A DNA stretch of 64,000 bases from an uncultured Gammaproteobacteria bacterium (lineage in GTDB: Bacteria > Pseudomonadota > Gammaproteobacteria > Steroidobacterales > MnTg04): positions 22,016 to 86,015 of the forward strand of contig CAZMOM010000009.1 of the NCBI GenBank assembly GCA_964568075.1. The letters are read 5' to 3'. Below are positions 1 through 64,000 of this stretch, piece after piece. Under the pieces are notes generated by a model. That model made no database searches. It had not been told where the DNA came from and saw only the letters and a list, made by a program, of their open reading frames with translations. Position 1 is the first letter of the stretch; every line of letters begins with the position of its first letter. The translations under genes were made by a program, and so were the position numbers.

Positions 1-77
1 TGGAGCAGCAACAATGGATCGCCGCTACCGGTAACGTCACAGTAGATATTCTGACCGTTCAAACTGACAATCGGCAT
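1..77 (-). CDS. alpha/beta-fold hydrolase, N-terminal fragment (runs off window start)
   Basis: Not in ORF track. Manual translation from ATG at 77: MPIVSLNGQNIYCDVTGSGDPLLLLH, a typical a/b-hydrolase start (G-x-G-x-P-hydrophobic-LH). GGAG lies upstream of the ATG. Confidence 0.75.
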   Translation of the reverse strand, partial: MPIVSLNGQNIYCDVTGSGDPLLLL

Positions 78-149
78 CGCGGACTCCATTATCTGGCCGT
101 GGATGGACTTATCGTTAATAATGACCGCGGGCCAACCGAAACAGCAAGC

Positions 150-917
150 ATGACAATACTGCTCGAGTGTAAAAATCTGGATGTTTCCGTCGCCGGGCGC
201 TGCCTGGTCCGGTCGCTCGATCTCTCGTTGAGGTCCGGCCAGATGGTGTGCCTGCTTGGAGAAAATGGAACCGGAAAGACATCAACCTTGCACACGCTCG
301 CAGGTCTGTTGCCATCTGCGTCCGGCCAGGTTCTGGTGTCCGGCGAACCTTTGGAGCAGTGGCGCCGCAAGGAACTCGCCCGACACCTTGGTCTGCTGAT
401 GCAGGATCACGAAGATGCATTCCCGTCCAGGGTCATGGAGAGCGTATTGATTGGTCGGCATCCCTATCTCGGCCTGTTCGGCTGGGAAAGCCGCCAGGAT
501 GTCCGGCTTGCCGAAAATGCCCTGGACGAAATGGGGCTTGCCGGACTGGAGGAAAGGGCGATCGACACGTTGTCCGGCGGCGAGCGACGCAGACTGGCCA
601 TCGCAACCTTGTGGGTGCAAGACCCCGGAATCCTGCTGCTGGACGAACCGATTAATCATCTTGACCCAAGGCACCAGTTGCGGATTCTAAAACAGTTGCG
701 ATCATTGGCGGAACGGGGAAAAACGGTGCTGGCAAGCTTGCACGATATCAACCTGGCCCGGCGATTTTTTAATCAGGCTTTGTTATTGACCGGCGATGGT
801 GAATGGCAATTTGGTCCTGTCGATGCGGTACTGAACACGGGCAACCTAGAACAAATTTTCCACACGCCGTTTACCGCCGTGCCGCACGCCGACGGCGAAT
901 ACATTATCGCCGACTGA
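150..917 (+). CDS. ABC transporter ATP-binding subunit, cobalamin/iron-siderophore (BtuD/FecE-like)
   Basis: Walker A GENGTGKT, signature LSGGERRR, Walker B LLLDEP, H-loop LHD. Start re-called to ATG 150 because the longer track ORF abuts the divergent hydrolase. B12 specificity is inferred from nearby btuB/btuF. Confidence 0.85.
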   Translation: MTILLECKNLDVSVAGRCLVRSLDLSLRSGQMVCLLGENGTGKTSTLHTLAGLLPSASGQVLVSGEPLEQWRRKELARHLGLLMQDHEDAFPSRVMESVLIGRHPYLGLFGWESRQDVRLAENALDEMGLAGLEERAIDTLSGGERRRLAIATLWVQDPGILLLDEPINHLDPRHQLRILKQLRSLAERGKTVLASLHDINLARRFFNQALLLTGDGEWQFGPVDAVLNTGNLEQIFHTPFTAVPHADGEYIIAD

Positions 918-933
918 TCAGCCGGTCTGTGCC

Positions 934-1716
934 TCAGGGCAGCGCAATCTGCCCCTGCAAATAAACCACTGCCTGGCCGGCAACACCGACACGATCGCCC
1001 CGCATCTTACAGAGCAAATACCCGCCGCGTGCCGATATCTGGCGGGCGGTCATTTGAGTCTTGTTCAACCGTTCCGCCCAATATGGCGTCAACATGCAAT
1101 GGGCCGACCCGGTTACCGGATCCTCATTGATGCCGGCCTGCGGCGCAAAAAATCGCGAGACGAAATCTACATCGACACCCGGTGCCGTTGCAATCACTCC
1201 GATCCGATCGAGCGCGGCTATCGTGACGAAGTCGGGCTCCAATTCCAGGACTTGCTGTGCGGTTTCGAGGACAGCGAAATAATAACTGCCCACCCTCCAT
1301 TCGAGCGGCTCACAGCCCAGACTTTTAATCAGCGCGGGTGTCGCGTCGATGGCCTCTCCCGGATCGGCCGGAAAGTCCAGCTCATACCATCCGTCGTCGT
1401 AGGAAACTCCCAACGGGCCACTGGCCGAATCGAAATTGATCTGATTGCGGCCCGGCTCGAGAAATTCGCGTATGACCACGGCCGAAGCAACGGTCGCGTG
1501 ACCACAAAGAGGTACTTCATACGCAGGAGTAAACCAGCGAATCTGGTATTCGCCATCGCCGCCGACCAGAAAAGCCGTTTCCGACAGATTATTTTCCCTG
1601 GCAAGAGCCAGCATCACGTCGTCCGGTAACCATTCCTCGAGCGGGCATACCGCGGCCTGGTTGCCTGTTAATAACTCGTTGGTAAATGCATCAACCTGAT
1701 AAATAGGTATTGTCAC
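934..1716 (-). CDS. PhzF family phenazine biosynthesis-like isomerase/epimerase
   Basis: QVDAFT..GNQAAV, ENNLSETAF, EVPLCGHAT and EDPVTGSAH motifs. GTG start overlaps the upstream TGA. Confidence 0.9.
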   Translation of the reverse strand: MTIPIYQVDAFTNELLTGNQAAVCPLEEWLPDDVMLALARENNLSETAFLVGGDGEYQIRWFTPAYEVPLCGHATVASAVVIREFLEPGRNQINFDSASGPLGVSYDDGWYELDFPADPGEAIDATPALIKSLGCEPLEWRVGSYYFAVLETAQQVLELEPDFVTIAALDRIGVIATAPGVDVDFVSRFFAPQAGINEDPVTGSAHCMLTPYWAERLNKTQMTARQISARGGYLLCKMRGDRVGVAGQAVVYLQGQIALP

Positions 1717-2468
1717 AGGAACTCCCCGGCAAGCTGATGTAACCGTCCGTTACTGGCCAGCACGCTTGTGGTGTCGAGCCCCACGGATTCACCGTTCAGA
1801 TCGGTGAAACGGCCGCCGGCCTGCTCGACGATAACATGCAGTGCGGCTATATCGAGAATATTGACGTCGGACTCGACAACCAGGTCGATCCGGCCCGATG
1901 CCAACAGATGGTAATGATAAAAATCTCCATAGCCACGACCGCGATCGACTGTCGCCAACAACCGGCCAAAGCCATCCCAGCGCTCGCTGGCTGCCAGGCT
2001 GGCAATATTCCCGGAAGACAGGGACGCGTCGGCCAGATCATTACACGCACTGACCTCGATCCGCTCACCGTTCAGCCAAGCGCCCAGGCCCTGGGCTGCC
2101 CAGGCCTGTTCGCCAAACCACGGTGCGTTGGAAACACCGACGACCAGCTCGCCACGGTACATCAGGGCGATCTGGGTCGAAAAAAACGGGTAATTTCGGA
2201 TAAAACTTTTGGTTCCATCGATCGGGTCGACCAACCATAAAAAATCGCCGCCTCCGCTGCGGCCGGTTTCTTCGCCAAAAAAACCGTGGTCCGGATATCG
2301 TTTTGAAATGATCCCGTGAATCACTTCTTCAGCCCTCCGATCTGCTTCAGTCACCGGCGAACGGTCGGACTTGAGGCTGACGTCAAGCGTTCCCCTGTAA
2401 TGATGGCTGATGATTTCCGCTGCCGCGTTGGCCGCTTCCCGCGCAGTTTCGACAAAATCTCCGAACAT
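1713..2468 (-). CDS. inositol monophosphatase family protein, probable histidinol-phosphatase (HisN-like)
   Basis: GEE, DPIDGTKSF and DIAA metal-binding motifs. ATG 2468 preferred because a TAGAAT -10 lies just upstream; the track start of 2528 is an alternative. Confidence 0.8.
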   Translation of the reverse strand: MFGDFVETAREAANAAAEIISHHYRGTLDVSLKSDRSPVTEADRRAEEVIHGIISKRYPDHGFFGEETGRSGGGDFLWLVDPIDGTKSFIRNYPFFSTQIALMYRGELVVGVSNAPWFGEQAWAAQGLGAWLNGERIEVSACNDLADASLSSGNIASLAASERWDGFGRLLATVDRGRGYGDFYHYHLLASGRIDLVVESDVNILDIAALHVIVEQAGGRFTDLNGESVGLDTTSVLASNGRLHQLAGEFL

Positions 2469-2546
2469 TGATAAACGCCCATTAACCGAATGGCCGCATT
2501 CTATATCAGCTGAGTTGCTCTCCGCCAAACAACATCACGAGCACGC

Positions 2547-2576
2547 TTGACAGTGCCGGTGGCGCAAACATAAAGT
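2547..2576 (+). promoter_or_regulatory. sigma70-type promoter for riboswitch-btuB transcript
   Basis: TTGACA (2547-2552), 18 nt spacer, TAAAGT (2571-2576). The predicted start site coincides with the riboswitch 5' end. Confidence 0.7.
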
Positions 2577-2582
2577 GCGGGC

Positions 2583-2785
2583 TCCATCTGGTGCAGGCAG
2601 CGTGGCTGCCCGGGAAGCCGGTGCACTGATCTCTGGATTCAGTTATTCCGGCACTGCCCCCGCAACGGTGATCGAGTCAAACTTTATCATCACGGCTGGA
2701 TCGTGAATCCACTGCGTTTTGGCGCGGGAAGGAGATAAAGCCGGCGTTTTACGCCCCTCGTCAGTCCGGAGACCGACCCGATGAT
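2583..2785 (+). ncRNA. cobalamin (AdoCbl) riboswitch
   Basis: Conserved blocks in the correct order: P2 GGCAGC/GCTGCC, GGGAA-GCCGGTG...CCGGC, CTGCCCCCGCAACGGT, CCACTG...GGGAAGG, AGTCCGGAGACC. Directly upstream of btuB. Confidence 0.93.
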
Positions 2786-2899
2786 CAACACACCGACGCC
2801 GCGGAGGGCAAAGCGTCACTGGGTCTATTTCCCTGCCTCCCCCACGGATCGGTGTCTTTCTGGTCTCAATCACCGCGGGTGCGTGGTAAGGAGCCGACG

Positions 2900-4711
2900 A
2901 TGAAATTCCTGTATCCAATTGCTGTGGTAGCAACAGTACTCCCACAATCCGTTTTCGCTTGTTGTGACGACGACAAGTCCGTTTTGCAACCGCTGGTGGT
3001 AACGGCCACTCGCGAAGAGCAGGCCATTGAGCGAACGCTTGCCCCGATCCTGGTCATAAACCGCGAAGAAATAGAACTCAGTCTGGCCAGAGACCTCGCC
3101 GATTTATTGCGTTTTCATGCCGGTCTCGAAATCGCCCGGAATGGCGGGACCGGGAAAACCACCTCTTTGTTTGTCCGCGGCACAGACAGTAATCACGTCA
3201 TGGTCATGATTGACGGCGTAAAAATAAATCCGGGAACCATCGGTGGTGCTGCAATACAAAATATCCGCCCTGACATGATCCAGCGCATCGAGGTCATCAA
3301 GGGACCGCGGTCGAGTCTGTACGGCTCGGACGCGATTGGCGGCGTGATCAATATTATCACGCGCAGCACGGATCGTAATTATGAACTCAGCACCGGCGGC
3401 GGACACTTTGGCACGCGTGCTGGCAGCGCGATGATGGCCTGGCGGGGTGCCGGAAAATCTTTACAAGCGACGTTCAGCCGATTTGCGACAGACGGATTTC
3501 CGATTATGGCCGGCGGCACGATCGATCGCGGCTATGACAACAACACTGCCAGGATTCAGGCGGGCACCCGAGTGGGAGCGGCCGATCTTGGTTTCGCCTT
3601 CTGGCAGGCTTCGGGAACCAGTGAATACATGGATTTCCTTGGCACGCCGGTCAGCCAGGATTACCGAAACCGGACGACTTCAGTGACACTGGGCATGACG
3701 CCTGGCCAAAACTGGTCCAGCCGGCTGGTGGTAGCGCGAATCTCCGATGTGATTAGGCAAAATGACAGCGCGGACTATGTTCAGACCGACCGATCTACGC
3801 TGGACTGGTATAACAGCCTGGCAGTCAGCGACACACAGCGGCTTTCGGCGGGACTTTACCTATCGCGAGAGAACGCCGAGACCCTGTCGTTTGGATCCGG
3901 CTTCGACCGGGACCGGGACGACCAGGCCGTCTACGTTCAGGACCAGCTTAGCCTCGGAGATCATCAATTGTTGCTGGCTGCGCGGTTCAGCAATTTCGAC
4001 AGCTTCGGCAATATCACGACCTGGAACGCCGAGTACGGATTTCTGGCCGGCGGGCGACTGATGTTGACGGCATCTGCCGGTACCGGTTTTCGCGCGCCGG
4101 ACGCCACTGATCTGTTTGGGTTCGGTGGCAATCCTGATCTATTCGCGGAAGAGTCGGAAAACTTCGAGCTTGGCATTCGCTGGCTGATTAGTCAGAACAG
4201 CAGCGTGACATTGCACGCGTTTGACAACCGGATCGATAACCTTATCCAGTTTGTGATTTTCGACCCGATGACTTTTGCCGGCCAGAACCAGAATGTCTCG
4301 AAAGCCAGAATCAAAGGAATAGAAGCCACCTGGCGTCTCCGGAATAACGACTGGGACCTGCACAGCAGCGTTATCGTGCAGGATCCGAGAAACATCAGCG
4401 ACGACCAGCAGTTGTTGCGCCGATCAAAAAGAAGCGTGACGGCCGGGATCACCCGCCACCAGGGTGCATTTGATCTGGGAATCAATGTGCTGACAACAGA
4501 CGCGAGAAAGGATTTTGGATTCCCATCCGCTATTGATCTCGGCGGATACACGCTGGTCAATTTGCATAGCCGGTACCGCTTCAGCGAGCAGTGGCAAGTG
4601 CGCCTGAAAGTTGAAAACCTGCTAAATAAGGATTATCAGACAGCTTTTGGTTTTAACAGCTCTGAACGGGCTGCGTTCGTCACGGTAGACTACCTGGTGC
4701 CGGCCAAATAA
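2900..4711 (+). CDS. btuB: TonB-dependent vitamin B12 receptor
   Basis: Signal peptide, TonB box (LVVTATR), plug motifs (RGTDSNHVMVMIDGV, IQRIEVIKGPRSSLYGSDAIGGVINIIT), beta-barrel repeats. Follows a B12 riboswitch. AAGGAG RBS before ATG 2900. Confidence 0.9.
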   Translation: MKFLYPIAVVATVLPQSVFACCDDDKSVLQPLVVTATREEQAIERTLAPILVINREEIELSLARDLADLLRFHAGLEIARNGGTGKTTSLFVRGTDSNHVMVMIDGVKINPGTIGGAAIQNIRPDMIQRIEVIKGPRSSLYGSDAIGGVINIITRSTDRNYELSTGGGHFGTRAGSAMMAWRGAGKSLQATFSRFATDGFPIMAGGTIDRGYDNNTARIQAGTRVGAADLGFAFWQASGTSEYMDFLGTPVSQDYRNRTTSVTLGMTPGQNWSSRLVVARISDVIRQNDSADYVQTDRSTLDWYNSLAVSDTQRLSAGLYLSRENAETLSFGSGFDRDRDDQAVYVQDQLSLGDHQLLLAARFSNFDSFGNITTWNAEYGFLAGGRLMLTASAGTGFRAPDATDLFGFGGNPDLFAEESENFELGIRWLISQNSSVTLHAFDNRIDNLIQFVIFDPMTFAGQNQNVSKARIKGIEATWRLRNNDWDLHSSVIVQDPRNISDDQQLLRRSKRSVTAGITRHQGAFDLGINVLTTDARKDFGFPSAIDLGGYTLVNLHSRYRFSEQWQVRLKVENLLNKDYQTAFGFNSSERAAFVTVDYLVPAK

Positions 4712-4735
4712 GGTCGGCGCGAGGGGGAGCGATCA

Positions 4736-5290
4736 ATGGGGCACCGCCTGAGCAAAATCTATACCCGCACCGGCGATAAGGGTACGACCGGTTTGGGCGA
4801 TGGCGAACGGGTCAGTAAGGATCATGCGCGCGTGGAAGCGTGCGGCTGCGTGGATGAAACCAACAGCTCGATTGGGGTGGTATTGGCGATCGACGGTCTG
4901 CCGCAGGACGTGCACGCGTGCCTGACCGATGTTCAGCATGACTTGTTCGATCTTGGCGGCGAGTTGTGTATTCCCGGTCACCAGGCGATCACCGATGACT
5001 ACATCGATCGGCTGGAGGACCGGCTGGATCACTTCAATGAAGATCTGCCAGCCCTGAAGGAATTCATATTACCGGGCGGTGGACCCGCGGCAGCCGCCTG
5101 CCATCTGGCGCGAACGATCTGTCGACGCGCTGAACGTCGTGTCGTCAGCCTCGCGTCGGCTGAAGACAATATCCGACCTCAGGCGGTACAATATCTGAAC
5201 CGCTTGTCGGACCTTTTGTTCGTTATCGCGAGAGTTCTGGCCAGGCACGAGCAAGGCAGCGAGATACTTTGGCAAAGGGACCGCGACTAA
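4736..5290 (+). CDS. pduO: PduO-type ATP:cob(I)alamin adenosyltransferase
   Basis: KIYTRTGDKGTTGL, ETNSSIG, RTICRRAER and YLNRLSDLLF signature motifs. Confidence 0.92.
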   Translation: MGHRLSKIYTRTGDKGTTGLGDGERVSKDHARVEACGCVDETNSSIGVVLAIDGLPQDVHACLTDVQHDLFDLGGELCIPGHQAITDDYIDRLEDRLDHFNEDLPALKEFILPGGGPAAAACHLARTICRRAERRVVSLASAEDNIRPQAVQYLNRLSDLLFVIARVLARHEQGSEILWQRDRD

Positions 5291-5291
5291 T

Positions 5292-6173
5292 TTATCGCAT
5301 AAGCGCTTCGGCCAGGTTACCGCGCGCCTGGTCCAGTGCATGACAAACCTGCGCCGCGCCATCTGCCAGTCTGGGGCCCGCGCGTTCCAGCAGTTCCGAA
5401 TCGAGAATAAACAGGTTGCCGAGACTGACTGCCTTCATCTGGGGATAGTTGTGCCAGGATTCCAGAGGATTGCCGTTCCCCACGCTCCCGGAAAGAATGA
5501 CTTGAGGGTTGCGCAACAGCACGGATTCCATACTGACCGCAGGAGCCAATGCGTCCAGATCGGAAAAAATATTCTTCCCGCCGCACAACGAAATAACTTC
5601 GCTGATTATCTGTTGACCGCCAACGGTAAATAGCGGACGCGCCGAGATTTGATAAAAGACACTAACGAGCGGTTTATTCGCATTGGTGGCTCGCAGTTCG
5701 TCGATGCTCGCCAGGTAATCCACGGCCGCTCTTTCCGCCTGCTCGGTACGCTCCGTCAGCTTGCCGATCAGCCTCAGTTGTACTGCGACTGATTCAATGC
5801 CATCCACTCCCAACTCAATTACCCGGTACCCATCCTGGCGCAGGAACTGGAGCAATGAATCGGGATTCCCCCCCGACCAGGCCAGCAGGAGGTCCGGGTT
5901 CAAAGTGGCGAGCATCTCCGCATCCACCCGATACGCATCACCGATCCGCGGAACATTGTTGGCCTGATCCGGGTAATCGCTGTACTCGACCGTGCCGACC
6001 AGCAAATCGCCGGCGCCTGCGACAAAGACAAGCTCCGCCAGATGCGGAGCCAGTGTGACGATGCGCTGGGGCGGCCCGGCCTGCGGGTTCTTTATTTTTT
6101 CTTTTTGCTGGTTCTCACATCCGGCGAACGCCAGCATCAGTAATCCGGCTGCAACACAACGCCCGGCTTTCAT
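5292..6173 (-). CDS. btuF: periplasmic cobalamin-binding lipoprotein (BtuF-like)
   Basis: Lipobox FAGC. RIVTLAPHLAELVF..GAG, VGTVEYSDYP and ERAGPRL motifs of class III (helical-backbone) binding proteins. Confidence 0.8.
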   Translation of the reverse strand: MKAGRCVAAGLLMLAFAGCENQQKEKIKNPQAGPPQRIVTLAPHLAELVFVAGAGDLLVGTVEYSDYPDQANNVPRIGDAYRVDAEMLATLNPDLLLAWSGGNPDSLLQFLRQDGYRVIELGVDGIESVAVQLRLIGKLTERTEQAERAAVDYLASIDELRATNANKPLVSVFYQISARPLFTVGGQQIISEVISLCGGKNIFSDLDALAPAVSMESVLLRNPQVILSGSVGNGNPLESWHNYPQMKAVSLGNLFILDSELLERAGPRLADGAAQVCHALDQARGNLAEALMR

Positions 6174-6181
6174 TTACCGAA

Positions 6182-7096
6182 TCAAACCGCCAGGCCCAGT
6201 AGCGTCAGCACAGCAATACCGAAAACCCAAACGAACAAAGCGCGGCGAATCAGCCTGATCGCGGCCCGGGCCGCACAGCTTTGCGGATCATCGTCGACCA
6301 TGTCGTCACGAATCTGCTCCAATGCCCCCTGGCCAACGATCGCTACCATCTCTCTGGTTCTCTGGAAAAACCGGATGTCGCGGCGCCGTTGCGCAGCGTA
6401 TCCGCGCCAGGCAGAGAAAGCTCCGTCAAAACTGCCGGCGATGGCATACCCAACCGCCAGCAACCGTGCGGGAATCCAGGCCAGCAGGCCATGTATCCAG
6501 CTCAGGGGATCTCCCGCCTGCATGACCTCATCGCTACTTTCACCCTGCCGTGCTATTTCGAACGCTCTGCGCCGGCGAAACAGATCCACGACCCGAAACA
6601 TCCACGCGCCCACAGGCCCAAGCAGCATAAACCAGAATACGACAGCGAAAATTCTGTTAAGCGCCTGAACCAGCACAGCATCTTCCAACGCAAGCTCCCT
6701 TTCTCCGGGGTCGCGAGGCAAATCACTCTCGGTCAGTTCCTTGGCGCTGCGGCTGGCTTCCTCTTCGTCCCCACTGCGACGAGCTTTACAAAACGCCGTT
6801 ACCTCTTGCTGCAGGTCCCGCGGACCCAGACTGAAAATCAGCAGGACGATCGCAAATGCGACATAAGGGACTCCCAGCAATACATCGCGGAAGGCAACCG
6901 TGATCGCCAGCACCGGCAACACCGGAAGCGAAATCAGGCCGATCATCACAATGGGTACCTGCCAGGTTTTGAGTTCACGCACACACCTGAGACACCAGTC
7001 AAAATATTGGTCCATCCAGCGCGGTTCACGAAGATGCAGCAATTGAGTGACCAGCCGCTCTATCAACAGGCCCAGGATTAACGCGATTAAATTCAT
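6182..7096 (-). CDS. ampE: AmpE-like inner-membrane protein (CobD/CbiB-related fold)
   Basis: Multiple TM segments, FAVVFWF..LGPVGA and WIPARLLA..YAIAGSF motifs. Immediately downstream of ampD. Confidence 0.8.
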   Translation of the reverse strand: MNLIALILGLLIERLVTQLLHLREPRWMDQYFDWCLRCVRELKTWQVPIVMIGLISLPVLPVLAITVAFRDVLLGVPYVAFAIVLLIFSLGPRDLQQEVTAFCKARRSGDEEEASRSAKELTESDLPRDPGERELALEDAVLVQALNRIFAVVFWFMLLGPVGAWMFRVVDLFRRRRAFEIARQGESSDEVMQAGDPLSWIHGLLAWIPARLLAVGYAIAGSFDGAFSAWRGYAAQRRRDIRFFQRTREMVAIVGQGALEQIRDDMVDDDPQSCAARAAIRLIRRALFVWVFGIAVLTLLGLAV

Positions 7097-7111
7097 TCGA
7101 TTCAGTGACCT

Positions 7112-7669
7112 TTACTTTGGATCACGCAAGATCCCTCTAAACTGTTTCCATTCAAAACCCGGCCCCGGGTCTTTCTTCCTCCCCGGTGCAATATCGCTGT
7201 GACCGGTAACGCGATCATCGCTCAGTTCAGGATATGCCTTGCACAGACACTTCACAACATCGGCGAGTCGCTGATACTGCGTCACTTCGTAACTACCGTC
7301 ATCAATCCCTTCCAGCTCGATCCCAATCGAAAAATCGTTACAAGCGGTTCTTCCGCAATAAGCAGAATCTCCCGCATGCCAGGCTCGCTCTTGAAATGGC
7401 ACAAATTGGATGATTTGGCCGTCTCGCCTGATCAACAAATGGGCCGACACCTTTTGCTGCCAGATTTCCTTGAAATACGGGTGCTCACCCGGTGGCAGCT
7501 CATTGCAGAAAAATTTCTCTATCCACGGCTCGCCATACTGGCCCGGTGGCAGACTGATACAGTGAATCACAATGAGTTCCGGCCGACAGTCTGCCGGTCT
7601 TTGATCGCGATTTGGCGATTCAATGTAGACGGCTTCATCAAGCAGCCCGGTATGAATATCGATTTTCAT
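7112..7669 (-). CDS. ampD: 1,6-anhydro-N-acetylmuramyl-L-alanine amidase
   Basis: SPNRDQRP, VIHCISLPPG, VSAHLLIRRDG, RAWHAG, NDFSIGIELEG and GHSDIAPGRKKDPG. Confidence 0.95.
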   Translation of the reverse strand: MKIDIHTGLLDEAVYIESPNRDQRPADCRPELIVIHCISLPPGQYGEPWIEKFFCNELPPGEHPYFKEIWQQKVSAHLLIRRDGQIIQFVPFQERAWHAGDSAYCGRTACNDFSIGIELEGIDDGSYEVTQYQRLADVVKCLCKAYPELSDDRVTGHSDIAPGRKKDPGPGFEWKQFRGILRDPK

Positions 7670-7845
7670 CGGGTCCGTTTTTCAATGACTCCCAACAGCA
7701 AGTTTGCCACAGCTTCGCCTGTGACGGACCCATGTTCGAACAGCCTGTCGGAAAAAAACCGGTATAGCGGTAATGTTTGACGGATTTGTTTTTGCTGATC
7801 TGCCACCCGAGTTCGGCGTCGATGAAAATCAACCGATGCACGTTT

Positions 7846-8313
7846 TCAGGCGATCACGGCGGTCACGATCATTTTCTCAAGTTTATCCAGATCGGGGACC
7901 AACGGGTGTTCATTAATCATGCGCAATTGGCAGAGGACCGGCGCATTTTTATTTCGCTTATCGTCAGGCTCAGTACTCAATACTCCCGGGTTTACTCTGA
8001 CCAGCTGTGGAAATCCCTGGCTGACGATGGCAAAACAGCCTCCGGGCATATCCCCGCCGGCCGCGTAAAAAATGACTATCCTGCTGCGCCTGCCGGTTTC
8101 AGGAATAGAGTCGCCACAACACCCTTCAAAAGATACGACCGGCACCAGCCTGCCATTCCAGCGAATCCCACCAAGGCACCAAGGTTGGTCACTATTCATT
8201 GGCTCCGGCCCGGAAAACCCGACCACCTCGGCAACGCATGCTCTCGGCACCAGCAATCTCTTCTCCGAGAGCGGTATCAGCAGGCTGTACAACTCCTGCA
8301 CCGGCTCATTCAT
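7846..8313 (-). CDS. chpC: CheW-like protein (ChpC)
   Basis: LLIPL..RLLVPRACVAEV and LGGIRWNGRLVPVVSFE. Last gene of the pil-chp operon. Confidence 0.8.
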   Translation of the reverse strand: MNEPVQELYSLLIPLSEKRLLVPRACVAEVVGFSGPEPMNSDQPWCLGGIRWNGRLVPVVSFEGCCGDSIPETGRRSRIVIFYAAGGDMPGGCFAIVSQGFPQLVRVNPGVLSTEPDDKRNKNAPVLCQLRMINEHPLVPDLDKLEKMIVTAVIA

Positions 8314-11300
8314 CGGCCTGTCTCTCTAACCAGCGGTTCTATCGCGTCCAGCAACTGGCTTTCCTGATAAGGCTTACCGAGGTAATCGTTCACCCCCAGC
8401 TCAATGGCGCGGGCACGATGTTTCTCGCCGGCGCGCGACGTGATCATAACGATGGGGACTTCTGCCAGATGTTCATCATTACGAATCCTGGAAGCCAGTT
8501 CGTAACCATCCATGCGCGGCATTTCGATATCCAGCAATATGATGTCCGGCGTGTGCTCCTGCAAAAGATCCATCGCATCGATACCGTCTTTCGCGGTAAT
8601 GACTCGCATGCCATTTCGCTCGAGCAACCTTTGCGTGACCCTGCGAACGGTAATGGAATCATCGACGACCAAAACAAATGTTCGCGTATCTTCCTCGCGG
8701 GCGAATGGCTTCGGACGCCGACGCGACGCTTCGGAACGCACCAGTCCGCCGAGATCAAGAATTAACGCGACGCTGCCATCACCGAGTATCGTACCGCCTG
8801 AAATTCCCTGAATACCGGCGACCTGCGGCCCGACCGACTTGACGACTATTTCCCTGCTGCCCAGTAATTCGTCGGCGACCAGGGCGGTGGAATGAGAGCC
8901 GGCACGAACCAGGATGATCGAAACAGACAGCTCCTCGTCGGCAAAACCGCTCGAGTGACCGCCGACAAAATGAGCCAGGTGACGCAACCGGTATTGCCTG
9001 CCGCCATATTCAAATTCCGGATCATCTTTTTCGAGTTGTTCACTGACCTGGTGACGCGGCATCCGGGCGATACCCTCCACGGTCGGCAAGGGCAATGCAT
9101 AAAACTCTTCGCCAACCCGAACAATCATGGCCTGGGTAATCGCCAGCGTAAACGGCAGTCGAATAACAAAAACTGCCCCCTCACCGACGGTTGACTCAAC
9201 GTGAACCGAACCGCCCAGGCGTTCCACTTCTGTCGCGACGACATCGAGCCCTACGCCCCGTCCTGCCGCCTGGGTTACCTCGCCTGCCATCGAAAAACCG
9301 GGTCGGAATATCATCTGCAGAACTTGTTCGGCCGGCATCGATTCGCTGGCATCAAATAAGCCGCTGACCACGGATTTCCGTCGAATCGCGTCCGGATCAA
9401 TTCCGGCCCCGTTATCCGATACCCGGATCAGCATTTCCGAGCCTTCCTTATGCAGAGCGATACATATTTCCCCCACCTCAGATTTTTGTGCTTTTTGTCT
9501 GGTGACCGGATCTTCAATTCCATGGACGACTGCGTTTCGCAGGATGTGCTCAAGCGGCTGCAACATGCGTTCCAGCACCTGCCGGTCGAGTTCGCCGCTG
9601 GCGCCCTCCAGTTTTAACTCCACTTTCTTGCCGGTTTCGTTGGCAACCTGTCGCACCAACCTGTCCAGACGTTTCTCGTAACGGCTAAACGGCACCATAC
9701 GTGTTCGCATCAGTATGCGTTGCAGATCCGCGGTCAGTCTGGCCTGTTGCGACAGCAACGCGTCAGACTCATGCGACAGGTTATCGAGCAAGTCTCGCAG
9801 GCTGGCGACGTCGTTGACCGACTCGGCGAGTGCTCTGCTCAATTGCTGGATCATCGAGTAGCGATCAAGTTCAAGCGGATCGAAATCACTGGTCGCACCT
9901 TCTTCCTGGTGGCGATGCAAAATCTGGGACTCGGTCTCCGATTCCATTTTGCGCAATTGAGCACGCAGCCGCGTTACGGTCCGCGATAACTCCGCCAGAT
10001 GAAAGTCGGACGAGCGCATCTGCTGATCGAGCCGCGAACGATAGATACTGATTTCACCGGCCAGGTTCAGCATCTCATCCAGCTGATCTGCTTCAACGCG
10101 CGTGTATTCCTGTCTTTCAATCGACTCCGTTCTCATCGGAGCGGCGGGCGGCGGCTGGGGCGACGGCATCGGTGGCAGCGAGGCAAGCGCATCCATCGCC
10201 TCCCGACCAGCGGCCACGTCGTCTGCAGTTTCACTGCGGACCGGTGGCAGTCCCGGCAGATCCGCGGCCGCGCCAGTATCCCCCGCCTTTATCGCGGGTT
10301 CCGGAACGACCGGCTCGTCATCCGGTATTTGCGCCTTCTGTTGGCCGGGTTGTCCCGCCGCCAGGTCACTTATTTTCTGTTCGAGATCCGTCCTCGGCGC
10401 AGCCTGTTGACCGAAACTGACTGTTTCCCGCATAGAATGCAGGCCATCCAGCGAGCCCTGCAGCACATCCGCAGCAGAATCGCTGAACTGCATTTGTCGC
10501 TGCTCGATAAGATCCAGCAGCGACTCGGTTTCATGACTGAGATTGGCCATGGCGGGAACGCCCGCCATCCGCGCTCCCCCTTTGAGCGTGTGCAGGCAAC
10601 GTTTGAGTTCGGCCAACGCAGTCTGATCTGATGCGTCCTGACGAAGCCCGGACAACGCCGCCTCTGCCGTATCCAGCAACTCGGCTGCTTCTTCGCTGAA
10701 TATCGACGCAATCTCGCCATCGAATTCAACGTCCGCCTCTTCCGCCCGATCTGCAGTATCCGGTTCAGCCGAGGTATCCGCCTGTTCAGCTTCCAGCTCC
10801 GCTGCCAACGTGTGCAGCCGGTGAATCAACCCTGCGTGGCTGGGGAAAAATCCGGTGTCCTCGTCGAGGTGCCGGATAATCCTGTCGAAGGACGCAACGA
10901 CATCGTGGCAGATACTGATACCCGCTTCATCCAGCCCTTTGCCCAGCTCATGCAGTTTTCGAATATACCGGTCCAGTGGCTCCGCTATCTTGACGCCCTG
11001 CATGGCACCCGCCATTTTCGCACTGCCGTGCAATGTGTGGCACGCGCGATAAAGTCTCTCGGTAACCGGATACGGAGCGACTCCGGCGATGCAACCCTGC
11101 AAAAAATCTCTGATGCTTTCCAGGTGCCCGGAGCTTTCCTTGGCAAAAATTTCCCTCAGCACCGGATCCATTTCCGGTTCCGGCAGTTCATCTGGTGCGA
11201 CCAGCCCGGCATCCTCTGTCTCTTCCTTCGCGGACTGGATTTCCTTCACAATGTGCGGAGCGATCATGGTTGCGTCGCCATCATCACCGTCGCCAGCTTC

Positions 11301-13583
11301 CCGTGGTTCGTCAGTAACCGCCGGCTCTGTTTTCGCCAATCGCATTGCCATTTGCATCAGACTCGCGATATTGGCTCGAGCCTTTGTTCCGACCTCAAGC
11401 TCTTCAACAAGCTCCGGCAAAATCGCGCTACTGATTTTCAACAGCCGCGTCATATCAACGGTAACTTCGCGAGTGCCGTCGATGATTCGATTAAGCAGAT
11501 TTTCCATGGCCCAGGCGAACTCGGCGATCCGATTGGCACCAACCATGCGCCCGCTGCCTTTGAGGGTATGATAGGAACGGCGCATCCGGGTTAATGCATT
11601 CTGGTCGTTGCTATCCGCGGACCATAAATTTTGTTGCTCGCTGATAACCAGGGCTTCATCGCGGGCCTCCTCGATAAACAGCTCGAGAAATTCGGGGTCC
11701 GCTCTTTCGCCGCTTGCGCGCGCCTGTTGCTGGTCAAACACAGGCAGATTGCCAGCCACTGCCGGTTTCTTTTTATCGTGATCGCGGACCGCAACGCGAG
11801 CGATCGCCGTCGCATCCAGATCCACTTCATCAATAACAGGTATCCTGGCGGCATCAGCGGGTACTTCAAGGACCCTGAGACATTGATCGACATTATCCAG
11901 CATGTACCAAGGATCACCTCGCCCGTTCCTCAGTGTTTCCAGGTAATACTCGATACTGACCACCGCATCGGCCAGACGGTCCATTTCGTCTGCGTTCAAT
12001 GAATTAAGTCCCGGTTGCACCCGGGCGCGGATCAATTCGCTGATTTTCTGGGACTGATCAACCGCTCTTGACTTACCCAGCATGAGCAGTCCCGAAATTA
12101 CGCCATGCATTAGCTCAGTGACCTGGTCCATCGCCCGGAACTCGCTGTTCTGCAGCGCCTCCGTCATCGCGTCTTTAACTCTCGCGATATTGACAATACA
12201 TTCCCGAAGAACAGCGTCGGCCACCTGCCGAAATTCGCGCGCCGCATCACTGTCTTCTTCCGTGTCTGTTTCCGAGCTCGTCGAACTCGGGAGAATAAGT
12301 TTCAGCAAGGCGTCGTCAAGTCCGTCTTCAACTGTTAACAAAACAGAGGCCATTTGCAGCAGTTCACTCTCCGCCGGTGCTTCGCTACCAGCGAGGATGG
12401 CCTGCATCCTTCGCGTCTCATTCATGACCAGTGTGCGGAATGCGCCCAGCCCGAGCACACCCAAAGTGTCGCTGATCTTTTTCAGCAGATCAGCCTGTGG
12501 TTTCAGTTCCTGTGCCGACTCCATCCCGGTACGAACAAAAATGTCGAGGACATCTTTTACGTTCGCCAGATCCTCCTTGATCGCCGCGGCCACTGTTTTC
12601 ATTAATTTGACGCTGGGAGCCGACAGACTTTCCCTGGCCTGTTCTATCTGCTCATCACCCGGTATTATTTCATCGAGTTTGAACGCTTTGCTAATTGCGC
12701 TAACTCTCTCCCCGTGGCTGGACGAACGGCCGATGTAATAAAGCAGGTTATTTCGCAACTCGACGGAGGCATTCTCGCTACTGTCCTGCTCGCCGATATC
12801 TACCAGTCTCTTGATCTGCCGGTCCGCCTGCCCGAGCAATCTTTTTAGCGACACGCTGGTCTCGAGCCCACCGTCACGCAAGGCCTCGACGACGCCGCCA
12901 ATTACCCACCACAATTGTTCCACGTCGGGATTGCTTGCCGCCGACTCCAGGCTCGCTACAATTTCCGCGAGATGCTGCAAATCCGTTTCCGGGTCGTTCC
13001 CGCGAATCCAGCCGAGCAAGCTATTTTGAAACAGCGGGCGCTGACGGGTGGCGGCTTCCCTTATGCCAGGCCCCTTCTTACCAGGCTTTTTCTTTGACAG
13101 GGCCGATTGCGGTGTTTCCGCCTTCAGATTGAGCAACAGAAGCGTGCCTTCTGACAATAGGGGTCGGCCACGCACTACCCGCAAATCGTTCAACAGTGGC
13201 AACAGGATCAAGGCAATATCGCGGCCACCGCTGCTAACCCGGTCGAGATAAACCGGCAACTGCACCATGGACCGGCTCAAGGCCTCCAGGGCATCGTTCT
13301 GCGCCTTCTCGCCGCGTTGACTTTCGAGGAGATAGGCGACGACTTTTTCCATTTCCTCGACAAGCAACGCCGCACCATAGACTTCGACCATGGCCAGAAC
13401 ACCCTGGGCCTCGTGCAAATATCTGGCGGTGTCCTGCAAAACCTGCCGGCGAACCGGATCCTCGATGTACTCCTCAAGACCCGCTCGCGCTCTTTGCAAG
13501 GTTTCAGACAGTTCCTGATTAACCAATTCCAGGTTCTGCTGAGACCTCTCCGATGTGTGCGGGTGTTCCTGCAACCGGGTCAC
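8310..13583 (-). CDS. chpA: hybrid CheA-like histidine kinase/response regulator of the Pil-Chp system
   Basis: Several Hpt repeats (HTLKGSGRMVG, HTLHGSAKMAG, HTLKGGARMAG), HATPase (EHILRNAVVHG, DNGAG, GRGVGLDVV), CheW domain and C-terminal receiver (VVDDS, LLDIEMPRMDG). Confidence 0.95.
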   Translation of the reverse strand: MTRLQEHPHTSERSQQNLELVNQELSETLQRARAGLEEYIEDPVRRQVLQDTARYLHEAQGVLAMVEVYGAALLVEEMEKVVAYLLESQRGEKAQNDALEALSRSMVQLPVYLDRVSSGGRDIALILLPLLNDLRVVRGRPLLSEGTLLLLNLKAETPQSALSKKKPGKKGPGIREAATRQRPLFQNSLLGWIRGNDPETDLQHLAEIVASLESAASNPDVEQLWWVIGGVVEALRDGGLETSVSLKRLLGQADRQIKRLVDIGEQDSSENASVELRNNLLYYIGRSSSHGERVSAISKAFKLDEIIPGDEQIEQARESLSAPSVKLMKTVAAAIKEDLANVKDVLDIFVRTGMESAQELKPQADLLKKISDTLGVLGLGAFRTLVMNETRRMQAILAGSEAPAESELLQMASVLLTVEDGLDDALLKLILPSSTSSETDTEEDSDAAREFRQVADAVLRECIVNIARVKDAMTEALQNSEFRAMDQVTELMHGVISGLLMLGKSRAVDQSQKISELIRARVQPGLNSLNADEMDRLADAVVSIEYYLETLRNGRGDPWYMLDNVDQCLRVLEVPADAARIPVIDEVDLDATAIARVAVRDHDKKKPAVAGNLPVFDQQQARASGERADPEFLELFIEEARDEALVISEQQNLWSADSNDQNALTRMRRSYHTLKGSGRMVGANRIAEFAWAMENLLNRIIDGTREVTVDMTRLLKISSAILPELVEELEVGTKARANIASLMQMAMRLAKTEPAVTDEPREAGDGDDGDATMIAPHIVKEIQSAKEETEDAGLVAPDELPEPEMDPVLREIFAKESSGHLESIRDFLQGCIAGVAPYPVTERLYRACHTLHGSAKMAGAMQGVKIAEPLDRYIRKLHELGKGLDEAGISICHDVVASFDRIIRHLDEDTGFFPSHAGLIHRLHTLAAELEAEQADTSAEPDTADRAEEADVEFDGEIASIFSEEAAELLDTAEAALSGLRQDASDQTALAELKRCLHTLKGGARMAGVPAMANLSHETESLLDLIEQRQMQFSDSAADVLQGSLDGLHSMRETVSFGQQAAPRTDLEQKISDLAAGQPGQQKAQIPDDEPVVPEPAIKAGDTGAAADLPGLPPVRSETADDVAAGREAMDALASLPPMPSPQPPPAAPMRTESIERQEYTRVEADQLDEMLNLAGEISIYRSRLDQQMRSSDFHLAELSRTVTRLRAQLRKMESETESQILHRHQEEGATSDFDPLELDRYSMIQQLSRALAESVNDVASLRDLLDNLSHESDALLSQQARLTADLQRILMRTRMVPFSRYEKRLDRLVRQVANETGKKVELKLEGASGELDRQVLERMLQPLEHILRNAVVHGIEDPVTRQKAQKSEVGEICIALHKEGSEMLIRVSDNGAGIDPDAIRRKSVVSGLFDASESMPAEQVLQMIFRPGFSMAGEVTQAAGRGVGLDVVATEVERLGGSVHVESTVGEGAVFVIRLPFTLAITQAMIVRVGEEFYALPLPTVEGIARMPRHQVSEQLEKDDPEFEYGGRQYRLRHLAHFVGGHSSGFADEELSVSIILVRAGSHSTALVADELLGSREIVVKSVGPQVAGIQGISGGTILGDGSVALILDLGGLVRSEASRRRPKPFAREEDTRTFVLVVDDSITVRRVTQRLLERNGMRVITAKDGIDAMDLLQEHTPDIILLDIEMPRMDGYELASRIRNDEHLAEVPIVMITSRAGEKHRARAIELGVNDYLGKPYQESQLLDAIEPLVRETGR

Positions 13584-15637
13584 ACCTGCGCTACTTCGTC
13601 TTGATCATCGTCAACCTTCAGTACGTCGATCATGTTGGCATTTTTCACCGGAGACCCTTTCGCTTTCTCACTCTTTTTTGTCACGATCGAAGCTGCCTTA
13701 TCGTCGGGCAGCGTAAAACCAGCCACGGATCGGCGCAAATTTTTCGCCAGTTCAGCCAGTTTGCGTATCGATTCGGAAGTCGCGTTGGTGCTATCCGCTG
13801 TTTGCTCGCTGATTTCCCTGAGTACGCCGGTGTTGCGCATAATATCAGTTGCGACCAGCGCCTGCTGCTTCGCAGAGCTGGAAATATTTTGCACGAGCGA
13901 CGCAATCTGATTGGAAACCTGCTCTATTTCCTCCAGCGCCGCGCCGGCATTCTCAGCAAGCAAAGCCCCGCCGACGACATCCGTTGTGCTTCTCTCCATC
14001 GACACGACGGCTTCACTCGTATCCGACTGGATGGTTCTGACCAGCACCTCGATCTGTTTGGTAGCATTTGCCGACCTTTCTGCGAGCCGTTGCACCTCAT
14101 CAGCAACGACCGCGAACCCTCTGCCGGCTTCACCCGCCATACTTGCCTGGATCGATGCGTTGAGTGCGAGAATATTAGTTTGCTCTGCGATGTCGTTGAT
14201 CAGTTCGACGATATTGCCGATCTCCTGCGAACTCTCGCCGAGCCGTTTGATCCGCTTAGAAGTGTCCTGAATCGTTTCGCGAATCGAGTTCATTCCCTCA
14301 ATGGTTCGACGGACTGCAACGCCTCCTTTTAGAGCGACGTCGACCGAGTGCCTGGCGACATCTGCCGCCCGCTCTGCGTTTCCCGACACCTCTTCAACCG
14401 AGTTAGCCATCCGGGCGATCGAGTCCGAGGCCGCGCCTACTTGCTGAGCCTGCGTTTCGCTGGCTGCCGCCAGGTGACCGATCGTTGCCGCCGACTGCGT
14501 CGCGGCGGCTTCCACCATGATCGCGGAATCTTTGATCGTCGTAACGAGATTTCGTAAAGCTTCGATTGCGAAATTAATCGAATCGGCAATCGCTCCGGTA
14601 ATATGTTCGGTTACCGTAGCCTGCACGGTCAGGTCCCCATCGGCAAGGCTGCCCAGTTCATCCAGCAAGCGAAGTATCGCCTCCTGGTTACGCTCATTTT
14701 GACGCGCATGCTCTTCCGCAACCCGCTGAACATTAGCGGACGAGAAATAAAGGGTGACCAGTCCGGCGAGTATAAGCAACGCCAGCACCAGGATCGTGAT
14801 ATTCAGCGCCGGGCTGGCCAGCAAACCGCCTGCGGGCCCAGCCTGACTAACCGCTGTATCGATCTGCCCGCGCAAACGATCGGCGGCGGGCTCCAGGTCC
14901 GATCGTGCCTGCTGTGCCCTGACGCTGGCCGCGACGCCAGCAGTTGCTGCCTGCAAGACAGGCTCGAAAGCCAGGTAAGCCTGGCGAATCTCATCCGCCG
15001 TCCGGCCGCCAATGTCCCGGTCGTTCAGCAGCCCATTCATGACTTCCGTCAGGTCGCGCATGCCCCCATCAAGCCGCAACCGCGCTTCTTGCAAACTGAT
15101 CTGGTCTGTTTCAAGCGCCTTCAATGCGCCTCTGACCGACCTGCCGATATCGACAGCCTTTTGCAAGCCGTCGTACTGAGACTGCCAGCGGCTTCCCAGC
15201 AGTGTCGCAGACATCCGGTCCAGGGCCGTTGCAAAATCCCTAGCGCCTTCCTCGCCCTGTTTCGTCGAGTCGGCGAACGTACTTACCTGCTCCTGTCCGC
15301 CCAGCAAGTCGCCGACAGCCCCGTCCAGAATCTGCCAGTCGCTGTCGTCGCCCGACTGCAAACCGATGCCGGGCAGATCGTCTCTGGCTGATAAAATCTG
15401 CTGATAGTCATCGGCCAGCTCACGATAAGCCGTTGCGTCGCCAGCGCTGGCTCTTTCGGCCGTTGTCGCCAGTGACCCGAGACGGTCCCTTAACAGACTC
15501 GCGCTCAGCGCTCTTGACTGCGTTATTCCCTGCGCCCGGTTACCCAAAACCGCAGTCAGCAGAGCCAGGATCAGCATCAGGCTCAGAGCCCCCATCAGCA
15601 CCGGCAATCTCATCACAGCGTCTAATTTATCTAGCAT
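13580..15637 (-). CDS. pilJ: methyl-accepting chemotaxis protein PilJ
   Basis: Two TM segments, HAMP (LADGDLT) and MCP signalling tip (IAEQTNILALNASIQA..AGEAGRGFAVVADEV). Start re-called to ATG 15637, downstream of pilI. Confidence 0.92.
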   Translation of the reverse strand: MLDKLDAVMRLPVLMGALSLMLILALLTAVLGNRAQGITQSRALSASLLRDRLGSLATTAERASAGDATAYRELADDYQQILSARDDLPGIGLQSGDDSDWQILDGAVGDLLGGQEQVSTFADSTKQGEEGARDFATALDRMSATLLGSRWQSQYDGLQKAVDIGRSVRGALKALETDQISLQEARLRLDGGMRDLTEVMNGLLNDRDIGGRTADEIRQAYLAFEPVLQAATAGVAASVRAQQARSDLEPAADRLRGQIDTAVSQAGPAGGLLASPALNITILVLALLILAGLVTLYFSSANVQRVAEEHARQNERNQEAILRLLDELGSLADGDLTVQATVTEHITGAIADSINFAIEALRNLVTTIKDSAIMVEAAATQSAATIGHLAAASETQAQQVGAASDSIARMANSVEEVSGNAERAADVARHSVDVALKGGVAVRRTIEGMNSIRETIQDTSKRIKRLGESSQEIGNIVELINDIAEQTNILALNASIQASMAGEAGRGFAVVADEVQRLAERSANATKQIEVLVRTIQSDTSEAVVSMERSTTDVVGGALLAENAGAALEEIEQVSNQIASLVQNISSSAKQQALVATDIMRNTGVLREISEQTADSTNATSESIRKLAELAKNLRRSVAGFTLPDDKAASIVTKKSEKAKGSPVKNANMIDVLKVDDDQDEVAQV

Positions 15638-15650
15638 TGATTTTCCCGTC

Positions 15651-16232
15651 TCAGGACGCCGCCGCTCCCGAGTCCGCCGCATTCAAAAACTCGTCGCTGT
15701 CGATCAGGCTTTGCAAACTAAGCACAGGCCAGACCTCGCCGCCTTGCTCAAAACTGCCTTGCAGATAGCGATCACACCTGATCACGGTCCTGGGTACTTC
15801 CTTGCGGCGCTGGTTTTCAGGGAAGCGCCTGAAGCCAAGCACTTCGTCCACCAGCAGGCCGACCGGCACATCGCGGTGGTTGACCGACAAGACCCTGGCG
15901 AGGCGGCTGTTCGCTGCGATGCCACCGCCAAAAAAATGATTGATATCAACCAGCGGCAATAGCTGTCCACGGATATTGGCCAGTCCGCGAAGCCAGCGTT
16001 TCGCGCCTGGCACCCTGGCGATATCGGTCGGTACGGTCAGAACCTCGCGAATCTCGTCCCTTGGCACCAGGAACTGCTCGTCACCCAGGCGAAATCCGAT
16101 GCCGACATATTCAGCATGCTGTTGATCGACATTACCGCCGCCCGCCGCGGAAGAAAGTGCACGCCGCTCCATTTCCTGCAGCAGCTCGAACGGTCTGTTG
16201 ATCAGTGTGCTGAGGTCGGTTGATTTCGACAT
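15651..16232 (-). CDS. pilI: CheW-like adaptor PilI
   Basis: GIGFRLG, RVPGAKRWLRGLANIRGQLLPLVD, GLLVDEVLG. Lies between pilH and pilJ. Confidence 0.9.
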   Translation of the reverse strand: MSKSTDLSTLINRPFELLQEMERRALSSAAGGGNVDQQHAEYVGIGFRLGDEQFLVPRDEIREVLTVPTDIARVPGAKRWLRGLANIRGQLLPLVDINHFFGGGIAANSRLARVLSVNHRDVPVGLLVDEVLGFRRFPENQRRKEVPRTVIRCDRYLQGSFEQGGEVWPVLSLQSLIDSDEFLNAADSGAAAS

Positions 16233-16236
16233 TGTC

Positions 16237-16602
16237 TTACCTCTCCAGGACCGAACGGGCCATCGATACCAGCTTATCGTCGTCGAACGGTTTGATCAGG
16301 TAATCCACCGCGCCCTGGCGCATACCCCAGATACGATCCGTTTCCTGCCCCTTCGTGGTCACCATAATAATGGGTATTCCTGCCGTTTCCGGGTCATTGC
16401 TGAGCTTGCGCGTCGCCTGGAATCCATTGACTCCCGGCATGACAATATCCATGAGAATCAGGTCCGGTTTGAGCTCCCGGGCCTTGCGGATTCCTTCGTC
16501 GCCATCTTCAGCGGCGACGGTCTCAAAGCCGTGCTTTCTCAACGCTTTCTGCATGACATGCAATTCTGTTGGTGAATCTTCGATTATGAGCACCATCGCC
16601 AT
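16237..16602 (-). CDS. pilH: single-domain response regulator PilH
   Basis: IIEDSPTE, LILMDIVMPGVNGFQATR, DRIWGMRQGA. Confidence 0.92.
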   Translation of the reverse strand: MAMVLIIEDSPTELHVMQKALRKHGFETVAAEDGDEGIRKARELKPDLILMDIVMPGVNGFQATRKLSNDPETAGIPIIMVTTKGQETDRIWGMRQGAVDYLIKPFDDDKLVSMARSVLER

Positions 16603-16626
16603 TCGTTTCTCCCGACCGCTAATCCG

Positions 16627-17031
16627 TTATCTTCCGACGTGATTTTCGATTGCGCCAAGCAATTCATCTTTGGTAAACGGCTTTGTCAGATATTGCTGCG
16701 AGCCGACAATTCTCCCCCTGGCACGGTCGAACAAGCCATCCTTGCTGGACAACATGATGACCGGTATGGAACTGAAAACCTTGTTGTGCTTGATCAGGGC
16801 ACAAGTCTGGTACCCGTCCAGCCGCGGCATCATGATATCGACGAAAACGATGTCCGGCTGATGGTCAGCTATTTTGGATAGCGCATCGAATCCGTCCACT
16901 GCGGTAAACACTTTGCATCCTTCCTTGGAAAGCAATGTTTCGGCTGTTCTGCGAATGGTTTTGCTGTCATCAATGACCAGTACTTTGATTCCATCAAGGT
17001 TAGGTCGATTTTCTTCAGCCACTAGCGCCAC
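16627..17031 (-). CDS. pilG: single-domain response regulator PilG
   Basis: VIDDSKTIRRTAETLL, DIMMPRLDGYQTCALIK, SSKDGLFDRARGRIVGS. True start may be GTG 17022, which has a better-spaced AGGAG. Confidence 0.95.
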   Translation of the reverse strand: MALVAEENRPNLDGIKVLVIDDSKTIRRTAETLLSKEGCKVFTAVDGFDALSKIADHQPDIVFVDIMMPRLDGYQTCALIKHNKVFSSIPVIMLSSKDGLFDRARGRIVGSQQYLTKPFTKDELLGAIENHVGR

Positions 17032-17250
17032 TCCTGTTCGCTACGACCCGCTAATCCTTTTCGGCGGCGTAATGAGGTCTTCGACTAATCAGCAAATGAA
17101 TCGCTGTATCAAAAGCGTTTTTTAACACATTGGGGCGGCTTCCGTCACCCGGACGGAAAAGCGCTTTGCGTTCCGCCCCTTTGCTATCATGCGGGCACAG
17201 GCGGGCCCATACCAGACCCTTGTCCGGAGCGCCGGAGACGGAAAATCGAT

Positions 17251-18225
17251 ATGAGCAGAAAACCATTGAAGCTGGGCGTCGTCATGGACCCCATCGCCAA
17301 CATCAAGCCGTACAAAGACAGCACCTTCGCCATGTTGCTGGAGGCTGCTGCCCGTGGCTGGGAACTTCATTATATGGAGCAGCCTGATCTGTGGCTGGAT
17401 AATGGCAGGGCAATGGCGAATGTCCGCGTATTGGAGGTTCGGGACCAAACAGAGGACTGGTTTTCCCTGCAAGAGTCGAGAGAAATAGCGATGGGTGATC
17501 TCGACGCCATCCTGATGCGCAAGGACCCGCCGTTCGACATGGAGTACATTTACTCCAGTTACATCCTGGAACTGGCGCAGGACCAGGGTGCGTTGGTCGT
17601 CAACGACCCGGCGAGCCTCCGTGACGCCAATGAAAAAGTGTATATGTCGTGGTTCCCGCAATGTTGCGCGGAAACATTGGTTACCCGGTCGATGTCGCTT
17701 ATCCGCGAATTCTCTCAGCAGCACGAACGTATCATCCTGAAACCCCTGGATGGCATGGGTGGACGGTCTGTCTTTGTCGCCGGGAAAGACGACCCGAACA
17801 ACAGCGTCATCGCTGAAATCCTGACGGATTATGGCCGGCGCTATGCCATGGCCCAGCGCTTTTTACCCGAAATCAATGAAAGCGGCGATAAACGCATATT
17901 GCTTGTTGATGGAAACCCGGTGCCTTATGCGCTTGCCCGGAAACCGGCCGAAGGCGAATTCCGTGGCAACCTGGCGGTCGGAGCCAGTGCCAAAGGCGTA
18001 CCGCTGACCGAACGCGATTTCTGGATCTGTTCGGAAATGGGCCGGACATTGAAGGAAAAAGGCCTGTTGTTCGTAGGGATCGACGTTATCGGTGACTACC
18101 TGACCGAAATAAACGTTACCAGCCCCACTTGTATCCGCGAGCTCGATGCGGAATTCAAGTTGAATATTGCAGCGCTGATCATGGATGCCATCGAAGACAG
18201 ACTGAATGAGGTGTCGGGCCATTAA
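17251..18225 (+). CDS. gshB: glutathione synthetase
   Basis: VMDPIANIKPYKDST, MRKDPPFD, ANEK, KPLDGMGG, FRGNLAVG, EINVTSPT. Divergent from pilG, as in Pseudomonas/Xanthomonas. Confidence 0.97.
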   Translation: MSRKPLKLGVVMDPIANIKPYKDSTFAMLLEAAARGWELHYMEQPDLWLDNGRAMANVRVLEVRDQTEDWFSLQESREIAMGDLDAILMRKDPPFDMEYIYSSYILELAQDQGALVVNDPASLRDANEKVYMSWFPQCCAETLVTRSMSLIREFSQQHERIILKPLDGMGGRSVFVAGKDDPNNSVIAEILTDYGRRYAMAQRFLPEINESGDKRILLVDGNPVPYALARKPAEGEFRGNLAVGASAKGVPLTERDFWICSEMGRTLKEKGLLFVGIDVIGDYLTEINVTSPTCIRELDAEFKLNIAALIMDAIEDRLNEVSGH

Positions 18226-19249
18226 GCCGCTCCTGGCGGTATGCGCCGTACTGCTGACCTCTTCTTGCCAGCCCCGGTTATCGACCTGGCATACCGAATT
18301 CCTCGCCTTCGGCACGACGATCGAACTGTCAGTCTGGGGCGTACCGGATGCAGCCGCCTATGCGGCCGGCGAAGAAATCAGACACATGTTCGAAACTTTG
18401 CATCATCGTTGGCATCCTTGGGACACGGGCGCCTTGGGGGTATTCAACTCGGGCCTGATGAACGAGGGAACCGCGACTGGCGATGAGGAGCTGAAGCAGA
18501 CGATTCGACGGGCGCTGGGGTACTCACAACTCAGTGGCGGCCTGTTTCAGCCCGGGGTAGCCGCCCTGGTCAGGAAATGGGGATTTAACGAGGCTAAGCC
18601 GGGGACGATGCCCCCCGACCCGGAAGAACTGCACAGGCTGCTGCGATCCATCCCGCGCTACGAGGAGATCGCCTGGCAAAACGGGCGTCTGATTTCGCCA
18701 CGGCCGGGGTGGGCTGTCGATTTGGGAGGCCTCGCCAAGGGCGTGGCGGTCGACCGGGCGATCAAGCTGTTAAGGCAGGCCGGTATCGATAACGCCATCA
18801 TCAATGCCGGGGGTGACCTCAGAGCCATCGGCAGCCCTGGCCGGCGCTCATGGCGGATTGGCATACGAAATCCCCGTGGACCTGGCGTCATCGCCGGCAT
18901 CTTGATCCAGGATGATGAAAGCGTTTTTACTTCCGGGGATTATGAGCGTTACTTCGAATTTCAGGGCCGGCGTTATCATCACATTCTTGATCCACGGACC
19001 GGCTACCCGGCCGCAGAGACCATGTCGGTAACCGTAATCGGGAAAGACGGCGCGACCGCGGATGCGGCGGCAACCGCTTTGTTCGTGGCGGGGCCTGGCG
19101 AGTGGTCAGCGGTCGCCGACTCGATGGGAATCCACGAGGTCATGTTGATTGCCAGCGATGGCCATATAGAAATGACAGCCGAAATGGCCGCCAGGATTCA
19201 GCTCCAGGTGGCCGACGGAACAGCGATCAGCATTGTCGGCCAGCACTGA
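18206..19249 (+). CDS. apbE: FAD:protein FMN transferase (ApbE family lipoprotein)
   Basis: Lipobox-like TSSC, AFGTT, DLGGLAKG, NAGGDL, TSGDYER, HHILDPRTGYP and ADAAATA. Confidence 0.93.
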   Translation: MRCRAIKPLLAVCAVLLTSSCQPRLSTWHTEFLAFGTTIELSVWGVPDAAAYAAGEEIRHMFETLHHRWHPWDTGALGVFNSGLMNEGTATGDEELKQTIRRALGYSQLSGGLFQPGVAALVRKWGFNEAKPGTMPPDPEELHRLLRSIPRYEEIAWQNGRLISPRPGWAVDLGGLAKGVAVDRAIKLLRQAGIDNAIINAGGDLRAIGSPGRRSWRIGIRNPRGPGVIAGILIQDDESVFTSGDYERYFEFQGRRYHHILDPRTGYPAAETMSVTVIGKDGATADAAATALFVAGPGEWSAVADSMGIHEVMLIASDGHIEMTAEMAARIQLQVADGTAISIVGQH

Positions 19250-19297
19250 CGTGGCCGCTGTCATATAATGGGCGGCGCCTCGACGACGGAAAAGCGG

Positions 19298-20167
19298 ATG
19301 AGCGAAGAGCCTGCAACAGGCAACAGCATCAAGGACAGAATGGTCACCACTCTGTTTGTCGCCGCCGTATTTCACGGCATCGTCATTCTCGGGGTCACGT
19401 TTGCTCCCGTGCTCCCATCGGATCAGCCGTATCAACCCTCGCTACAAGTCGCCCTGCTGGTTAACCCGACCGATGACCTGAAAAAAAGGGAAGCTGAGTA
19501 TCAGGCGCAGACCAGTCAGACCGGTAGCGGTACGGCGGCCGAAGAGAACTCACCGGCGACGCCGCTGCCCGTTCCTGCGAGCCTGCCACAGGATGGCATG
19601 CCCGGCGCCAGTGATCTCGAACTGACCGATCCGGGTCAGCGTGTACAACAAAGAGAATTGCTCGCGAGCAGGGCCGAAAGTGACCGTAAGGTCAGCACGG
19701 TTCCGGATCCCAGCGAGCAACCCGCGATAACGCGCCAGCGCCCGACCGATCGCCAGCAAAACGACCTCAGCCTGGATGTGATTGCCGATATTGATGAGAC
19801 CGCGAGACTTTCAGGTCAGCGAGAATTACTGATTACGGCCGACACCACCGCTTCAGATATTGCTGTATATCTGGATTCATGGAGACGCAAGATCGAAAAA
19901 GTCGGAACACAGAATTTTCCGGTGGACACCAACGACGCAATCAACCCCACCCTGGAGGTAGTGGTCCAATCCGATGGCCTGCTGCGCGAAATCATCGTAC
20001 TGCGGTCGTCGGGACAAAAGCATCTGGACGAAGCGGCGCTGAGAATCCTGCGACTTGCCGCGCCTTTTGATCCATTTCCGGATGATCTGCGGAAGAAGTA
20101 TGACGTAGTCCGGTTCGCCTACGAGTGGCAGTTCATCTCGAATGCGCAGGAGAGAGCACACAGGTAA
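19298..20167 (+). CDS. tonB: TonB family energy transducer (TonB3-like position)
   Basis: N-terminal TM with SxxH-like AVFH, Pro-rich linker, C-terminal TonB domain (SSGQKHLDEAALRILRLAAPFDPFP). Syntenic with the gshB-tonB-algH block. Confidence 0.8.
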   Translation: MSEEPATGNSIKDRMVTTLFVAAVFHGIVILGVTFAPVLPSDQPYQPSLQVALLVNPTDDLKKREAEYQAQTSQTGSGTAAEENSPATPLPVPASLPQDGMPGASDLELTDPGQRVQQRELLASRAESDRKVSTVPDPSEQPAITRQRPTDRQQNDLSLDVIADIDETARLSGQRELLITADTTASDIAVYLDSWRRKIEKVGTQNFPVDTNDAINPTLEVVVQSDGLLREIIVLRSSGQKHLDEAALRILRLAAPFDPFPDDLRKKYDVVRFAYEWQFISNAQERAHR

Positions 20168-20226
20168 CGCCGGCGGCGACCGAAAAATACCGAATCTTGT
20201 TACTGCGAATCGCTTATAATAAAGAC

Positions 20227-20790
20227 ATGTCCAACGATACTTTTTTAAACGACCAGTTTCTAATTGCGATGCCGGCGCTCGGCGACCCGAATTTCCAGCG
20301 CAGTGTTACCTATATTTGCGAGCACAATGAGCAGGGCGCGCTGGGTATTACCATCAACCGGCCAATGAATCTCTGCCTGGTGGACATTTTTGAGCAGCTC
20401 AAACTGGAGCACAGCCCGACCGTCGGCGGTACGACGCCGGTGTTGCTCGGTGGGCCGGTACAGCAGGAAAGAGGATTTATTTTGCACCCGCCTGGCGGCA
20501 ACTGGGACTCGACGATGGAGACCGGAGAAAACGTACAGGTCACAACTTCGCAGGATGTCTTACAGGCGATGGCTCGTGGCGAGGGCCCGGAAAAGGCGAT
20601 CGTTGCCCTCGGCTACGCCGGCTGGACGGCAGGGCAGCTGGAGCAGGAAGTGGCTGAAAATTCCTGGCTGACGGTTCCGGCCACCAGTGACATCCTCTTC
20701 GATACGCCGTATGAAAAGAGATGGGAATCTGCCGTGGCGTTGCTGGGTGTCGATGTGAAAAACATCAGTAATTACGCCGGCCATGCCTGA
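20227..20790 (+). CDS. yqgE: YqgE/AlgH family protein
   Basis: FLIAMPALGDPNF, ICEHNEQGALG..INRP, GGPVQQERGF, LGYAGWTAGQLEQE. Start re-called to ATG 20227. Confidence 0.95.
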   Translation: MSNDTFLNDQFLIAMPALGDPNFQRSVTYICEHNEQGALGITINRPMNLCLVDIFEQLKLEHSPTVGGTTPVLLGGPVQQERGFILHPPGGNWDSTMETGENVQVTTSQDVLQAMARGEGPEKAIVALGYAGWTAGQLEQEVAENSWLTVPATSDILFDTPYEKRWESAVALLGVDVKNISNYAGHA

Positions 20791-21280
20791 GACCCCCCCC
20801 GGTGGGCAGGACGGCACAGCCGTCTCCACAAGAATCAACGCGAAAGATCTACAGGGCACGCTGCTTGCTTTCGATTTCGGACTCAAGCGAATTGGCGTCG
20901 CAGTCGCTGAAACAATACTCGGCAACGCACGTGGCCTAGGTGTCGTTAATCACTCGGAGAGCGGACCCGACTGGTCCGCAATCGACGATCTCCTGAAAGA
21001 TTGGCAACCGGTGCTACTGCTCGTCGGATACCCGTGCAACATGGATGGCAGCCCCAGCGAAATGTCGGATCGGGCGCTGGAGTTTGCCGGTGAGCTGAAA
21101 AAGCGTAGCCGGATTCCCGTCGAGCCCGTCGATGAAAGGCTTAGCTCCAGTGAGGCGATGGACCAGTTGCGCCAGCAACGTCGAGATGGACTGCGTAAAA
21201 GACGGATCAACAAGGAATTGATCGACCAGGAGGCGGCTCGTCTGCTTTTGCAACAGTGGCTGACTGAGTCCGCTGGATGA
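20783..21280 (+). CDS. ruvX: Holliday junction resolvase-like / pre-16S rRNA nuclease
   Basis: LAFDFGLKRIGVA, VGYP, VDERLSS, ID..AA..LL. Confidence 0.93.
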   Translation: MPETPPGGQDGTAVSTRINAKDLQGTLLAFDFGLKRIGVAVAETILGNARGLGVVNHSESGPDWSAIDDLLKDWQPVLLLVGYPCNMDGSPSEMSDRALEFAGELKKRSRIPVEPVDERLSSSEAMDQLRQQRRDGLRKRRINKELIDQEAARLLLQQWLTESAG

Positions 21281-22314
21281 CAATGGCGAAGCGATTCATT
21301 AGGATGCGCACGGCACCGGGTAACGGTATCCAACCAGTCCAGCCGGAGCGGCAATCAGACGTGAATGAACAGGTCGACAGTCAGGGTCGGTTACACCACC
21401 TGGTCTCACTTGAGGGGCTCGGAGAGACTTTGCTGACCCAGTTGATGGATCGGGCCGAAAAATATCTTCTCGCGCCGGGACGTCCCGGGCCCGGCGATGG
21501 CTCCCTGCGGGGCTTGACCGTGTGTCACCTTTTTTTCGAAGCGAGCACGAGGACCCAGATATCTTTCGAACTCGCGGCCAGACGACAGGGTGCCGCGGTC
21601 GTAAATCTTGCCGTCCCTGCCTCTTCCGCAATCAAGGGCGAAACCGCACTGGATACGTTACAGACGATCCAGGCGATGGCCGTCGAATTTTTCGTGGTCC
21701 GCCACCAAGAAACGGGATTGATGCGGTCGATCGCGAGAACCCTGGGGCAGGAGGCAAGCGTAATCAGTGCCGGTGAGGGCCACCGATCACACCCTACCCA
21801 GGGCCTGCTCGATGCGTTGACCATTCGACAACACAAGAAAAAATTTGCAGACCTCAGCATTGCCATCGTTGGAGACATCCGTCACTCAAGGGTTGCCCGC
21901 TCCGCTTGCCATGCTCTGCTGGAGCTCGGTGTCCATGACCTGCGGCTGGTCGCGCCCGAAAACCTGCTGCCAGATGCCGACGAACTGACTCATACGCGGC
22001 GCTATTCAGATTGTGATACAGGGATCGCTGATTGCGACGTGGTTATGATGCTGCGTATCCAGAAAGAAAGAATGAACTCCGCGGACATTCCGGATCTGGA
22101 TAAATACAGGCAGCTCTACGGCCTGACCGCGCGACGGCTAAAACTCGCCAAGGATGACGCCATCGTCATGCACCCCGGCCCGATAAATCGCGGTATAGAG
22201 ATGGATGACGAAGTCGCCGACGGTTGTCAGTCCGTGGTGCGTCAGCAGGTCGGTAATGGTGTCGCAATTCGTATGGCCGTACTCGCGGCGATCGCGGAAG
22301 GCAAGAAATCTTGA
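21277..22314 (+). CDS. pyrB: aspartate carbamoyltransferase catalytic subunit
   Basis: FFEASTRT, KGET, HPTQGLLD, GDIRHSRVARS, LRIQKER, HPGPINRG. Start either ATG 21277 (ATGA overlap with ruvX) or GTG 21361. Confidence 0.95.
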   Translation: MTMAKRFIRMRTAPGNGIQPVQPERQSDVNEQVDSQGRLHHLVSLEGLGETLLTQLMDRAEKYLLAPGRPGPGDGSLRGLTVCHLFFEASTRTQISFELAARRQGAAVVNLAVPASSAIKGETALDTLQTIQAMAVEFFVVRHQETGLMRSIARTLGQEASVISAGEGHRSHPTQGLLDALTIRQHKKKFADLSIAIVGDIRHSRVARSACHALLELGVHDLRLVAPENLLPDADELTHTRRYSDCDTGIADCDVVMMLRIQKERMNSADIPDLDKYRQLYGLTARRLKLAKDDAIVMHPGPINRGIEMDDEVADGCQSVVRQQVGNGVAIRMAVLAAIAEGKKS

Positions 22315-23201
22315 GCGGCTATGGCAGGAAGCATCGTGATACGATTTTTATTGAAGACGCCAGCGTTATTTCCCAGCAGGAATACGACGGTCAGCAGTAC
22401 ATTATTCGACTGCACGCACCCCAATGCGCCGGCACTGCCAGGCCGGGGACATTCGTCCATGTCTGTTGCGATCCGGCGGTGCCGATGCGACGACCGTTGT
22501 CCATCATGCGTGCCAGTAGAGAGGATGGCTGGTTGGAGCTGTTTTATAAGGTCATCGGCCACGGCTTGCAGCACTTGTCCTCGCGGCGCAAAGGCGACTC
22601 CATCAGCATCATGGGCCCGATAGGAAGACCTTTTGTTGCCGGTGCACAGTGTTCCAGGCCCTTGCTGATCGGCGGCGGTGTTGGCATTCCGCCGATGATT
22701 TTCCTTGCGGAGACATTGATCGACGGATCGGGTGAAGCTATGAAACCCGTGGTTCTCATGGGTTCTGAGCTGCCTTTTCCTTTCGCAGCGGTCAAATCAA
22801 CATTACCAGTCCCAGGCCTCGGCAGGGAGAGCAGTCACGCAATGCCATTACTGGAATCCATGGGAATACCGTCGAGGCTGGCGAGCGGGTCCGGGTACGA
22901 AGGATGTTATGAAGGCTTTGTCACTGAGCTTGCCAGACAGTGGCTTGACTCGTTGAGTCTCGAAGAACTGGGTAGAGTAGAGATTTTCGCCTGCGGTCCA
23001 GTCCAGATGCTGAAAGCCTGCGCCGATCTTGCCCGAAGTTTCAATCTTCCTTGCCAGATTTCACTGGAGGAATTCATGGCCTGCGCGGTCGGTGGTTGCG
23101 CTGGCTGCACCGTGGAAATTCACGACGAAGAAAGAATTACGATGCAGCGAGTCTGCGTGGACGGACCGGTTTTCGATTCCCGCGCCGTTTACCCGCAGTA
23201 A
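22311..23201 (+). CDS. pyrK: dihydroorotate dehydrogenase electron transfer subunit (FAD/NAD, 2Fe-2S)
   Basis: RRPLSI, GPIG, IGGGVGIPP, ACGP, EEFMACAVGGCAGC...VCVDGPVF. Confidence 0.85.
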   Translation: MSGYGRKHRDTIFIEDASVISQQEYDGQQYIIRLHAPQCAGTARPGTFVHVCCDPAVPMRRPLSIMRASREDGWLELFYKVIGHGLQHLSSRRKGDSISIMGPIGRPFVAGAQCSRPLLIGGGVGIPPMIFLAETLIDGSGEAMKPVVLMGSELPFPFAAVKSTLPVPGLGRESSHAMPLLESMGIPSRLASGSGYEGCYEGFVTELARQWLDSLSLEELGRVEIFACGPVQMLKACADLARSFNLPCQISLEEFMACAVGGCAGCTVEIHDEERITMQRVCVDGPVFDSRAVYPQ

Positions 23202-23213
23202 TGCGTCCTGTTA

Positions 23214-24269
23214 TCAGCCAAAATTGATTTTTGTTTCAAGATTGGTTCGCGAATCTGCATTGGCAAGCGCTTCCTCGAGATCGATTCGCCCATCCCGGAA
23301 AAGGCTATATAGCGCGGTATCGAAATCCTGTATACCGGCCTCGTCGCTATTTGACAGGGCTTCCTTGACGCCCGATATGTCTCCCTTCAGCGTCAGCTCG
23401 GCGATGTGCGGCGTTTGCAGCATCACTTCGACCGCGGCGACACGCCGCTTGTCTTTGCCCATGACCAGCCGCTGGGAAATAACCGCTTTCAGGTAATGGG
23501 ACAAGTCCATGAATATTTGCTTTTGCTGCTCGACCGCATACAGATTGATGATTCGGTCAAGCGTCTCCGGTGCATTGTTGGCATGCAGGGTTGCGATGGC
23601 GAGGTGTCCTGTGCCGGCCAGTGTCAGTGCCGCGTTCATCGTCAGGCGATCGCGTATTTCACCTATCTGAATCACATCAGGGGCGGCTCGCATCGCGCTA
23701 CGCAGAGCGACTTCATATGATTTCGTATCCAGACCCAGCTCACGCTGATTAATAATGCACTTCCGGTTGGGGTGAAGAAATTCGATAGGGTCTTCAATGG
23801 TAATAATATGTTCGGACACACTTTCGTTACGATGATTGACCATCGCGGCCAGGGTTGTTGACTTACCCGAGCCCGTTGCGCCGACCATCAGAATCAGGCC
23901 ACGTTTGATCATCGCCAGTTTTTTTAACACCAGCGGCAAGCCGAGATCGTCCAACCGCGGCATTTCAGACGTTACATAGCGCAACACCATGGCCACGTTG
24001 CCGCGCTGGTGAAAAACATTAGCCCTGAACCGCCCGAGGCCTGGTTCCGATATGGCGAAATCGACTTCCAAGTGTTTGTTGAAATGCTCGATCTGCTCTT
24101 CGTTCATCAAGCCAAGCGCGGCCTGTTTGACCATCTTTGGTGTCAGCTCGATCTTGTTAACACTCATGATGCGGCCCTCGATCTTGATTTTGACCGGCGC
24201 ATAGGTAGTGAAAAACAAGTCTGAGGCGCTTTTTTCCACCATCAGTTTAAAAAGTGGTTTGGTGTTCAT
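23214..24269 (-). CDS. PilU-like type IV pilus retraction ATPase (second paralog)
   Basis: ASDLFF, Walker A GATGSGKSTT, TIEDPIE, Walker B DVIQIGEIRD, His box TLHAN, DRIIN, EAL.NADS. Confidence 0.9.
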   Translation of the reverse strand: MNTKPLFKLMVEKSASDLFFTTYAPVKIKIEGRIMSVNKIELTPKMVKQAALGLMNEEQIEHFNKHLEVDFAISEPGLGRFRANVFHQRGNVAMVLRYVTSEMPRLDDLGLPLVLKKLAMIKRGLILMVGATGSGKSTTLAAMVNHRNESVSEHIITIEDPIEFLHPNRKCIINQRELGLDTKSYEVALRSAMRAAPDVIQIGEIRDRLTMNAALTLAGTGHLAIATLHANNAPETLDRIINLYAVEQQKQIFMDLSHYLKAVISQRLVMGKDKRRVAAVEVMLQTPHIAELTLKGDISGVKEALSNSDEAGIQDFDTALYSLFRDGRIDLEEALANADSRTNLETKINFG

Positions 24270-24325
24270 CCTTAATACCCGCTCAAATATTCCTTATGCT
24301 GATTCCCGCCCCGCCGAGGGCACTC

Positions 24326-25477
24326 CTAGCGTTCATCACCGACCACCGAGAGATCTTCCGCTGCGGCATCGCCGGACGATGAATCACGATTACTTTCAAG
24401 TTTGATGCGCAGACGCAGCTCATTCTTGGAATCGGCGTTGCGCATCGCGTCGTCATGGGAAATCGTGGCGGATTCATACAGGCTAAACAGCGCCTGATCA
24501 AATGTCTGCATGCCCAGCCGGTTCGATTTGGCCATAATTTCCTTTAACTGATGGACTTCACCGCGGAGTATCAGGTCGTTGACCAACGGTGAGGCCAGCA
24601 AGATTTCCATCGCCGCGACGCGGCCCTTGGTGCCTTCGCGCGGAATTAATCGTTGCGAGATCAACGCTATGATATTCAAAGACAAATCCATCAGCAACTG
24701 ACTGCGCCGTTCATCCGGAAAGAAGTTAATGATGCGATCCAGCGCCTGGTTGGAACTGTTTGCATGTAAGGTCGCCAGGCACAAGTGACCGGTTTCGGCA
24801 AACTGGATCCCATATTCCATGGTTTCGCGATCCCGGATTTCGCCGATCAATATGACATCGGGCGCCTGGCGTAAAGCATTTTTCAGAGCGAAGTGCCACG
24901 ATTCCGTGTCTACGCCCACCTCACGCTGAGTGACGACGCAACTCACGTGCGAATGCACATACTCGACCGGGTCCTCGATCGTAATGATGTGCCCATGAGT
25001 GTTGGCGTTGCGATAACCGATCATCGCGGCCAGTGTCGTCGATTTACCCGAACCGGTGCCGCCGACGATAATGGCCAGTCCGCGCTTGTTCATCACGACG
25101 TCGCTCAGTTGACTTGGCAGTTCGAGTTCATCTAGCGTGGGGATCCTGGTAACAATCGTTCTGAGCACGGCGCCGGTGTAGCCCTGCTGAACAAAGGCGC
25201 TTACCCGAAAACGGCCTATACCTTTCGGGTTGATCGCGAAATTACATTCCCTGGTGGAATCGAATTGCCGGGTTTGCTTGTCGTTCATAATCGACCGTAC
25301 GATCAGCGCACTTTGTTCGGAGCTCAACGCCTTTTCCATCACCGGCATTACCTCGCCGTCGACTTTGATCGCCGGCGGAAATCCTCTGGTAATAAACAAA
25401 TCAGAACCATTCACCTGAATCATGCGGCGAAGCAGATCCTGCATCAGCTTGGTCGCTTGTTCCCGTTCCATTGCCAT
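24326..25477 (-). CDS. pilU: type IV pilus retraction ATPase PilU
   Basis: GSDLFIT.GFPP, GGTGSGKSTT, TIEDPVE, ALRQAPDVILIGEIRD, TLHANSSNQALDRIINFFP, RNADSKNELRL. Confidence 0.93.
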   Translation of the reverse strand: MAMEREQATKLMQDLLRRMIQVNGSDLFITRGFPPAIKVDGEVMPVMEKALSSEQSALIVRSIMNDKQTRQFDSTRECNFAINPKGIGRFRVSAFVQQGYTGAVLRTIVTRIPTLDELELPSQLSDVVMNKRGLAIIVGGTGSGKSTTLAAMIGYRNANTHGHIITIEDPVEYVHSHVSCVVTQREVGVDTESWHFALKNALRQAPDVILIGEIRDRETMEYGIQFAETGHLCLATLHANSSNQALDRIINFFPDERRSQLLMDLSLNIIALISQRLIPREGTKGRVAAMEILLASPLVNDLILRGEVHQLKEIMAKSNRLGMQTFDQALFSLYESATISHDDAMRNADSKNELRLRIKLESNRDSSSGDAAAEDLSVVGDER

Positions 25478-25496
25478 ATCGACGCTCCGCTAAACC

Positions 25497-26543
25497 CTAA
25501 ATGGTTTCCTTGTTGGCAGCCTTGAACCTGGCCTCTTCCTTGCTGACCATGCCCATCCGGGTCAGGTCCTGAAGACATTGGTCCAGCGTTTGCATACCCA
25601 TGTTCTGACCGGTCTGAATCGCCGAATACATCTGCGCGATTTTACCTTCGCGAATCAGGTTTCTGATCGCGGGCGTACCGATCATGATTTCATGCGCCGC
25701 GATCCGGCCACCGCCGATCTTTTTCAGCAAAGTTTGTGAAATGACGGCACGTAGTGATTCGGACAGCATGGATCGCACCATTTCCTTTTCTTCCCCCGGA
25801 AAGACGTCAACGATCCGATCGATCGTCTTGGCGGCTGAACTCGTATGCACCGTACCGAAAACGAGGTGGCCTGTTTCCGCCGCGGTCAGGGCCAGCCGGA
25901 TGGTTTCCAGGTCACGCATTTCGCCGATAAGAATGACATCCGGATCCTCACGCAAAGCAGAGCGCATCGCCTCGTTGAAACCCAGCGTGTCACGGTGTAC
26001 CTCGCGCTGGTTGATCAGTGCGCGACGGCTCTCGTGCACAAATTCGATCGGGTCCTCGATGGTAATAATATGATCCGGCTTGTTGTCGTTGATATAGTCG
26101 ATCAGTGCGGCCAGCGTAGTTGATTTGCCGGACCCCGTCGGTCCGGTCACCAGCACCAGCCCTCTCGGGTACATGGCCACATCTTTGAAAATTTTTGGCG
26201 CCTGCAAATCCTCCAGCGACAAGATTTCCGACGGAATGGTTCTGAATACGGCAGCCGCTCCCCGATGCTGGTTATAGGCATTTACGCGGAACCGGGCCAG
26301 CTGCGGAATCTCAAAGGAAAAGTCGGTTTCGAAGAATTCCTCATAATCCTTACGCTGCTTGTCATTCATGATGTCGTAAATCATCGCGTGCACGTCTTTA
26401 TGGGACAATGCGGGCATATTGATTCGTTTTACGTCACCATCCACTCGGATAAGCGGCGGCATTTCTGCTGACAAATGAAGGTCTGACGCCTTATTTTTCA
26501 CCGAAAACGTCAAGAGTTGTGCAATATCAGCAGCCACATTCAA
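25497..26543 (-). CDS. pilT: type IV pilus retraction ATPase PilT
   Basis: DIAQLLTFSVKNKASDLHLS, GPTGSGKSTT, ALREDPD, AIRNLIRE and GMQTLDQ. Likely start GTG 26537. Confidence 0.97.
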   Translation of the reverse strand: MNVAADIAQLLTFSVKNKASDLHLSAEMPPLIRVDGDVKRINMPALSHKDVHAMIYDIMNDKQRKDYEEFFETDFSFEIPQLARFRVNAYNQHRGAAAVFRTIPSEILSLEDLQAPKIFKDVAMYPRGLVLVTGPTGSGKSTTLAALIDYINDNKPDHIITIEDPIEFVHESRRALINQREVHRDTLGFNEAMRSALREDPDVILIGEMRDLETIRLALTAAETGHLVFGTVHTSSAAKTIDRIVDVFPGEEKEMVRSMLSESLRAVISQTLLKKIGGGRIAAHEIMIGTPAIRNLIREGKIAQMYSAIQTGQNMGMQTLDQCLQDLTRMGMVSKEEARFKAANKETI

Positions 26544-26637
26544 ATTCCTGTAGTCAAAGCGTCAAATACGGTAATTCTGGCCCATAACTGTCTAAAACCA
26601 GCGATGCTCAGTATAGCGAACCCAGCTTAAGTAAAAC

Positions 26638-27324
26638 ATGACGAACGTCACACAGAATATGTCGGGACTGACACTGCGAATCCGGCGGGCTTGCGAAAAC
26701 AGTGGCCGCGACCCGGATTCGGTCAGGCTGCTGGCGGTCAGCAAGAAAAATCCGGCGGCAGCAATAAGAACGGCCTTTGCCGCCGGTCAGATCGATTTTG
26801 GGGAAAATATCGTCCAGGAGGCGCTGGTCAAGCAAAAACAACTCCGGGACCTACAGATCGAATGGCATTTTATCGGTCGCATTCAAAGCAACAAGACGCG
26901 CGATATCGCTGCCGCTTTCAGCTGGGCGCACGGTGTCGATCGGCTTCGTGTTGCCAAACTGCTGAATAAGTACCGGCAACCGGATCAACCACGGTTAAAT
27001 ATCTGCCTGCAGGTCGCGTTGGCCGATGAGCCGGGGAAATCCGGCGTGAAGCCGGATGCGCTGGTGACCCTCGCTGGCGAAATCGCTGACTTACCGCGTC
27101 TGCGACTGAGAGGGCTCATGTGTATTCCGCCACCGTCCGCGGATCCGGCCCGGCAGCGCCACTGGTTTGCACGGCTCGCTGAAATGCGCGACCAGCTGAA
27201 TGGCCAGGGCTTTGCCCTGGACACCTTATCGATGGGAATGAGCAATGATCTTGAGGCGGCGATCGCCGAGGGAGCGACATTGATCAGGATTGGGACGGCA
27301 TTTTTTGGCGCACGGCCAGGCTGA
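26638..27324 (+). CDS. yggS: PLP homeostasis protein (YggS/PipY)
   Basis: LLAVSKK (PLP Lys), FGEN..QE, WHFIG.IQSNK, LRGLMCIP, LSMGMSND, RIGTAFFG. Confidence 0.95.
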   Translation: MTNVTQNMSGLTLRIRRACENSGRDPDSVRLLAVSKKNPAAAIRTAFAAGQIDFGENIVQEALVKQKQLRDLQIEWHFIGRIQSNKTRDIAAAFSWAHGVDRLRVAKLLNKYRQPDQPRLNICLQVALADEPGKSGVKPDALVTLAGEIADLPRLRLRGLMCIPPPSADPARQRHWFARLAEMRDQLNGQGFALDTLSMGMSNDLEAAIAEGATLIRIGTAFFGARPG

Positions 27325-27416
27325 CCCGAACGAACGCGGGAACACGTGATGATTGAACCGATTGCCGGCCGTGCTATGTTTAGCTGTACTTTCTTGAGTA
27401 GGAACGCTGCGCAACG

Positions 27417-27944
27417 ATGAACGCGATTTCTTTTCTGGTGTCCACGATCGGCGATCTGTATATCTTGTGTTTCCTGTTGCGATTTCTATTGCAATGGGTC
27501 AAAGCGGATTTTCATAATCCTTTGTCGAAATTTGTCGTCAGCGTTACCGGACCACTGGTGCGCCCGGTTAGAAGAATTATCCCCGGGTGGAAGGGGCTCG
27601 ATCTGGCCACCATTATCGTCGCCCTGGCGCTGGAGCTCGCTCTGACTGTGCTTTTGCTTACGATCAATGGCCTGTCGACACCATCCGCCGATATCTTGCT
27701 TTTGTTGGTACTACAAAGGTTTTTGCTTAATGGACTGCGTCTTTTCTTCTTCGCCGTTTTGATTCGAGCGATATTGAGCTGGGTCGGGTCCGCTGGTTAC
27801 AGCCCGGTCACGGCCATACTGGTGTCTTTGACCGAGCCGCTGATCAGGCCGATAAGGCGTCTGCTGCCGCCAGTCGGCGGTCTGGATCTGGCTCCGCTGT
27901 TCGTGTTGCTGGCCCTGCAGGCGCTGATCCTCGCAGTGAGTTGA
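27417..27944 (+). CDS. yggT: YggT family membrane protein
   Basis: Duplicated YGGT repeat (ADFHNPLS..V..VT.PLV.P.RR..P and LTEPLIRPIRRLLPPVGGLDLAP). Confidence 0.92.
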   Translation: MNAISFLVSTIGDLYILCFLLRFLLQWVKADFHNPLSKFVVSVTGPLVRPVRRIIPGWKGLDLATIIVALALELALTVLLLTINGLSTPSADILLLLVLQRFLLNGLRLFFFAVLIRAILSWVGSAGYSPVTAILVSLTEPLIRPIRRLLPPVGGLDLAPLFVLLALQALILAVS

Positions 27945-28246
27945 TGTCGTTTTATCGTTGGGACAATGAGAACCTGATTATCGACCTGCGGATACAACCG
28001 CGGGCCAGTCAGTGTGCGTTTGCCGGGCCGTACGGACAACGCTACAAAGTCAGGCTGACCGCGACGCCCGCTGACAATAAGGCCAACCAACAGCTTGCGA
28101 ATTTCCTTGGAAAGTCTTTCACAGTGGCTCCGTCACACATCCGGATTCTCTCCGGCGGAACCGGCCGCAACAAACGGGTTTTGATCCAAGCTCCGGGCAC
28201 CATACCACCAGTGCTTCGCGAGGCCGGTATTCGCAATCCAGAATAG
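27944..28246 (+). CDS. yggU: DUF167 / YggU family protein
   Basis: RIQPRAS, KVRLTA.P.DNKAN..L..FL, I.SGGT.R.K. TGATG overlap with the yggT stop. Confidence 0.9.
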   Translation: MSFYRWDNENLIIDLRIQPRASQCAFAGPYGQRYKVRLTATPADNKANQQLANFLGKSFTVAPSHIRILSGGTGRNKRVLIQAPGTIPPVLREAGIRNPE

Positions 28247-28270
28247 AGCGCCTGGAGATCATTAGTGCTC

Positions 28271-28732
28271 TTATTTCTGACTCGCCAGCACCCGGTTGCG
28301 GATTTTCATCAAGCTCGTATTACGCACATACAATAAGTCGGCGACTTTCCGTACCAACGCATCCTCCAACGGATCGAGATATTCGTCCGCGTAAGCAATA
28401 CGCCACATCATTTCAAGCAACCTCTCCCGCTCCTCGTTCGTCAGAGACCGATGCAACACGCTCGTAAATTCGTGCAGTGAAACCGATTCGTTCGCCTGTA
28501 AACTGGCGTATTCAAACAACGTCGCCACCTCGTCCACGTCAAGAGTGAAATGATTTCTCAGCAACTCAAGTATCAATTCCGCGTCGTCACCTTCGCTGTA
28601 ATGATCAGCTCCGCCCATTTCCACGAGCAACGCAGCGGTTGCCAGCCTCAGCGCATTCTCATGGCTGTGGCTTTGATCATTGCCGGCAGATTCGAATTGC
28701 TGCTTGAGCGCTGTGACAACCAATTTCAACAT
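28271..28732 (-). CDS. TerB family (tellurite-resistance-like) protein
   Basis: LATAALLVEM..AD, SLHEFTS.L, LLEMMWRIAYAD..LD..E..LVRKVADLLYV pattern. Confidence 0.8.
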   Translation of the reverse strand: MLKLVVTALKQQFESAGNDQSHSHENALRLATAALLVEMGGADHYSEGDDAELILELLRNHFTLDVDEVATLFEYASLQANESVSLHEFTSVLHRSLTNEERERLLEMMWRIAYADEYLDPLEDALVRKVADLLYVRNTSLMKIRNRVLASQK

Positions 28733-28766
28733 GATTAGTTTCTGAAAGGATCAGTGAGATACCTGT

Positions 28767-29399
28767 TCAGGCTACCCCCATTTCAAGGAGTTTTTCTGTC
28801 ACTGTGTCGCGTAAAAGATTCAGCTTGCCATGAAAAAAATGTCCGCAGCCTTTCGCGATAAATATTTCTGGCGGCGTGTCCAGCTGTGCCAGCCATTTCA
28901 TGTTCTCTTCGCAATTCACCGTCGTGTCGGCTTCGCCGTGAATCAGGAGCCACGGGCACCCTGGGTTCATCGTCTCGCTATACTCCAGTCGATGCACAGC
29001 GGGTGCAACAGTAACCAGAAGGCTGGCGTCGGCCAGCGCCGCCGCTTGCAGTGCCACCACCCCACCGAAAGAAAATCCGGCCATCCAAAGCCTGGCGCCG
29101 GGAAATTTTTCTCGCATGTAGGCCGCGGCGGCCAGCGCATCCTGAATTTCGCCCCTGCCCTCGTCATAGAGCCCTGCGCTCGCGCCGACGCCACGAAAAT
29201 TGAAACGCAAGGTAGCGGCTCCCAGCCGTCGGAACGTACGCGCCAGCGTGTGCACGACTTTGTTCGTCATCGTGCCATGATATAGAGGGTGCGGATGACA
29301 AATAACGGCTGCTCTTGCTGCCCCATCTCGCGGAATTTCCAACAGGGATTCGAGAGCGCCGGCAGGGCCTTGAATAATTACTTTTTCAACGCGGGCCAT
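28767..29399 (-). CDS. alpha/beta hydrolase family protein
   Basis: GPAGALE, CHPHPLYHGTMTNKVV, RFNFRGVG, nucleophile GFSFGG, IHGEADT, HFFHG. Start re-called to ATG 29399. Confidence 0.88.
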   Translation of the reverse strand: MARVEKVIIQGPAGALESLLEIPRDGAARAAVICHPHPLYHGTMTNKVVHTLARTFRRLGAATLRFNFRGVGASAGLYDEGRGEIQDALAAAAYMREKFPGARLWMAGFSFGGVVALQAAALADASLLVTVAPAVHRLEYSETMNPGCPWLLIHGEADTTVNCEENMKWLAQLDTPPEIFIAKGCGHFFHGKLNLLRDTVTEKLLEMGVA

Positions 29400-31253
29400 T
29401 GGATTCGTGATCGGCGTTTTCGTTTCCGGACTTTTCCTGATCTTCGACATTCTGGTCCACTGTACGTTCCGGACCATAGTAGACAACCGTTTCACCCACT
29501 CCGGGTTCGGGTTCGGTGTCTGTCGAAATAAACTGAACCTTGAGGTTCTCATCAAGCACCAGAAGTTTAATGGCCTCGCTCGGGCAATCCCCTAGAAAGT
29601 CACTGTATGAGTAATTCTCTGTGATCCGCGTCTTGTAAAAAGTCCAGGCCCTGACATGCTGGCGCCAGAGTTTTTCGAAAACAGCCTGTTCGTCGAATGC
29701 CATGCGACCTCTTAACCCTCGGGCGACCCCCGAGGGTCGTCCTCCCCCTGTTCCCCCATCGGTAATTGAAATGCTTGGCTTCGACCGACTTCAGGCGCCA
29801 ATGCGGTACAGACGAGCGAGTTGTATGAGTCATTGTTGGTTGCCGCCAGCACCGTCCCCATACGACCCAACTCAATCGACTCCTCCGCGAACTCTGAAAG
29901 TATCTCGCCATAAAAAACTTTGATGCCCGCAAGACGCGCGGTACGAAGGTTGTGCCACGAACTATCCACCACCAGGACAGGCACCCCCAGGTTGTGCAGC
30001 GTTCGCGCGAAATCAACGGTCCATGGCGTCGCACCCACCAGTAGCACGCCGTCGCGGCTGGTGTCGGCCAGGCCAAGACGACTTGCCAGCCAGTTTATCG
30101 AGAGGCCATGCAATGTGATCGTCGAAAAAATCACCACAAATACCAGTGGCAGCTAAGCGTCGGCACCGGAAAACCCCTGTTCGGCCAATTTTGGCGCCAT
30201 CACGCCGGCGGTGGCCGCCGCGACGATGCCCCTGGGTGCGATCCAGGCCAGCAATAATCTGTCTTTCCATTCCACGTCGGAGCCGATCGTCGATATCAGG
30301 ATACTGGCGGGCCGGGTCAGGAATAAAACCGCTGCCACAAGGAGAATCCCCCTGTAATCCAGTGCGGCGAACCGGGCAAATTCCAAATCGGCTGTCAGCA
30401 TGACAAAAACCATCGCGACCAGCATGATGCTGATGTACTCCTTGAAGCGCTTCATGTCCTGAATGCTCGGCAGATTCATATTGCCGACGACCATACCCAT
30501 GATCGTGACTGCAAGCAGGCCAGCCTCGTTCTGTACGACATTGGTGACCGCAAAAATGACCAGTACTGCAGTCAGCATCACCGGTGATTTAAGATACTCG
30601 GGGACATGCCCGTGGATATACGCTTTTCCGATCAACCAGCCACCGACACCGCCCAGAAGCACGCCCGCCAATATCGCCCGGCCCAGGCCGCCGGCAAGTG
30701 GCGACAAACCTGGCTCGCCGCCGGACAGAACAAAAAACTGGAACACCAGAACCGCGAGCAACGCGCCCATCGGGTCGTTGATGATCGCTTCCCACTTGAA
30801 GTAAGAGGCGGTGCGGCGATTCAGACCCGCTTGCCGCAGCATCGGGATAATCACCGTCGGTCCGGTCACGACCATAATCGCACCGAACACCAGCGAAACG
30901 GCCCAGCCGAGTCCGGCCAAATAATGCGCCGCGCAACCAGCCAGCAACCACGCCAGCGGCGGACCGAAATAAGTCAGCCTGCGAACGCCCATGCCGGCAA
31001 GTTTAAGATCGCGAAGCTGCAGGCTAAGGCCGCCTTCAAAAAGAATCACCGCAACACAAAGACTAATGGTTGGCTGGAACAGAGATCCGAGATCTTCGCT
31101 GGGATCGATTAATCCGAGTACCGGGCCGGCGATCAGACCGGCTAATGACATCAGCAAAATCGCCGGAACGCGCGTGCGCCAGGCCGCCCACAACGCCAGC
31201 ACCCCCAATGCCACGACAGCGACCAGACCAAGAATCAGATATTGCTGATGCAA
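29386..31253 (-). pseudogene. CPA1 (NhaP-like) cation:proton antiporter with C-terminal NAD-binding/TrkA-like domain, disrupted by an in-frame TAG and a 1-nt frameshift
   Basis: Three track ORFs (30153-31283, 29712-30137, 29386-29703) form one reading. It runs ...PRGIVAAA..GADA-TAG(30155-30153)-LPLVFVVIFST in frame, then DDPRG needs one extra G in the G5 run (~29727-29731) to continue VARGLRGRMAFDEQ. Motifs EAIINDPMG and VILFEGGL. Likely TTG start 31253. Confidence 0.85.
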
Positions 31254-31416
31254 GCGGCTCTCCTGGCAAATCGTGCCGCGCAAGTATTACATGGCCTTGC
31301 GGTCCGGGCACACCCGGCCGCAAGGCATCTCTGGATAATCAGACCGGATATACCCTAAAATTGGTGGCCTGCCGTAAGCCCAAGCGGCTTGTTTTTTTGT
31401 TCCCCGGAGGCGTGTC

Positions 31417-32634
31417 ATGAATTCTACGATCGAACTGGAAAAGCGCTATTGCGCACACAACTATCATCCGTTGCCGGTCGTGCTGGTTCGCGGCGAAGGA
31501 GTCCATGTCTGGGACGATGAAGGCAACAAGTATCTCGATATGATGAGTGCGTACTCTGCAGTCAGTCATGGTCATGCCGATCCGCGGCTGGTCAAAGTCT
31601 TGAGTGATCAGGCAGCCACCCTGAACATCGTTTCCAGGGCATTTCATTCAGACAAACTGGCCCCATTCCTGCAACGCGCCTGTGAGTTGACCGGCCAGGA
31701 CATGGCGCTGCCCATGAACACCGGCTCCGAAGCGGTCGAGACAGCATTAAAAGCTGCGCGCAAATGGGCATATGAAGTTAAAGGCGTCGCCACGGATCAG
31801 GCGGAGATTATTTCTTGCGAGGGGAATTTTCACGGTCGTACAATAGCCATCGTCGGACTCTCTTCGGATCCGGAGTACCAAAAAGGCTTCGGACCTTTCC
31901 CGGGTGGCCTGAAAACGATCAGTTATGCCGATTCGGCTGCGTTGGAGGGGGCGATAACCGAAAAAACGGCTGCGTTCCTGGTCGAGCCGATCCAGGGCGA
32001 GGGGGGCATCAATATTCCGCCCGACGGCTATCTGAGTGAATGTGCGGAAATTTGCCGCCGACACAATGTCCTGCTGATTTGCGACGAAGTCCAGACCGGC
32101 CTCGGCCGCACCGGGAAACTGCTCGCCTGTGACCACGAAAACGTCAAGCCGGATGGCTTAATCCTCGGTAAGGCGCTGGGTGGCGGAATTCTCCCGGTAT
32201 CCCTTTTTCTCGCACGCCGGGAGGTCATGGACGTATTCCAGCCTGGTACACACGGAAGCACCTTTGGCGGCAACGCCCTGGCTGCGACAGTCGGACTCGA
32301 AGCGCTCAACATTCTGATCGAAGACGATCTGGCACAACACAGTCAGGAAATGGGCGAGTATTTTCTTGGCCGGTTGAAAACGATCAACAGCGCACTGATC
32401 AGCGAGTTGCGCGGCAAAGGACTGTTTATCGGAATGGAAATTGATCCGGCGAAGGCGACCGCGCGGGAAATTTGCGAGCGTCTGATGAAGAAGGGGCTGC
32501 TGAGTAAAGAAACTCACGAAACCGTGGTTCGTTTTGCACCGCCGCTGATCGTTACGCGCGAACAGCTGGACTGGGCGTTTGAGCAGATCAGCGCCGTCCT
32601 GGCGGACATGGAGCGAATGGCCAAAGCATCGTGA
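31417..32634 (+). CDS. rocD: ornithine--oxo-acid aminotransferase
   Basis: AHNYHPLPVV, YLDMMSAYSAVSHGH, MNTGSEAVETA, EPIQGEGG, DEVQTGLGRTG, LGKALGGG, HGSTFGGN. GGAGG RBS. Confidence 0.95.
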   Translation: MNSTIELEKRYCAHNYHPLPVVLVRGEGVHVWDDEGNKYLDMMSAYSAVSHGHADPRLVKVLSDQAATLNIVSRAFHSDKLAPFLQRACELTGQDMALPMNTGSEAVETALKAARKWAYEVKGVATDQAEIISCEGNFHGRTIAIVGLSSDPEYQKGFGPFPGGLKTISYADSAALEGAITEKTAAFLVEPIQGEGGINIPPDGYLSECAEICRRHNVLLICDEVQTGLGRTGKLLACDHENVKPDGLILGKALGGGILPVSLFLARREVMDVFQPGTHGSTFGGNALAATVGLEALNILIEDDLAQHSQEMGEYFLGRLKTINSALISELRGKGLFIGMEIDPAKATAREICERLMKKGLLSKETHETVVRFAPPLIVTREQLDWAFEQISAVLADMERMAKAS

Positions 32635-32690
32635 GCGGGATTTAAGCAAACCAGCGGTGATTTCTTTGCGGAGAATTGGCGGAGGTTCTC

Positions 32691-33320
32691 ATGTACCTGA
32701 AGATCGAAGAATTTGATAATCAGCAAGCCATACCGGGTGTGTTGGCATTTGCAGTTATTGACCCGGTTGAGCACGTAAAACTCAGCGCGAATCGCAACCC
32801 GACCCTGCGCTGGGGCGGCTTGCCCGACGGCACGCGTTCGCTGGTGTTACTGTGTGTCGATGACACAGTCCCGACTAGGCCGGATGACGTGAACCAGGAA
32901 GACAGAGAGGTGCCGGAGGATTTACCGCGAACCGATTTTTATCATTGGGTCATGGTCGATATTCCACCATCGGCTGACGGCATAGCCGGAGGCAGTTGTT
33001 CGAACGGTGTAACCGCGAGAGGCAAACAACAGCCAGCCGGACCTGATGGCTCACGGCAAGGCATCAACGATTACACCGGCTGGTTTGCCGGCGATGAAGC
33101 GATGAGCGGTAATTATTTCGGATATGACGGTCCGTGCCCGCCATGGAACGACAGCCTGGTTCATCAATACCATTTCGTTTTGTACGCGAGCGACCTGGAA
33201 AGGTGTGAGGTCGACGGCGCATTCACCGGCGGCGATGTTGTCGCGGCCCTGCAAGAGCATATACTCGGAGAAGCAAGCGTTACCGGACTGTATACCCTGA
33301 ATCCCCGGCTCGCTGGCTGA
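32691..33320 (+). CDS. YbhB/YbcL family Raf kinase inhibitor-like (PEBP) protein
   Basis: NRNPTLRW, FYHWVMVDIP, GYDGPCPPWND..HQYHF. GGAGG RBS before ATG 32691. Confidence 0.92.
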   Translation: MYLKIEEFDNQQAIPGVLAFAVIDPVEHVKLSANRNPTLRWGGLPDGTRSLVLLCVDDTVPTRPDDVNQEDREVPEDLPRTDFYHWVMVDIPPSADGIAGGSCSNGVTARGKQQPAGPDGSRQGINDYTGWFAGDEAMSGNYFGYDGPCPPWNDSLVHQYHFVLYASDLERCEVDGAFTGGDVVAALQEHILGEASVTGLYTLNPRLAG

Positions 33321-33326
33321 TCGCCC

Positions 33327-33791
33327 TCAACCAGCGTCTCCCGCTGTGCTGAATTCCACGACCTCTATGCGTTTCTCTGAAGCGGGTCCCGGCACTGCCG
33401 GTTCGAAGCGTCGCTGACGAACTTCCTCGATGGCCTGACGCTCGTATACCCCTTCCGGAAACGCGTTCAGAACTTTTATCCGGTCAACGCTGCCATCGAC
33501 GCCGACCCAGACTTCCAGCTCGACAAAGCCCCTGCTCGCGTTGCTCGTGGTCGGGCCGGGCAGTTCCAGCCTCGGCACCGCTACCGGATCCGGCGGCGGG
33601 CGATTTTCACCCAGTTCGGCGGCGAGGTCCGCCCGTCGAAACTCGTCAAGCAACTCGACAGGGTGTGCCTGCAGTCCGGCTGCATCAGGCTCGTGAAATT
33701 GCCCGTAAATTTCGAGTCCCGTTATCAGCAACAATAGAACCACGACGATCGCGGCCAGAAATGATCCCAGTATTCTGAACGCCGTGACCAT
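33327..33791 (-). CDS. TonB C-terminal domain membrane protein
   Basis: N-terminal TM, Pro-rich linker, G.V.LEV.V..DGSV..IKV..A.P.GV.E..A pattern. Confidence 0.7.
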   Translation of the reverse strand: MVTAFRILGSFLAAIVVVLLLLITGLEIYGQFHEPDAAGLQAHPVELLDEFRRADLAAELGENRPPPDPVAVPRLELPGPTTSNASRGFVELEVWVGVDGSVDRIKVLNAFPEGVYERQAIEEVRQRRFEPAVPGPASEKRIEVVEFSTAGDAG

Positions 33792-33795
33792 TTTT

Positions 33796-35106
33796 CTATT
33801 GTCTTGCGCGGTCAGTCTGACGCTTTACCACGACGCCGCCTTGCATGACAAAGCTGATGTCCTGCAACACCGAAATATCACGCAGCGGATCTTCGTCGAG
33901 CGCGATAATATCGGCGAATCGTCCCGGACGAATTGAGCCCAGGTTATCCATCTGCTCAAGCAGCTCGGCCGCCACCGAAGTAGCCGACATGATCGCCTCC
34001 ATTGGCGACATACCGCCCTCTACCATGTAAACAAATTCCCTGGCGTTTGAGCCGTGGGCGCCGACTCCACTGTCCGTGCCAAAAGCGATAGTTACTCCCT
34101 TCTTGTACGCTCTGGCGAAGGTTCTTTCGATAACCGGGCCGATAGCCGCTGCCTTTACTCTGATCATTTCGGGAAAATAGCCGGGCTCCAGGGCTTTTTC
34201 AGCGACAAATTTCCCGGCGGAAATCGTCGGCACAAAAAAAGTGCCATGCTTTTTCATCAGGGCCATGGCTTCGTCATCCATAAAAGTACCATGTTCGATG
34301 CTTCTGACACCGGCGCGAATCGCTCTCTTCATTCCCTCGGCGCCGTGCGCATGCGCGGCGACATGAAAACCATAATCCCTCGCCGTCGCTACCAGCGCTT
34401 CCAGCTCCCGCTCCAGAAATTGTGGATTCTGACCACTTTTTGCCGGGCTCAGCACGCCACCCGTGGCGGTAATCTTTATCAAGTCGGCACCGTCTTTGTA
34501 CCGCTGCCGCACCGCCTGTGCCGCCTGCGATGGTCCGTTGACAACGCCGTCCGCCGGACCCGGATCTCCTTCAATAATATCGGCCCAGTTATTGGTCGGA
34601 TCGCCATGGCCGCCGGTTGTGGCGATGGATTTCCCGGCGCTGAATATTCTGGGTCCGCTCGCTTCGCCCCGCGTAATCGCGTTACGCAATGCGATGGCGG
34701 CGTTATACCGGCCACCCAGATCGCGAACCGTCGTAAATCCGGCTTGCAGGGTAACTCTCGCAAAATGTGCGGCCATCAAAGCATAGTCCGCACCATTCAG
34801 CGTGAACCGCTCCATGTAGCTGCGGCTATGGTTCTGGTGGTCCAGGTGCGTGTGCATATCCATAAGCCCGGGCAACACCGTTTGCGACGACAGATCAATC
34901 AACGTGTCGCCGCCAGCGGGCTCCAAAAACCCATCTTCGACACCGACGATCCGCTCACCCTCGACAACGATGGTGATTTCAGAACGATAAGTCTTCGAAA
35001 CACCGTCGATCAGGCGACCTGCATGAATCAGTGTTCTCGCGTCAGCCGTCTGAACCAGCATCGCGAGCGACGCCCCGACGACCCACCCGGTAATAATTCT
35101 CAACAT
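33796..35106 (-). CDS. secreted metal-dependent amidohydrolase (Xaa-Pro dipeptidase-like)
   Basis: Signal peptide, [48 protein letters not shown]. Start re-called to ATG 35106. Confidence 0.88.
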
Positions 35107-35122
35107 GTTCCCGTCCTTTCGA

Positions 35123-35644
35123 TTATTCGTTGGTCTTTTTCCGTGCATCGATCGACCGTGCAAAGAAATCCTGCCAGGTGTGGTTCGGCTCCCAGATCGC
35201 CGTCACATCGATCATCGCTTGGTCGCTATCTGCACCCTGCTCGAGGACCCGGTATAGGTAGGTCATCGCCGACGCCCGGTAATTTGCGAAGCAGTGAATC
35301 AGGATTTTTTTCTCCGGATTACCGGCTATCGTCAACAGAAATGCATCCAGTTCGTCTGCTGACGGTGATTTCCACGAGACCGGCAAATGTATGTAAGTGA
35401 GACCTTCCATAAGCGCTTCACTGGCTTCGTCTGCATCAAATTCGTCGCGGATATCGACGATCATCTGATAATCATGATTGGCGAGCCAGCGGACGCCGCC
35501 GACGGACAAGGCGCCGCCGGTTCCCAGTCGCTCCGACACGACGTAATAATTGCGTATTGGTACCTGCTCGCCGTCGCCGGCCGGGGCCGCCTGCAAATTC
35601 GCAACTGCCAACAGGGCAAACATCAGCAAATAGCCCTTTCTCAT
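35123..35644 (-). CDS. secreted protein-tyrosine-phosphatase-like protein (DUF442/BLH-like)
   Basis: Signal peptide, [11 protein letters not shown] and [13 protein letters not shown]-loop-like motif. Confidence 0.7.
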
Positions 35645-36159
35645 CAGCGGATACCCAGCAATTCGACATCGAACAACAAGGTTGCATTCGGCGGAATAAC
35701 GTCGCCTGAACCGCTACTGCCATAACCGAGTTCAGGAGGAATAATCAACATGCGCCGTTCGCCAACCTGCATCCCCGCGACACCGAGATCCCATCCCTGA
35801 ATTACGCGGCTGGCGCCCAGTGGAAAACTATACGGCTGATTGCGGTCCCGTGAACTGTCGAATTTTTCTCCCTTGCCCTCAGGTTGATCCTCGTCATACA
35901 ACCATCCTGTGTAATGCACCATCGCGCCATTTCCGGCCGCTATCGCCGGGCCGTCACCGGCGGCCAATTCGAGGTATTTTAGTCCGTTTTCCAGTTCGAC
36001 CAATACCGGCGCAGCCTGCTCTTCCGTAGCGACATCCGCGCTGGCGTCGGTTTGGGCCGTGCCGTTTTCGGTCGACATATTTTCGTCTGTGTTGGTTACC
36101 GCCGGGGAACCGCAGGCCGCCAGCGCAAAAATTACTGTAAAAAAGATTGAGCGTTGCAT
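35644..36159 (-). CDS. FKBP-type peptidyl-prolyl isomerase, lipoprotein
   Basis: Lipobox LAAC, HYTGWL, FDSS, VIQGWD.G..GM.VGE.R.L.IPPELGYG, IPPNATLLFDVELL. Confidence 0.95.
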   Translation of the reverse strand: MQRSIFFTVIFALAACGSPAVTNTDENMSTENGTAQTDASADVATEEQAAPVLVELENGLKYLELAAGDGPAIAAGNGAMVHYTGWLYDEDQPEGKGEKFDSSRDRNQPYSFPLGASRVIQGWDLGVAGMQVGERRMLIIPPELGYGSSGSGDVIPPNATLLFDVELLGIR

Positions 36160-36388
36160 GATTTCTCCTCTTTCATTCCGGTTGGACCGGGTGAGATTAG
36201 GCTGCCGGCAAGACGCGCCAAATAGTTTGTTCGTCTTGGGGAAGCTCTGATCTAATTATGGGCGAAGTAGATTGTGATCCAAAATGTTCAGATTCAAGGC
36301 GCGAAGCGCACGTAATAGCTAGTTATTGCGAAGATTTGTAACACAGAAGCTGAATGTTTTGGGCGCAAAATACGAGTCCATGAATAGA

Positions 36389-36841
36389 TCAGGGCTTCCT
36401 TGGATTCGAGGATGGAGTTTGGTTTTCTTCCGACTCTGCAAAATTTAATGCAGCCGAATTGATGCAGTATCGCCGTCCGCTGGGCATAGGACCGTCTTCG
36501 AAGACGTGGCCAAGGTGCGCCCCACATTCGGCGCAGCCAACTTCGGAGCGCAACATGCCCTGGCTGTGGTCGGCCTGGATACGTATGCGGTCTTCAGCCA
36601 GCGGCAGCCAGAAACTGGGCCATCCGGATCCCGAATCATACTTTGTTTCCGACTCGAATAAGTGACTGCCACACACAATGCATTCATAGGTGCCTTTTGC
36701 CTTATTGTGCAGCAGCCTGCCAGTAAATGGTCTTTCGGTCGCCTTTTCCTGCGTGACACTGTATTGCAGATCATCCAACCGGCTCAGGTCGGCCTGTTTA
36801 TTTCCTCCGTGTGGTTCCGGCGAAATTTTTTCGTGTTTCAT
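36389..36841 (-). CDS. msrB: peptide-methionine (R)-S-oxide reductase
   Basis: ATERPFTG, CIVC, KYDSGSGWPSF, CAEC.AHLGHVF.DGP, RYCINSAAL. GGAGG RBS before ATG 36841. Confidence 0.95.
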   Translation of the reverse strand: MKHEKISPEPHGGNKQADLSRLDDLQYSVTQEKATERPFTGRLLHNKAKGTYECIVCGSHLFESETKYDSGSGWPSFWLPLAEDRIRIQADHSQGMLRSEVGCAECGAHLGHVFEDGPMPSGRRYCINSAALNFAESEENQTPSSNPRKP

Positions 36842-36914
36842 CGCCCCCTCCTGTCTTCCAGATATTACACTGTGGTTCGGGGATAGGTCATGTGGTTGGC
36901 CGGCAGGAGACAGA

Positions 36915-37709
36915 ATGAAGCAGATCAGCGGGAGACAAGCATTGCTGACCGGTGCGACCGGAGGTCTCGGGCCATATATTGCCAAGACGCTGGCCGGGCA
37001 GGGAGTCAACCTTTTACTGACGGGCCGGCGCCGGGAATTATTGGAAGAGATTGCAGAAGGATTGCGAACGGATTCGGTCAACGTGGAATTTATCGTCGCC
37101 GATCTTGCCAATGATGACGACCGGCTGGCGTTGGCGAGCAAGGCCGCCGGTACCGATATTCTGATCAATAACGCCGGGCTGGAAGTGGTGGCGGCTTACC
37201 AGAACCAGGATCCGGCGGAGATTACCGCTAGCGTGCTGACCAACGTCCTCGCGCCGTTGTTGCTGACTCGTGAGTTGCTGCCCGGGATGCTGGAGAGAAA
37301 GTCTGGCCATATCATCAATATCGGGTCGCTGGCCGGTCGGCTGGGCATGCCTTATGGAAGCACCTATTCAGGTACCAAGGCAGCGCTCTCCGAATGGGGA
37401 TTATCGCTTTGGGTCGAGCTGCAGGGTACCGGCGTCGGTATCACCACTATCTGCCCGGGATTCGTCACCGATGTGGGCTTGTTCGCGCGCAAAGAGCGGC
37501 TCGCGCCGCGCAGTCTGGGAAGTTGTACGCCGGATCAGGTCGCAAACGCTGTACTGCGAGCCTTGAGTTCCAATAAGCCGGAAATAATGGTCAACAGTAT
37601 GCCGGTCAGACCGCTGATGGCGATCAAAAGTATCAGCCCGAATATGGCGATGAGTCTTGGCAATAGGCTGGGACTGGTTAAGTTCCTCCGCTCTTTGACC
37701 GAGCGATAA
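36915..37709 (+). CDS. short-chain dehydrogenase/reductase
   Basis: TGATGGLG, LINNAG, catalytic YSGTK. AGGAG RBS before ATG 36915. Confidence 0.9.
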   Translation: MKQISGRQALLTGATGGLGPYIAKTLAGQGVNLLLTGRRRELLEEIAEGLRTDSVNVEFIVADLANDDDRLALASKAAGTDILINNAGLEVVAAYQNQDPAEITASVLTNVLAPLLLTRELLPGMLERKSGHIINIGSLAGRLGMPYGSTYSGTKAALSEWGLSLWVELQGTGVGITTICPGFVTDVGLFARKERLAPRSLGSCTPDQVANAVLRALSSNKPEIMVNSMPVRPLMAIKSISPNMAMSLGNRLGLVKFLRSLTER

Positions 37710-37730
37710 TTTGAGAAAAGAGTGACGGGT

Positions 37731-37749
37731 TTACCGGCCCGGCCGGTAA
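37731..37749. terminator. near-perfect palindrome between convergent genes, probable terminator
   Basis: TTACCGGCC-C-GGCCGGTAA. No long U-tract. Confidence 0.45.
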
Positions 37750-37766
37750 TCGTATTGCGGAAGGAT

Positions 37767-37973
37767 TCAGTCGGTTTTTTTCTGGCCAGCCAGTTTCGCC
37801 AAATAAGGATCGCCGATTATTTCGTCGATCCGCGAGTCGCTGATTAGCGGGTCACTCTTTTCGGTTTTGGCGTTTTTTACCGCACTCATCTTTTTTTTCT
37901 GCGCGGCCGTCACTGGATCGTTTATCAGGCGGCTGCGATAACCGCGTCGTTCATTGTCGGCCGTCTTTTTCAC
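37767..37973 (-). CDS. small basic hypothetical protein (68 aa)
   Basis: GTG start with GGAG 7 nt upstream, directly behind a class II CRP-type promoter. Confidence 0.6.
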   Translation of the reverse strand: MKKTADNERRGYRSRLINDPVTAAQKKKMSAVKNAKTEKSDPLISDSRIDEIIGDPYLAKLAGQKKTD

Positions 37974-37997
37974 GCTCTTCTCCGGTTGAATCCGGAT

Positions 37998-38040
37998 AGT
38001 TTATGTTTTCGCGTAATGCCGTTATGTGACACACGTCACA
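37998..38040 (-). promoter_or_regulatory. class II CRP/Vfr-type promoter
   Basis: Perfect TGTGA-CACACG-TCACA (38025-38040), centred -41.5 relative to -10 TAAACT (38003-37998); predicted TSS 37991. Confidence 0.8.
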
Positions 38041-38060
38041 CCATTACCGGCTATCGGAAC

Positions 38061-38204
38061 TTATCCGAGTCTGAGGTACAGAAGTCCGGCGCAGTATACT
38101 GCCACACCACCGAGGAATAATAGCCGCGGCAAGGTTCCTATCCAAAAAACAAAACCGGCGACCAGATCCTCCAGTTCATCAAGGCATTGTACGATCACTT
38201 CCAT
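38061..38204 (-). CDS. small membrane protein (47 aa), not in ORF track
   Basis: AAGGAG RBS. MEVIVQCLDELEDLVAGFVFWIGTLPRLLFLGGVAVYCAGLLYLRLG*: acidic amphipathic N-terminus plus a hydrophobic segment. Confidence 0.7.
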   Translation of the reverse strand: MEVIVQCLDELEDLVAGFVFWIGTLPRLLFLGGVAVYCAGLLYLRLG

Positions 38205-38257
38205 GTCAACTCCTTCACCGGATCCATAAATTCATCGGGGACACAAGCAAGCAGGTT

Positions 38258-38428
38258 TCAGACGAACCTTGACCGGTCAGGGCATTCAATTACAGGCAGC
38301 TTCCCGCGACCCATAGACGAATTTTGTTCGACCGATCTGGTCGCCGCCGCTATCGCGTTCGCCACCCAGGTTTTCCTGTCCATCTTCAATGGCTTCGAAT
38401 CCTGCCGCTTGGAAGATTGGTTACTCAT
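38258..38428 (-). CDS. small hypothetical protein (56 aa), not in ORF track
   Basis: GGAG 10 nt upstream of ATG. MSNQSSKRQDSKPLKMDRKTWVANAIAAATRSVEQNSSMGRGKLPVIECPDRSRFV*. First ORF after a class II CRP-type promoter. Confidence 0.5.
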   Translation of the reverse strand: MSNQSSKRQDSKPLKMDRKTWVANAIAAATRSVEQNSSMGRGKLPVIECPDRSRFV

Positions 38429-38465
38429 CGATGCTTCGCTCCAGAAAAATCAGCTTCCGAAGACG

Positions 38466-38508
38466 ACTTTAGTGAACCTGTTAGCTGTTCACTGTGTTGC
38501 AGTTCACA
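38466..38508 (-). promoter_or_regulatory. class II CRP/Vfr-type promoter
   Basis: TGTGT-TGCAGT-TCACA (38493-38508; minus strand TGTGA-N6-ACACA), centred -41.5 relative to -10 TAAAGT (38471-38466); predicted TSS 38459. Confidence 0.72.
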
Positions 38509-38592
38509 AAGGCAATAAGTCCTTACCAATGCTCTGAACATAATCCCCGAATAGCTTTTTTGCCGGCTCAATCTAGCGTATCGTTCGGTGTC

Positions 38593-39273
38593 ATGAAGAA
38601 GATCGTCGTGTTGAACCCGAAAGGCGGATCAGGCAAAACGACAATTGCCACCAACCTCGCGGCGTATTACGCGACCCAGGGACTGGAGCCGACCTTGATG
38701 GATATGGATCGTCAGGGCTCGAGCATGCACTGGCTTAGCAAACGGTTTGCCGATCTACCTGTAATACATGGTATCGCCGCTTTCGAAAACCCAGCGCGAG
38801 TAACCAAAAGCTGGCAAATGCGCATCCGTCCGGAGTCCCGGAGAATCATTGTCGATACGCCGGCGGCGATAGACCCACAGCTGTTGCCGGAGATTACCCG
38901 CGGTGCACAGGCCATTCTGATTCCAGTTGTGCCATCGGATATCGATATATATGCGGCCACAAATCTGATCAGAAATCTTTTGCTGGTTGCCAGGATCAGG
39001 CGCAGCGACGGGAGAATTGGTGTTTTGGCCAACCGCGTGAAAAGCAATACGTTAATTTACCAGTCGCTAATGCGGTTCCTGCGAAATTTGAGAATTCCAA
39101 TCGTCGGCGTGTTGAGGGACTCGCAAGTCTATGTCCGTTGCGCCGAGCAGGGAATCGGGATTCACGAATTGCAACCACACCAAGTGCGTAAGGATCTCGA
39201 TCAATGGAAATCAATTCTGAGCTGGGAAAAGGGCAGACCCTCTAACGCGATGAATTCGGTGGGAGTGGTCTGA
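38593..39273 (+). CDS. orphan ParA/MinD family ATPase
   Basis: Deviant Walker A NPKGGSGKTT, DMDRQGS, IVDTPA, IPVVPS.ID. No parB adjacent. Start re-called to ATG 38593. Confidence 0.88.
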   Translation: MKKIVVLNPKGGSGKTTIATNLAAYYATQGLEPTLMDMDRQGSSMHWLSKRFADLPVIHGIAAFENPARVTKSWQMRIRPESRRIIVDTPAAIDPQLLPEITRGAQAILIPVVPSDIDIYAATNLIRNLLLVARIRRSDGRIGVLANRVKSNTLIYQSLMRFLRNLRIPIVGVLRDSQVYVRCAEQGIGIHELQPHQVRKDLDQWKSILSWEKGRPSNAMNSVGVV

Positions 39274-39282
39274 GCGATTCGT

Positions 39283-39510
39283 TTATTGGTCGGTCGAATC
39301 AGAATCCCAGTCTTTTTTAATCTGGGCTATCCAGTCCTTGTAACCTTGCAGCGTATAAACCGAGCTGTCGGCCATAACGCGGCGGCCGCGGGTCCCGGCT
39401 ACCTGACCCAGCCAGCTTCGGTAAGCGGCCCAGCCTTCTTCGTCGGCCCGTGCAGACCTGCGGACATCCTGCCACTCTGTTTCTACGCGTTTCGTGTCGC
39501 GCTCACCCAT
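39283..39510 (-). CDS. small Trp/Tyr-rich hypothetical protein (75 aa)
   Basis: AGGA RBS before ATG 39510. Contains two similar helical motifs (WAAYRSWLGQV, QGYKDWIAQI). Confidence 0.65.
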   Translation of the reverse strand: MGERDTKRVETEWQDVRRSARADEEGWAAYRSWLGQVAGTRGRRVMADSSVYTLQGYKDWIAQIKKDWDSDSTDQ

Positions 39511-39540
39511 ACTACCATCCTGGTGACAACCCGAGCGTTT

Positions 39541-39583
39541 ACAGTAATTGGACCCCCGGTCCCAAGACAGGAACTGGTTCACA
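39541..39583 (-). promoter_or_regulatory. possible class II CRP/Vfr-type promoter (one perfect half-site)
   Basis: Minus strand TGTGA-ACCAGT-TCCTG (39583-39568), centred -41.5 relative to TACTGT (39546-39541); predicted TSS 39534. Confidence 0.5.
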
Positions 39584-39720
39584 ATCGAGCTTACCTGAAC
39601 TTATTGATTTTCATAGTATTATTGTAAAACAGCGATCCGTATGAGGGTCCATTCCGGAACCGGTGCGTAGCAAACCCGGTAGCGTCGTCAGCCTCGTCTG
39701 ACAACATTGCCAGTTTCGCA

Positions 39721-40233
39721 TCAGGGGAGGATTTCGATCGGCGTGTTCGCTTTTGTCATTGTCCAGATATCCATCATGTCCGGATTCGAGACCGCAATAC
39801 AACCATCGGTCCAGTCCCATTCCGCGTAGTACTCCCGGCCGTGCCGCTTCTCATTTGGCACACCATGAATCATGATATTTCCACCCGGTGAAGCGCCTTG
39901 CCGGTGTGCTTCGGAGATATCATTCTGGCTGGGGTAACTGATATGGATGGAAAGAAAGTAATCGCTGTTAAGGTTACGATCATCCAGCACATAAGACCCT
40001 TCCGGTGTTCGGAAATCGCCCTCGCTGGTTTTGTCTCCGTCCGGTACCAATCCGAGGCGTATTTCGATCGCCTTGAGAATTCGCTGGTCCCTGATCAGGA
40101 AAAGTTTACGCTGTGATTTGAGCACCAGAACCCTGTCAGCCATCCAGTCCGGATCATCCTGATTGGATGGAATGGCGACCATGACAGGCAATACCAGAAG
40201 GAACAATAACCTTCGAATAGTCTGCGTCGCCAC
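39721..40233 (-). CDS. L,D-transpeptidase family protein (YkuD/YafK-like)
   Basis: VLVLKSQRKL, GDFRTPEG.Y, SIHISYP, GGNIMIHG, DWTDGCIAV (His/Cys dyad). Confidence 0.9.
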   Translation of the reverse strand: MATQTIRRLLFLLVLPVMVAIPSNQDDPDWMADRVLVLKSQRKLFLIRDQRILKAIEIRLGLVPDGDKTSEGDFRTPEGSYVLDDRNLNSDYFLSIHISYPSQNDISEAHRQGASPGGNIMIHGVPNEKRHGREYYAEWDWTDGCIAVSNPDMMDIWTMTKANTPIEILP

Positions 40234-40245
40234 TATTAATCTCCG

Positions 40246-41970
40246 TCAGGAACCGTCTGCCCGCTCAAGACCCAGTACATCGACTCCCTGAATGAAATAT
40301 ACGTCAACCGGAATTCCAGCAGAAGCGAGACGGTCGAGATCAGATTGCAGCTCACCTCCAATCATCCCCTTGTCTCTAAACAGTCTCCCGACGCCATCGT
40401 AATCGCCGTCGCCCTGCAAGGTCAGGATGAGCTCAGACAGGGCGGCTATACTCTCCTGCATACGGTCAGAATCGACTCGGTACTGTCCTGTTTCGCTGTT
40501 CCTGCTGAAGGCTCCCAGGTCCTGAAAGAAGTTGAACCTCACCATATTGGCCTGGCCATGCGCGCTGGAGGCCCCGAACCGGACCGAACGAAAAATCCCG
40601 GTAAGAAAGGTGACGTAGTAGTCCATCAGGTCGCCATCGGTGATTTCTCCTGTTTCGAAAAGCCTGGTGATCATATACACGCCCAGGACATCGGCCTTGC
40701 CTTCTTCCATGGCTGAGGCGAGTTCCCGCAACGCGAGGCGAACCGTACCCTCACCGGTGATCGTATTCTTGATTCCCAGTCCGTGAGCCACTTCATGAAA
40801 CATGGTGTTGGTGAAAAAAGCGTTGAAAGTCACGTGACTGCGTTGACTCTCCTCGATCAATTCATCGGCTATGGGCCGCATGATTTTGTCGAACTTCGCC
40901 TGCATGGCATTTTTTAGTTGTAACCGACGGGTACCCTTTTGTAACTGAACCGACTCGTCATTTGGCAGGTTGATCGCAATGGTTTTAGCGCCGGCATTGC
41001 TGTGGCCCGCATAATACAGCACGTCATAAGCGTTTAGATCCGAATCGGTTCCCGGCGACTCGGTCTTGTATGGTTCCGGAACCGGCAATCCTTCCTGCAG
41101 ATGCGGCAGATAGCTGACGTAGCGACTGAGTCGCTCGGACCAGGCGAGGTCCTTGAGCAGGACGTATGATTCGAACGCCGTCTTGTAACCAAAAAGCCGA
41201 TCTTCATAGGTCTCTATAGGGCCAATGACGATATCGATCGGATTATTTTTCATATCCATCCACAGCATGTCGCTGGCGAAATAATCATCGTCGAGTAAGG
41301 CCTTGGCTCGCGCGGACAGATATGCTGAAAACTCGCCGTCGTCAGCCAGTGCCGCGGCGTCACGCAATAGCGAAGACGCGCTCTGTAGTTGGGGCTTATA
41401 GGCCTGACTGTACGGCAACACATAAAGCTCACCCTTTTCGTTCCGTCTGAGCAAGGTATAAAGACCGTCTTTCCCTGGAAGATCCGCGGCGTTGAACTCC
41501 TCGATCGTCATGTCAGCCGGATATAGATTCGCCCCCAGAGGCTTGTCAAAATAACCGTCAATAAACGGCATTTCGTTCGCCAGCCGGTCCCAGGGGCCGT
41601 AGTTCATCCGGGCAAATTCCCGTGCGTTTTTGCTCTCGATATTGGCCATGAAAGCGGTCTTGTCGCCGACGGCTTGTTGCCAGAAAAGATCGTCCATAAT
41701 TTCCGATGCCTGTATGAGTTTGACCAGCATCGACCGCTGCTTGTCGCTCAGATGGGAGAGATCGGCCGACAACGTAAAGGGCGCGTAGATCGGCAGCCGT
41801 CTTTCTGCCCAGTTCTCCGGTGTCGCCTCCGGCGCCTCCGCGGCGGTATCCGGTAATTCGGATCGCTGCTGATCCTGAGCTCTCCTGTCGTCACCGGCAT
41901 CGCTACAACCGGCAAGCCCGGTAAAAATGAAAATTCCTGTTAGCAGGCACGATATATGTTTGTCTCGCAT
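40246..41970 (-). CDS. peptidase family M49-like (dipeptidyl-peptidase III-like) zinc hydrolase, lipoprotein
   Basis: Lipobox LAGC, NYGPWDRL, IGPIETYED, AINLPND, HEVAHGLG, EEGKAD, FGASSAHG. Start re-called to ATG 41970. Confidence 0.85.
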   Translation of the reverse strand: MRDKHISCLLTGIFIFTGLAGCSDAGDDRRAQDQQRSELPDTAAEAPEATPENWAERRLPIYAPFTLSADLSHLSDKQRSMLVKLIQASEIMDDLFWQQAVGDKTAFMANIESKNAREFARMNYGPWDRLANEMPFIDGYFDKPLGANLYPADMTIEEFNAADLPGKDGLYTLLRRNEKGELYVLPYSQAYKPQLQSASSLLRDAAALADDGEFSAYLSARAKALLDDDYFASDMLWMDMKNNPIDIVIGPIETYEDRLFGYKTAFESYVLLKDLAWSERLSRYVSYLPHLQEGLPVPEPYKTESPGTDSDLNAYDVLYYAGHSNAGAKTIAINLPNDESVQLQKGTRRLQLKNAMQAKFDKIMRPIADELIEESQRSHVTFNAFFTNTMFHEVAHGLGIKNTITGEGTVRLALRELASAMEEGKADVLGVYMITRLFETGEITDGDLMDYYVTFLTGIFRSVRFGASSAHGQANMVRFNFFQDLGAFSRNSETGQYRVDSDRMQESIAALSELILTLQGDGDYDGVGRLFRDKGMIGGELQSDLDRLASAGIPVDVYFIQGVDVLGLERADGS

Positions 41971-42020
41971 AGCTGTTTCCCTTGTCCCCGACATCGACGT
42001 CCGTCGACATCATAACTTTT

Positions 42021-42779
42021 TCACCCAAACTCGTCCCGATTCCTCTCCGCCAGATACTGGTGTCTTAGCTGTTCAGTCCACAGCAGCGTCGCGCCGATGA
42101 CTGCCGTCGGCATCGCCACAAAATTAATTATCGGTACGATCGTCAGCGAAGTAACGCCACAGCCAAACCCGAAGGCCAGCATCGTACGACGGCGAATCAA
42201 CGTCTGCTGGCTGTTGATCGATAGACGCCAATTGCCCAGTGGGTAATCGAGGTACTCCACCGCAAGCACCCAGGCACCGAACCCGGCCCAGGCAAATGGC
42301 AGCAGCGGATACAAGGGTGGAATAAGCCAGAGCGCCGCCGGCAGGATCGCCAGAAACAAGAAGTAAATAATCTTTCGCAGCTCCTGGACGGGCGCTGTCA
42401 GCAACTCTTGCCATAGAGACAAGTCGGGCGGGCCGGAAGCTTCAGGGTCAGCCAGGTGTTCGACCCGCGCTGCCAACAACCCGTTGAAGGGGGACGCGAG
42501 CAGGTTTGCCAGCAGGGTAAATCCGAAAAAAAGGCTCAGCAGCGCAAGCAAAATAAATACCGGCCAAAGCAGCCAGACCACCCAGCTGAGATAGTCGGGT
42601 GCCGCCGTTTGAATTGCAGCGATCAGGTTGCCTAAGCGGCTGCCTCCCCAGCAAATTGCCAGCGAAAACAATAACGCGTTGACCGTTAATGGAACGATGA
42701 CAAAGGTCCGAATGTCTTTTCGCCCTAACCAGCAGAGGCCACGAAAAACGAATTGCAGACCCAGGAGAAAATCCTTCAC
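42021..42779 (-). CDS. cysZ: CysZ / EI24-domain membrane protein
   Basis: FVIVPLTVN, ANLLASPFNGLLA..VE, EYLDYP, IPIINF.AMP.AV.GAT pattern. Confidence 0.85.
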   Translation of the reverse strand: MKDFLLGLQFVFRGLCWLGRKDIRTFVIVPLTVNALLFSLAICWGGSRLGNLIAAIQTAAPDYLSWVVWLLWPVFILLALLSLFFGFTLLANLLASPFNGLLAARVEHLADPEASGPPDLSLWQELLTAPVQELRKIIYFLFLAILPAALWLIPPLYPLLPFAWAGFGAWVLAVEYLDYPLGNWRLSINSQQTLIRRRTMLAFGFGCGVTSLTIVPIINFVAMPTAVIGATLLWTEQLRHQYLAERNRDEFG

Positions 42780-42866
42780 CGTGCAATCTCCGGCCAGCGG
42801 GGAAAGCCACTTATTCGCATCCGGCTACAGAACGCGGTGAGTTCATATCAAATCGAAATGATGAGT

Positions 42867-44498
42867 CTACTCATCGGCCATATGCGGATATGGGAAATCC
42901 TGGGGCGGGGAAAAAGTTTCCTTAATCGCCCGCGGCGATGCCCAGCGAATGAGATTAAAAATGCTGCCGGCCTTGTCGTTGGTCCCGCTCGCTCTCCCAC
43001 CGCCGAACGGCTGTTGGCCAACCACCGCGCCGGTTGGCTTGTCATTAATATAGAAATTACCGGCGGCCGATCGCAGTGCCTCGCTCATTCTTGCAATTTC
43101 ACCCCGGTCGCGACAAAAAATTGCCCCGGTCAGTGCATACGGACTGGCCTGCTCAACCGCGCCGAGCGCCTCATCCATCCGCTGATCGTCATATCGGTAC
43201 ATAGTCAGGACCGGGCCAAAAATCTCCTCACTCATCAGGCGCGATGTCGGGTTATCGGCCTCGACCAGGGTCGGACTGATAAAATATCCCTTGCTGTCAT
43301 CGCATTCACCGCCGGCCAGAATATTGTGATCCTTGCTGTCTCGGGCATGGTCGATAAAGCCACTGATATTCTTATATGAGCGCTCATCGATAATGGCGCA
43401 CATAAAATTGCTGAAATCCAGCGGTGAGCCCATCGTGATCCGCGACATTTGTTCTTGCATGCAGGCCACTACGTCGTCCCAAAGACTGGCAGGAATAAAC
43501 GCCCGACTCGCGGCCGAGCATTTTTGCCCTTGGTACTCAAAGGCTCCGCGGGTTAGCGCGGTCACCAGCGACTGAATGTGGGCGCTTGGATGCGCAAACA
43601 CAAAATCCTTGCCGCCCGTCTCTCCGACCAGGCGTGGATAACTGTTGTATTTGTCTATGTTGTTACCGACCGTCGTCCACAAGTGCCTGAACGTCGCAGT
43701 ACTACCGGTGAAATGTATGCCCGCCAGATCCGGGCTCGCCAGAACCGGGTCACCGACAACGGCACCCTTGCCTGGGAGGAAACTGATTACGCCGGGCGGT
43801 AATCCCGCTTCATGAAGCACCTTCAAAATGACCCAGGCGCTGTAAGTTTGTGTTGACGATGGTTTCCACAAGACGGTGTTTCCCATCATTGCCGGCGCCG
43901 TAGGCAGATTGCCCGCTATCGATGTGAAATTGAATGGCGATATCGCAAAAACAAACCCGTCGAGCGGCCGATAATCCAATGTATTCCACATGCCGTCCGA
44001 GGATTCCGGCTGCACCGAGTAAATCTGTTCCATGAAGTGCACATTGAACCGCCAGAAATCGATCAATTCACAGGCTGCATCGATTTCGGCCTGGAAAACG
44101 GTCTTGCTCTGGCCGAGCATGGTCGCAGCATTAATTTCGTCTCGATACGGACCGGCCAGCAAGTCGGCAGCCTTCAGAAAAACCGCGGCACGGTCTTCCC
44201 ATCGCATCGCAGCCCAGTGTCTGGCTGCGCTGGTAGCAGCGTCTATCGCCAGGCCCACTTCCTTCTCTCCGGCCATGTGATATCTGGCGAGCAAGTGCTG
44301 ATGGTCATGCGGAGCCCGGTTTTCTCCCAGTCGCCCCGTATGAATTTCACGTTCTCCCACCACCACAGGTATTTCGATCTCCTGCTCGATCAACTGTGCC
44401 AACCGGACGGTCAGCGATGCGCGCATTTCGCTACCCGGTGCATAGGTACCGATCGGTTCGTTAAACGGCGGCGGTGTGGTGATTATCGAGCTGGACAT
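42867..44498 (-). CDS. pruA: L-glutamate gamma-semialdehyde (P5C) dehydrogenase
   Basis: NEPI..YAPGS, QAEIDAACELIDFWRFN, SPFNFT, FTGST, GETGGKDF, FEYQGQKCSA, EIFGP, NDKAGS. Confidence 0.95.
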   Translation of the reverse strand: MSSSIITTPPPFNEPIGTYAPGSEMRASLTVRLAQLIEQEIEIPVVVGEREIHTGRLGENRAPHDHQHLLARYHMAGEKEVGLAIDAATSAARHWAAMRWEDRAAVFLKAADLLAGPYRDEINAATMLGQSKTVFQAEIDAACELIDFWRFNVHFMEQIYSVQPESSDGMWNTLDYRPLDGFVFAISPFNFTSIAGNLPTAPAMMGNTVLWKPSSTQTYSAWVILKVLHEAGLPPGVISFLPGKGAVVGDPVLASPDLAGIHFTGSTATFRHLWTTVGNNIDKYNSYPRLVGETGGKDFVFAHPSAHIQSLVTALTRGAFEYQGQKCSAASRAFIPASLWDDVVACMQEQMSRITMGSPLDFSNFMCAIIDERSYKNISGFIDHARDSKDHNILAGGECDDSKGYFISPTLVEADNPTSRLMSEEIFGPVLTMYRYDDQRMDEALGAVEQASPYALTGAIFCRDRGEIARMSEALRSAAGNFYINDKPTGAVVGQQPFGGGRASGTNDKAGSIFNLIRWASPRAIKETFSPPQDFPYPHMADE

Positions 44499-44637
44499 AT
44501 TGAATCCTTGACGGCATCAGAACCACTCTGGCGGAGCGGCATTGTATCCAGTCGCGCCAGCCGGCCACAAGGCGTATGAAACTGTCTGCCCTAGCGCTAA
44601 AAAAGTGTCGTCCGCCGTGATCAGGCATTGCTCCGCT

Positions 44638-45036
44638 TTACTGCGGATATGCGATGCGTTTGCCGAGTGGATTAAATGACACGAGCGCGAGTTTAAAATG
44701 TGCCAGAGCGAACGGGATCCCGATGATGGTGATGAAATACAAGAAGCCGACCAATACATGAAAGAGCGTCAGCCAGACACCCGCCAGCACCATCCAAAAC
44801 ACAGAATAAAGCGCGGTGCCGAATATTTTTTCCTCGCCGACCGCCTCCGCATCCACGAGAATACGACCAAACGGTAACGCGGCGAATTCGGCGATTCGAA
44901 AACAGGCTATCGAAAAAGGCAGCCCGACTACGGTCACCGCCATGATCAGTCCCGCAATCACCCAAAAGAAAAAACAGATAATCCCCGGGCCGAGAAACAG
45001 CCACAACAAATTGCCCAGCAAACTAATCGGTCCCAC
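44638..45036 (-). CDS. yccF: YccF domain inner-membrane protein
   Basis: LGNLLW, duplicated T.VG.PF / TIIGIPF repeats, LPFG and PLG motifs. Confidence 0.88.
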   Translation of the reverse strand: MGPISLLGNLLWLFLGPGIICFFFWVIAGLIMAVTVVGLPFSIACFRIAEFAALPFGRILVDAEAVGEEKIFGTALYSVFWMVLAGVWLTLFHVLVGFLYFITIIGIPFALAHFKLALVSFNPLGKRIAYPQ

Positions 45037-45127
45037 CGCACCAACTCCGATTTCTGCCCCTGACCAGGGTCAGTCAAGACAAATCATATCAGAGCTTTCC
45101 GCTATATCGGCAAGCGCGAGGAGAATA

Positions 45128-46495
45128 TCAGCCAACGAATGGCTCGTAGAAAGTACTCGTAAACCGGTTTTCCTTGTCCACATTCCTGCGCAGGCGCTTA
45201 AAGGTCACCAGATTCTGGCCGAGACCTTTTGCAGCCTGCCGCGAAGACAGCATTTTGGTTTGATTCAGGAGCGGAATACCGTTATTGGATGAGCAGAAAT
45301 CGTTGAACTCAAGCAGAAAATCATCCCAGTTTGTGCCGCCGCTGCAAAAGACGTCAAGCGTAAACACATCCGTCTTGCCGGCGTACGATAACAAACTGCC
45401 AGGGTCCCGCGGTACGAGCACCGATTTGGTGGGAAGATCGCAACGAAATCCGTGATCGCGCTCAAACTGGCGACAGAAATTCACGTATCGCTCTACCAGT
45501 GCCGGAAAGCCCTCGGACGGAAACGCCCAGGTCGTATATGTACATCTCGCCCACGTCGGCATACGGCACCGCGGCAAACACACAGCCGACATATCGGCCG
45601 TGCGGCCGTCGGTAAATTTGGTCATCATTTGTTGTGCGCCAAAAAGCAAAAAGTCCAGCTGCTTACCGCGCAGCCCGCTGATCGGGACCAGTTTCTTTAA
45701 TATTTGTGCAACAAAGGGCGCGAAACAATTCCAGCCCCAGGCACGAATCGTCGGCAACCGCTGACGCCTTTTCCTGACCAGTTTGCTGGATCGCCTCGTT
45801 TCCATATGGACTTTTCCGCTAAACGGATAAATCGTCAATTTGATTCCGGCGCCATCTGCACCGACACTCCTCAATGCCAGCGGCAAATCTTCGACGACCG
45901 CCCGCCGATGTTTGACCGAGAACCCGATTTTCTCGCGAACCGCAAAAGTCACCTCATAGACAATACCCATCAGCCCAAAACTGCTGCGCATCACATTGAG
46001 CATTTCCGGTTGCTTGGCCGTCAGGTTTAGTTGCGTTCCTTGTGGCGTTACCAGCTTCATGCCGACGACGGTCGAGGAAAGCTGCCCGAGTATCCCCTGG
46101 GTCGCCACATAACGGTTCGAGGTGCAGGCCACGCTGCCGACGCTTATATCGCCGAATTCCGGACATGCACAAAGCTGCAGACCACGATTGTCCAGCGCCT
46201 GAACCAGATCATAAATCCTTACGCCAGCCTGCACGCGGACATGTCGCTGGCCATATTCGAGTATGCGATCGAAGTCGCGCATATCGACGATCGTGCCGCC
46301 GTCAGCGACGGCGCACCGGGTAATTGAGTGCTGGAACCCGACCGCTCGTACGGGTGATGGGTATTTTTTCAGGTTGTTGACGATCTCAATCAGTTCCGAC
46401 ACACGGTGAGGTTTAACCACAATCCGGGGGCGACTGATTGCCGAACCTTCCCAGTTGACCGCTATTCCGCGACGGTTCTTGATTGTGGCTTCCAT
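45128..46495 (-). CDS. FAD-binding oxidoreductase (VAO/aldonolactone oxidase-like)
   Basis: NWEG, RAVGFQHS (covalent-flavin His position), V.VQAG, SSFGLMGIVYEVT. AGGAG RBS. Confidence 0.8.
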   Translation of the reverse strand: MEATIKNRRGIAVNWEGSAISRPRIVVKPHRVSELIEIVNNLKKYPSPVRAVGFQHSITRCAVADGGTIVDMRDFDRILEYGQRHVRVQAGVRIYDLVQALDNRGLQLCACPEFGDISVGSVACTSNRYVATQGILGQLSSTVVGMKLVTPQGTQLNLTAKQPEMLNVMRSSFGLMGIVYEVTFAVREKIGFSVKHRRAVVEDLPLALRSVGADGAGIKLTIYPFSGKVHMETRRSSKLVRKRRQRLPTIRAWGWNCFAPFVAQILKKLVPISGLRGKQLDFLLFGAQQMMTKFTDGRTADMSAVCLPRCRMPTWARCTYTTWAFPSEGFPALVERYVNFCRQFERDHGFRCDLPTKSVLVPRDPGSLLSYAGKTDVFTLDVFCSGGTNWDDFLLEFNDFCSSNNGIPLLNQTKMLSSRQAAKGLGQNLVTFKRLRRNVDKENRFTSTFYEPFVG

Positions 46496-46559
46496 CTAGC
46501 GGCTCCTGCTTGGCGGATTGTTCCCAGGCGGAGTCAAAAACAGCACCGGGACGCCTGAC

Positions 46560-46602
46560 ATAATACGTGGACGGATATGCACCAAATGTGACGCGGTTCG
46601 CA
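46560..46602 (-). promoter_or_regulatory. class II CRP/Vfr-type promoter for the FAD oxidoreductase
   Basis: AAA-TGTGA-CGCGGT-TCGCA-TT (core 46587-46602), centred -41.5 relative to -10 TATTAT (46565-46560); predicted TSS 46553. Confidence 0.78.
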
Positions 46603-46646
46603 TTAATCCCCTTGCATGTTCCGGGCCACAAGGGCTAATTAGTGGT

Positions 46647-47051
46647 TCAGCGCTGTGCCTCGACCAATTCCACACCCGAGCATTCGCGATTACCGCTTGC
46701 CAGCACGGCCTTTAGCCGATAACTCACCCCAGGTTCTGTTTTCACTTTTATTATGTATCGAGACAGGTTGTTCGATTTGCCGACACCACAGTCCACCAAC
46801 AACTCGTGTTCACCGGGCAAAACCTTTGCACTGTATTCGAAAGAGCTCAGGCTTCTATCGTCGACCTTGCGCAGGTAAACATTGACGGGGCTGTTGAAAC
46901 GCCATTTGTAGTCCCCCCAGATTGTCCCCGCCGGTTCACCTGATTCTCCGTCACCTGCGGCCACAGGCAACGTACCGCAGGCACTGGTCAGCCAAGCCAG
47001 CACAACCAGCGATAAAATTTTTCCTGTGCGAGTCAACTGTGGGAGCGGCAT
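46647..47051 (-). CDS. hypothetical lipoprotein
   Basis: Lipobox LTSAC, then a beta-rich region (VYLRKVDD, KVLPGEHELLVDC) with a Cys pair. Confidence 0.65.
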   Translation of the reverse strand: MPLPQLTRTGKILSLVVLAWLTSACGTLPVAAGDGESGEPAGTIWGDYKWRFNSPVNVYLRKVDDRSLSSFEYSAKVLPGEHELLVDCGVGKSNNLSRYIIKVKTEPGVSYRLKAVLASGNRECSGVELVEAQR

Positions 47052-47208
47052 GTATCGACCGTATCAGTTTCGGGGAATCCTATCGGCGTCATAAGTTCGA
47101 TGTCAGCAGTAATTTTTGTCGGCGAATACCAAGCGAGCTCTTGCTGGAATCGAGAGGCGACTCGACTGAAAGAGCCTGGAGCAAAATACATACTATAGGT
47201 CTTCGCAA

Positions 47209-47553
47209 TCAGAATGGTGTCCTGGGACAAGACTCGTTCATCGCCATTGCAAACTCTCCGGCCGCCGCATATCGACCATAGTCACTATTTGACTCGATAT
47301 ACGCCGCAAACGCCTGGTGGAGCTGATCCATCGTGCGCTCTCTGACGCAGTCCAGAAGCCAGCGGCGGCCGCTCAAATTACTTCCCTGGGACATCAACAA
47401 CAAGCCGTCAACCACACCGGCGATCCAGGCGCGCTGGTGACCCGCATTCAGTTGCTGATAGTCGTCAACGGTGAGGTATGCGTCCGCGCAGAGTTGTGAA
47501 AACGGGCATAGAAAAAAGAAAAACAGAACTAATCTGCCAGCGAGTCCGGTCAC
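47209..47553 (-). CDS. small secreted protein, Rap1a/Tai4-like pattern
   Basis: Signal peptide, W/Y-I-x-G-V-x-D-G..C..T..Q L...Y..N..AA....AM...CP spacing with two Cys. Family call is inference. Confidence 0.5.
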   Translation of the reverse strand: MTGLAGRLVLFFFFLCPFSQLCADAYLTVDDYQQLNAGHQRAWIAGVVDGLLLMSQGSNLSGRRWLLDCVRERTMDQLHQAFAAYIESNSDYGRYAAAGEFAMAMNESCPRTPF

Positions 47554-47622
47554 AGCGAAGTCCGGTCATTTCAGTGCGACTACTCTAGCAGAGCCGGCCG
47601 CCGCTGTCGGGGTCAAGGCGTC

Positions 47623-48021
47623 CTATTCGGGACCAGGGATATTCGGGCAGGGCAGGCTACCGGAACAGCTGGACTGGTCCAGGCAGTCCCGGTTCATTTG
47701 CTGCAGTTCATCCGCCGCCAGGTGCAATTGATCAATTTTCTGCAATATCTCAGCGTGTTTATTTTCCAGAATTCGACTCACAGCGTGGCAATCATTCTGG
47801 CTCACTTCAAGCAAACCGGTGACTTCCCGCAGTGTAAACCCAAGCGTTTTCAGACGCCGTATAAAAAGCAGCCGTTCCACCGTTTTTTCGGTATAAAAGC
47901 GAAAACCGCCACTCTTCGGTGGCTCCTTTACCAGTCCTATGCGCTGGTAATAACGAATTGTTTCAACATTGATACCAACTTGGCGCGCTACAGTTCCAAT
48001 CGTCGGCTGATTTCTGCTCAT
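47623..48021 (-). CDS. MerR family transcriptional regulator (metal-responsive type)
   Basis: TIG.VA..VG..VETIRYYQRIGL HTH, GFTLRE, Cys78/113/119/125. Confidence 0.88.
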   Translation of the reverse strand: MSRNQPTIGTVARQVGINVETIRYYQRIGLVKEPPKSGGFRFYTEKTVERLLFIRRLKTLGFTLREVTGLLEVSQNDCHAVSRILENKHAEILQKIDQLHLAADELQQMNRDCLDQSSCSGSLPCPNIPGPE

Positions 48022-48106
48022 GGCACTCGGTTCCTTTCACATCTCGACCAATTCTAACAAAGGGTACGAGCCGGCCGGATCGGAGAATCCCTGATTTTTT
48101 CGCAGC

Positions 48107-48133
48107 AAAAAAAAAGCGGCCCGAAGGCCGCTT
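48107..48133 (-). terminator. Rho-independent terminator after nrdJb
   Basis: AAGCGGCC-TTCG-GGCCGCTT stem with a C(UUCG)G loop, followed by a U-run (A9 on the plus strand at 48107-48115, overlapping the stem base). Confidence 0.92.
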
Positions 48134-48163
48134 AAAGTCAGACAGGCCGCATCCAGCAGCCCG

Positions 48164-48874
48164 TCAGCCGCACTTGGAATCCCCGCAATTAAGACAGGTC
48201 ATGCACCCGTCCAGGCGTACGAGGGCGACCGTGTTGCACTTGGCGCACAATTGGGCTCCCTCGGGAAATTCACTTTTTGCAAAAGCATCGGCTTGCTTGC
48301 TTTGCTCGATAAATTCTTCCCGTTTTTCCTCAATCATTTTCTTCTGATGTTCGTCCAGGTCCGTCTTGGCCAGCAAGCCGATCTTTTGCAAATGCCTTTC
48401 GATGACATGTCCGAGTTCCGCAATCACCGACGGCATATATTTACCGCCCGGCAGCCAGTAACCACCACGCGGATCGAAAACCGCTTTCATTTCCTCGACC
48501 AGAAACGTTACATCTCCGCCTTTGCGAAAAACCGCCGACATCATTCGGGTCATCGCGACGATCCATTGGAAATGATCAAGATTTTTCGTGTTGATAAAAA
48601 TTTCGAAGGGTCTGCGGCCTTCGTGTTCTGTTCCGGCATTCAAAACGATGTCGTTTATGGTTACGTACATCGCATGATCCATGACCGGGCTTTTCAGCTT
48701 GTAAGTAGAGCCTTCCAGCGTTTCAGGCCGCTCAAGCTTTTCGTGCATACGCACGACTTTGGGTTTTGCTTCCTGCTTCCTCTCGGCACCTCCAGCCGCC
48801 CGGCCGCCGTCCTGCATATCGGCCTTAGCGACCCGATAGTTAACAATTTTCCCTTTAATTTGCACGGGTTTCAT
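48164..48874 (-). CDS. nrdJb: class II ribonucleotide reductase small C-terminal subunit (NrdJb/TSCPD)
   Basis: HEKLERPETLEGSTYK, RPFEIFIN, SAVFRKGGDV, C-terminal CAKC...GCMTCLNCGDSKCG. Confidence 0.9.
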   Translation of the reverse strand: MKPVQIKGKIVNYRVAKADMQDGGRAAGGAERKQEAKPKVVRMHEKLERPETLEGSTYKLKSPVMDHAMYVTINDIVLNAGTEHEGRRPFEIFINTKNLDHFQWIVAMTRMMSAVFRKGGDVTFLVEEMKAVFDPRGGYWLPGGKYMPSVIAELGHVIERHLQKIGLLAKTDLDEHQKKMIEEKREEFIEQSKQADAFAKSEFPEGAQLCAKCNTVALVRLDGCMTCLNCGDSKCG

Positions 48875-48914
48875 TTATTCCTACTCCCAGGCCTGTGCGA
48901 CAGGCCCACTCTCT

Positions 48915-49091
48915 CTAATTGTTCGGTTTGGGCAAGCCGCCAGCTACCTGCCGCTCAAGCCAGGAAGTTACGGGTATGTCCTGGTCGTCCTTAACCATCA
49001 GCCCGGCACAAAGCCAGTTCTGACGGCCCGCCCAATTTTCGTATGTCGCCTTTTCTTTCTGCTTTCTCCAATTGCGTAGATAGACGCCCAT
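48915..49091 (-). CDS. small hypothetical protein (58 aa) between nrdJa and nrdJb
   Basis: AGGAG RBS 5-6 nt upstream of ATG 49091. MGVYLRNWRKQKEKATYENWAGRQNWLCAGLMVKDDQDIPVTSWLERQVAGGLPKPNN*. Confidence 0.45.
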   Translation of the reverse strand: MGVYLRNWRKQKEKATYENWAGRQNWLCAGLMVKDDQDIPVTSWLERQVAGGLPKPNN

Positions 49092-49214
49092 TTTTTCTCC
49101 TGATGCCCGGTCTGACTCTGTTCGTTGCTGCCTCGAAAAAGGAAGGGGACCGAAAAAACGCAAGCGGATTAACGATCCACCTTCTAGGTCAGGAGCACAA
49201 AATCTCAATGAATG

Positions 49215-51362
49215 TCAGAATTTCCCGTAATAGCCCTCTTTCAATGCATCGAAAAGATTGGCGGCGCTATGAATTTCGCCGTCGTACTCGATCTCTTCGT
49301 TGCCCTTCAACTCCATTTCCGATCCGTCTTCCAGAGTAAAAACATAGGTCGTGTTTTGCAGGTCTTTTTCCTTGACCAGCACTCCCTGGAAAGCCTCCGG
49401 ATTGAAACGGAACGTCGTACAGCCCTTTAGTCCTTTCTCATGGGCATAAACATAAATGTCCTTGAACTCCTCGTACGAAAAGTCTGTCGGCACATTCGCT
49501 GTTTTCGAAATTGATGAATCCACCCATTTCTGGGCTGCCGCCTGAATATCCACATGCTGGCACGGCGCAATATCCTCGGCCGTCGTGAAATAATCCGGCA
49601 ATTTGTTTTCCGGGGTCTCCGCTGCGGCATCGGCGTTGGGATTCACCATTTCCCGATAGGCCAGCAACTCAAAAGAATAAACGTCTATTTTTTCTTTCGT
49701 CTTGCGTCCTTCCTTGACGACATTCCGAAAATAATGGTGTGCAAAAGTCGGTTCAATTCCATTACTCGCGTTATTAGCAAGCGACAGCGAAATAGTTCCC
49801 GTCGGGGCAATTGAGCTGTGGTGGGTAAAGCGACTGCCCACTTCGGCCAGCTCTTCAACCAGTTCCGGAGCTACTTCCGCTATTTTCTGCATGTAACGGC
49901 TGTAACGTGCGTGCAATATCTTGCCGGGAATCTGGGCACCGAGCTGCCAGCCATCGCGCTTCATTTTCGGTCGTTTGCGCAGCATTTCCGGCGTGACCGT
50001 GAAAACCTTGCTCATGACGGGTGCAGGACCCTTCTCTCGGCTCAACTCCAACGCAGTCTCCCAACCAGCCAGAGCCAATTCCCTGGCAACATTCTCCGTG
50101 AAATCCACTGATTTCTCGTCGCCGTACCGCATGCCCATCATCGTCATCGTCGATCCAAGACCAAGAAACCCCATGCCGTGTCGACGCTTGTTCATAATTT
50201 CGTCACGCTGTTTGCCAAGTGGCAAGCCATTGATTTCTACAACATTATCGAGCATTCGGGTGAATACCTTGACGACGCGGCGATATTCATCCCAGTCAAA
50301 GCCTGCATTGGGTGTGAACGGGTCGTTTACAAATCGCGTCAGATTGACTGAGCCAAGCAGACAAGAACCATAGGGAGGCAGCGGCTGTTCGCCGCAGGGA
50401 TTAGTCGCCCGAATATTTTCCGTCCACCAGTTGTTGTTCAGTTCATTGACCCGGTCAATGAGAATGAACCCCGGCTCCGCGAAGTCGTATGTGGAGCTCA
50501 TAATAACGTCCCACACACGTTGCGCCGGAATGGTTTTATAAATCAGGCAGGCAACCAGGCCATCATCGTTACGGACAAAATCGCCTTCGCCGGGCCATTC
50601 TCGCCAGATATATTTGCTACTGTCCTGTAAATCAAGATTTTCTTTAACCGCTTCCCGCCTGCTCACGGGAAATGCGAGATGCCACGGCTTGTCTTCCCGG
50701 ACAGCCTGCATGAATTCATCTGTGATCAGCAGCGATAAATTAAACTGGCGGAGACGCCCGGCTTCACGTTTGGCGCGAATAAAGTCGAGTACGTCAGGAT
50801 GGCCAATATCGAACGTGCCCATTTGTGCGCCCCGCCTTCCGCCGGCAGAGGACACCGTGAAACACATCTTGTCATAGACGTCCATGAAGGAAAGCGGCCC
50901 TGACGTATAGGCTCCTGCGCCAGACACATAAGCTCCGCGCGGTCTCAACGTCGAAAACTCATAACCGATGCCGCAACCGGCCTTCAGCGTCATGCCGGCT
51001 TCTTTTACCTTATCCAGTATTTCGGACATCGAGTCATTAATGGTTCCGGACACAGTGCAATTAATAGTCGAGGTGGCCGGCTTGTGCTCTATCGCACCGG
51101 CGTTGGAGATGATGCGTCCAGCCGGTATGGCGCCCTTGCGTAACGCCCAGATAAACCTTTCGGCCCAGTATTCCTGTTTTTCCGGAACCTCAACAGCGGC
51201 GAGCGCCCCAGCCACCCGCTGATAGGTATCGTCCAACTCCTGGTCGAGGATTGTGCCGTCTTTCGTTTTGAGCCTGTATTTGGTATCCCAAATATCCAGA
51301 GAGGCTGTCTGAAAAGTAATCTCACCCACGTCCCTTGGATCGATTTTTCTCGCTGTTTTCAT
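49215..51362 (-). CDS. nrdJa: adenosylcobalamin-dependent ribonucleoside-diphosphate reductase (class II) large subunit
   Basis: PAGRI.SNAG, TINCTVS, RRGAQMG, ATNPCGEQPL, CLLGSVNL, RRHGMG, SIAPTGTIS, KGCTTFR. No intein seen. Start re-called to ATG 51362. Confidence 0.95.
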   Translation of the reverse strand: MKTARKIDPRDVGEITFQTASLDIWDTKYRLKTKDGTILDQELDDTYQRVAGALAAVEVPEKQEYWAERFIWALRKGAIPAGRIISNAGAIEHKPATSTINCTVSGTINDSMSEILDKVKEAGMTLKAGCGIGYEFSTLRPRGAYVSGAGAYTSGPLSFMDVYDKMCFTVSSAGGRRGAQMGTFDIGHPDVLDFIRAKREAGRLRQFNLSLLITDEFMQAVREDKPWHLAFPVSRREAVKENLDLQDSSKYIWREWPGEGDFVRNDDGLVACLIYKTIPAQRVWDVIMSSTYDFAEPGFILIDRVNELNNNWWTENIRATNPCGEQPLPPYGSCLLGSVNLTRFVNDPFTPNAGFDWDEYRRVVKVFTRMLDNVVEINGLPLGKQRDEIMNKRRHGMGFLGLGSTMTMMGMRYGDEKSVDFTENVARELALAGWETALELSREKGPAPVMSKVFTVTPEMLRKRPKMKRDGWQLGAQIPGKILHARYSRYMQKIAEVAPELVEELAEVGSRFTHHSSIAPTGTISLSLANNASNGIEPTFAHHYFRNVVKEGRKTKEKIDVYSFELLAYREMVNPNADAAAETPENKLPDYFTTAEDIAPCQHVDIQAAAQKWVDSSISKTANVPTDFSYEEFKDIYVYAHEKGLKGCTTFRFNPEAFQGVLVKEKDLQNTTYVFTLEDGSEMELKGNEEIEYDGEIHSAANLFDALKEGYYGKF

Positions 51363-51505
51363 AGCCCGGTCTTGAGTCCCCTTTACATGCGATGACAGGC
51401 ATCGCTTTTTGATTTTTGCCGCTCTGTAGTCCATTACTTTTGGGCTGGCGGTTGTTTTTCCCGGTTCCTGACTGATTTTTGGCAAAATTGCTGGCAATCA
51501 GGAAA

Positions 51506-51521
51506 ACACAATATGTAGTGC
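51506..51521. promoter_or_regulatory. NrdR box
   Basis: ACACAATATGTAGTGC versus consensus acaCwAtATaTwGtgt, upstream of nrdJa. Confidence 0.75.
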
Positions 51522-51670
51522 CGGGAAAGAAAGATTATGCCGTCATATATTCCCTGTCAAGGTATTTTTATAGTAGGAAAACTCTTTAAGTCTCAAAGGT
51601 TTATAGTGTAAATATCAATTTCTCTATTAAATTCAGTTGACTGGGTGGACAAACGGCTCAAATTGCTGCA

Positions 51671-51686
51671 CCACAAGATATTGTGT
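51671..51686. promoter_or_regulatory. NrdR box
   Basis: CCACAAGATATTGTGT versus the same consensus. Confidence 0.7.
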
Positions 51687-51704
51687 TCACCGGATGCTGA
51701 CAAC

Positions 51705-51713
51705 TTATTCACA
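51705..51713 (+). promoter_or_regulatory. DnaA box
   Basis: TTATTCACA matches TTWTNCACA. Weaker boxes at 51644-51652 (minus, TTGTCCACC) and 51728-51736 (TTATCCCCG). Confidence 0.55.
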
Positions 51714-51752
51714 GCCCGCCCACAGGCTTATCCCCGCTGCGACTACTCCCGA

Positions 51753-51778
51753 CTTGAAATTCACGGAACTGGCCATAA
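51753..51778 (+). promoter_or_regulatory. probable sigma32 (RpoH) promoter for hsp20
   Basis: CTTGAAA ... GGCCATAA resembles CTTGAA-N-CCCCATnT; spacer slightly short. Upstream of a heat-shock gene. Confidence 0.55.
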
Positions 51779-51819
51779 ATCACAGTCAGGAATTTAGTGA
51801 TTAATTTGGAGGTTTTGAG

Positions 51820-52254
51820 ATGAACTTGATTCGCTATCAGCCGTGGGGCCTGATGAACGGGCTGCACCACGACCTGGACCGATTACTGGAACGGCAATGT
51901 GACGACGCTCGGGCGACGATTTGCGACTGGTCGCCCACCACAGACATCAGGGAAGAAGACGACCGGTTTGTTTTGCGGGCCGACGTTCCTGGTGTCGATC
52001 CCAAAGACATTGAAATTACGATGGAAAAAGGCGTTTTGACGGTTCGAGGCGTAAGATCTGCAGAAAAGGAAATTGAGAAACAGTCTTATCTGCGTGTGGA
52101 ACGCACGACCGGCAGTTTTTGCCGGCGATTCAATCTGCCAGATACCGCTGACTCGGACAATATAACGGCCAAAAGCACGCTGGGGGTGCTTGAAGTTGTT
52201 ATTCCAAAGCATGCGGAGATTCAGCCGAGGCGTATCGATATCCAGGTCGACTAA
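51820..52254 (+). CDS. Hsp20/alpha-crystallin small heat-shock protein
   Basis: WSPTTDIRE, ADVPGV..KDIEI, ERTTGSF.RRF.LP, A....GVLEV.IPK. GGAGG RBS. Confidence 0.93.
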   Translation: MNLIRYQPWGLMNGLHHDLDRLLERQCDDARATICDWSPTTDIREEDDRFVLRADVPGVDPKDIEITMEKGVLTVRGVRSAEKEIEKQSYLRVERTTGSFCRRFNLPDTADSDNITAKSTLGVLEVVIPKHAEIQPRRIDIQVD

Positions 52255-52380
52255 CAGCTGGAACTTAAGCAGGCAGGGAAATCCGGCGGAACTTTTTACC
52301 GGTTTTCCCTGTCCGCATTTTGCAGCTGTACAATAAACGGACTCCGGGAATCCCGGTGCCACATAAATTTTGGAGTATCC

Positions 52381-53742
52381 ATGAGAAGCAATAGAAATAT
52401 TCTGGTCCTGGCATTCATTTCCATACTGATTGCCTTGCCTGCCGGCGCGACGATTTTTCCAACCAACGACGAGGACGGCACACCAACGCTCGCGCCGCTG
52501 ATTGAAAGTGCTTCGCCTGCCGTCGTCAATATCGCGACGACCGGGATAGTTGAATCGACCGGCAGACGCTACAATCCGTTTGGGAACGATCCGTTCTTCC
52601 GCCGCTTTTTCCCCAATGTGCCATCTCAACCGCGCCGTTTCCAGAGCGCCGGTTCCGGTGTCATCGTTGATGCGGATAACGGTTACATCATTACTAATCA
52701 CCACGTCGTTGAGCACGCCGATGAAATCACCGTTACGATGTTTGACGACAGAACCCTGAAGGCGACCGTCGTAGGAAAGGATCCCGGATCCGACCTGGCA
52801 GTCCTGAAAGTGGATGCAAACAACCTCAAGGAAATTCCGCTGGCCGACTCGAACAAAGCGCGGGTCGGAGATTTTGTCGTTGCGATCGGCAATCCATTTG
52901 GTCTGCAACACACCGTGACGTCGGGCATCATCAGCGCGCTGGGCCGGCACGGTATTAATCCTGACGGCTATGAAGACTTCATCCAGACGGATGCCTCGAT
53001 CAACCCGGGTAATTCCGGTGGCGCGTTGATAAATCTGAAGGGCGAATTGGTGGGCATTAACAGCGCCATCATTTCCGGTGGTGGCGGCAACATCGGTATT
53101 GGTTTTGCTATTCCGTCCAATATGGTCAGGTCGGTCATGAGCCAGATCATCGAGTTTGGCGAGGTGCGGCGCGGCTTGCTTGGCGTGCAAATCTATTCGC
53201 TGACTCCGGCGATCGCAAAGGAAATAGACAAGGAGAGTACGGCGGGAGCGCTGGTTTCGCAGGTCGGAGAAGGGTCGGCCGCTGCCGAGGCCGGGATCGA
53301 GCCCGGTGATATTATCGTGGAAGTTGACGGCGAAATCGTTAAGGACTCCGCCAATCTACGCAATATCATCGGCATGAAGCCGATCGGCGAGGACGTAAAA
53401 ATTGGCATCTGGCGCGATGGCAAAACGTCGACGCTGATCGCCAGACTGGGTGAACAGGTCCAGCACGATCCAGTCGACGGTGCGGACATTCACGCCGGGC
53501 TCGACGGTGCCAGCCTGGTGAGCACAGACATGGGCAGCAACCCCGAGGGCGTTCTGATTGCTGGCGTCGAGCCAAACAGCCCCGCTGCACAAAGAGGTTT
53601 GCGAAACAACGACATCATCACGGAGGTCAATCGTCGTAAGGTCGAGGATATCGACCAATTCCGCAACCGGGCTGAAGGTGCAGAGGCTTTGCTGCTGACG
53701 ATTAGAAGAGGCAGCAACCGTTTGCTGATACCGATTCAGTAA
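52381..53742 (+). CDS. DegP/DegQ (HtrA/Do) periplasmic serine protease with two PDZ domains
   Basis: Signal peptide, GSGVI, TNHHVV, SDLAVLK, IQTDASINPGNSGG, and two PDZ repeats. Confidence 0.95.
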   Translation: MRSNRNILVLAFISILIALPAGATIFPTNDEDGTPTLAPLIESASPAVVNIATTGIVESTGRRYNPFGNDPFFRRFFPNVPSQPRRFQSAGSGVIVDADNGYIITNHHVVEHADEITVTMFDDRTLKATVVGKDPGSDLAVLKVDANNLKEIPLADSNKARVGDFVVAIGNPFGLQHTVTSGIISALGRHGINPDGYEDFIQTDASINPGNSGGALINLKGELVGINSAIISGGGGNIGIGFAIPSNMVRSVMSQIIEFGEVRRGLLGVQIYSLTPAIAKEIDKESTAGALVSQVGEGSAAAEAGIEPGDIIVEVDGEIVKDSANLRNIIGMKPIGEDVKIGIWRDGKTSTLIARLGEQVQHDPVDGADIHAGLDGASLVSTDMGSNPEGVLIAGVEPNSPAAQRGLRNNDIITEVNRRKVEDIDQFRNRAEGAEALLLTIRRGSNRLLIPIQ

Positions 53743-53750
53743 CGGGACCG

Positions 53751-53789
53751 AAAAGAAAACAAGAGCCCGGCAGATACCGGGCTTTCGTT
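53751..53789. terminator. probable bidirectional terminator after degP
   Basis: AGCCCGG-CAGATA-CCGGGCT stem, TTTCGTT downstream and an A-rich tract upstream. Confidence 0.7.
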
Positions 53790-53985
53790 GATTGGCCCTT
53801 TTGAAAAACGTTAAAACAAAAGTATCCGCAACCCGACCGCCAGCAGCAGAAACACCAGCGTACTTCTCACCGCGATCCCGGGCAATCGCTCGCTGCTTCG
53901 ATCATCTTGGCGGGCGACGCACTGGTCTGTTGCGGGAACCTCCTGTTGCGGTATTGTTAGCGGTATGCCGGAATGACGAGAGGGT

Positions 53986-54945
53986 ATGAGTAATTCAGCG
54001 ATCTGTGTTTTGGGAGGCACCGGTTTTGTCGGCCACAGTCTGATAGCCCGTCTGGCAACGGGTCGCCAACAGTTGCGCGTCGCGACCAGGTACCGCGAGG
54101 ATCATCGCGACCTTCTGGTGAACCCGAACCTGGAACTCATTAAATGCGATGTCCACAACCCGAGAACGCTGGACATGCTTGTTAACGGTTGCAGCACAGT
54201 CATCAATCTGGTCGGGATTCTTAACGAAAGCGGCCATGACGGCAAAGGTTTTTACCGGGCACATTCTGAATTGACCGACAGTGTGGTCGCCGCGTGCGTC
54301 AGAAACAAAGTGTCTCGGCTTGTCTATTTGAGTGCGCTGAATGCCGACAGCGAAAAAGGTCCAAGCCATTACCTGAGAAGCAAGGGCGAGGCCGAGAAAA
54401 TCATCCGCCGTGCCGGTGCGGATCTGGTCTTCAACATCTTGCAGCCTTCGGTCATTTTCGGCCCAAACGATTCCTTCACCAATCGCTTTGCCAGGTTATT
54501 AGCGGTTCTGCCGGTTTTCCCGCTGGCGATGCCCAGAACCCGTATGGCGCCGGTCTATGTCGAAGACGTGGTCAGCACCATCATGCGTTGTCTCGGAGAT
54601 CAGAAATTGAACGGCAAGACCTTGCAGTTGGGTGGCCCGCAGGTTTATTCGTTGAAAGAGATTGTGCAGTTAATCGCGAAATCCATGGGCCGCAGGCGGC
54701 TGGTCATCGGCTTGCCGGACGGACTCTCCCGAATTCAGGCATCGGTACTGGAGTACCTGCCGGGAAAACCTTTCTCACGCGATAATTTCCAGTCGTTACA
54801 GGCGCACAGCATCTGCACCGATGACAGCTTCGCCCGGCTGGGAATAAAACCGGATTCCTTCGCCCGGCTAATCCCGCGGTGGCTGGCGCCGGCGGCAAAC
54901 ATCGACCGGCTCGATATCACGCGGCAGCGCGCCGGACGTCATTAG
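53986..54945 (+). CDS. NDUFA9-like atypical SDR / NAD-dependent epimerase family protein
   Basis: GGTGFVG, VINLVGILNE, SALNAD, YLRSKGEAE, PSVIFGP, PVYVEDV. Confidence 0.9.
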   Translation: MSNSAICVLGGTGFVGHSLIARLATGRQQLRVATRYREDHRDLLVNPNLELIKCDVHNPRTLDMLVNGCSTVINLVGILNESGHDGKGFYRAHSELTDSVVAACVRNKVSRLVYLSALNADSEKGPSHYLRSKGEAEKIIRRAGADLVFNILQPSVIFGPNDSFTNRFARLLAVLPVFPLAMPRTRMAPVYVEDVVSTIMRCLGDQKLNGKTLQLGGPQVYSLKEIVQLIAKSMGRRRLVIGLPDGLSRIQASVLEYLPGKPFSRDNFQSLQAHSICTDDSFARLGIKPDSFARLIPRWLAPAANIDRLDITRQRAGRH

Positions 54946-56039
54946 CCGTGGCACGCGGCGCCTGAATCGAGCCGTTGGCGTCTGGATTCCTTGTCGGGTG
55001 CGGTGGCCAATTTTGCGGCCAGATCGAAAAAATTTTCCAGGTTATTGTTTGCCTGCACTCGCAGAACACACTGCAGCGACGGCAGCAATTCAAAGTACGT
55101 CGAGACGGACACCAGATGCGCATTGTTCAGATCCCGATCGAAGTACGCCATGTAAACACCGAATTCGGGCTGCTCCAGTTCAATTCGATGAAATTCCTCT
55201 TTTAGTTCTGCGAAAATCCGCTTTTTCTCTCGCCGCATTTTTTCTTCGCCGATATCGAGCAGATACAAATCACGTAACTTTTGACGGGTCTGCGCATTGA
55301 TTCTTGCGAATGTTGTTTGCATAGCCCTGGCTGTGCCATAGGCCGCCAGGGCTTGTTCGTCGCTTTTGGATGTCAGCCACTCGACGACACCAAAGGCTTC
55401 GACCACAGTCGCAAATGCCTCGCTAAACTCCGAGTCATTCTTGACGTACAGCCGTTGATGCGCCAGCTCATGAAAGATTACGCCAGCCAGTTGAGAGTCT
55501 TCCCAGTAAATCATCGTATTGAATACCGGATCATCAAATCGGCCCAGGGTCGAATAAGCGGCAATACCCGCAACATAGACATCGTTGCCCTTTTTGCTCA
55601 TATGAGCGGCGAACCGTCGCGCCTTTTGTTCCCTGAAATAGCCTCTGTACGACACGCAACCGATCACCAGGAAGCATGAATCGACCGGCTCCACCGAAAA
55701 TTCGGGGGCCGCAAAAACATTCCACACTGCATAAGGTCTTTGCAGATCTGCGTAATACCGGTAACTGCCGTTGTCCGGCAAGTGCAATCGATCGCTGGCA
55801 AAATCCCGGATCTCCTGAACCAGCTTCAGGCGTTCCTTCAGATCCGCCTGTGTTGCAGGATTTTCGATCAGCGCGTCTATTGCCTGGCGCCGGTTTAACA
55901 CCTTTAACTGACCGCCGATCGCCTGCATATAATAGCCAACGCTGCAACCGCCAAGCGTCATCGCGCCCAGACCACACAGGGCCAGCCACATAAAAAACGT
56001 GCCCCAACGGAAGGTCGGCACGGCCGGATCACATCGCAT
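54942..56039 (-). CDS. putative zinc aminopeptidase lipoprotein (DUF2265-like)
   Basis: Lipobox LGGC, YY.QAI.GQ, LPDNGSYR.YADL.RP, AAYSTLG.F.DP, IFHELAHQ, FSEAFA. Start re-called to ATG 56039. Confidence 0.85.
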   Translation of the reverse strand: MRCDPAVPTFRWGTFFMWLALCGLGAMTLGGCSVGYYMQAIGGQLKVLNRRQAIDALIENPATQADLKERLKLVQEIRDFASDRLHLPDNGSYRYYADLQRPYAVWNVFAAPEFSVEPVDSCFLVIGCVSYRGYFREQKARRFAAHMSKKGNDVYVAGIAAYSTLGRFDDPVFNTMIYWEDSQLAGVIFHELAHQRLYVKNDSEFSEAFATVVEAFGVVEWLTSKSDEQALAAYGTARAMQTTFARINAQTRQKLRDLYLLDIGEEKMRREKKRIFAELKEEFHRIELEQPEFGVYMAYFDRDLNNAHLVSVSTYFELLPSLQCVLRVQANNNLENFFDLAAKLATAPDKESRRQRLDSGAACHG

Positions 56040-56134
56040 GATTTTCCTTTTATGAGACAAGCTTTGCTCTGATTCAGCAGCGTGACATTGTACTGCAGCG
56101 AAACGCCGAACAGACATTCAGTTAAGATTCCCTT

Positions 56135-57367
56135 ATGGATACGTATCTTGTCGGCGGTGCGGTTCGCGATCGTTATCTCGGGCAGCCGGCCCGTGAAAAG
56201 GATTGGGTCGTCACCCACGCTACGCCCGAGGAAATGCTGCGCCTTGGATACCGCCAGGTCGGCAAGGATTTTCCGGTATTCCTGCATCCGGAAACTGGTG
56301 AAGAATACGCGCTGGCCCGCACCGAGCGAAAAACCGGGCCCGGTTATACCGGTTTTGCCGTCGATGCCTCGCCCGAAGTAACCCTTGAGGAGGACTTGCG
56401 ACGACGCGATCTGACCATTAATGCGATGGCCATCGATGCCGACGGTAAGCTCATCGATCCCTGCGGCGGGCAAGCCGATCTGAGCGATCGAATTCTTCGC
56501 CATGTTTCGCCGGCATTCTCCGAGGACCCCGTTCGCCTTCTGCGGGTGGCGCGTTTCGCCGCTCGCTTTGCTGAATCAGGGTTTACGGTTGCGGACGAAA
56601 CCATGAAGCTCATGAGGCAAATGGTTGAAAACGGCGAAGTGGATGCACTGGTCGCGGAGCGTGTCTGGCAGGAAACCCAGGTTGCCCTCGGTGAATCACG
56701 GCCACAGGTTTTTTTCCAGATCCTTAAAGATTGTGGGGCGCTGGCGATACTGTTTCCGGAACTGGACGAACTGTTTGGCGTTCCGCAGGTCCCGAAATGG
56801 CATCCGGAAGTCGATTGCGGGGTCCACACGATGATGGCTCTGCAGACAGTCGCCGCGATGAGCGATGACCCCATCGTTCGGTTCGCGACACTGGTGCATG
56901 ATTTGGGCAAAGGCAAAACACCGGCCGATCAGTTGCCCCGCCATGTGGGCCATGAGAAACGAAGCGTCGAATTGATTCTCGGGATGGGAGCGAGACTGCG
57001 GATTCCCAATTCGTATATCGGACTGGCACGTCTGGTTGCCCGATATCATGGTCACTGCCATCGCGCACTCGAACTGAGACCGTCCACGCTTCTGCGATTG
57101 ATCGAAGCCACCGACGCTTGGCGCCGGCCGCAAAGGCTGGATGATTTTCTGATTGCCTGTGAGGCGGATTTTCGCGGCCGCAAAAATTTCACCGAAAAAA
57201 GTTACCCGCAGGCGAAACTCGTCAGGGAAATGGCGGATATCACCGGTCGAGTTTCCACCGACGACATCAATCTCGACGGGCTTAACGGCGAGGAAGTCGG
57301 TGCCAGGCTTACCGAAGCCCGTTGTCAGGCAATCGCCGCTGCCTTGAAAAAAAGATCTGCCGGTTAG
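56135..57367 (+). CDS. cca: CCA-adding enzyme with HD domain
   Basis: YLVGGAVRD, KDWVV, EEDLRRRDLTINAMA, EDPVRLLRVARF, HPEVDCG.H, LVHDLGKG. Confidence 0.97.
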   Translation: MDTYLVGGAVRDRYLGQPAREKDWVVTHATPEEMLRLGYRQVGKDFPVFLHPETGEEYALARTERKTGPGYTGFAVDASPEVTLEEDLRRRDLTINAMAIDADGKLIDPCGGQADLSDRILRHVSPAFSEDPVRLLRVARFAARFAESGFTVADETMKLMRQMVENGEVDALVAERVWQETQVALGESRPQVFFQILKDCGALAILFPELDELFGVPQVPKWHPEVDCGVHTMMALQTVAAMSDDPIVRFATLVHDLGKGKTPADQLPRHVGHEKRSVELILGMGARLRIPNSYIGLARLVARYHGHCHRALELRPSTLLRLIEATDAWRRPQRLDDFLIACEADFRGRKNFTEKSYPQAKLVREMADITGRVSTDDINLDGLNGEEVGARLTEARCQAIAAALKKRSAG

Positions 57368-57416
57368 GACGAGACCCGAAGCGCCAAGCGGGTCCGGGAG
57401 GGATTATCCCAACTAG

Positions 57417-57577
57417 CCCGGATTATTCATGAATCGTCGCGATGATTGCGCAGAGCATTGTTTGCACACGGTATTTTCTGACCGAGCGGAATATCCGTGT
57501 GTATTTTCGAGGGAGGAAAATCTCGTGTGCGGACAAGGATCAAGCAAGGGCGCGAGCGCATTCATGAATAAGCCGGG
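57417..57577. mobile_element. MITE-like element (161 bp) with 18-bp terminal inverted repeats, flanked by CTAG
   Basis: Left CCCGGATTATTCATGAAT (57417-57434) and right ATTCATGAATAAGCCGGG (57560-57577) match 17/18 as inverted repeats. CTAG at 57413-57416 and 57578-57581. No coding capacity; single copy in this window. Confidence 0.65.
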
Positions 57578-58369
57578 CTAGTACACGACCAAGATAACAA
57601 CCGCCAGGAACAACCGGTAAATAGCGAAAGGCAGCATGCCTGTCCGCTCGAGCAGCGACAGGAACCAACGGATGCAAAGCAGCGCGCTGCCGAAGGCAAT
57701 CAGCATCCCGGTGACCAGTCCCAGCCAGTCTACGGTTTCGCTCTGACTCATCAGCAACCGCAATTCCAACAGCGCCGCCAGTGAGATAACGGGGATGGAC
57801 AACAGAAAAGAAAATCGGGCCGCCGCGACACGATTCAGCCCCAACGCGAGTCCAGCCGTCATCGTGATCCCCGAGCGCGACGTTCCGGGTATCAGCGCTA
57901 GCGCCTGGGCCAGCCCAATCAGCGCCACGTCCCGAAGCCTGATGCTATATTCATCGCGGACTTTCCTGCCGGATATATCGGCAAACCAAAGGAGCAGCCC
58001 GAAGCCGGCGGTTGTGCCGGCAATCAGCAGCGGATCGCGCAACTGTTCTGAAAAACCATTAATCAGGAGACCGGCTACGCCGACCGGAATCGTGCCCAAT
58101 AACACCGCCCAGGCCAGTCTGGCTTCTGCCCGTTTTTCCCGGCCCGATACTGAACTCAGCCAGGCACTGCACATGCGACTGAGATCGGTGCGAAAATACC
58201 AGACCACTGCAAACAGCGTACCCAGGTGAACGGCGATATCAAATGGCAGCCCCTGATCCGACCAGCCCAATAGTCTTGGCAGCAATATCAGGTGGCCCGA
58301 GCTGGATATCGGCAAAAATTCGGTCAGTCCCTGTAACAGGGCAAGCCAGATGCTGTGCAGTAAATCCAA
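57578..58369 (-). CDS. uppP: undecaprenyl-diphosphate phosphatase
   Basis: LQGLTEFLPISSSGH, HLGT, AQALALIPGTSRSGIT, ARFSFLLSIP, FAIYR. Confidence 0.96.
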   Translation of the reverse strand: MDLLHSIWLALLQGLTEFLPISSSGHLILLPRLLGWSDQGLPFDIAVHLGTLFAVVWYFRTDLSRMCSAWLSSVSGREKRAEARLAWAVLLGTIPVGVAGLLINGFSEQLRDPLLIAGTTAGFGLLLWFADISGRKVRDEYSIRLRDVALIGLAQALALIPGTSRSGITMTAGLALGLNRVAAARFSFLLSIPVISLAALLELRLLMSQSETVDWLGLVTGMLIAFGSALLCIRWFLSLLERTGMLPFAIYRLFLAVVILVVY

Positions 58370-58378
58370 GCCGTTTCC

Positions 58379-59563
58379 TTACAGTCTGTCGCTGAAGTCG
58401 CGGAGGGCAAAACCCCGCAGCCGACTGCCGACCCCGCGGGTCAGCGCCATGACTTTGAACCGCTCGCCCATCTCTCCCGGCAGCGTAAGTGTTTTTACCT
58501 GGCTAGCCAATTCAAGCTGGCTGCGCTGGTCCTCGCTAAATTGCCTAGCCACAAGTTCATCCAGTCCCAGTGACATCAGCCAGTGCGCCTGTGTGGAGAA
58601 TCCTGCCAGGTTCAGCCCCTCCGCTTCGCCCGCCGCCGCGATCGCGCTGAAGTCGACCCAAGCCGTAATATCCTGCAACCCGGGCCAAAAGAACGCATCG
58701 TCATGAGCACGATGCCGGTAATGACAAAGCAAGGTTCCGCCGACGCGGTCGGGATGATAGTACTCCTGGCGACTGAGACCATAATCAGAAATGCAAAACA
58801 TCCCCTCGCGCAGACACGATGCGACCGATCGCGTCCACGACACCAGGGTGGGGCACCATTCCGACTGGTAGCCGACAGGGTATTCATCGAGCGACCGCCC
58901 GAGACTCTCACCGACCGTGCGGGCTAATTTCTCCGACATTGCTACCCGGCGAAAACAAAAACGATCGCCGTCCAGCCCAACCACGACCCGCTGCAGCCCA
59001 TCGTGTCCAATAACGAATCGCTCAACCGGCAGGGCGTCCACAACTTCATTGGCCAGAATGCAGCCAAACAAAGGATATTCAGGCAAGCAATCCAGCCATT
59101 CGACGCGTGGCAATAAATGCGCAACGGCAGCGGCCAGCTTTTTCTGTTGCCGCTCACGAAGATCGGCGCTGACTTCAAGAATTAGATAGCGATCGGGCAG
59201 GCTGTCTATGCCCTCAAGCTCCAGCAGAACATCTGCCGCCATCACGCCGCTGCCGGCGCCCAGCTCCATGATCACCTTGCTGTGTCCATTACTGATCGCT
59301 GACAGCACGTCACGACATTGCCTGGCCAGACATCGCGAAAACAACGGTGAAATCTCCGGCGCAGTAACGAAATCGCCGGCTTCACCAAACTTGCTACTGC
59401 CCGCGCTGTAATATCCGAGCCCCGGCTCGTACAGAGCAAGACGCATGAATCGCTCAAACGAGATTACCCCGGTCGCACGGATCTCGTTGCGGATCAAGTC
59501 GCTCAACGCCTCACTAAGAATCTGAGCATCGCCGGCCGGTAACGGTAAACTGTGGGGGTTCAT
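58379..59563 (-). CDS. SAM-dependent methyltransferase, MidA/NDUFAF7 family
   Basis: FMRLALYEPGLGYY, GDFVTAPEISPLF, ELGAGSG, ANEVVDALP, DYG, QDITAWVDF, GEMGERFK. Confidence 0.92.
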   Translation of the reverse strand: MNPHSLPLPAGDAQILSEALSDLIRNEIRATGVISFERFMRLALYEPGLGYYSAGSSKFGEAGDFVTAPEISPLFSRCLARQCRDVLSAISNGHSKVIMELGAGSGVMAADVLLELEGIDSLPDRYLILEVSADLRERQQKKLAAAVAHLLPRVEWLDCLPEYPLFGCILANEVVDALPVERFVIGHDGLQRVVVGLDGDRFCFRRVAMSEKLARTVGESLGRSLDEYPVGYQSEWCPTLVSWTRSVASCLREGMFCISDYGLSRQEYYHPDRVGGTLLCHYRHRAHDDAFFWPGLQDITAWVDFSAIAAAGEAEGLNLAGFSTQAHWLMSLGLDELVARQFSEDQRSQLELASQVKTLTLPGEMGERFKVMALTRGVGSRLRGFALRDFSDRL

Positions 59564-59687
59564 ACAGGATCGGCTTCCGAACAAACAACCATGCAGACTT
59601 ATGACCTGCGTACGGTCGGGAGTGTATTGTAATCATCCGTGGACAGATTCCGTAATCACCCGGCGAGCAAAGGGCTACTGACAGACA

Positions 59688-60446
59688 ATGGACAACGATT
59701 TTAGCAGAGCGCTGGAAGGCAAAACCGTGCTTGTGACCGGAGCAGCGAAGCGTATCGGCGCCTCGCTCGTTAGCGAATTTCATCGTGCCGGAGCAAGTCT
59801 GTTCATTCATTTCCGCAGCTCCGCCGATCAGGCCACGGCGCTGGCCGCAAAACTCAACGGTCACCGGCCGGGCTCGGCATTCACTCTGCAGACCGACTTG
59901 AATAAGCCAGACGCGCCGACGCAATTGATTGACGAAATCAAACAATCGACCGGCAGATTGGATGTGCTGATCAATAACGCTTCCGACTTTTTTGCTACGC
60001 CGCTGGGGTCTGTTACTCAGTCCGACTGGGACAGTCTGATCAACAGTAATCTGCGTGGCCCGTTTTTTTTGAGCCAGGCCGCCGCACCCCTGCTGAGATC
60101 ATCGCGCGGGCTCATACTCAATATTCTGGATATTCATGCCAGCAAGCCGCTGCGCGACCACTCGGTTTATTGCATGGCTAAAGCCGGGCTTTCGATGATG
60201 ACGCGCGCGCTCGCGCAGGATCTTGCACCGGAAATCCGCGTTAACGGCATCGCGCCCGGGGCAATCGTCTGGCCCGAACAGAACATTTCCGAACAGGAAA
60301 GACAACGCATCGTCAGCCAGACGCCGATGGGCAGGACCGGCGATGTCGCTGACATTTCCGGTCTGGCTGTTTTTTTGGCTACGGATGCCGAATTCATCAC
60401 CGGCCAGGTTATCGCGGTTGACGGCGGACGCAGCGTAAGCGACTGA
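59688..60446 (+). CDS. folM: pteridine reductase / dihydromonapterin reductase-like SDR
   Basis: TGAAKRIG, LINNAS, YCMAK, VNGIAPG. Adjacent to folK/folB. Confidence 0.8.
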   Translation: MDNDFSRALEGKTVLVTGAAKRIGASLVSEFHRAGASLFIHFRSSADQATALAAKLNGHRPGSAFTLQTDLNKPDAPTQLIDEIKQSTGRLDVLINNASDFFATPLGSVTQSDWDSLINSNLRGPFFLSQAAAPLLRSSRGLILNILDIHASKPLRDHSVYCMAKAGLSMMTRALAQDLAPEIRVNGIAPGAIVWPEQNISEQERQRIVSQTPMGRTGDVADISGLAVFLATDAEFITGQVIAVDGGRSVSD

Positions 60447-60457
60447 GCGGCCAGCGA

Positions 60458-60946
60458 TCAAAGCGGCAGGCTCACCCGCTGGAGCGGGTGCCTCCCGGTA
60501 TCGAAGTGTTTCCACAAATCTCCATATGACTGCTCTCTTCCCGGGTGCAACATGGTCGGCCGCAGATCGGCCAAGGGTTTCAGCACATACGAACGTTGCA
60601 ATATCTCGGGTCGCGGAATCTCCAGTCCTTTTTCGCTGATCACGGCATCGCCATAAAGCAGCAGATCGAGATCCAGAGTTCTCGGCGCATGCCGCGGCAA
60701 GCTGCGGTCTCGCTGACATTGGTCCTCAATAAGTCTCAGATCACCCGCCAGCGTCTGCGGAGTCTGATCATTTTCGAATACCGCCACCAGGTTATAAAAA
60801 TCCTCGCCGTCAAATCCGACCGACGAATTCTTGTAGACCGGTGACAGATCGATGGCACCAAACCGTTCTCTCATCAGCGCCACGCCTTCGGCAAGAAAAC
60901 GTCTCGGCTCAGTGTTGCTGCCTACACTGACGAAGACCTCAGGCAT
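60458..60946 (-). CDS. folK: 2-amino-4-hydroxy-6-hydroxymethyldihydropteridine diphosphokinase
   Basis: VSVGSN, FYNLV, PRTLDLDLLLY, PRPEI..RSYVL.PL. Start re-called to ATG 60946. Confidence 0.92.
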   Translation of the reverse strand: MPEVFVSVGSNTEPRRFLAEGVALMRERFGAIDLSPVYKNSSVGFDGEDFYNLVAVFENDQTPQTLAGDLRLIEDQCQRDRSLPRHAPRTLDLDLLLYGDAVISEKGLEIPRPEILQRSYVLKPLADLRPTMLHPGREQSYGDLWKHFDTGRHPLQRVSLPL

Positions 60947-61304
60947 CGGTGTCGCCCCCGCCTCGCTCGATAATAATGCCGACTCCCGCTGCCCCTCGGA
61001 CGGCGCCCTGCTTGTTAACAGTGACCCGCACCCACGGAACGCAGAACTCACCGGTCACGATGCCGGCGACGGCCTCCGCCAGCGTCTCCACCAGTTGAAA
61101 ATTTGACACTTCGACAAAGGCAATAACGCGCTTGGCCACCTTTTTATAGTCCAGTGCGTCTGCTATCCGATCCGTGGCAGCTGCCTTGCGGTTGTCGCAG
61201 GCCATTTCGAGATCGATGCTGACCGTCTGACGGATACCGCGTTCCCAGTCAAATACTCCGATGGTTGTTTTCACTTTCAGGTCCCGCAAAAAAACGATAT
61301 CCAC
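60939..61304 (-). CDS. folB: dihydroneopterin aldolase
   Basis: DIVF..DL.V.T.IGV..WER, LDY, LVETLAE, K.GAV. Confidence 0.95.
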   Translation of the reverse strand: MDIVFLRDLKVKTTIGVFDWERGIRQTVSIDLEMACDNRKAAATDRIADALDYKKVAKRVIAFVEVSNFQLVETLAEAVAGIVTGEFCVPWVRVTVNKQGAVRGAAGVGIIIERGGGDTDA

Positions 61305-61306
61305 CT

Positions 61307-62332
61307 TCAGGCCTCCACGGTTTTGGGCGCCGGCGGTGTCAGCTGATCCAGCGGCCAGCGAGCGCGTGCGAGTATTTGTCCGGAATCGCTTTGCCCGGCC
61401 TGCATTCTGAGCAACCCGGTGTAGGCGATCATCGCGCCGTTATCGGTGCAAAAATTCGGTCTCGGATAATAGACCCGCCCGTCTACAGCCTGAATCGCGT
61501 CGGCCAGTTGCTTGCGCAGTTTGCGGTTAGCGCCGACCCCGCCGGCCACCACCAGGCTCTTTGTCCCTGTCTGCTTCACCGCCCGCAGTGATTTTCCGAC
61601 CAACGTATCGATTACGGCTTGCTCGAACGCACAGGCCAGGTTGGCACGGCTGACGTCGTCTTTTTTCGATTTCTGCCAGGCCAGCATGACCGCTGTCTTA
61701 AGACCCGAAAAACTGAATTCCAGACCAGGCCGGTCCATCATCGGTCGTGGCAAATCGATCTCGCCCCGGCTGCCTTCAGCCGCCAACTGCGCCAGCGCCG
61801 GCCCGCCCGGATAGGGCAACCCCAGCAATTTGGCGGTCTTGTCGAAAGCTTCGCCGGCGGCGTCATCGAGCGTCTCTCCCAAAACCTCGTACCGGCCCAG
61901 CCCCCGCACATCGACCAGCATCGTGTGGCCACCGGAAACCAGCAGCGCAATAAAAGGAAAGGCCGGCGGATTCGGCTCCAGCATCGCCACGAGCAGGTGG
62001 CCTTCCATATGATGCAGGCCCAGCGCGGGTATCTGCCAGCCATAGGCCAGGCTCCTGGCGACCGATGCGCCGACCATCAGCGCCCCGACCAGACCCGGTC
62101 CCGCCGTGTAAGCGATACCGTCGATACCACCACTCACCTGCTCCACCACCTCCCGCAACATGGGCGTCAGTTTTCTCACGTGGTCACGCGATGCCAGCTC
62201 CGGAACCACGCCCCCGTACTCGGCATGCAGGCTTATCTGCGAGTACAGGGAATCTGCGATCAGGCCTTGATCGCTGTCATAGACGGCAACCCCGGTTTCG
62301 TCACAGGAGGTCTCGATTCCCAATACCCGCAT
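61307..62332 (-). CDS. tsaD: tRNA N6-threonylcarbamoyltransferase
   Basis: [62 protein letters not shown]. Confidence 0.97.
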
Positions 62333-62475
62333 TCTGATATCCCCGAAAACACGCCAAAAAGCGCGCCGATGCTTTGCAATTCTACACGGCCGCGTTTAGA
62401 ATTCCGCGTCCTGTAACCGGGCCAGGCCCGAATTTTGACCGGGTCATCCGGACTATTGAAAAGGTTGTAATTTAG

Positions 62476-62691
62476 ATGCCCAGCGTTCGAGTTAAAGAGA
62501 ACGAATATTTTGATGCCGCATTGCGTCGCTTCAAGCGCGCCTGTGAGAAAGCCGGCATTCTCACCGAACTTCGTCGTCGCGAGTACTACGAAAAACCGAC
62601 CCAGGAACGGAAGCGGAAAAAAGCGGCCGCCGTCAAGCGGCACATGAAGCGCCTGTCTCGAGACCACTCACGCCGCAAGCGTCTTTATTGA
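62476..62691 (+). CDS. rpsU: 30S ribosomal protein S21
   Basis: [27 protein letters not shown]. Confidence 0.98.
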
Positions 62692-62695
62692 CTCC

Positions 62696-63139
62696 ATGCC
62701 GCTGCGGATCGATATTCATAATGACATGAAGGCCGCGCTCAAGGGCGGTGACAAAGAACGCCTGACGACCATTCGCATGCTGCTGGCGGCGATCAAACAA
62801 CAAGAAGTGGACGAGCGCATCGAATTAAGCGATGCACAGGTGATTGCCGTGGCCGGAAAACTGGTCAAGCAGCGTCGCGAATCCGCGGATCAATTCCGCG
62901 ACGGCCACCGTGAAGACCTGGCCGTGAAGGAAGAATCGGAGCTGCTTATTCTGCAGACCTATCTTCCGGAGCCGCTCGGCGAGGACGAAGTCGTATCGTT
63001 AATCGATGAAGTCATCAAGGAAACCGGGGCCGGTTCGATCAAGGACATGGGCCGGGTGATGAATGAGATCAAATCCCGGGCCCAGGGCCGGGTCGATATA
63101 GCCGCTGTAAGCCAGCAGGTCAAAATACGACTCGCTTGA
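62696..63139 (+). CDS. yqeY: GatB/YqeY domain protein
   Basis: DMKAALK, KQRRES..QF, E..IL..YLPE.L, KDMGRVM. In the rpsU-dnaG operon. Confidence 0.93.
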   Translation: MPLRIDIHNDMKAALKGGDKERLTTIRMLLAAIKQQEVDERIELSDAQVIAVAGKLVKQRRESADQFRDGHREDLAVKEESELLILQTYLPEPLGEDEVVSLIDEVIKETGAGSIKDMGRVMNEIKSRAQGRVDIAAVSQQVKIRLA

Positions 63140-63234
63140 AATCCGTCGGCGACAATGTATATCGTCGACTATATTCATGTAGTCGCGGTTATCCTGTGGA
63201 GCCAGGATAACGGCGTAATCCATTCGGAATCCAG

Positions 63235-64000
63235 ATGGCGGGCCGCATACCAAAACACTTTATTGATGAACTTATCGGTAGGGCGGATATCGTCGACCTG
63301 ATCGGCTCGCGAGTACAATTAAAAAAAGCGGGCCGCGATTACAAGGCTTGTTGCCCCTTCCACGACGAAAAAACCCCTTCATTCACGGTCAGCCAGGGCA
63401 AGCAGTTTTATCACTGTTTCGGTTGCGGCGCGCACGGGACCGTCCTGAGCTTCATCATGGAATACGACAGGCTGGATTTTGTTGCGGCCGTTGAAACCCT
63501 TGCGGCGAGTATGGGGCTGGAGGTCCCCCGTGAGGAGGGCCGGGACGGGCCCCGCCGTGAAGAAGGACTGCATGATTTGATGGCAGACGCCGAGGGGTTT
63601 TATCGCGAGCGGCTAAAAGAAGACAAGCGGGCCATCGAGTACCTGAAAAACCGTGGCCTCAGCGGCGATACGGCGGCACGATTCGGTCTCGGTTTTGCAC
63701 CGGATGCCTGGGACCAACTGGTCAAGAGACTGGCGAAAGACCGGCCGGCCAGAGCGAAAATGGCCGCCGCCGGGTTGATCGTCGAGAAGGACGAAAATCG
63801 CGCTTACGACCGATTTCGCAACCGGATCATGTTCCCCATCCGCGACTCCCGCGGACGCTGCATCGGTTTTGGCGGCCGTGTCCTGGACGATAGCGAGCCA
63901 AAGTATCTGAATTCCCCGGAAACACCGTTGTTCCACAAAGGCAGCGAACTGTATGGCCTGTATGAGGCGCGACAGGCTAACCGCGAGTTGAGCCGGTTGA
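63235..64000 (+). CDS. dnaG: DNA primase (truncated by window end)
   Basis: Not in ORF track. Manual translation: MAGRIP..FID, CPFHDEKTPSF, YHCFGCGAHG zinc finger, YDRFRNRIMFPI, GFGGR, KYLNSPET. Confidence 0.97.
   Translation, partial: MAGRIPKHFIDELIGRADIVDLIGSRVQLKKAGRDYKACCPFHDEKTPSFTVSQGKQFYHCFGCGAHGTVLSFIMEYDRLDFVAAVETLAASMGLEVPREEGRDGPRREEGLHDLMADAEGFYRERLKEDKRAIEYLKNRGLSGDTAARFGLGFAPDAWDQLVKRLAKDRPARAKMAAAGLIVEKDENRAYDRFRNRIMFPIRDSRGRCIGFGGRVLDDSEPKYLNSPETPLFHKGSELYGLYEARQANRELSRL

Follow-up and report, generated by a model that had tools for sequence, protein, structure and literature searches.

On balance, we favour the view that two small-protein families not described before, here named s47 and s75, form a conserved chromosomal module together with an orphan ATPase of the ParA/MinD type, and that the partner genes of this module are transcribed from class II promoters activated by a CRP-family factor. 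The locus was analyzed within a stretch of DNA of 64 kb, here referred to as the window, and was compared to 80 related loci (L001-L080, together 640 kb), giving a set of 81 loci. The core arrangement recurs in at least 80 uncultured gammaproteobacteria of soils and sediments. On account of this recurrence, the orphan parA with its flanking small genes looks like a real, undescribed and signal-gated ParA module.

Composition of the parA locus

The genes of the locus are, in order of position:

37767..37973, minus strand: s68, 68 aa, basic, with GTG start and GGAG RBS; lineage-specific (window clade and L006 clade)
38061..38204, minus strand: s47, 47 aa, with acidic N-terminal helix (MEV.VQCLDELEDL) and hydrophobic tail; core family
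38258..38428, minus strand: s56, 56 aa, basic; first gene of a probable s56-s47 operon; lineage-specific
38593..39273, plus strand: parA, 226 aa, orphan ATPase of the ParA/MinD family, carrying KGGSGKTT as deviant Walker A motif
39283..39510, minus strand: s75, 75 aa, convergent with parA, with disordered N-terminus (RR..R) and C-terminal helix carrying the invariant Y..GYK.W; core family

The deviant Walker A motif occupies residues 10-17 of ParA and conforms to the P-loop pattern KGGxxGK[ST] including the signature lysine. ParA matched the Pfam families CbiA with 59.5 bits (cut-off 25.4) and AAA_31 with 37.1 bits, which assigns it to the ParA/MinD domain group. Against the NCBIfam entry NF041546 (ParA family partition ATPase, a plasmid type Ib equivalog) it scored 107.4 bits, below the cut-off of 180. 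The nearest solved structures were ParF and the ParA of TP228 (E ~3e-9), and the dN/dS of parA was 0.05.

A preliminary description of the window had listed parA without a parB. Indeed, no ParB-like domain or gene adjoining parA was found in the neighbours scanned, and no parB or parG is co-transcribed downstream as in ParABS or ParFG systems; the next downstream gene is the convergent s75. Further neighbours in the window encode an SDR, a YkuD L,D-transpeptidase and an M49 peptidase. A plasmid origin of parA was considered and rejected, since plasmid type-Ib ParAs are just 30-34% identical (E ~1e-12) and all relatives carry the locus in synteny on the chromosome.

As judged by sequence, s47 and s75 define unannotated families that travel with this ParA. 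Homologues of s47 were found divergent from parA in 70 of the 81 loci. The family comprises at least 494 database clusters, all of them named "hypothetical" and without Pfam match, and its dN/dS ranged from 0.09 to 0.24. Residues 28-42 of s47 reach a Kyte-Doolittle hydropathy of 2.25. The s75 family (75/81 loci, dN/dS 0.14-0.23) is represented by 2052 database clusters, again all "hypothetical" and without Pfam match. In every sampled metagenome contig that was long enough to show a neighbour, a CbiA/ParA gene adjoined the s75 homologue.

An AF2 model of s75, based on an alignment of 44 sequences, consisted of two helices with a low-confidence mean pLDDT of 57, and the pLDDT was below 50 for most of residues 1-15. 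The RR of the N-terminus is nearly invariant in the alignment. The first 25 residues of the s75 of the window itself carry a net charge of -2 instead of a positive one, which, like the low confidence of the AF2 model, counts against the favoured reading. A longer GTG ORF of 99 aa (39283-39582), which runs over the box upstream of s75, was rejected as well: its N-terminal extension contains in-frame stops in L001 and L002 and an indel, and the 75-aa ATG ORF proposed initially is the correct one.

The two remaining small genes were found only in the clade of the window and in one sister clade (L006), and are, judging from this distribution, lineage-specific additions and not core parts. s56 was conserved in L001-L006 with a dN/dS of 0.17-0.36. 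The s68 ORF was retained in L001-L003 and L006, with conserved motifs YRS.L and DPYL and a dN/dS of 0.28-0.59. No terminator was predicted between s56 and s47, and an s56-s47 operon is probable.

All four sORFs proved to be conserved genes under purifying selection (dN/dS 0.09-0.59, starts and stops preserved), and all are retained in L006, where ParA is 62% identical. None matched a family in Pfam or NCBIfam; the single hit obtained, to Phage_tail_APC (E = 0.041), was disregarded. Of the four, s47 and s75 are deeply associated with this orphan ParA clade.

The small genes might share a CRP-type regulon and adjoin parA without any functional connection to the ATPase. They lie on the opposite strand with own promoters, the regulon takes in such unrelated genes as pilT and that of a FAD-linked oxidase (see below), s56 and s68 are narrowly distributed, and a Ralstonia relative of ParA (36% identity) is devoid of such sORFs. 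However, the s47 and s75 families stay directly adjacent to ParA even in clades where ParA is just 56-60% identical and the remaining neighbourhood is a different one (DUF6901 and a PpnN-like gene there, YkuD and M49 peptidase in the window), and the s75 homologues drawn from the database adjoin a ParA gene wherever the contig shows a neighbour. We regard an unconnected neighbourhood as unlikely. DUF6901 and the PpnN-like gene were themselves rejected as parts of the module, since they are adjacent in Steroidobacteraceae loci and absent from the window and L001-L005. The small genes are not co-transcribed with parA, which counts against the module; their functional link to it is suggested by synteny only, and so is a positioning or motility function of the module.

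CRP-type boxes and promoter geometry

The boxes and the predicted promoter elements of the locus are:

37998..38003, minus strand: TAAACT, predicted -10 hexamer for s68, at 21 nt from box 1; predicted TSS ~37991
38025..38040, no strand assigned: box 1, TGTGACACACGTCACA, perfect CRP-type palindrome
38466..38471, minus strand: TAAAGT, predicted -10 hexamer for s56-s47, at 21 nt from box 2; predicted TSS ~38459
38493..38508, no strand assigned: box 2, TGTGTTGCAGTTCACA, one mismatch, in the divergent s56/parA intergenic region
38577..38584, plus strand: GCGTATCGT, candidate -10 region of parA; homologous to TGCGTAGGCT, which is conserved in distant loci
39541..39546, minus strand: TACTGT, predicted -10 hexamer for s75, at 21 nt from box 3; predicted TSS ~39534
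39568..39583, no strand assigned: box 3, CAGGAACTGGTTCACA; minus-strand reading TGTGAACCAGTTCCTG

Reading of the sequence placed all three boxes at the coordinates and with the match quality reported before, and the RBS and short ORFs were found as described. Compared to TGTGA-N6-TCACA the module sites have 0, 1 and 3 mismatches and the site at the FAD-linked oxidase gene has one. On the minus strand, each of the three module boxes is followed after exactly 21 nt by a TAnnnT hexamer. This spacer, which the window shares with most of the 80 loci, centres the box at -41.5 relative to the starts predicted from the -10 hexamers and agrees with the centring stated for the predicted starts 37991, 38459 and 39534. 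A site centred at -41.5 has the geometry in which a CRP-family dimer recruits RNA polymerase (class II activation). A generic promoter scan detected no sigma-70 promoter with a good -35 at the box sites. The terminator scan yielded nothing informative, and an Rfam search of 37500-39900 with E up to 1 returned no RNA family.

In the L001-L006 alignment, synonymous sites of the neighbouring genes are saturated, and the three boxes are all visible against this background as conserved footprints. Box 1 is kept in L001-L006 within diverged intergenic DNA, and in L001 a TATTAT replaces the -10 hexamer of the s68 promoter at unchanged spacing. Box 2 is identical in L001-L004 and has one change in L005, with dS above 1 in the flanking genes; the ACTTTAG over the s56-s47 -10 hexamer is kept in L001-L005. 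A counterpart of box 2, CGTGAGTGGGATCACA, was present in essentially all distant loci.

The core genes s47 and s75 each have their own box at -41.5 relative to the predicted start. For s47-family genes of distant loci, a box followed by 21-22 nt and TAnnnT was found in 56 of 70 cases, the -10 hexamer then lying 6-9 nt from the ATG. Upstream of s75-family genes, [CT]GTGACACAGTTCCTG with 21 nt and TACTGT occurred in 63/75 loci, and this TACTGT was identical in 58 of the 63 scorable distant loci. Box 3 has a perfect left half-site, and its right half TCCTG is conserved among the s75 loci. This conserved non-consensus half is not predicted by a symmetric CRP site and counts against the class II CRP reading. 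Exact matches to [CT]GTGA-N6-TCAC[AG] numbered 69 in the 640 kb of the 80 loci versus ~2 expected, and all 69 fall between parA and the s47-family gene. The 80-locus comparison thus supports the CRP-type boxes as real conserved cis-elements, in class II geometry relative to the predicted starts.

A coincidence of boxes and hexamers combined with spurious ORFs would fit the statistics of the box alone. With at most one mismatch it has 3 matches in 64 kb compared to 1.43 expected, 15 of 100 shuffles reach 3, and this enrichment is not significant. The composite pattern of box, N21 and TAnnnT (at most one mismatch), however, has 4 matches in the window versus 0.01 expected, and 0 of 100 shuffles reach 4, so that the repetition of this geometry does exceed chance as had been supposed. 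Chance, to which we give practically no weight, is already refuted by this statistic and by the conservation of the boxes across the 80 loci; the dN/dS below 1 and the preserved starts and stops of the sORFs speak against it as well.

The putative promoter of parA was read from an alignment of the upstream regions of 79 loci. A separate -35/-10 pair 5' of parA is conserved, whereas the parA ATG lies at variable distance from the box (40, 57, 74 or 106 nt); parA appears to have its own promoter. With ~8 nt between the candidate -10 region and the ATG, the parA mRNA may be leaderless. Across the wider family it is the divergent small gene, and not parA, to which the shared box is phased. Box 2 was also considered as a regulator of parA. 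Relative to the candidate parA starts it would lie at ~-50 or -91 in the clade of the window, and the spacing differs among the distant loci; for this reason we make no such claim.

The putative regulator

Two further boxes of the window lie outside the module:

26610..26652, minus strand: weaker box TGTGACGTTCGTCATG, two mismatches, with 21 nt and TATACT, upstream of pilT (25497-26543)
46560..46602, minus strand: box TGCGAACCGCGTCACA with 21 nt and TATTAT, upstream of a FAD-linked oxidase gene (45128-46495)

At the oxidase gene, box, 21-nt spacer and -10 hexamer are conserved in all five relatives compared (L081-L085). At pilT, CGTGA-N6-TCACG with a -10 hexamer at 20-22 nt was found in ~18 of the 26 closest pilT loci. 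Loci drawn from other lineages, e.g. Woeseiaceae and Chromatiales, carry the pilT box too. The same box geometry at both genes points to a trans-acting regulator of the CRP/Vfr/Clp type rather than to a module-specific operator.

The boxes have also to be considered as operator or centromere-like sites of a partition-type system, bound by a small protein of the module such as s75 in the role of a ParG-like centromere-binding protein. The repeats upstream of parF are binding sites for ParG, the partner of ParF. In the present locus, a type-Ib-like ParA lies between repeated palindromes, its nearest solved relatives are ParF and the TP228 ParA, and every exact box in the 80 loci is located within the module. 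Against this stand the conserved box and 21-nt spacing at the oxidase gene and pilT, the pilT box in other lineages and the fixed -41.5 geometry, which is that of an activator. Furthermore, the low-confidence AF2 model of s75 has no ribbon-helix-helix fold. Instead of an iterated centromere-type array, single palindromes were found at promoter positions only, and the box occurs at unrelated genes too. We consider partition sites very improbable.

The Pil-Chp system attributed to the window was confirmed; it includes a ChpA-like hybrid CheA (8310-13583), a PilJ-like MCP (13580-15682) and pilT/pilU, with the conserved box at pilT. Searching with E. coli CRP by tblastn revealed no homologue in the 64-kb window or in the parA loci L001-L080, and no CRP, vfr, clp or cyclase (CyaB-type) gene was identified in the window. 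The lack of a CRP-family gene in these 64 kb counts against the favoured reading. The motif cannot separate cAMP-CRP/Vfr from the c-di-GMP-responsive Clp, which is used in Xanthomonas-type gammaproteobacteria.

The architecture could be the same with a Clp-type CRP homologue as regulator, its DNA binding switched off by c-di-GMP as in Xanthomonas and Lysobacter, so that the module would read c-di-GMP and not Pil-Chp/cAMP/Vfr. Clp recognises TGTGA-N6-TCACA and controls type IV pilus genes in these two genera, which fits the box upstream of pilT, and ParA similarity groups the lineage with Steroidobacteraceae and other uncultured Gammaproteobacteria. The Pil-Chp cluster in the window argues against Clp, as Pil-Chp feeds cAMP to Vfr in Pseudomonas. 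A Clp-type regulator is possible, if rather unlikely.

Proposed mechanism and comparison with known systems

In the CRP-activated module that we favour, s47 would be a membrane-anchored peptide with an acidic N-terminal helix, encoded divergently from parA, and s75 a soluble, partly disordered peptide with an Arg-rich N-terminal motif and a Trp/Tyr-rich C-terminal helix, encoded convergently; s56 and s68 would add two further basic peptides in the lineage of the window. The small-gene promoters have no recognisable -35 and carry the 16-bp GTGA-N6-TCAC site at -41.5 in its place, where a CRP-family dimer (CRP, Vfr or Clp type) would recruit RNA polymerase by class II activation. parA would be transcribed from its own sigma-70-type promoter. 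Given these separate promoters, the ATPase would be made constitutively and the candidate partner or adaptor peptides only while the cyclic-nucleotide-responsive regulator is active. As a rule, the partners of ParA/MinD ATPases work via a charged, disordered N-terminus (PMC10241942). By analogy, s75 may stimulate the ATPase in this manner and s47 may serve as membrane tether. What we infer here is which regulator is at work, that it activates rather than represses, its effector, and that the peptides act on ParA.

A more far-reaching version is put forward only tentatively and is doubtful as a whole. It would be a second-messenger-gated positioning system, in which a constitutive nucleoid- or membrane-patterning ATPase becomes active only after a CRP/Vfr/Clp-type regulator has induced the s47 anchor and the s75 ATPase-stimulating adaptor (plus the lineage extras s56 and s68). 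Co-regulation with type IV pilus retraction (pilT) would couple surface or nucleotide signalling to cargo placement.

Many ParA/MinD ATPases are called orphans because the small size and the diversity of their partners prevent recognition (PMC10241942). Comparative genomics here yields two concrete partner candidates, s75 and s47, both without Pfam match and named only "hypothetical". They adjoin a single clade of orphan ParAs that is common among Gammaproteobacteria of soils and sediments. The predicted regulatory logic is simple: the partner genes would have class II promoters of the CRP type, and the ATPase gene a promoter of its own. If true, the module would exemplify a ParA system whose activity a cyclic-nucleotide regulator licenses at the level of transcription. 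The sORFs, pilT and the gene of the FAD-linked oxidase would then provide a sequence-defined regulon of a CRP-family factor for an uncultured lineage. A literature search for orphan ParAs under cAMP, CRP or Vfr control found nothing relevant, and to our knowledge no ParA-plus-sORF module has been reported in a Vfr or Clp regulon.

The promoters resemble class II CRP promoters of the E. coli galP1 and melR type in the 16-bp TGTGA-N6-TCACA site at -41.5, the TAnnnT -10 hexamer and the lack of a usable -35, the starts being predicted here. Unlike in galP1 and melR, the s75 site has a conserved asymmetric right half (TCCTG), and several targets appear, from predicted starts, to be leaderless or short-leader sORF mRNAs. 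The CRP-type motif, Pil-Chp and pilT/pilU in the window and the conserved pilT box are shared with Vfr/Pil-Chp of Pseudomonas and Clp of Xanthomonas and Lysobacter, whereas no vfr, clp or cyclase gene was seen in the window.

The betaproteobacterial orphan ParA encoded between cobQ and panC on a Ralstonia megaplasmid has 36% full-length identity, a C-terminal D.EQW..IL.W, a chromosome-like location and no parB as well. In contrast to the present locus, its gene is surrounded by neither s47/s75 genes nor CRP-type boxes. With type Ib ParF-ParG (TP228), the closest solved structure (E ~3e-9), the module shares a small deviant-Walker-A ATPase without N-terminal HTH and a small candidate partner with a flexible Arg-containing N-terminus. 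It differs in being chromosomal and syntenic, with divergent and convergent partners instead of a parA-parB operon, no repeat centromere, no predicted RHH fold and an NF041546 score below the cut-off.

McdA-McdB, which positions carboxysomes, likewise combines a ParA-type ATPase with a small, poorly conserved and partly disordered partner that has a conserved Trp near the C-terminus. The neighbourhoods examined here contained SDR, YkuD, M49 peptidase, FKBP, DUF6901 and PpnN-like genes and no carboxysome or microcompartment genes, and so do not correspond to the carboxysome operon of McdAB. Unlike McdAB, the module has an extra membrane peptide, s47, and expression of its partners is proposed to be separately gated by a transcription factor.

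Boxes and predicted promoters around parA

The product of parA, a deviant-Walker-A ATPase of 226 aa, scored 59.5 bits against Pfam CbiA and 107 bits against the plasmid 'ParA_partition' equivalog, which is below the cut-off of 180. ParF and TP228 ParA were the nearest solved structures, at an E of only about 3e-9. The neighbours of parA encode an SDR, a YkuD L,D-transpeptidase and an M49 peptidase, and no parB gene was found among them, as the preliminary description had stated. Four minus-strand sORFs, named here by their length in aa, and three boxes of the CRP type (TGTGA-N6-TCACA) are arranged around parA.

Features of the module (window positions)
37767-37973, minus strand, s68
38025-38040, box 1 (for s68), TGTGACACACGTCACA, perfect CRP-type match
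38061-38204, minus strand, s47
38258-38428, minus strand, s56
38493-38508, box 2 (for s56-s47), TGTGTTGCAGTTCACA, one mismatch
38539-38544, plus strand, CATAAT, upstream of parA
38577-38584, plus strand, GCGTAT(C/G)GT, upstream of parA
38593-39273, plus strand, parA
39283-39510, minus strand, s75
39568-39583, minus strand, box 3 (for s75), TGTGAACCAGTTCCTG, left half perfect, right half with three mismatches

The minus-strand hexamers TAAACT, TAAAGT and TACTGT are separated from boxes 1, 2 and 3, respectively, by exactly 21 nt each, which places the box centres at -41.5 from the predicted starts 37991, 38459 and 39534. The boxes lie where they had been placed at first reading, and the -41.5 geometry proposed there was confirmed relative to predicted starts and found again in distant lineages. 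The box alone, with at most one mismatch, was not enriched in the window (3 sites vs 1.43 expected). For the composite of box, N21 and TAnnnT with at most one mismatch, 4 matches were found vs 0.01 expected; no shuffle out of 100 gave as many, which speaks against chance. Since the composite was at chance level with three mismatches (12 vs 8.9), box 3 rests on its conservation and not on this statistic.

At 37730-37748, where the SDR gene and s68 converge, TTACCGGCC-C-GGCCGGTAA forms a perfect inverted repeat. This is probably a terminator hairpin used by both genes, although it went uncalled in a simple terminator scan.

Conservation of the small genes and their promoters

Species-representative genomes were scanned, which gave 80 loci with homologous parA (L001-L080). 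ParA identity was 84-86% in L001-L005 (uncultured Gammaproteobacteria, 'MnTg04' among them), 62% in L006 and 56-61% in the remaining loci, mostly Steroidobacteraceae MAGs. All four sORFs were retained in L001-L005 with unchanged starts and stops, and in L006 in unchanged order. The dN/dS ratios of L001-L005 against the window were 0.09-0.24 (s47), 0.14-0.23 (s75), 0.17-0.36 (s56), 0.28-0.59 (s68) and 0.05 (parA), all of them rough because synonymous sites are saturated. Retention in L001-L006 and sORF ratios of 0.09-0.59 uphold the four sORFs as genuine genes. None of them matched Pfam or NCBIfam, and an Rfam search of the module region gave no RNA family. A mechanical extension of s75 to 99 aa was rejected as non-coding, with in-frame stops in L001 and L002.

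The proposed link of the sORFs to this ParA clade was borne out by two families. In distant loci, parA is divergent to a member of the s47 family, which has the N-terminus MEW[VM]LQVVDE[VI]DDA ahead of a hydrophobic tail and occurs in 70 of 81 loci. Convergent with parA is a gene of the s75 family, present in 75 loci (consensus ...RYTGVDRRAPR...GGRH.AIT..LY.WHSYK.WA.K.RG.W). Profile searches found 2052 database clusters for s75 and at least 494 for s47, each of them labelled 'hypothetical protein' and lacking a Pfam domain. For three s75 homologues taken from the database, a convergent CbiA/ParA gene was seen in each contig long enough to include the adjoining gene. Outside the window's clade, s56 and s68 were found in L006 only. 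In both clades s56 separates s47 from parA and takes over the shared box (box 2); s68 carries box 1. Other neighbours vary. Beyond the s75 gene, downstream of parA, genes for DUF6901 (PF21842; about 235-240 aa, Cys motifs) and a PpnN/YgdH-like protein are adjacent in about 68-72 loci (L007-L080) and flank the module in Steroidobacteraceae; both are absent from the window and L001-L005.

When the window and L001-L006 were aligned with MAFFT, boxes 1-3 and their -10 hexamers were conserved islands amid diverged intergenic DNA; the three boxes are phylogenetic footprints. The exact pattern [CT]GTGA-N6-TCAC[AG] occurred 69 times in 640 kb (80 loci) vs about 2 expected from base composition, each of them in the region that separates parA from the divergent small gene. 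A box, 21-22 nt and TAnnnT (mostly TAGACT) were present at 56 of 70 s47-family genes; the ATG follows 6-9 nt after the end of the hexamer, suggestive of a leaderless mRNA. At s75-family genes, [CT]GTGACACAGTTCCTG, 21 nt and TACTGT were found in 63 of 75 cases, followed by a GAGG-containing leader of about 19 nt. The -41.5 geometry therefore recurs at a ParA identity of only 56-61%.

Additionally, a second conserved palindrome, TGAGATGCGCATCCCA (TGnGA-N6-TCnCA), lies about 51 nt centre-to-centre upstream of the s75-gene box in L007-L080. Located at about -92.5 in Steroidobacteraceae loci, it forms with that box a tandem arrangement like that of class III CRP promoters. The window's clade lacks it and instead has a conserved palindrome upstream of box 3 (window about 39604-39613; TTGAAAATCAA in L001-L005, TGAAAATCAA in the window), with about 33 nt between centres.

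In distant loci the parA ATG lies at variable distances from the shared box (40, 57, 74 or 106 nt), and parA has its own conserved upstream element, CTTGCY...TGCGTAGGCT, about 8 nt from the ATG. From this we infer a separate promoter for parA, with the shared box serving the divergent small gene. CATAAT and GCGTAT(C/G)GT are conserved in the window and L001-L005. The latter corresponds in the alignment to the distant loci's -10 region, TGCGTAGGCT; its end, about 8 nt 5' of the ATG, suggests a leaderless parA mRNA.

Boxes outside the module and the putative regulator

Further boxes and genes (window positions)
23214-24269, third PilT paralogue
24326-25477, pilU
25497-26543, pilT
26610-26652, pilT box, TGTGACGTTCGTCATG + 21 nt + TATACT, two-mismatch composite upstream of pilT
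26638-27324, yggS
45128-46495, FAD-linked oxidase gene
46587-46602 (composite 46560-46602), oxidase box, TGCGAACCGCGTCACA + 21 nt + TATTAT, upstream of the oxidase gene

The oxidase box is the third box of the window with at most one mismatch; box, spacer length and -10 were kept in five of five close relatives. Its left half, TGCGA, resembles half-sites of the 'CRP-S' type. About 18 of the 26 closest pilT loci, from several gammaproteobacterial lineages (MAGs), have CGTGA-N6-TCACG with a -10 at 20-22 nt. These conserved boxes favour a trans-acting CRP-family regulator with a regulon over a centromere or operator protein encoded by the module. No CRP homologue was found within the window.

The window contains a Pil-Chp-type cluster (8310-15682) with a 1757-aa ChpA-like hybrid CheA carrying a receiver domain and a 700-aa PilJ-like MCP, as had been recognized before. 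The earlier reading of a cAMP-controlled module is partly supported overall. Support was obtained for a CRP-type factor as regulator and for the sORFs being real and linked to the ParA clade; cAMP control and a role in positioning or motility are putative, and the DNA motif fits cAMP-CRP/Vfr and c-di-GMP-responsive Clp alike.

Unrelated to the parA module, a MerR-family regulator gene (47623-48021) adjoins genes for a TSCPD-domain protein (48164-48874) and the ribonucleotide reductase large subunit (49215-51497; Ribonuc_red_lgC and lgN domains).

Possible roles of the peptides and comparison with known systems

The N-terminus of s47 is acidic (net charge -4 to -5 across the first 25 residues), and the peptide has a transmembrane-grade hydrophobic segment. 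Both s56 and s68 are basic (net charge +6 each). The model of s75 has one or two helices and a low-confidence N-terminus with a nearly invariant RR, which is probably disordered. Partners of ParA/MinD ATPases have been reported to engage the ATPase via an N-terminus that is charged and disordered; the difficulty of recognising such proteins is the only reason why many ParAs count as 'orphans' (PMC10241942). In the most economical model, s75 would be an adaptor or stimulator of this ParA and s47 a membrane tether, both supplied only while the regulator is active. Regarding the cargo, pilT co-regulation is only a hint.

No paper on such a module of ParA, sORFs and CRP-type boxes was found in the literature. 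An orphan ParA of a Ralstonia syzygii megaplasmid (NZ_CP115942.1, 477574-478209), encoded between cobQ and panC, shares 36% identity and the C-terminal D.EQW..IL.W motif with the window ParA; no sORFs and no boxes were seen around it. This hints at a broader subfamily of chromosomal orphan ParAs in Betaproteobacteria. The module differs from a partition operon, as it has no co-transcribed partner and its ParA is under the equivalog cut-off; no repeat centromere was seen, with single palindromes at promoter positions only. Unlike carboxysome systems, it is not adjacent to carboxysome genes. It resembles type Ib ParF-ParG and McdA-McdB in the pairing of a small ParA with small, flexible candidate partners, and class II CRP promoters in its cis-architecture.

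Follow-up and report, generated by a model that had tools for sequence, protein, structure and literature searches.

The convergent genes cca and uppP are separated here by a 210-bp spacer, largely occupied by an imperfect palindrome, which raises the question of what this palindrome is and how it came to lie between two intact genes. Our sequence comparisons point, with a probability of about 0.88, to a non-coding 161-bp MITE derived from an insertion sequence (IS) of the IS1380 family, within a clade that targets YTAR sites, mostly CTAG. The original prediction, made from the letters of this stretch, had likewise proposed a non-autonomous transposable element of MITE type, and this part holds: the element exhibits terminal inverted repeats (TIRs) and a CTAG target-site duplication, it is small and has no credible open reading frame, and autonomous elements with the same ends exist in other genomes. 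It is real, fairly ordinary selfish DNA that explains the odd spacer and has damaged neither gene.

The element and its insertion site

All coordinates refer to the window, the whole 64-kb stretch of DNA that was analysed. The features of the locus are as follows.

56135 to 57367, plus strand: cca, CCA-adding tRNA nucleotidyltransferase with HD domain (Pfam PolyA_pol, PolyA_pol_RNAbd and HD)
57413 to 57416, no strand: left CTAG of the target-site duplication, read from the sequence; the commonest flank of short elements
57417 to 57434, plus strand: left TIR, CCCGGATTATTCATGAAT; the identical 18-mer bounds full-length IS1380-family elements
57425 to 57434, no strand: ATTCATGAAT, a 10-bp palindrome within the TIR, with a twin at 57560 to 57569 that is both a direct and an inverted repeat of it
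57435 to 57478, plus strand: internal hairpin arm A (CGTCGCGATGATTGCGCAGAG...GTATTTTC); arm B is its partner in the minimum-free-energy fold and the 18-copy consensus
57479 to 57515, plus strand: weakly paired hairpin apex (fold and consensus structure)
57516 to 57559, plus strand: internal hairpin arm B (GAAAATCTCGTGTGCGGACAAGG...GCGAGCGC; inverted-repeat search, fold and consensus structure)
57560 to 57577, minus strand: right TIR, reading ATTCATGAATAAGCCGGG on the plus and CCCGGCTTATTCATGAAT on the minus strand; 17 of 18 positions match the left TIR
57578 to 57581, no strand: right CTAG of the target-site duplication, of which 57578 to 57580 are the uppP TAG stop on the minus strand
57578 to 58369, minus strand: uppP (bacA), undecaprenyl-diphosphatase (open reading frame; Pfam BacA)

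The element thus spans 57417 to 57577, with CTAG on either side. Sequence and repeat search bear out the length of 161 bp, the 18-bp TIRs and the bracketing CTAGs that had been predicted, as well as the double occurrence of GTATTTTC. The single TIR mismatch is A/C at position 6, and with the CTAGs counted in, the repeat search returns an inverted repeat of 23 nt that is 96% complementary. Allowing up to three mismatches, the TIR 18-mer occurs in the 64-kb window at these two sites only, against a chance expectation of 0.10; one of 100 shuffles gave two sites. Open frames inside the element are limited to overlapping ones of 41-50 aa, which occur on both strands of the palindrome.

The left CTAG lies 46 nt from the cca stop. 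On the other side, the uppP frame ends with the TAG that reads as CTA at 57578-57580 on the plus strand, and the gene is intact, as had been proposed. In the mechanism we favour, an IS1380-family DDE transposase acting in trans would recognise the 18-bp ends, as identical ends on autonomous elements suggest, and integration would proceed through a staggered 4-bp cut in CTAG that is then duplicated; the duplication is visible in the flanks here and in relatives. As the TAG of the target is the uppP stop, duplication regenerates it, and the insertion is neutral for both convergent genes.

Relatives whose Cca is 59-76% identical carry cca and uppP in the same convergent arrangement, 14-70 bp apart and without the element. 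The closest relative at the locus (L121) has a UppP that is 70% identical, adjoined by a gene 76% identical to cca. Subtracting the element and one CTAG from the window's spacer leaves about 45 bp, which fits the range in these relatives. The predicted empty site is found in part: relatives without the element exist, but their UppP shares only about 70% identity and the stop codon at that site is not CTAG, and eight runs that contain the locus (X1-X8) gave no single-CTAG allele of the same species and no contig that skips the element. These runs are marine-sediment and marine metagenomes. Short-read contigs that encode a UppP identical to the window's break inside the element.

A contig from another run (L241, from Logan) is 99.6% identical to window positions 57542-61369, and its uppP side reads CTAG-CCCGGCTTATTCATGAAT-CGTCGCG; the TIR variant of the uppP side is followed there by arm A, not by arm B. 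In this near-identical strain, either the interior may have been inverted between the TIRs or one arm may have been converted to the other. Two small hairpins lie 3' of the cca stop, GACCCG-N10-CGGGTC (57373-57394) and GGGAT-T-ATCCC (57400-57410), and no T run follows either; both belong to the original short cca-uppP spacer, outside the element.

A conserved hairpin at gene ends

Scanning for the exact 18-mer gave at least 120 loci in a set of one genome per species and at least 120 in metagenome contigs, together at least 240. We calculate that chance alone would give about 35 matches in the 596 Gb searched. A few isolated matches may thus have arisen by chance; most have not, because a partner end and YTAR flanks are present. 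The matches listed from both scans include 176 short elements with both ends, mostly 26-320 bp long. Among these, 46 measure no more than 30 bp, nearly all of them the 26-bp palindrome CCCGGATTATTCATGAATAATCCGGG, and 96 measure 141-200 bp. CTAG stands on each side in 74 of the 176, followed in frequency by CTAA, TTAG and TTAA. Hosts among the matches listed include Nitrospira, Zetaproteobacteria, several Gammaproteobacteria, Planctomycetota, Acidobacteriota and Armatimonadota, among others, a list that errors in MAG binning may have inflated somewhat. The interior sequence is distinct in each host group. Over its whole length, the window's element is 80-88% identical to twelve copies, found in a Woeseia MAG, a Sedimenticola MAG and metagenome contigs; the Sedimenticola MAG (JALSTP01) holds several copies.

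The whole element is predicted to fold as one long hairpin, with free energies of -88.6 kcal/mol (z -9.5) for the plus strand and -73.3 kcal/mol (z -6.7) for the minus strand. The original prediction of a nested hairpin with a switchable core is supported for the long hairpin but not for the switch. Its proposed pairing of 57458-57470 with 57524-57536 has a predicted probability of 0.91-1.0, whereas the alternative helix 57465-57471/57495-57501 has an equilibrium probability of about 0, costs 11.5 kcal/mol to force and is not conserved in the 18-copy alignment. That alignment comprises copies of 159-161 bp, of gamma and zeta types, and gives a consensus hairpin of 52 pairs in which 95.7% of cells are paired and 22 of the 52 pairs show compensatory changes on both sides. 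None of 500 shuffles reaches any of these measures, and slid controls give 35-46% pairing.

The two strands are not equivalent. In all 18 copies, the more stable fold is that of the strand corresponding to the window's plus strand, with a mean advantage of 14.8 kcal/mol, and G.T wobbles outnumber A.C mismatches by 74 to 15. One strand also folds better in 48 of 49 copies of an unrelated 173-bp subfamily in Nitrospira. Close relatedness among many of the compared copies means that common descent, and not selection, may account for part of the asymmetry, although it is also present in more distant copies. The better-folding strand has no preferred orientation relative to the genes that read into the element (10 versus 11 and 17 versus 20).

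Could the copy at this site now serve the host, as a hairpin between cca and uppP that terminates transcription in both directions or affects RNA stability? Palindromic repeats such as ERIC, Correia and REP affect mRNA fate, and here the predicted hairpin is very stable on both strands and is conserved with compensatory changes. Moreover, in 64 of the 176 short elements (36%) the flanking TAG or TAA serves as the stop of an immediately adjacent open frame that is 100 codons or longer; 66 flanks are of this kind, compared with 37 and 18 for the two shifted reading frames. This proximity to stop codons arises, however, because the target CTAG itself contains TAG, and for the same reason such insertions are harmless to the gene, as at uppP. 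The main stem is followed by no U tract on either strand, and the element has no sigma-70-like promoter. A terminator scan of the element gave one small match in the apical region, within shuffle expectation, and Rfam, which the original prediction had named as a check, returned no relevant match at E <= 1 for 56500-58500. Together with the random orientation relative to genes, these data argue against a host-recruited terminator and against a riboswitch-like switch, and we regard the domestication that had been suggested as unlikely. The interior, one long imperfect hairpin conserved in the family, would more likely serve the life cycle of the element itself.

A further reading goes beyond regarding the hairpin as a by-product of two fused ends. 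The strand bias in two unrelated subfamilies, the excess of G.T over A.C and the compensatory changes, all combined with random gene orientation, raise the tentative possibility that the hairpin is under selection as one single strand. If so, the element would have an intrinsic single-stranded stage, either a DNA hairpin in IS1380-type transposition or replication or an element-encoded structured RNA, and would offer new insight into a transposase family of poorly known mechanism. The consistency of the asymmetry makes it a lead on how IS1380-type elements move.

Ends shared with IS1380-family elements

The metagenome scan yielded at least nine full-length elements of 1.45-2.5 kb that are bounded by the exact or near-exact 18-mer, mostly with CTAG on both sides. 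Each contains a single open reading frame of 450-508 aa. The six frames that were scanned score 295-404 bits on NCBIfam NF033539 (IS1380-family transposase; cutoff 180) and also match Pfam DDE_Tnp_1_4; BLASTP relates the other three to these six (31-84% identity). Pairwise identity among the nine transposases is 31-54%, with a single pair reaching 84%, and they share about 41-44% identity with IS1380 members carried on plasmids. At five more loci, where the contig ends within the IS, fragments of the same transposases adjoin the TIR.

An alignment of the nine transposases was then run against one genome per species, and the best 80 loci were taken. At 78 of these 80, elements of 1.42-1.71 kb have CCYGRAWWATTCAYGA-type ends that differ from the window's TIR at 0-5 positions. 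The duplications at the best 80 loci are CTAG/CTAG (27), CTAA/CTAA (8), TTAG/TTAG (6) and ATAG/ATAG (1), and 15 non-palindromic direct duplications flank full-length ISs; the 4-bp direct duplication at YTAR is genuine. Several genomes carry 4-7 full-length copies with different flanks. Hosts among the best 80 include Acidobacteriota, Chloroflexota, Nitrospira, Armatimonadota, Deltaproteobacteria, Myxococcota, Rokubacteria and a gammaproteobacterium.

Named members of the family have closely similar ends. ISPa33, which is plasmid-borne and annotated as IS1380-like, reads CTAG-CCCGGATTTCTCATGA...TCATGAGAAATCCGGG-CTAG, and an IS1380 element on a Pseudomonas putida plasmid begins CTAG-CCCGCATTTCTCACAG. 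The ISPa33 end CCCGGATTTCTCATGA matches CCCGGATTATTCATGA at 14 of 16 positions. The IS1380 family is described in ISfinder as having a duplication of 4-5 bp and ends beginning with CC; our element has the 4-bp CTAG and ends starting CCCGG, and the 78 IS loci likewise have a 4-bp duplication and ends of this kind.

The original prediction had instead pointed to IS5- or IS701-type elements as the source, and a MITE mobilised by such a transposase would leave similar traces, since the 4-bp YTAR or CTAG duplication is typical of IS5-group and IS701 elements as well. Published work describes YTAR targets for IS5 and IS711. Between the ends found here, however, every transposase is of the IS1380 family: nine complete and five partial elements among the metagenome loci listed, and 78 of the 80 best genome loci. 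No IS5- or IS701-type element was found among the at least 240 TIR loci, and on the transposases between these ends the scores for IS701 and IS4 fall well short of the model cutoffs. The ends also start with CC, as in the IS1380 family, and not with GG or GA, as in IS5. We consider an IS5 or IS701 origin very unlikely. Because the same ends bound IS1380 transposase genes, the element is most probably an IS1380-family MITE.

The cognate transposase with matching ends that had been called for thus exists, in other genomes. The 64-kb window contains no IS1380 gene. Run X1 gave only short conserved-motif matches to the two ISs tested, and runs X2-X4 contain contigs about 85-90% similar to one full-length element (L288). 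Between the full-length ISs sampled and the short elements, no subterminal similarity was found and only the 18-bp end is shared.

The element had also been called undescribed. An exact-sequence search of the literature library used found no paper with the TIR sequence, and a search for IS1380 together with MITE or CTAG found nothing relevant. The description is nevertheless true only in a narrow sense, as the parent IS family and ISPa33, with nearly the same ends, are already known.

Copies, nested insertions and known systems

Some short elements adjoin other mobile genes, and four of these were rejected as partners. At L067, an IS4-family element (3100-4663; 461-aa transposase) lies between TIR-like ends, in the centre of the 26-bp palindrome; it has ends of its own (GAATGGCAC...), its relatives have other flanks, and its 10-bp duplication is ATTCATGAAT. 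The host flanks outside that palindrome are themselves inverted repeats. At L039, the gene beside a TIR is a frameshifted IS1380 one from another clade of the family (ends CCCTGATTCCCGGATAAGG), nested within a short element; neither the TIR nor YTAR flanks are present in 80 relatives of this gene. An IS110-family gene at L110 is nested inside the 173-bp Nitrospira element. The fourth, a RAYT-like Y1 gene at L025, has its own inverted repeats and appears to form a nested cassette.

The nested ISs lie at L110:834-2180 (IS110 family) and, for the other-clade IS1380 elements with ends CCCTGATTCCCGGATAAGG or TCTTAACTCCCGG, at L039:5768-8000 and near position 1070 of L217 (Pseudomonadales copies). 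Other ISs thus seem to insert preferentially into these short palindromes, much as some ISs do into REPs. At L025:4564-5706, half an element is followed by a 279-aa frame that resembles Y1 (HUH, RAYT-type) transposases by eye and is bracketed by 25-bp inverted repeats (GGGTCAGGTCTTGAAAGTTGAATTC); next comes a stretch that resembles, also by eye, a fragment of a group II intron maturase. A 60-aa N-terminal piece had no Pfam match.

These observations touch on the possibility that the element is a REP- or REPIN-type palindrome mobilised by a RAYT (Y1 HUH transposase), which would account for a palindrome along the whole length, for the common 26-bp minimal form and for the Y1-like gene beside the half-element at L025. 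However, that gene carries 25-bp inverted repeats of its own and appears nested, and the transposase genes enclosed by identical ends are of the DDE type. Identical non-palindromic flanks are direct in 11 of the short elements among the matches listed and inverted in one, and the full-length ISs add 15 direct cases; HUH enzymes are not known to make such duplications. The GTAG head is absent as well. We regard mobilisation by a RAYT as highly improbable.

The element is multicopy, as the at least 240 loci indicate. In run X1, a marine-sediment sample like the source, words in the flanks have a depth of 60-78 and bins in the element 180-880, so that the element reaches 3-12 times the depth of its flanks. 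Three other X1 contigs (5.5-13.7 kb), putatively assigned to the same genome by their depth of 70-75, end in the element with different flanks. Runs X2-X8 exhibit the same pattern of excess depth and alternative flanks, and across X1-X8 the similarity of other copies to the window begins between 57413 and 57416, most often at 57413. A single-copy intrinsic hairpin or sRNA gene that resembles a MITE by accident would fit the one copy in the 64-kb window, but is refuted by the hundreds of copies elsewhere and by the depth excess and alternative flanks in eight runs, and can practically be dismissed.

In runs X2 and X8 (on window 57446-57556) and at loci L021, L046, L111 and L328, the same subfamily includes shortened forms of 58-97 bp with internal deletions, as well as joints that skip 79-104 bp; both ends and parts of the arms are kept. 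A deletion between the two copies of ATTCATGAAT would yield exactly the 26-bp palindrome CCCGGATTATTCATGAATAATCCGGG that is seen 46 times in other genomes. The 26-bp form may therefore arise by deletion between the 10-bp direct repeats, much as solo LTRs do.

Viral contigs gave no match to the TIR. Among plasmids the whole element had no match, and the TIR had only partial matches of 18 nt, on Persicobacter plasmids. In Persicobacter sp. JZB09, a cultured Bacteroidota strain, TTAG-CCCGGATTATTCATG occurs in four replicons (L238 and L239 among the plasmids); the sequence downstream differs in the two copies that were read, with no clear second end. These copies are possibly decayed or truncated. 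At four loci in Planctomycetota (L033, L064, L077 and L117), another long hairpin, rich in GC (TAGCCCGAAGCGCAAGCGAGGG...CCCTCGCTTGCGCTTCGGGCTA), follows the TIR, and a second TIR was not found within several kb.

Short palindromes of 26 to about 320 bp that occur in many phyla are tied here to one clade of IS1380 transposases with YTAR/CTAG targets. These repeats break metagenome assemblies and attract other insertion sequences.

The closest known systems are the YTAR-targeting IS1380 ISs. Their ends, which the window's element matches, enclose a gene for an IS1380-family transposase. With ISPa33 and its relatives the element shares nearly the same ends (14 of 16 positions for ISPa33) and the 4-bp CTAG duplication, and full-length environmental relatives carry the window's exact 18-mer. 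Unlike these ISs, the element is only 161 bp long and has no transposase gene, and its interior hairpin is unrelated to the IS interiors sampled.

By the membership tests applied, the element is neither an IS5/IS701 derivative nor a REP/RAYT element, an intrinsic terminator or a member of an Rfam family. It resembles REPs and REPINs in forming short extragenic palindromes with a common minimal unit that are favoured landing sites for other ISs. In contrast to them, this family has target duplications and DDE-type partners, has no GTAG head and does not flank RAYT genes.

The Correia elements of Neisseria and the ERIC elements of enterobacteria are imperfect palindromes of about 100-160 bp with TIRs, intergenic and often at gene ends, which are multicopy and have deletion derivatives. 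The family described here is likewise palindromic over its whole length, with TIRs, many copies and shorter deletion derivatives. Correia and ERIC elements duplicate TA, whereas this family has a 4-bp YTAR duplication and no sequence relationship to either. To our knowledge no transposase has been identified for Correia or ERIC, while the present family has an identifiable IS1380 partner.
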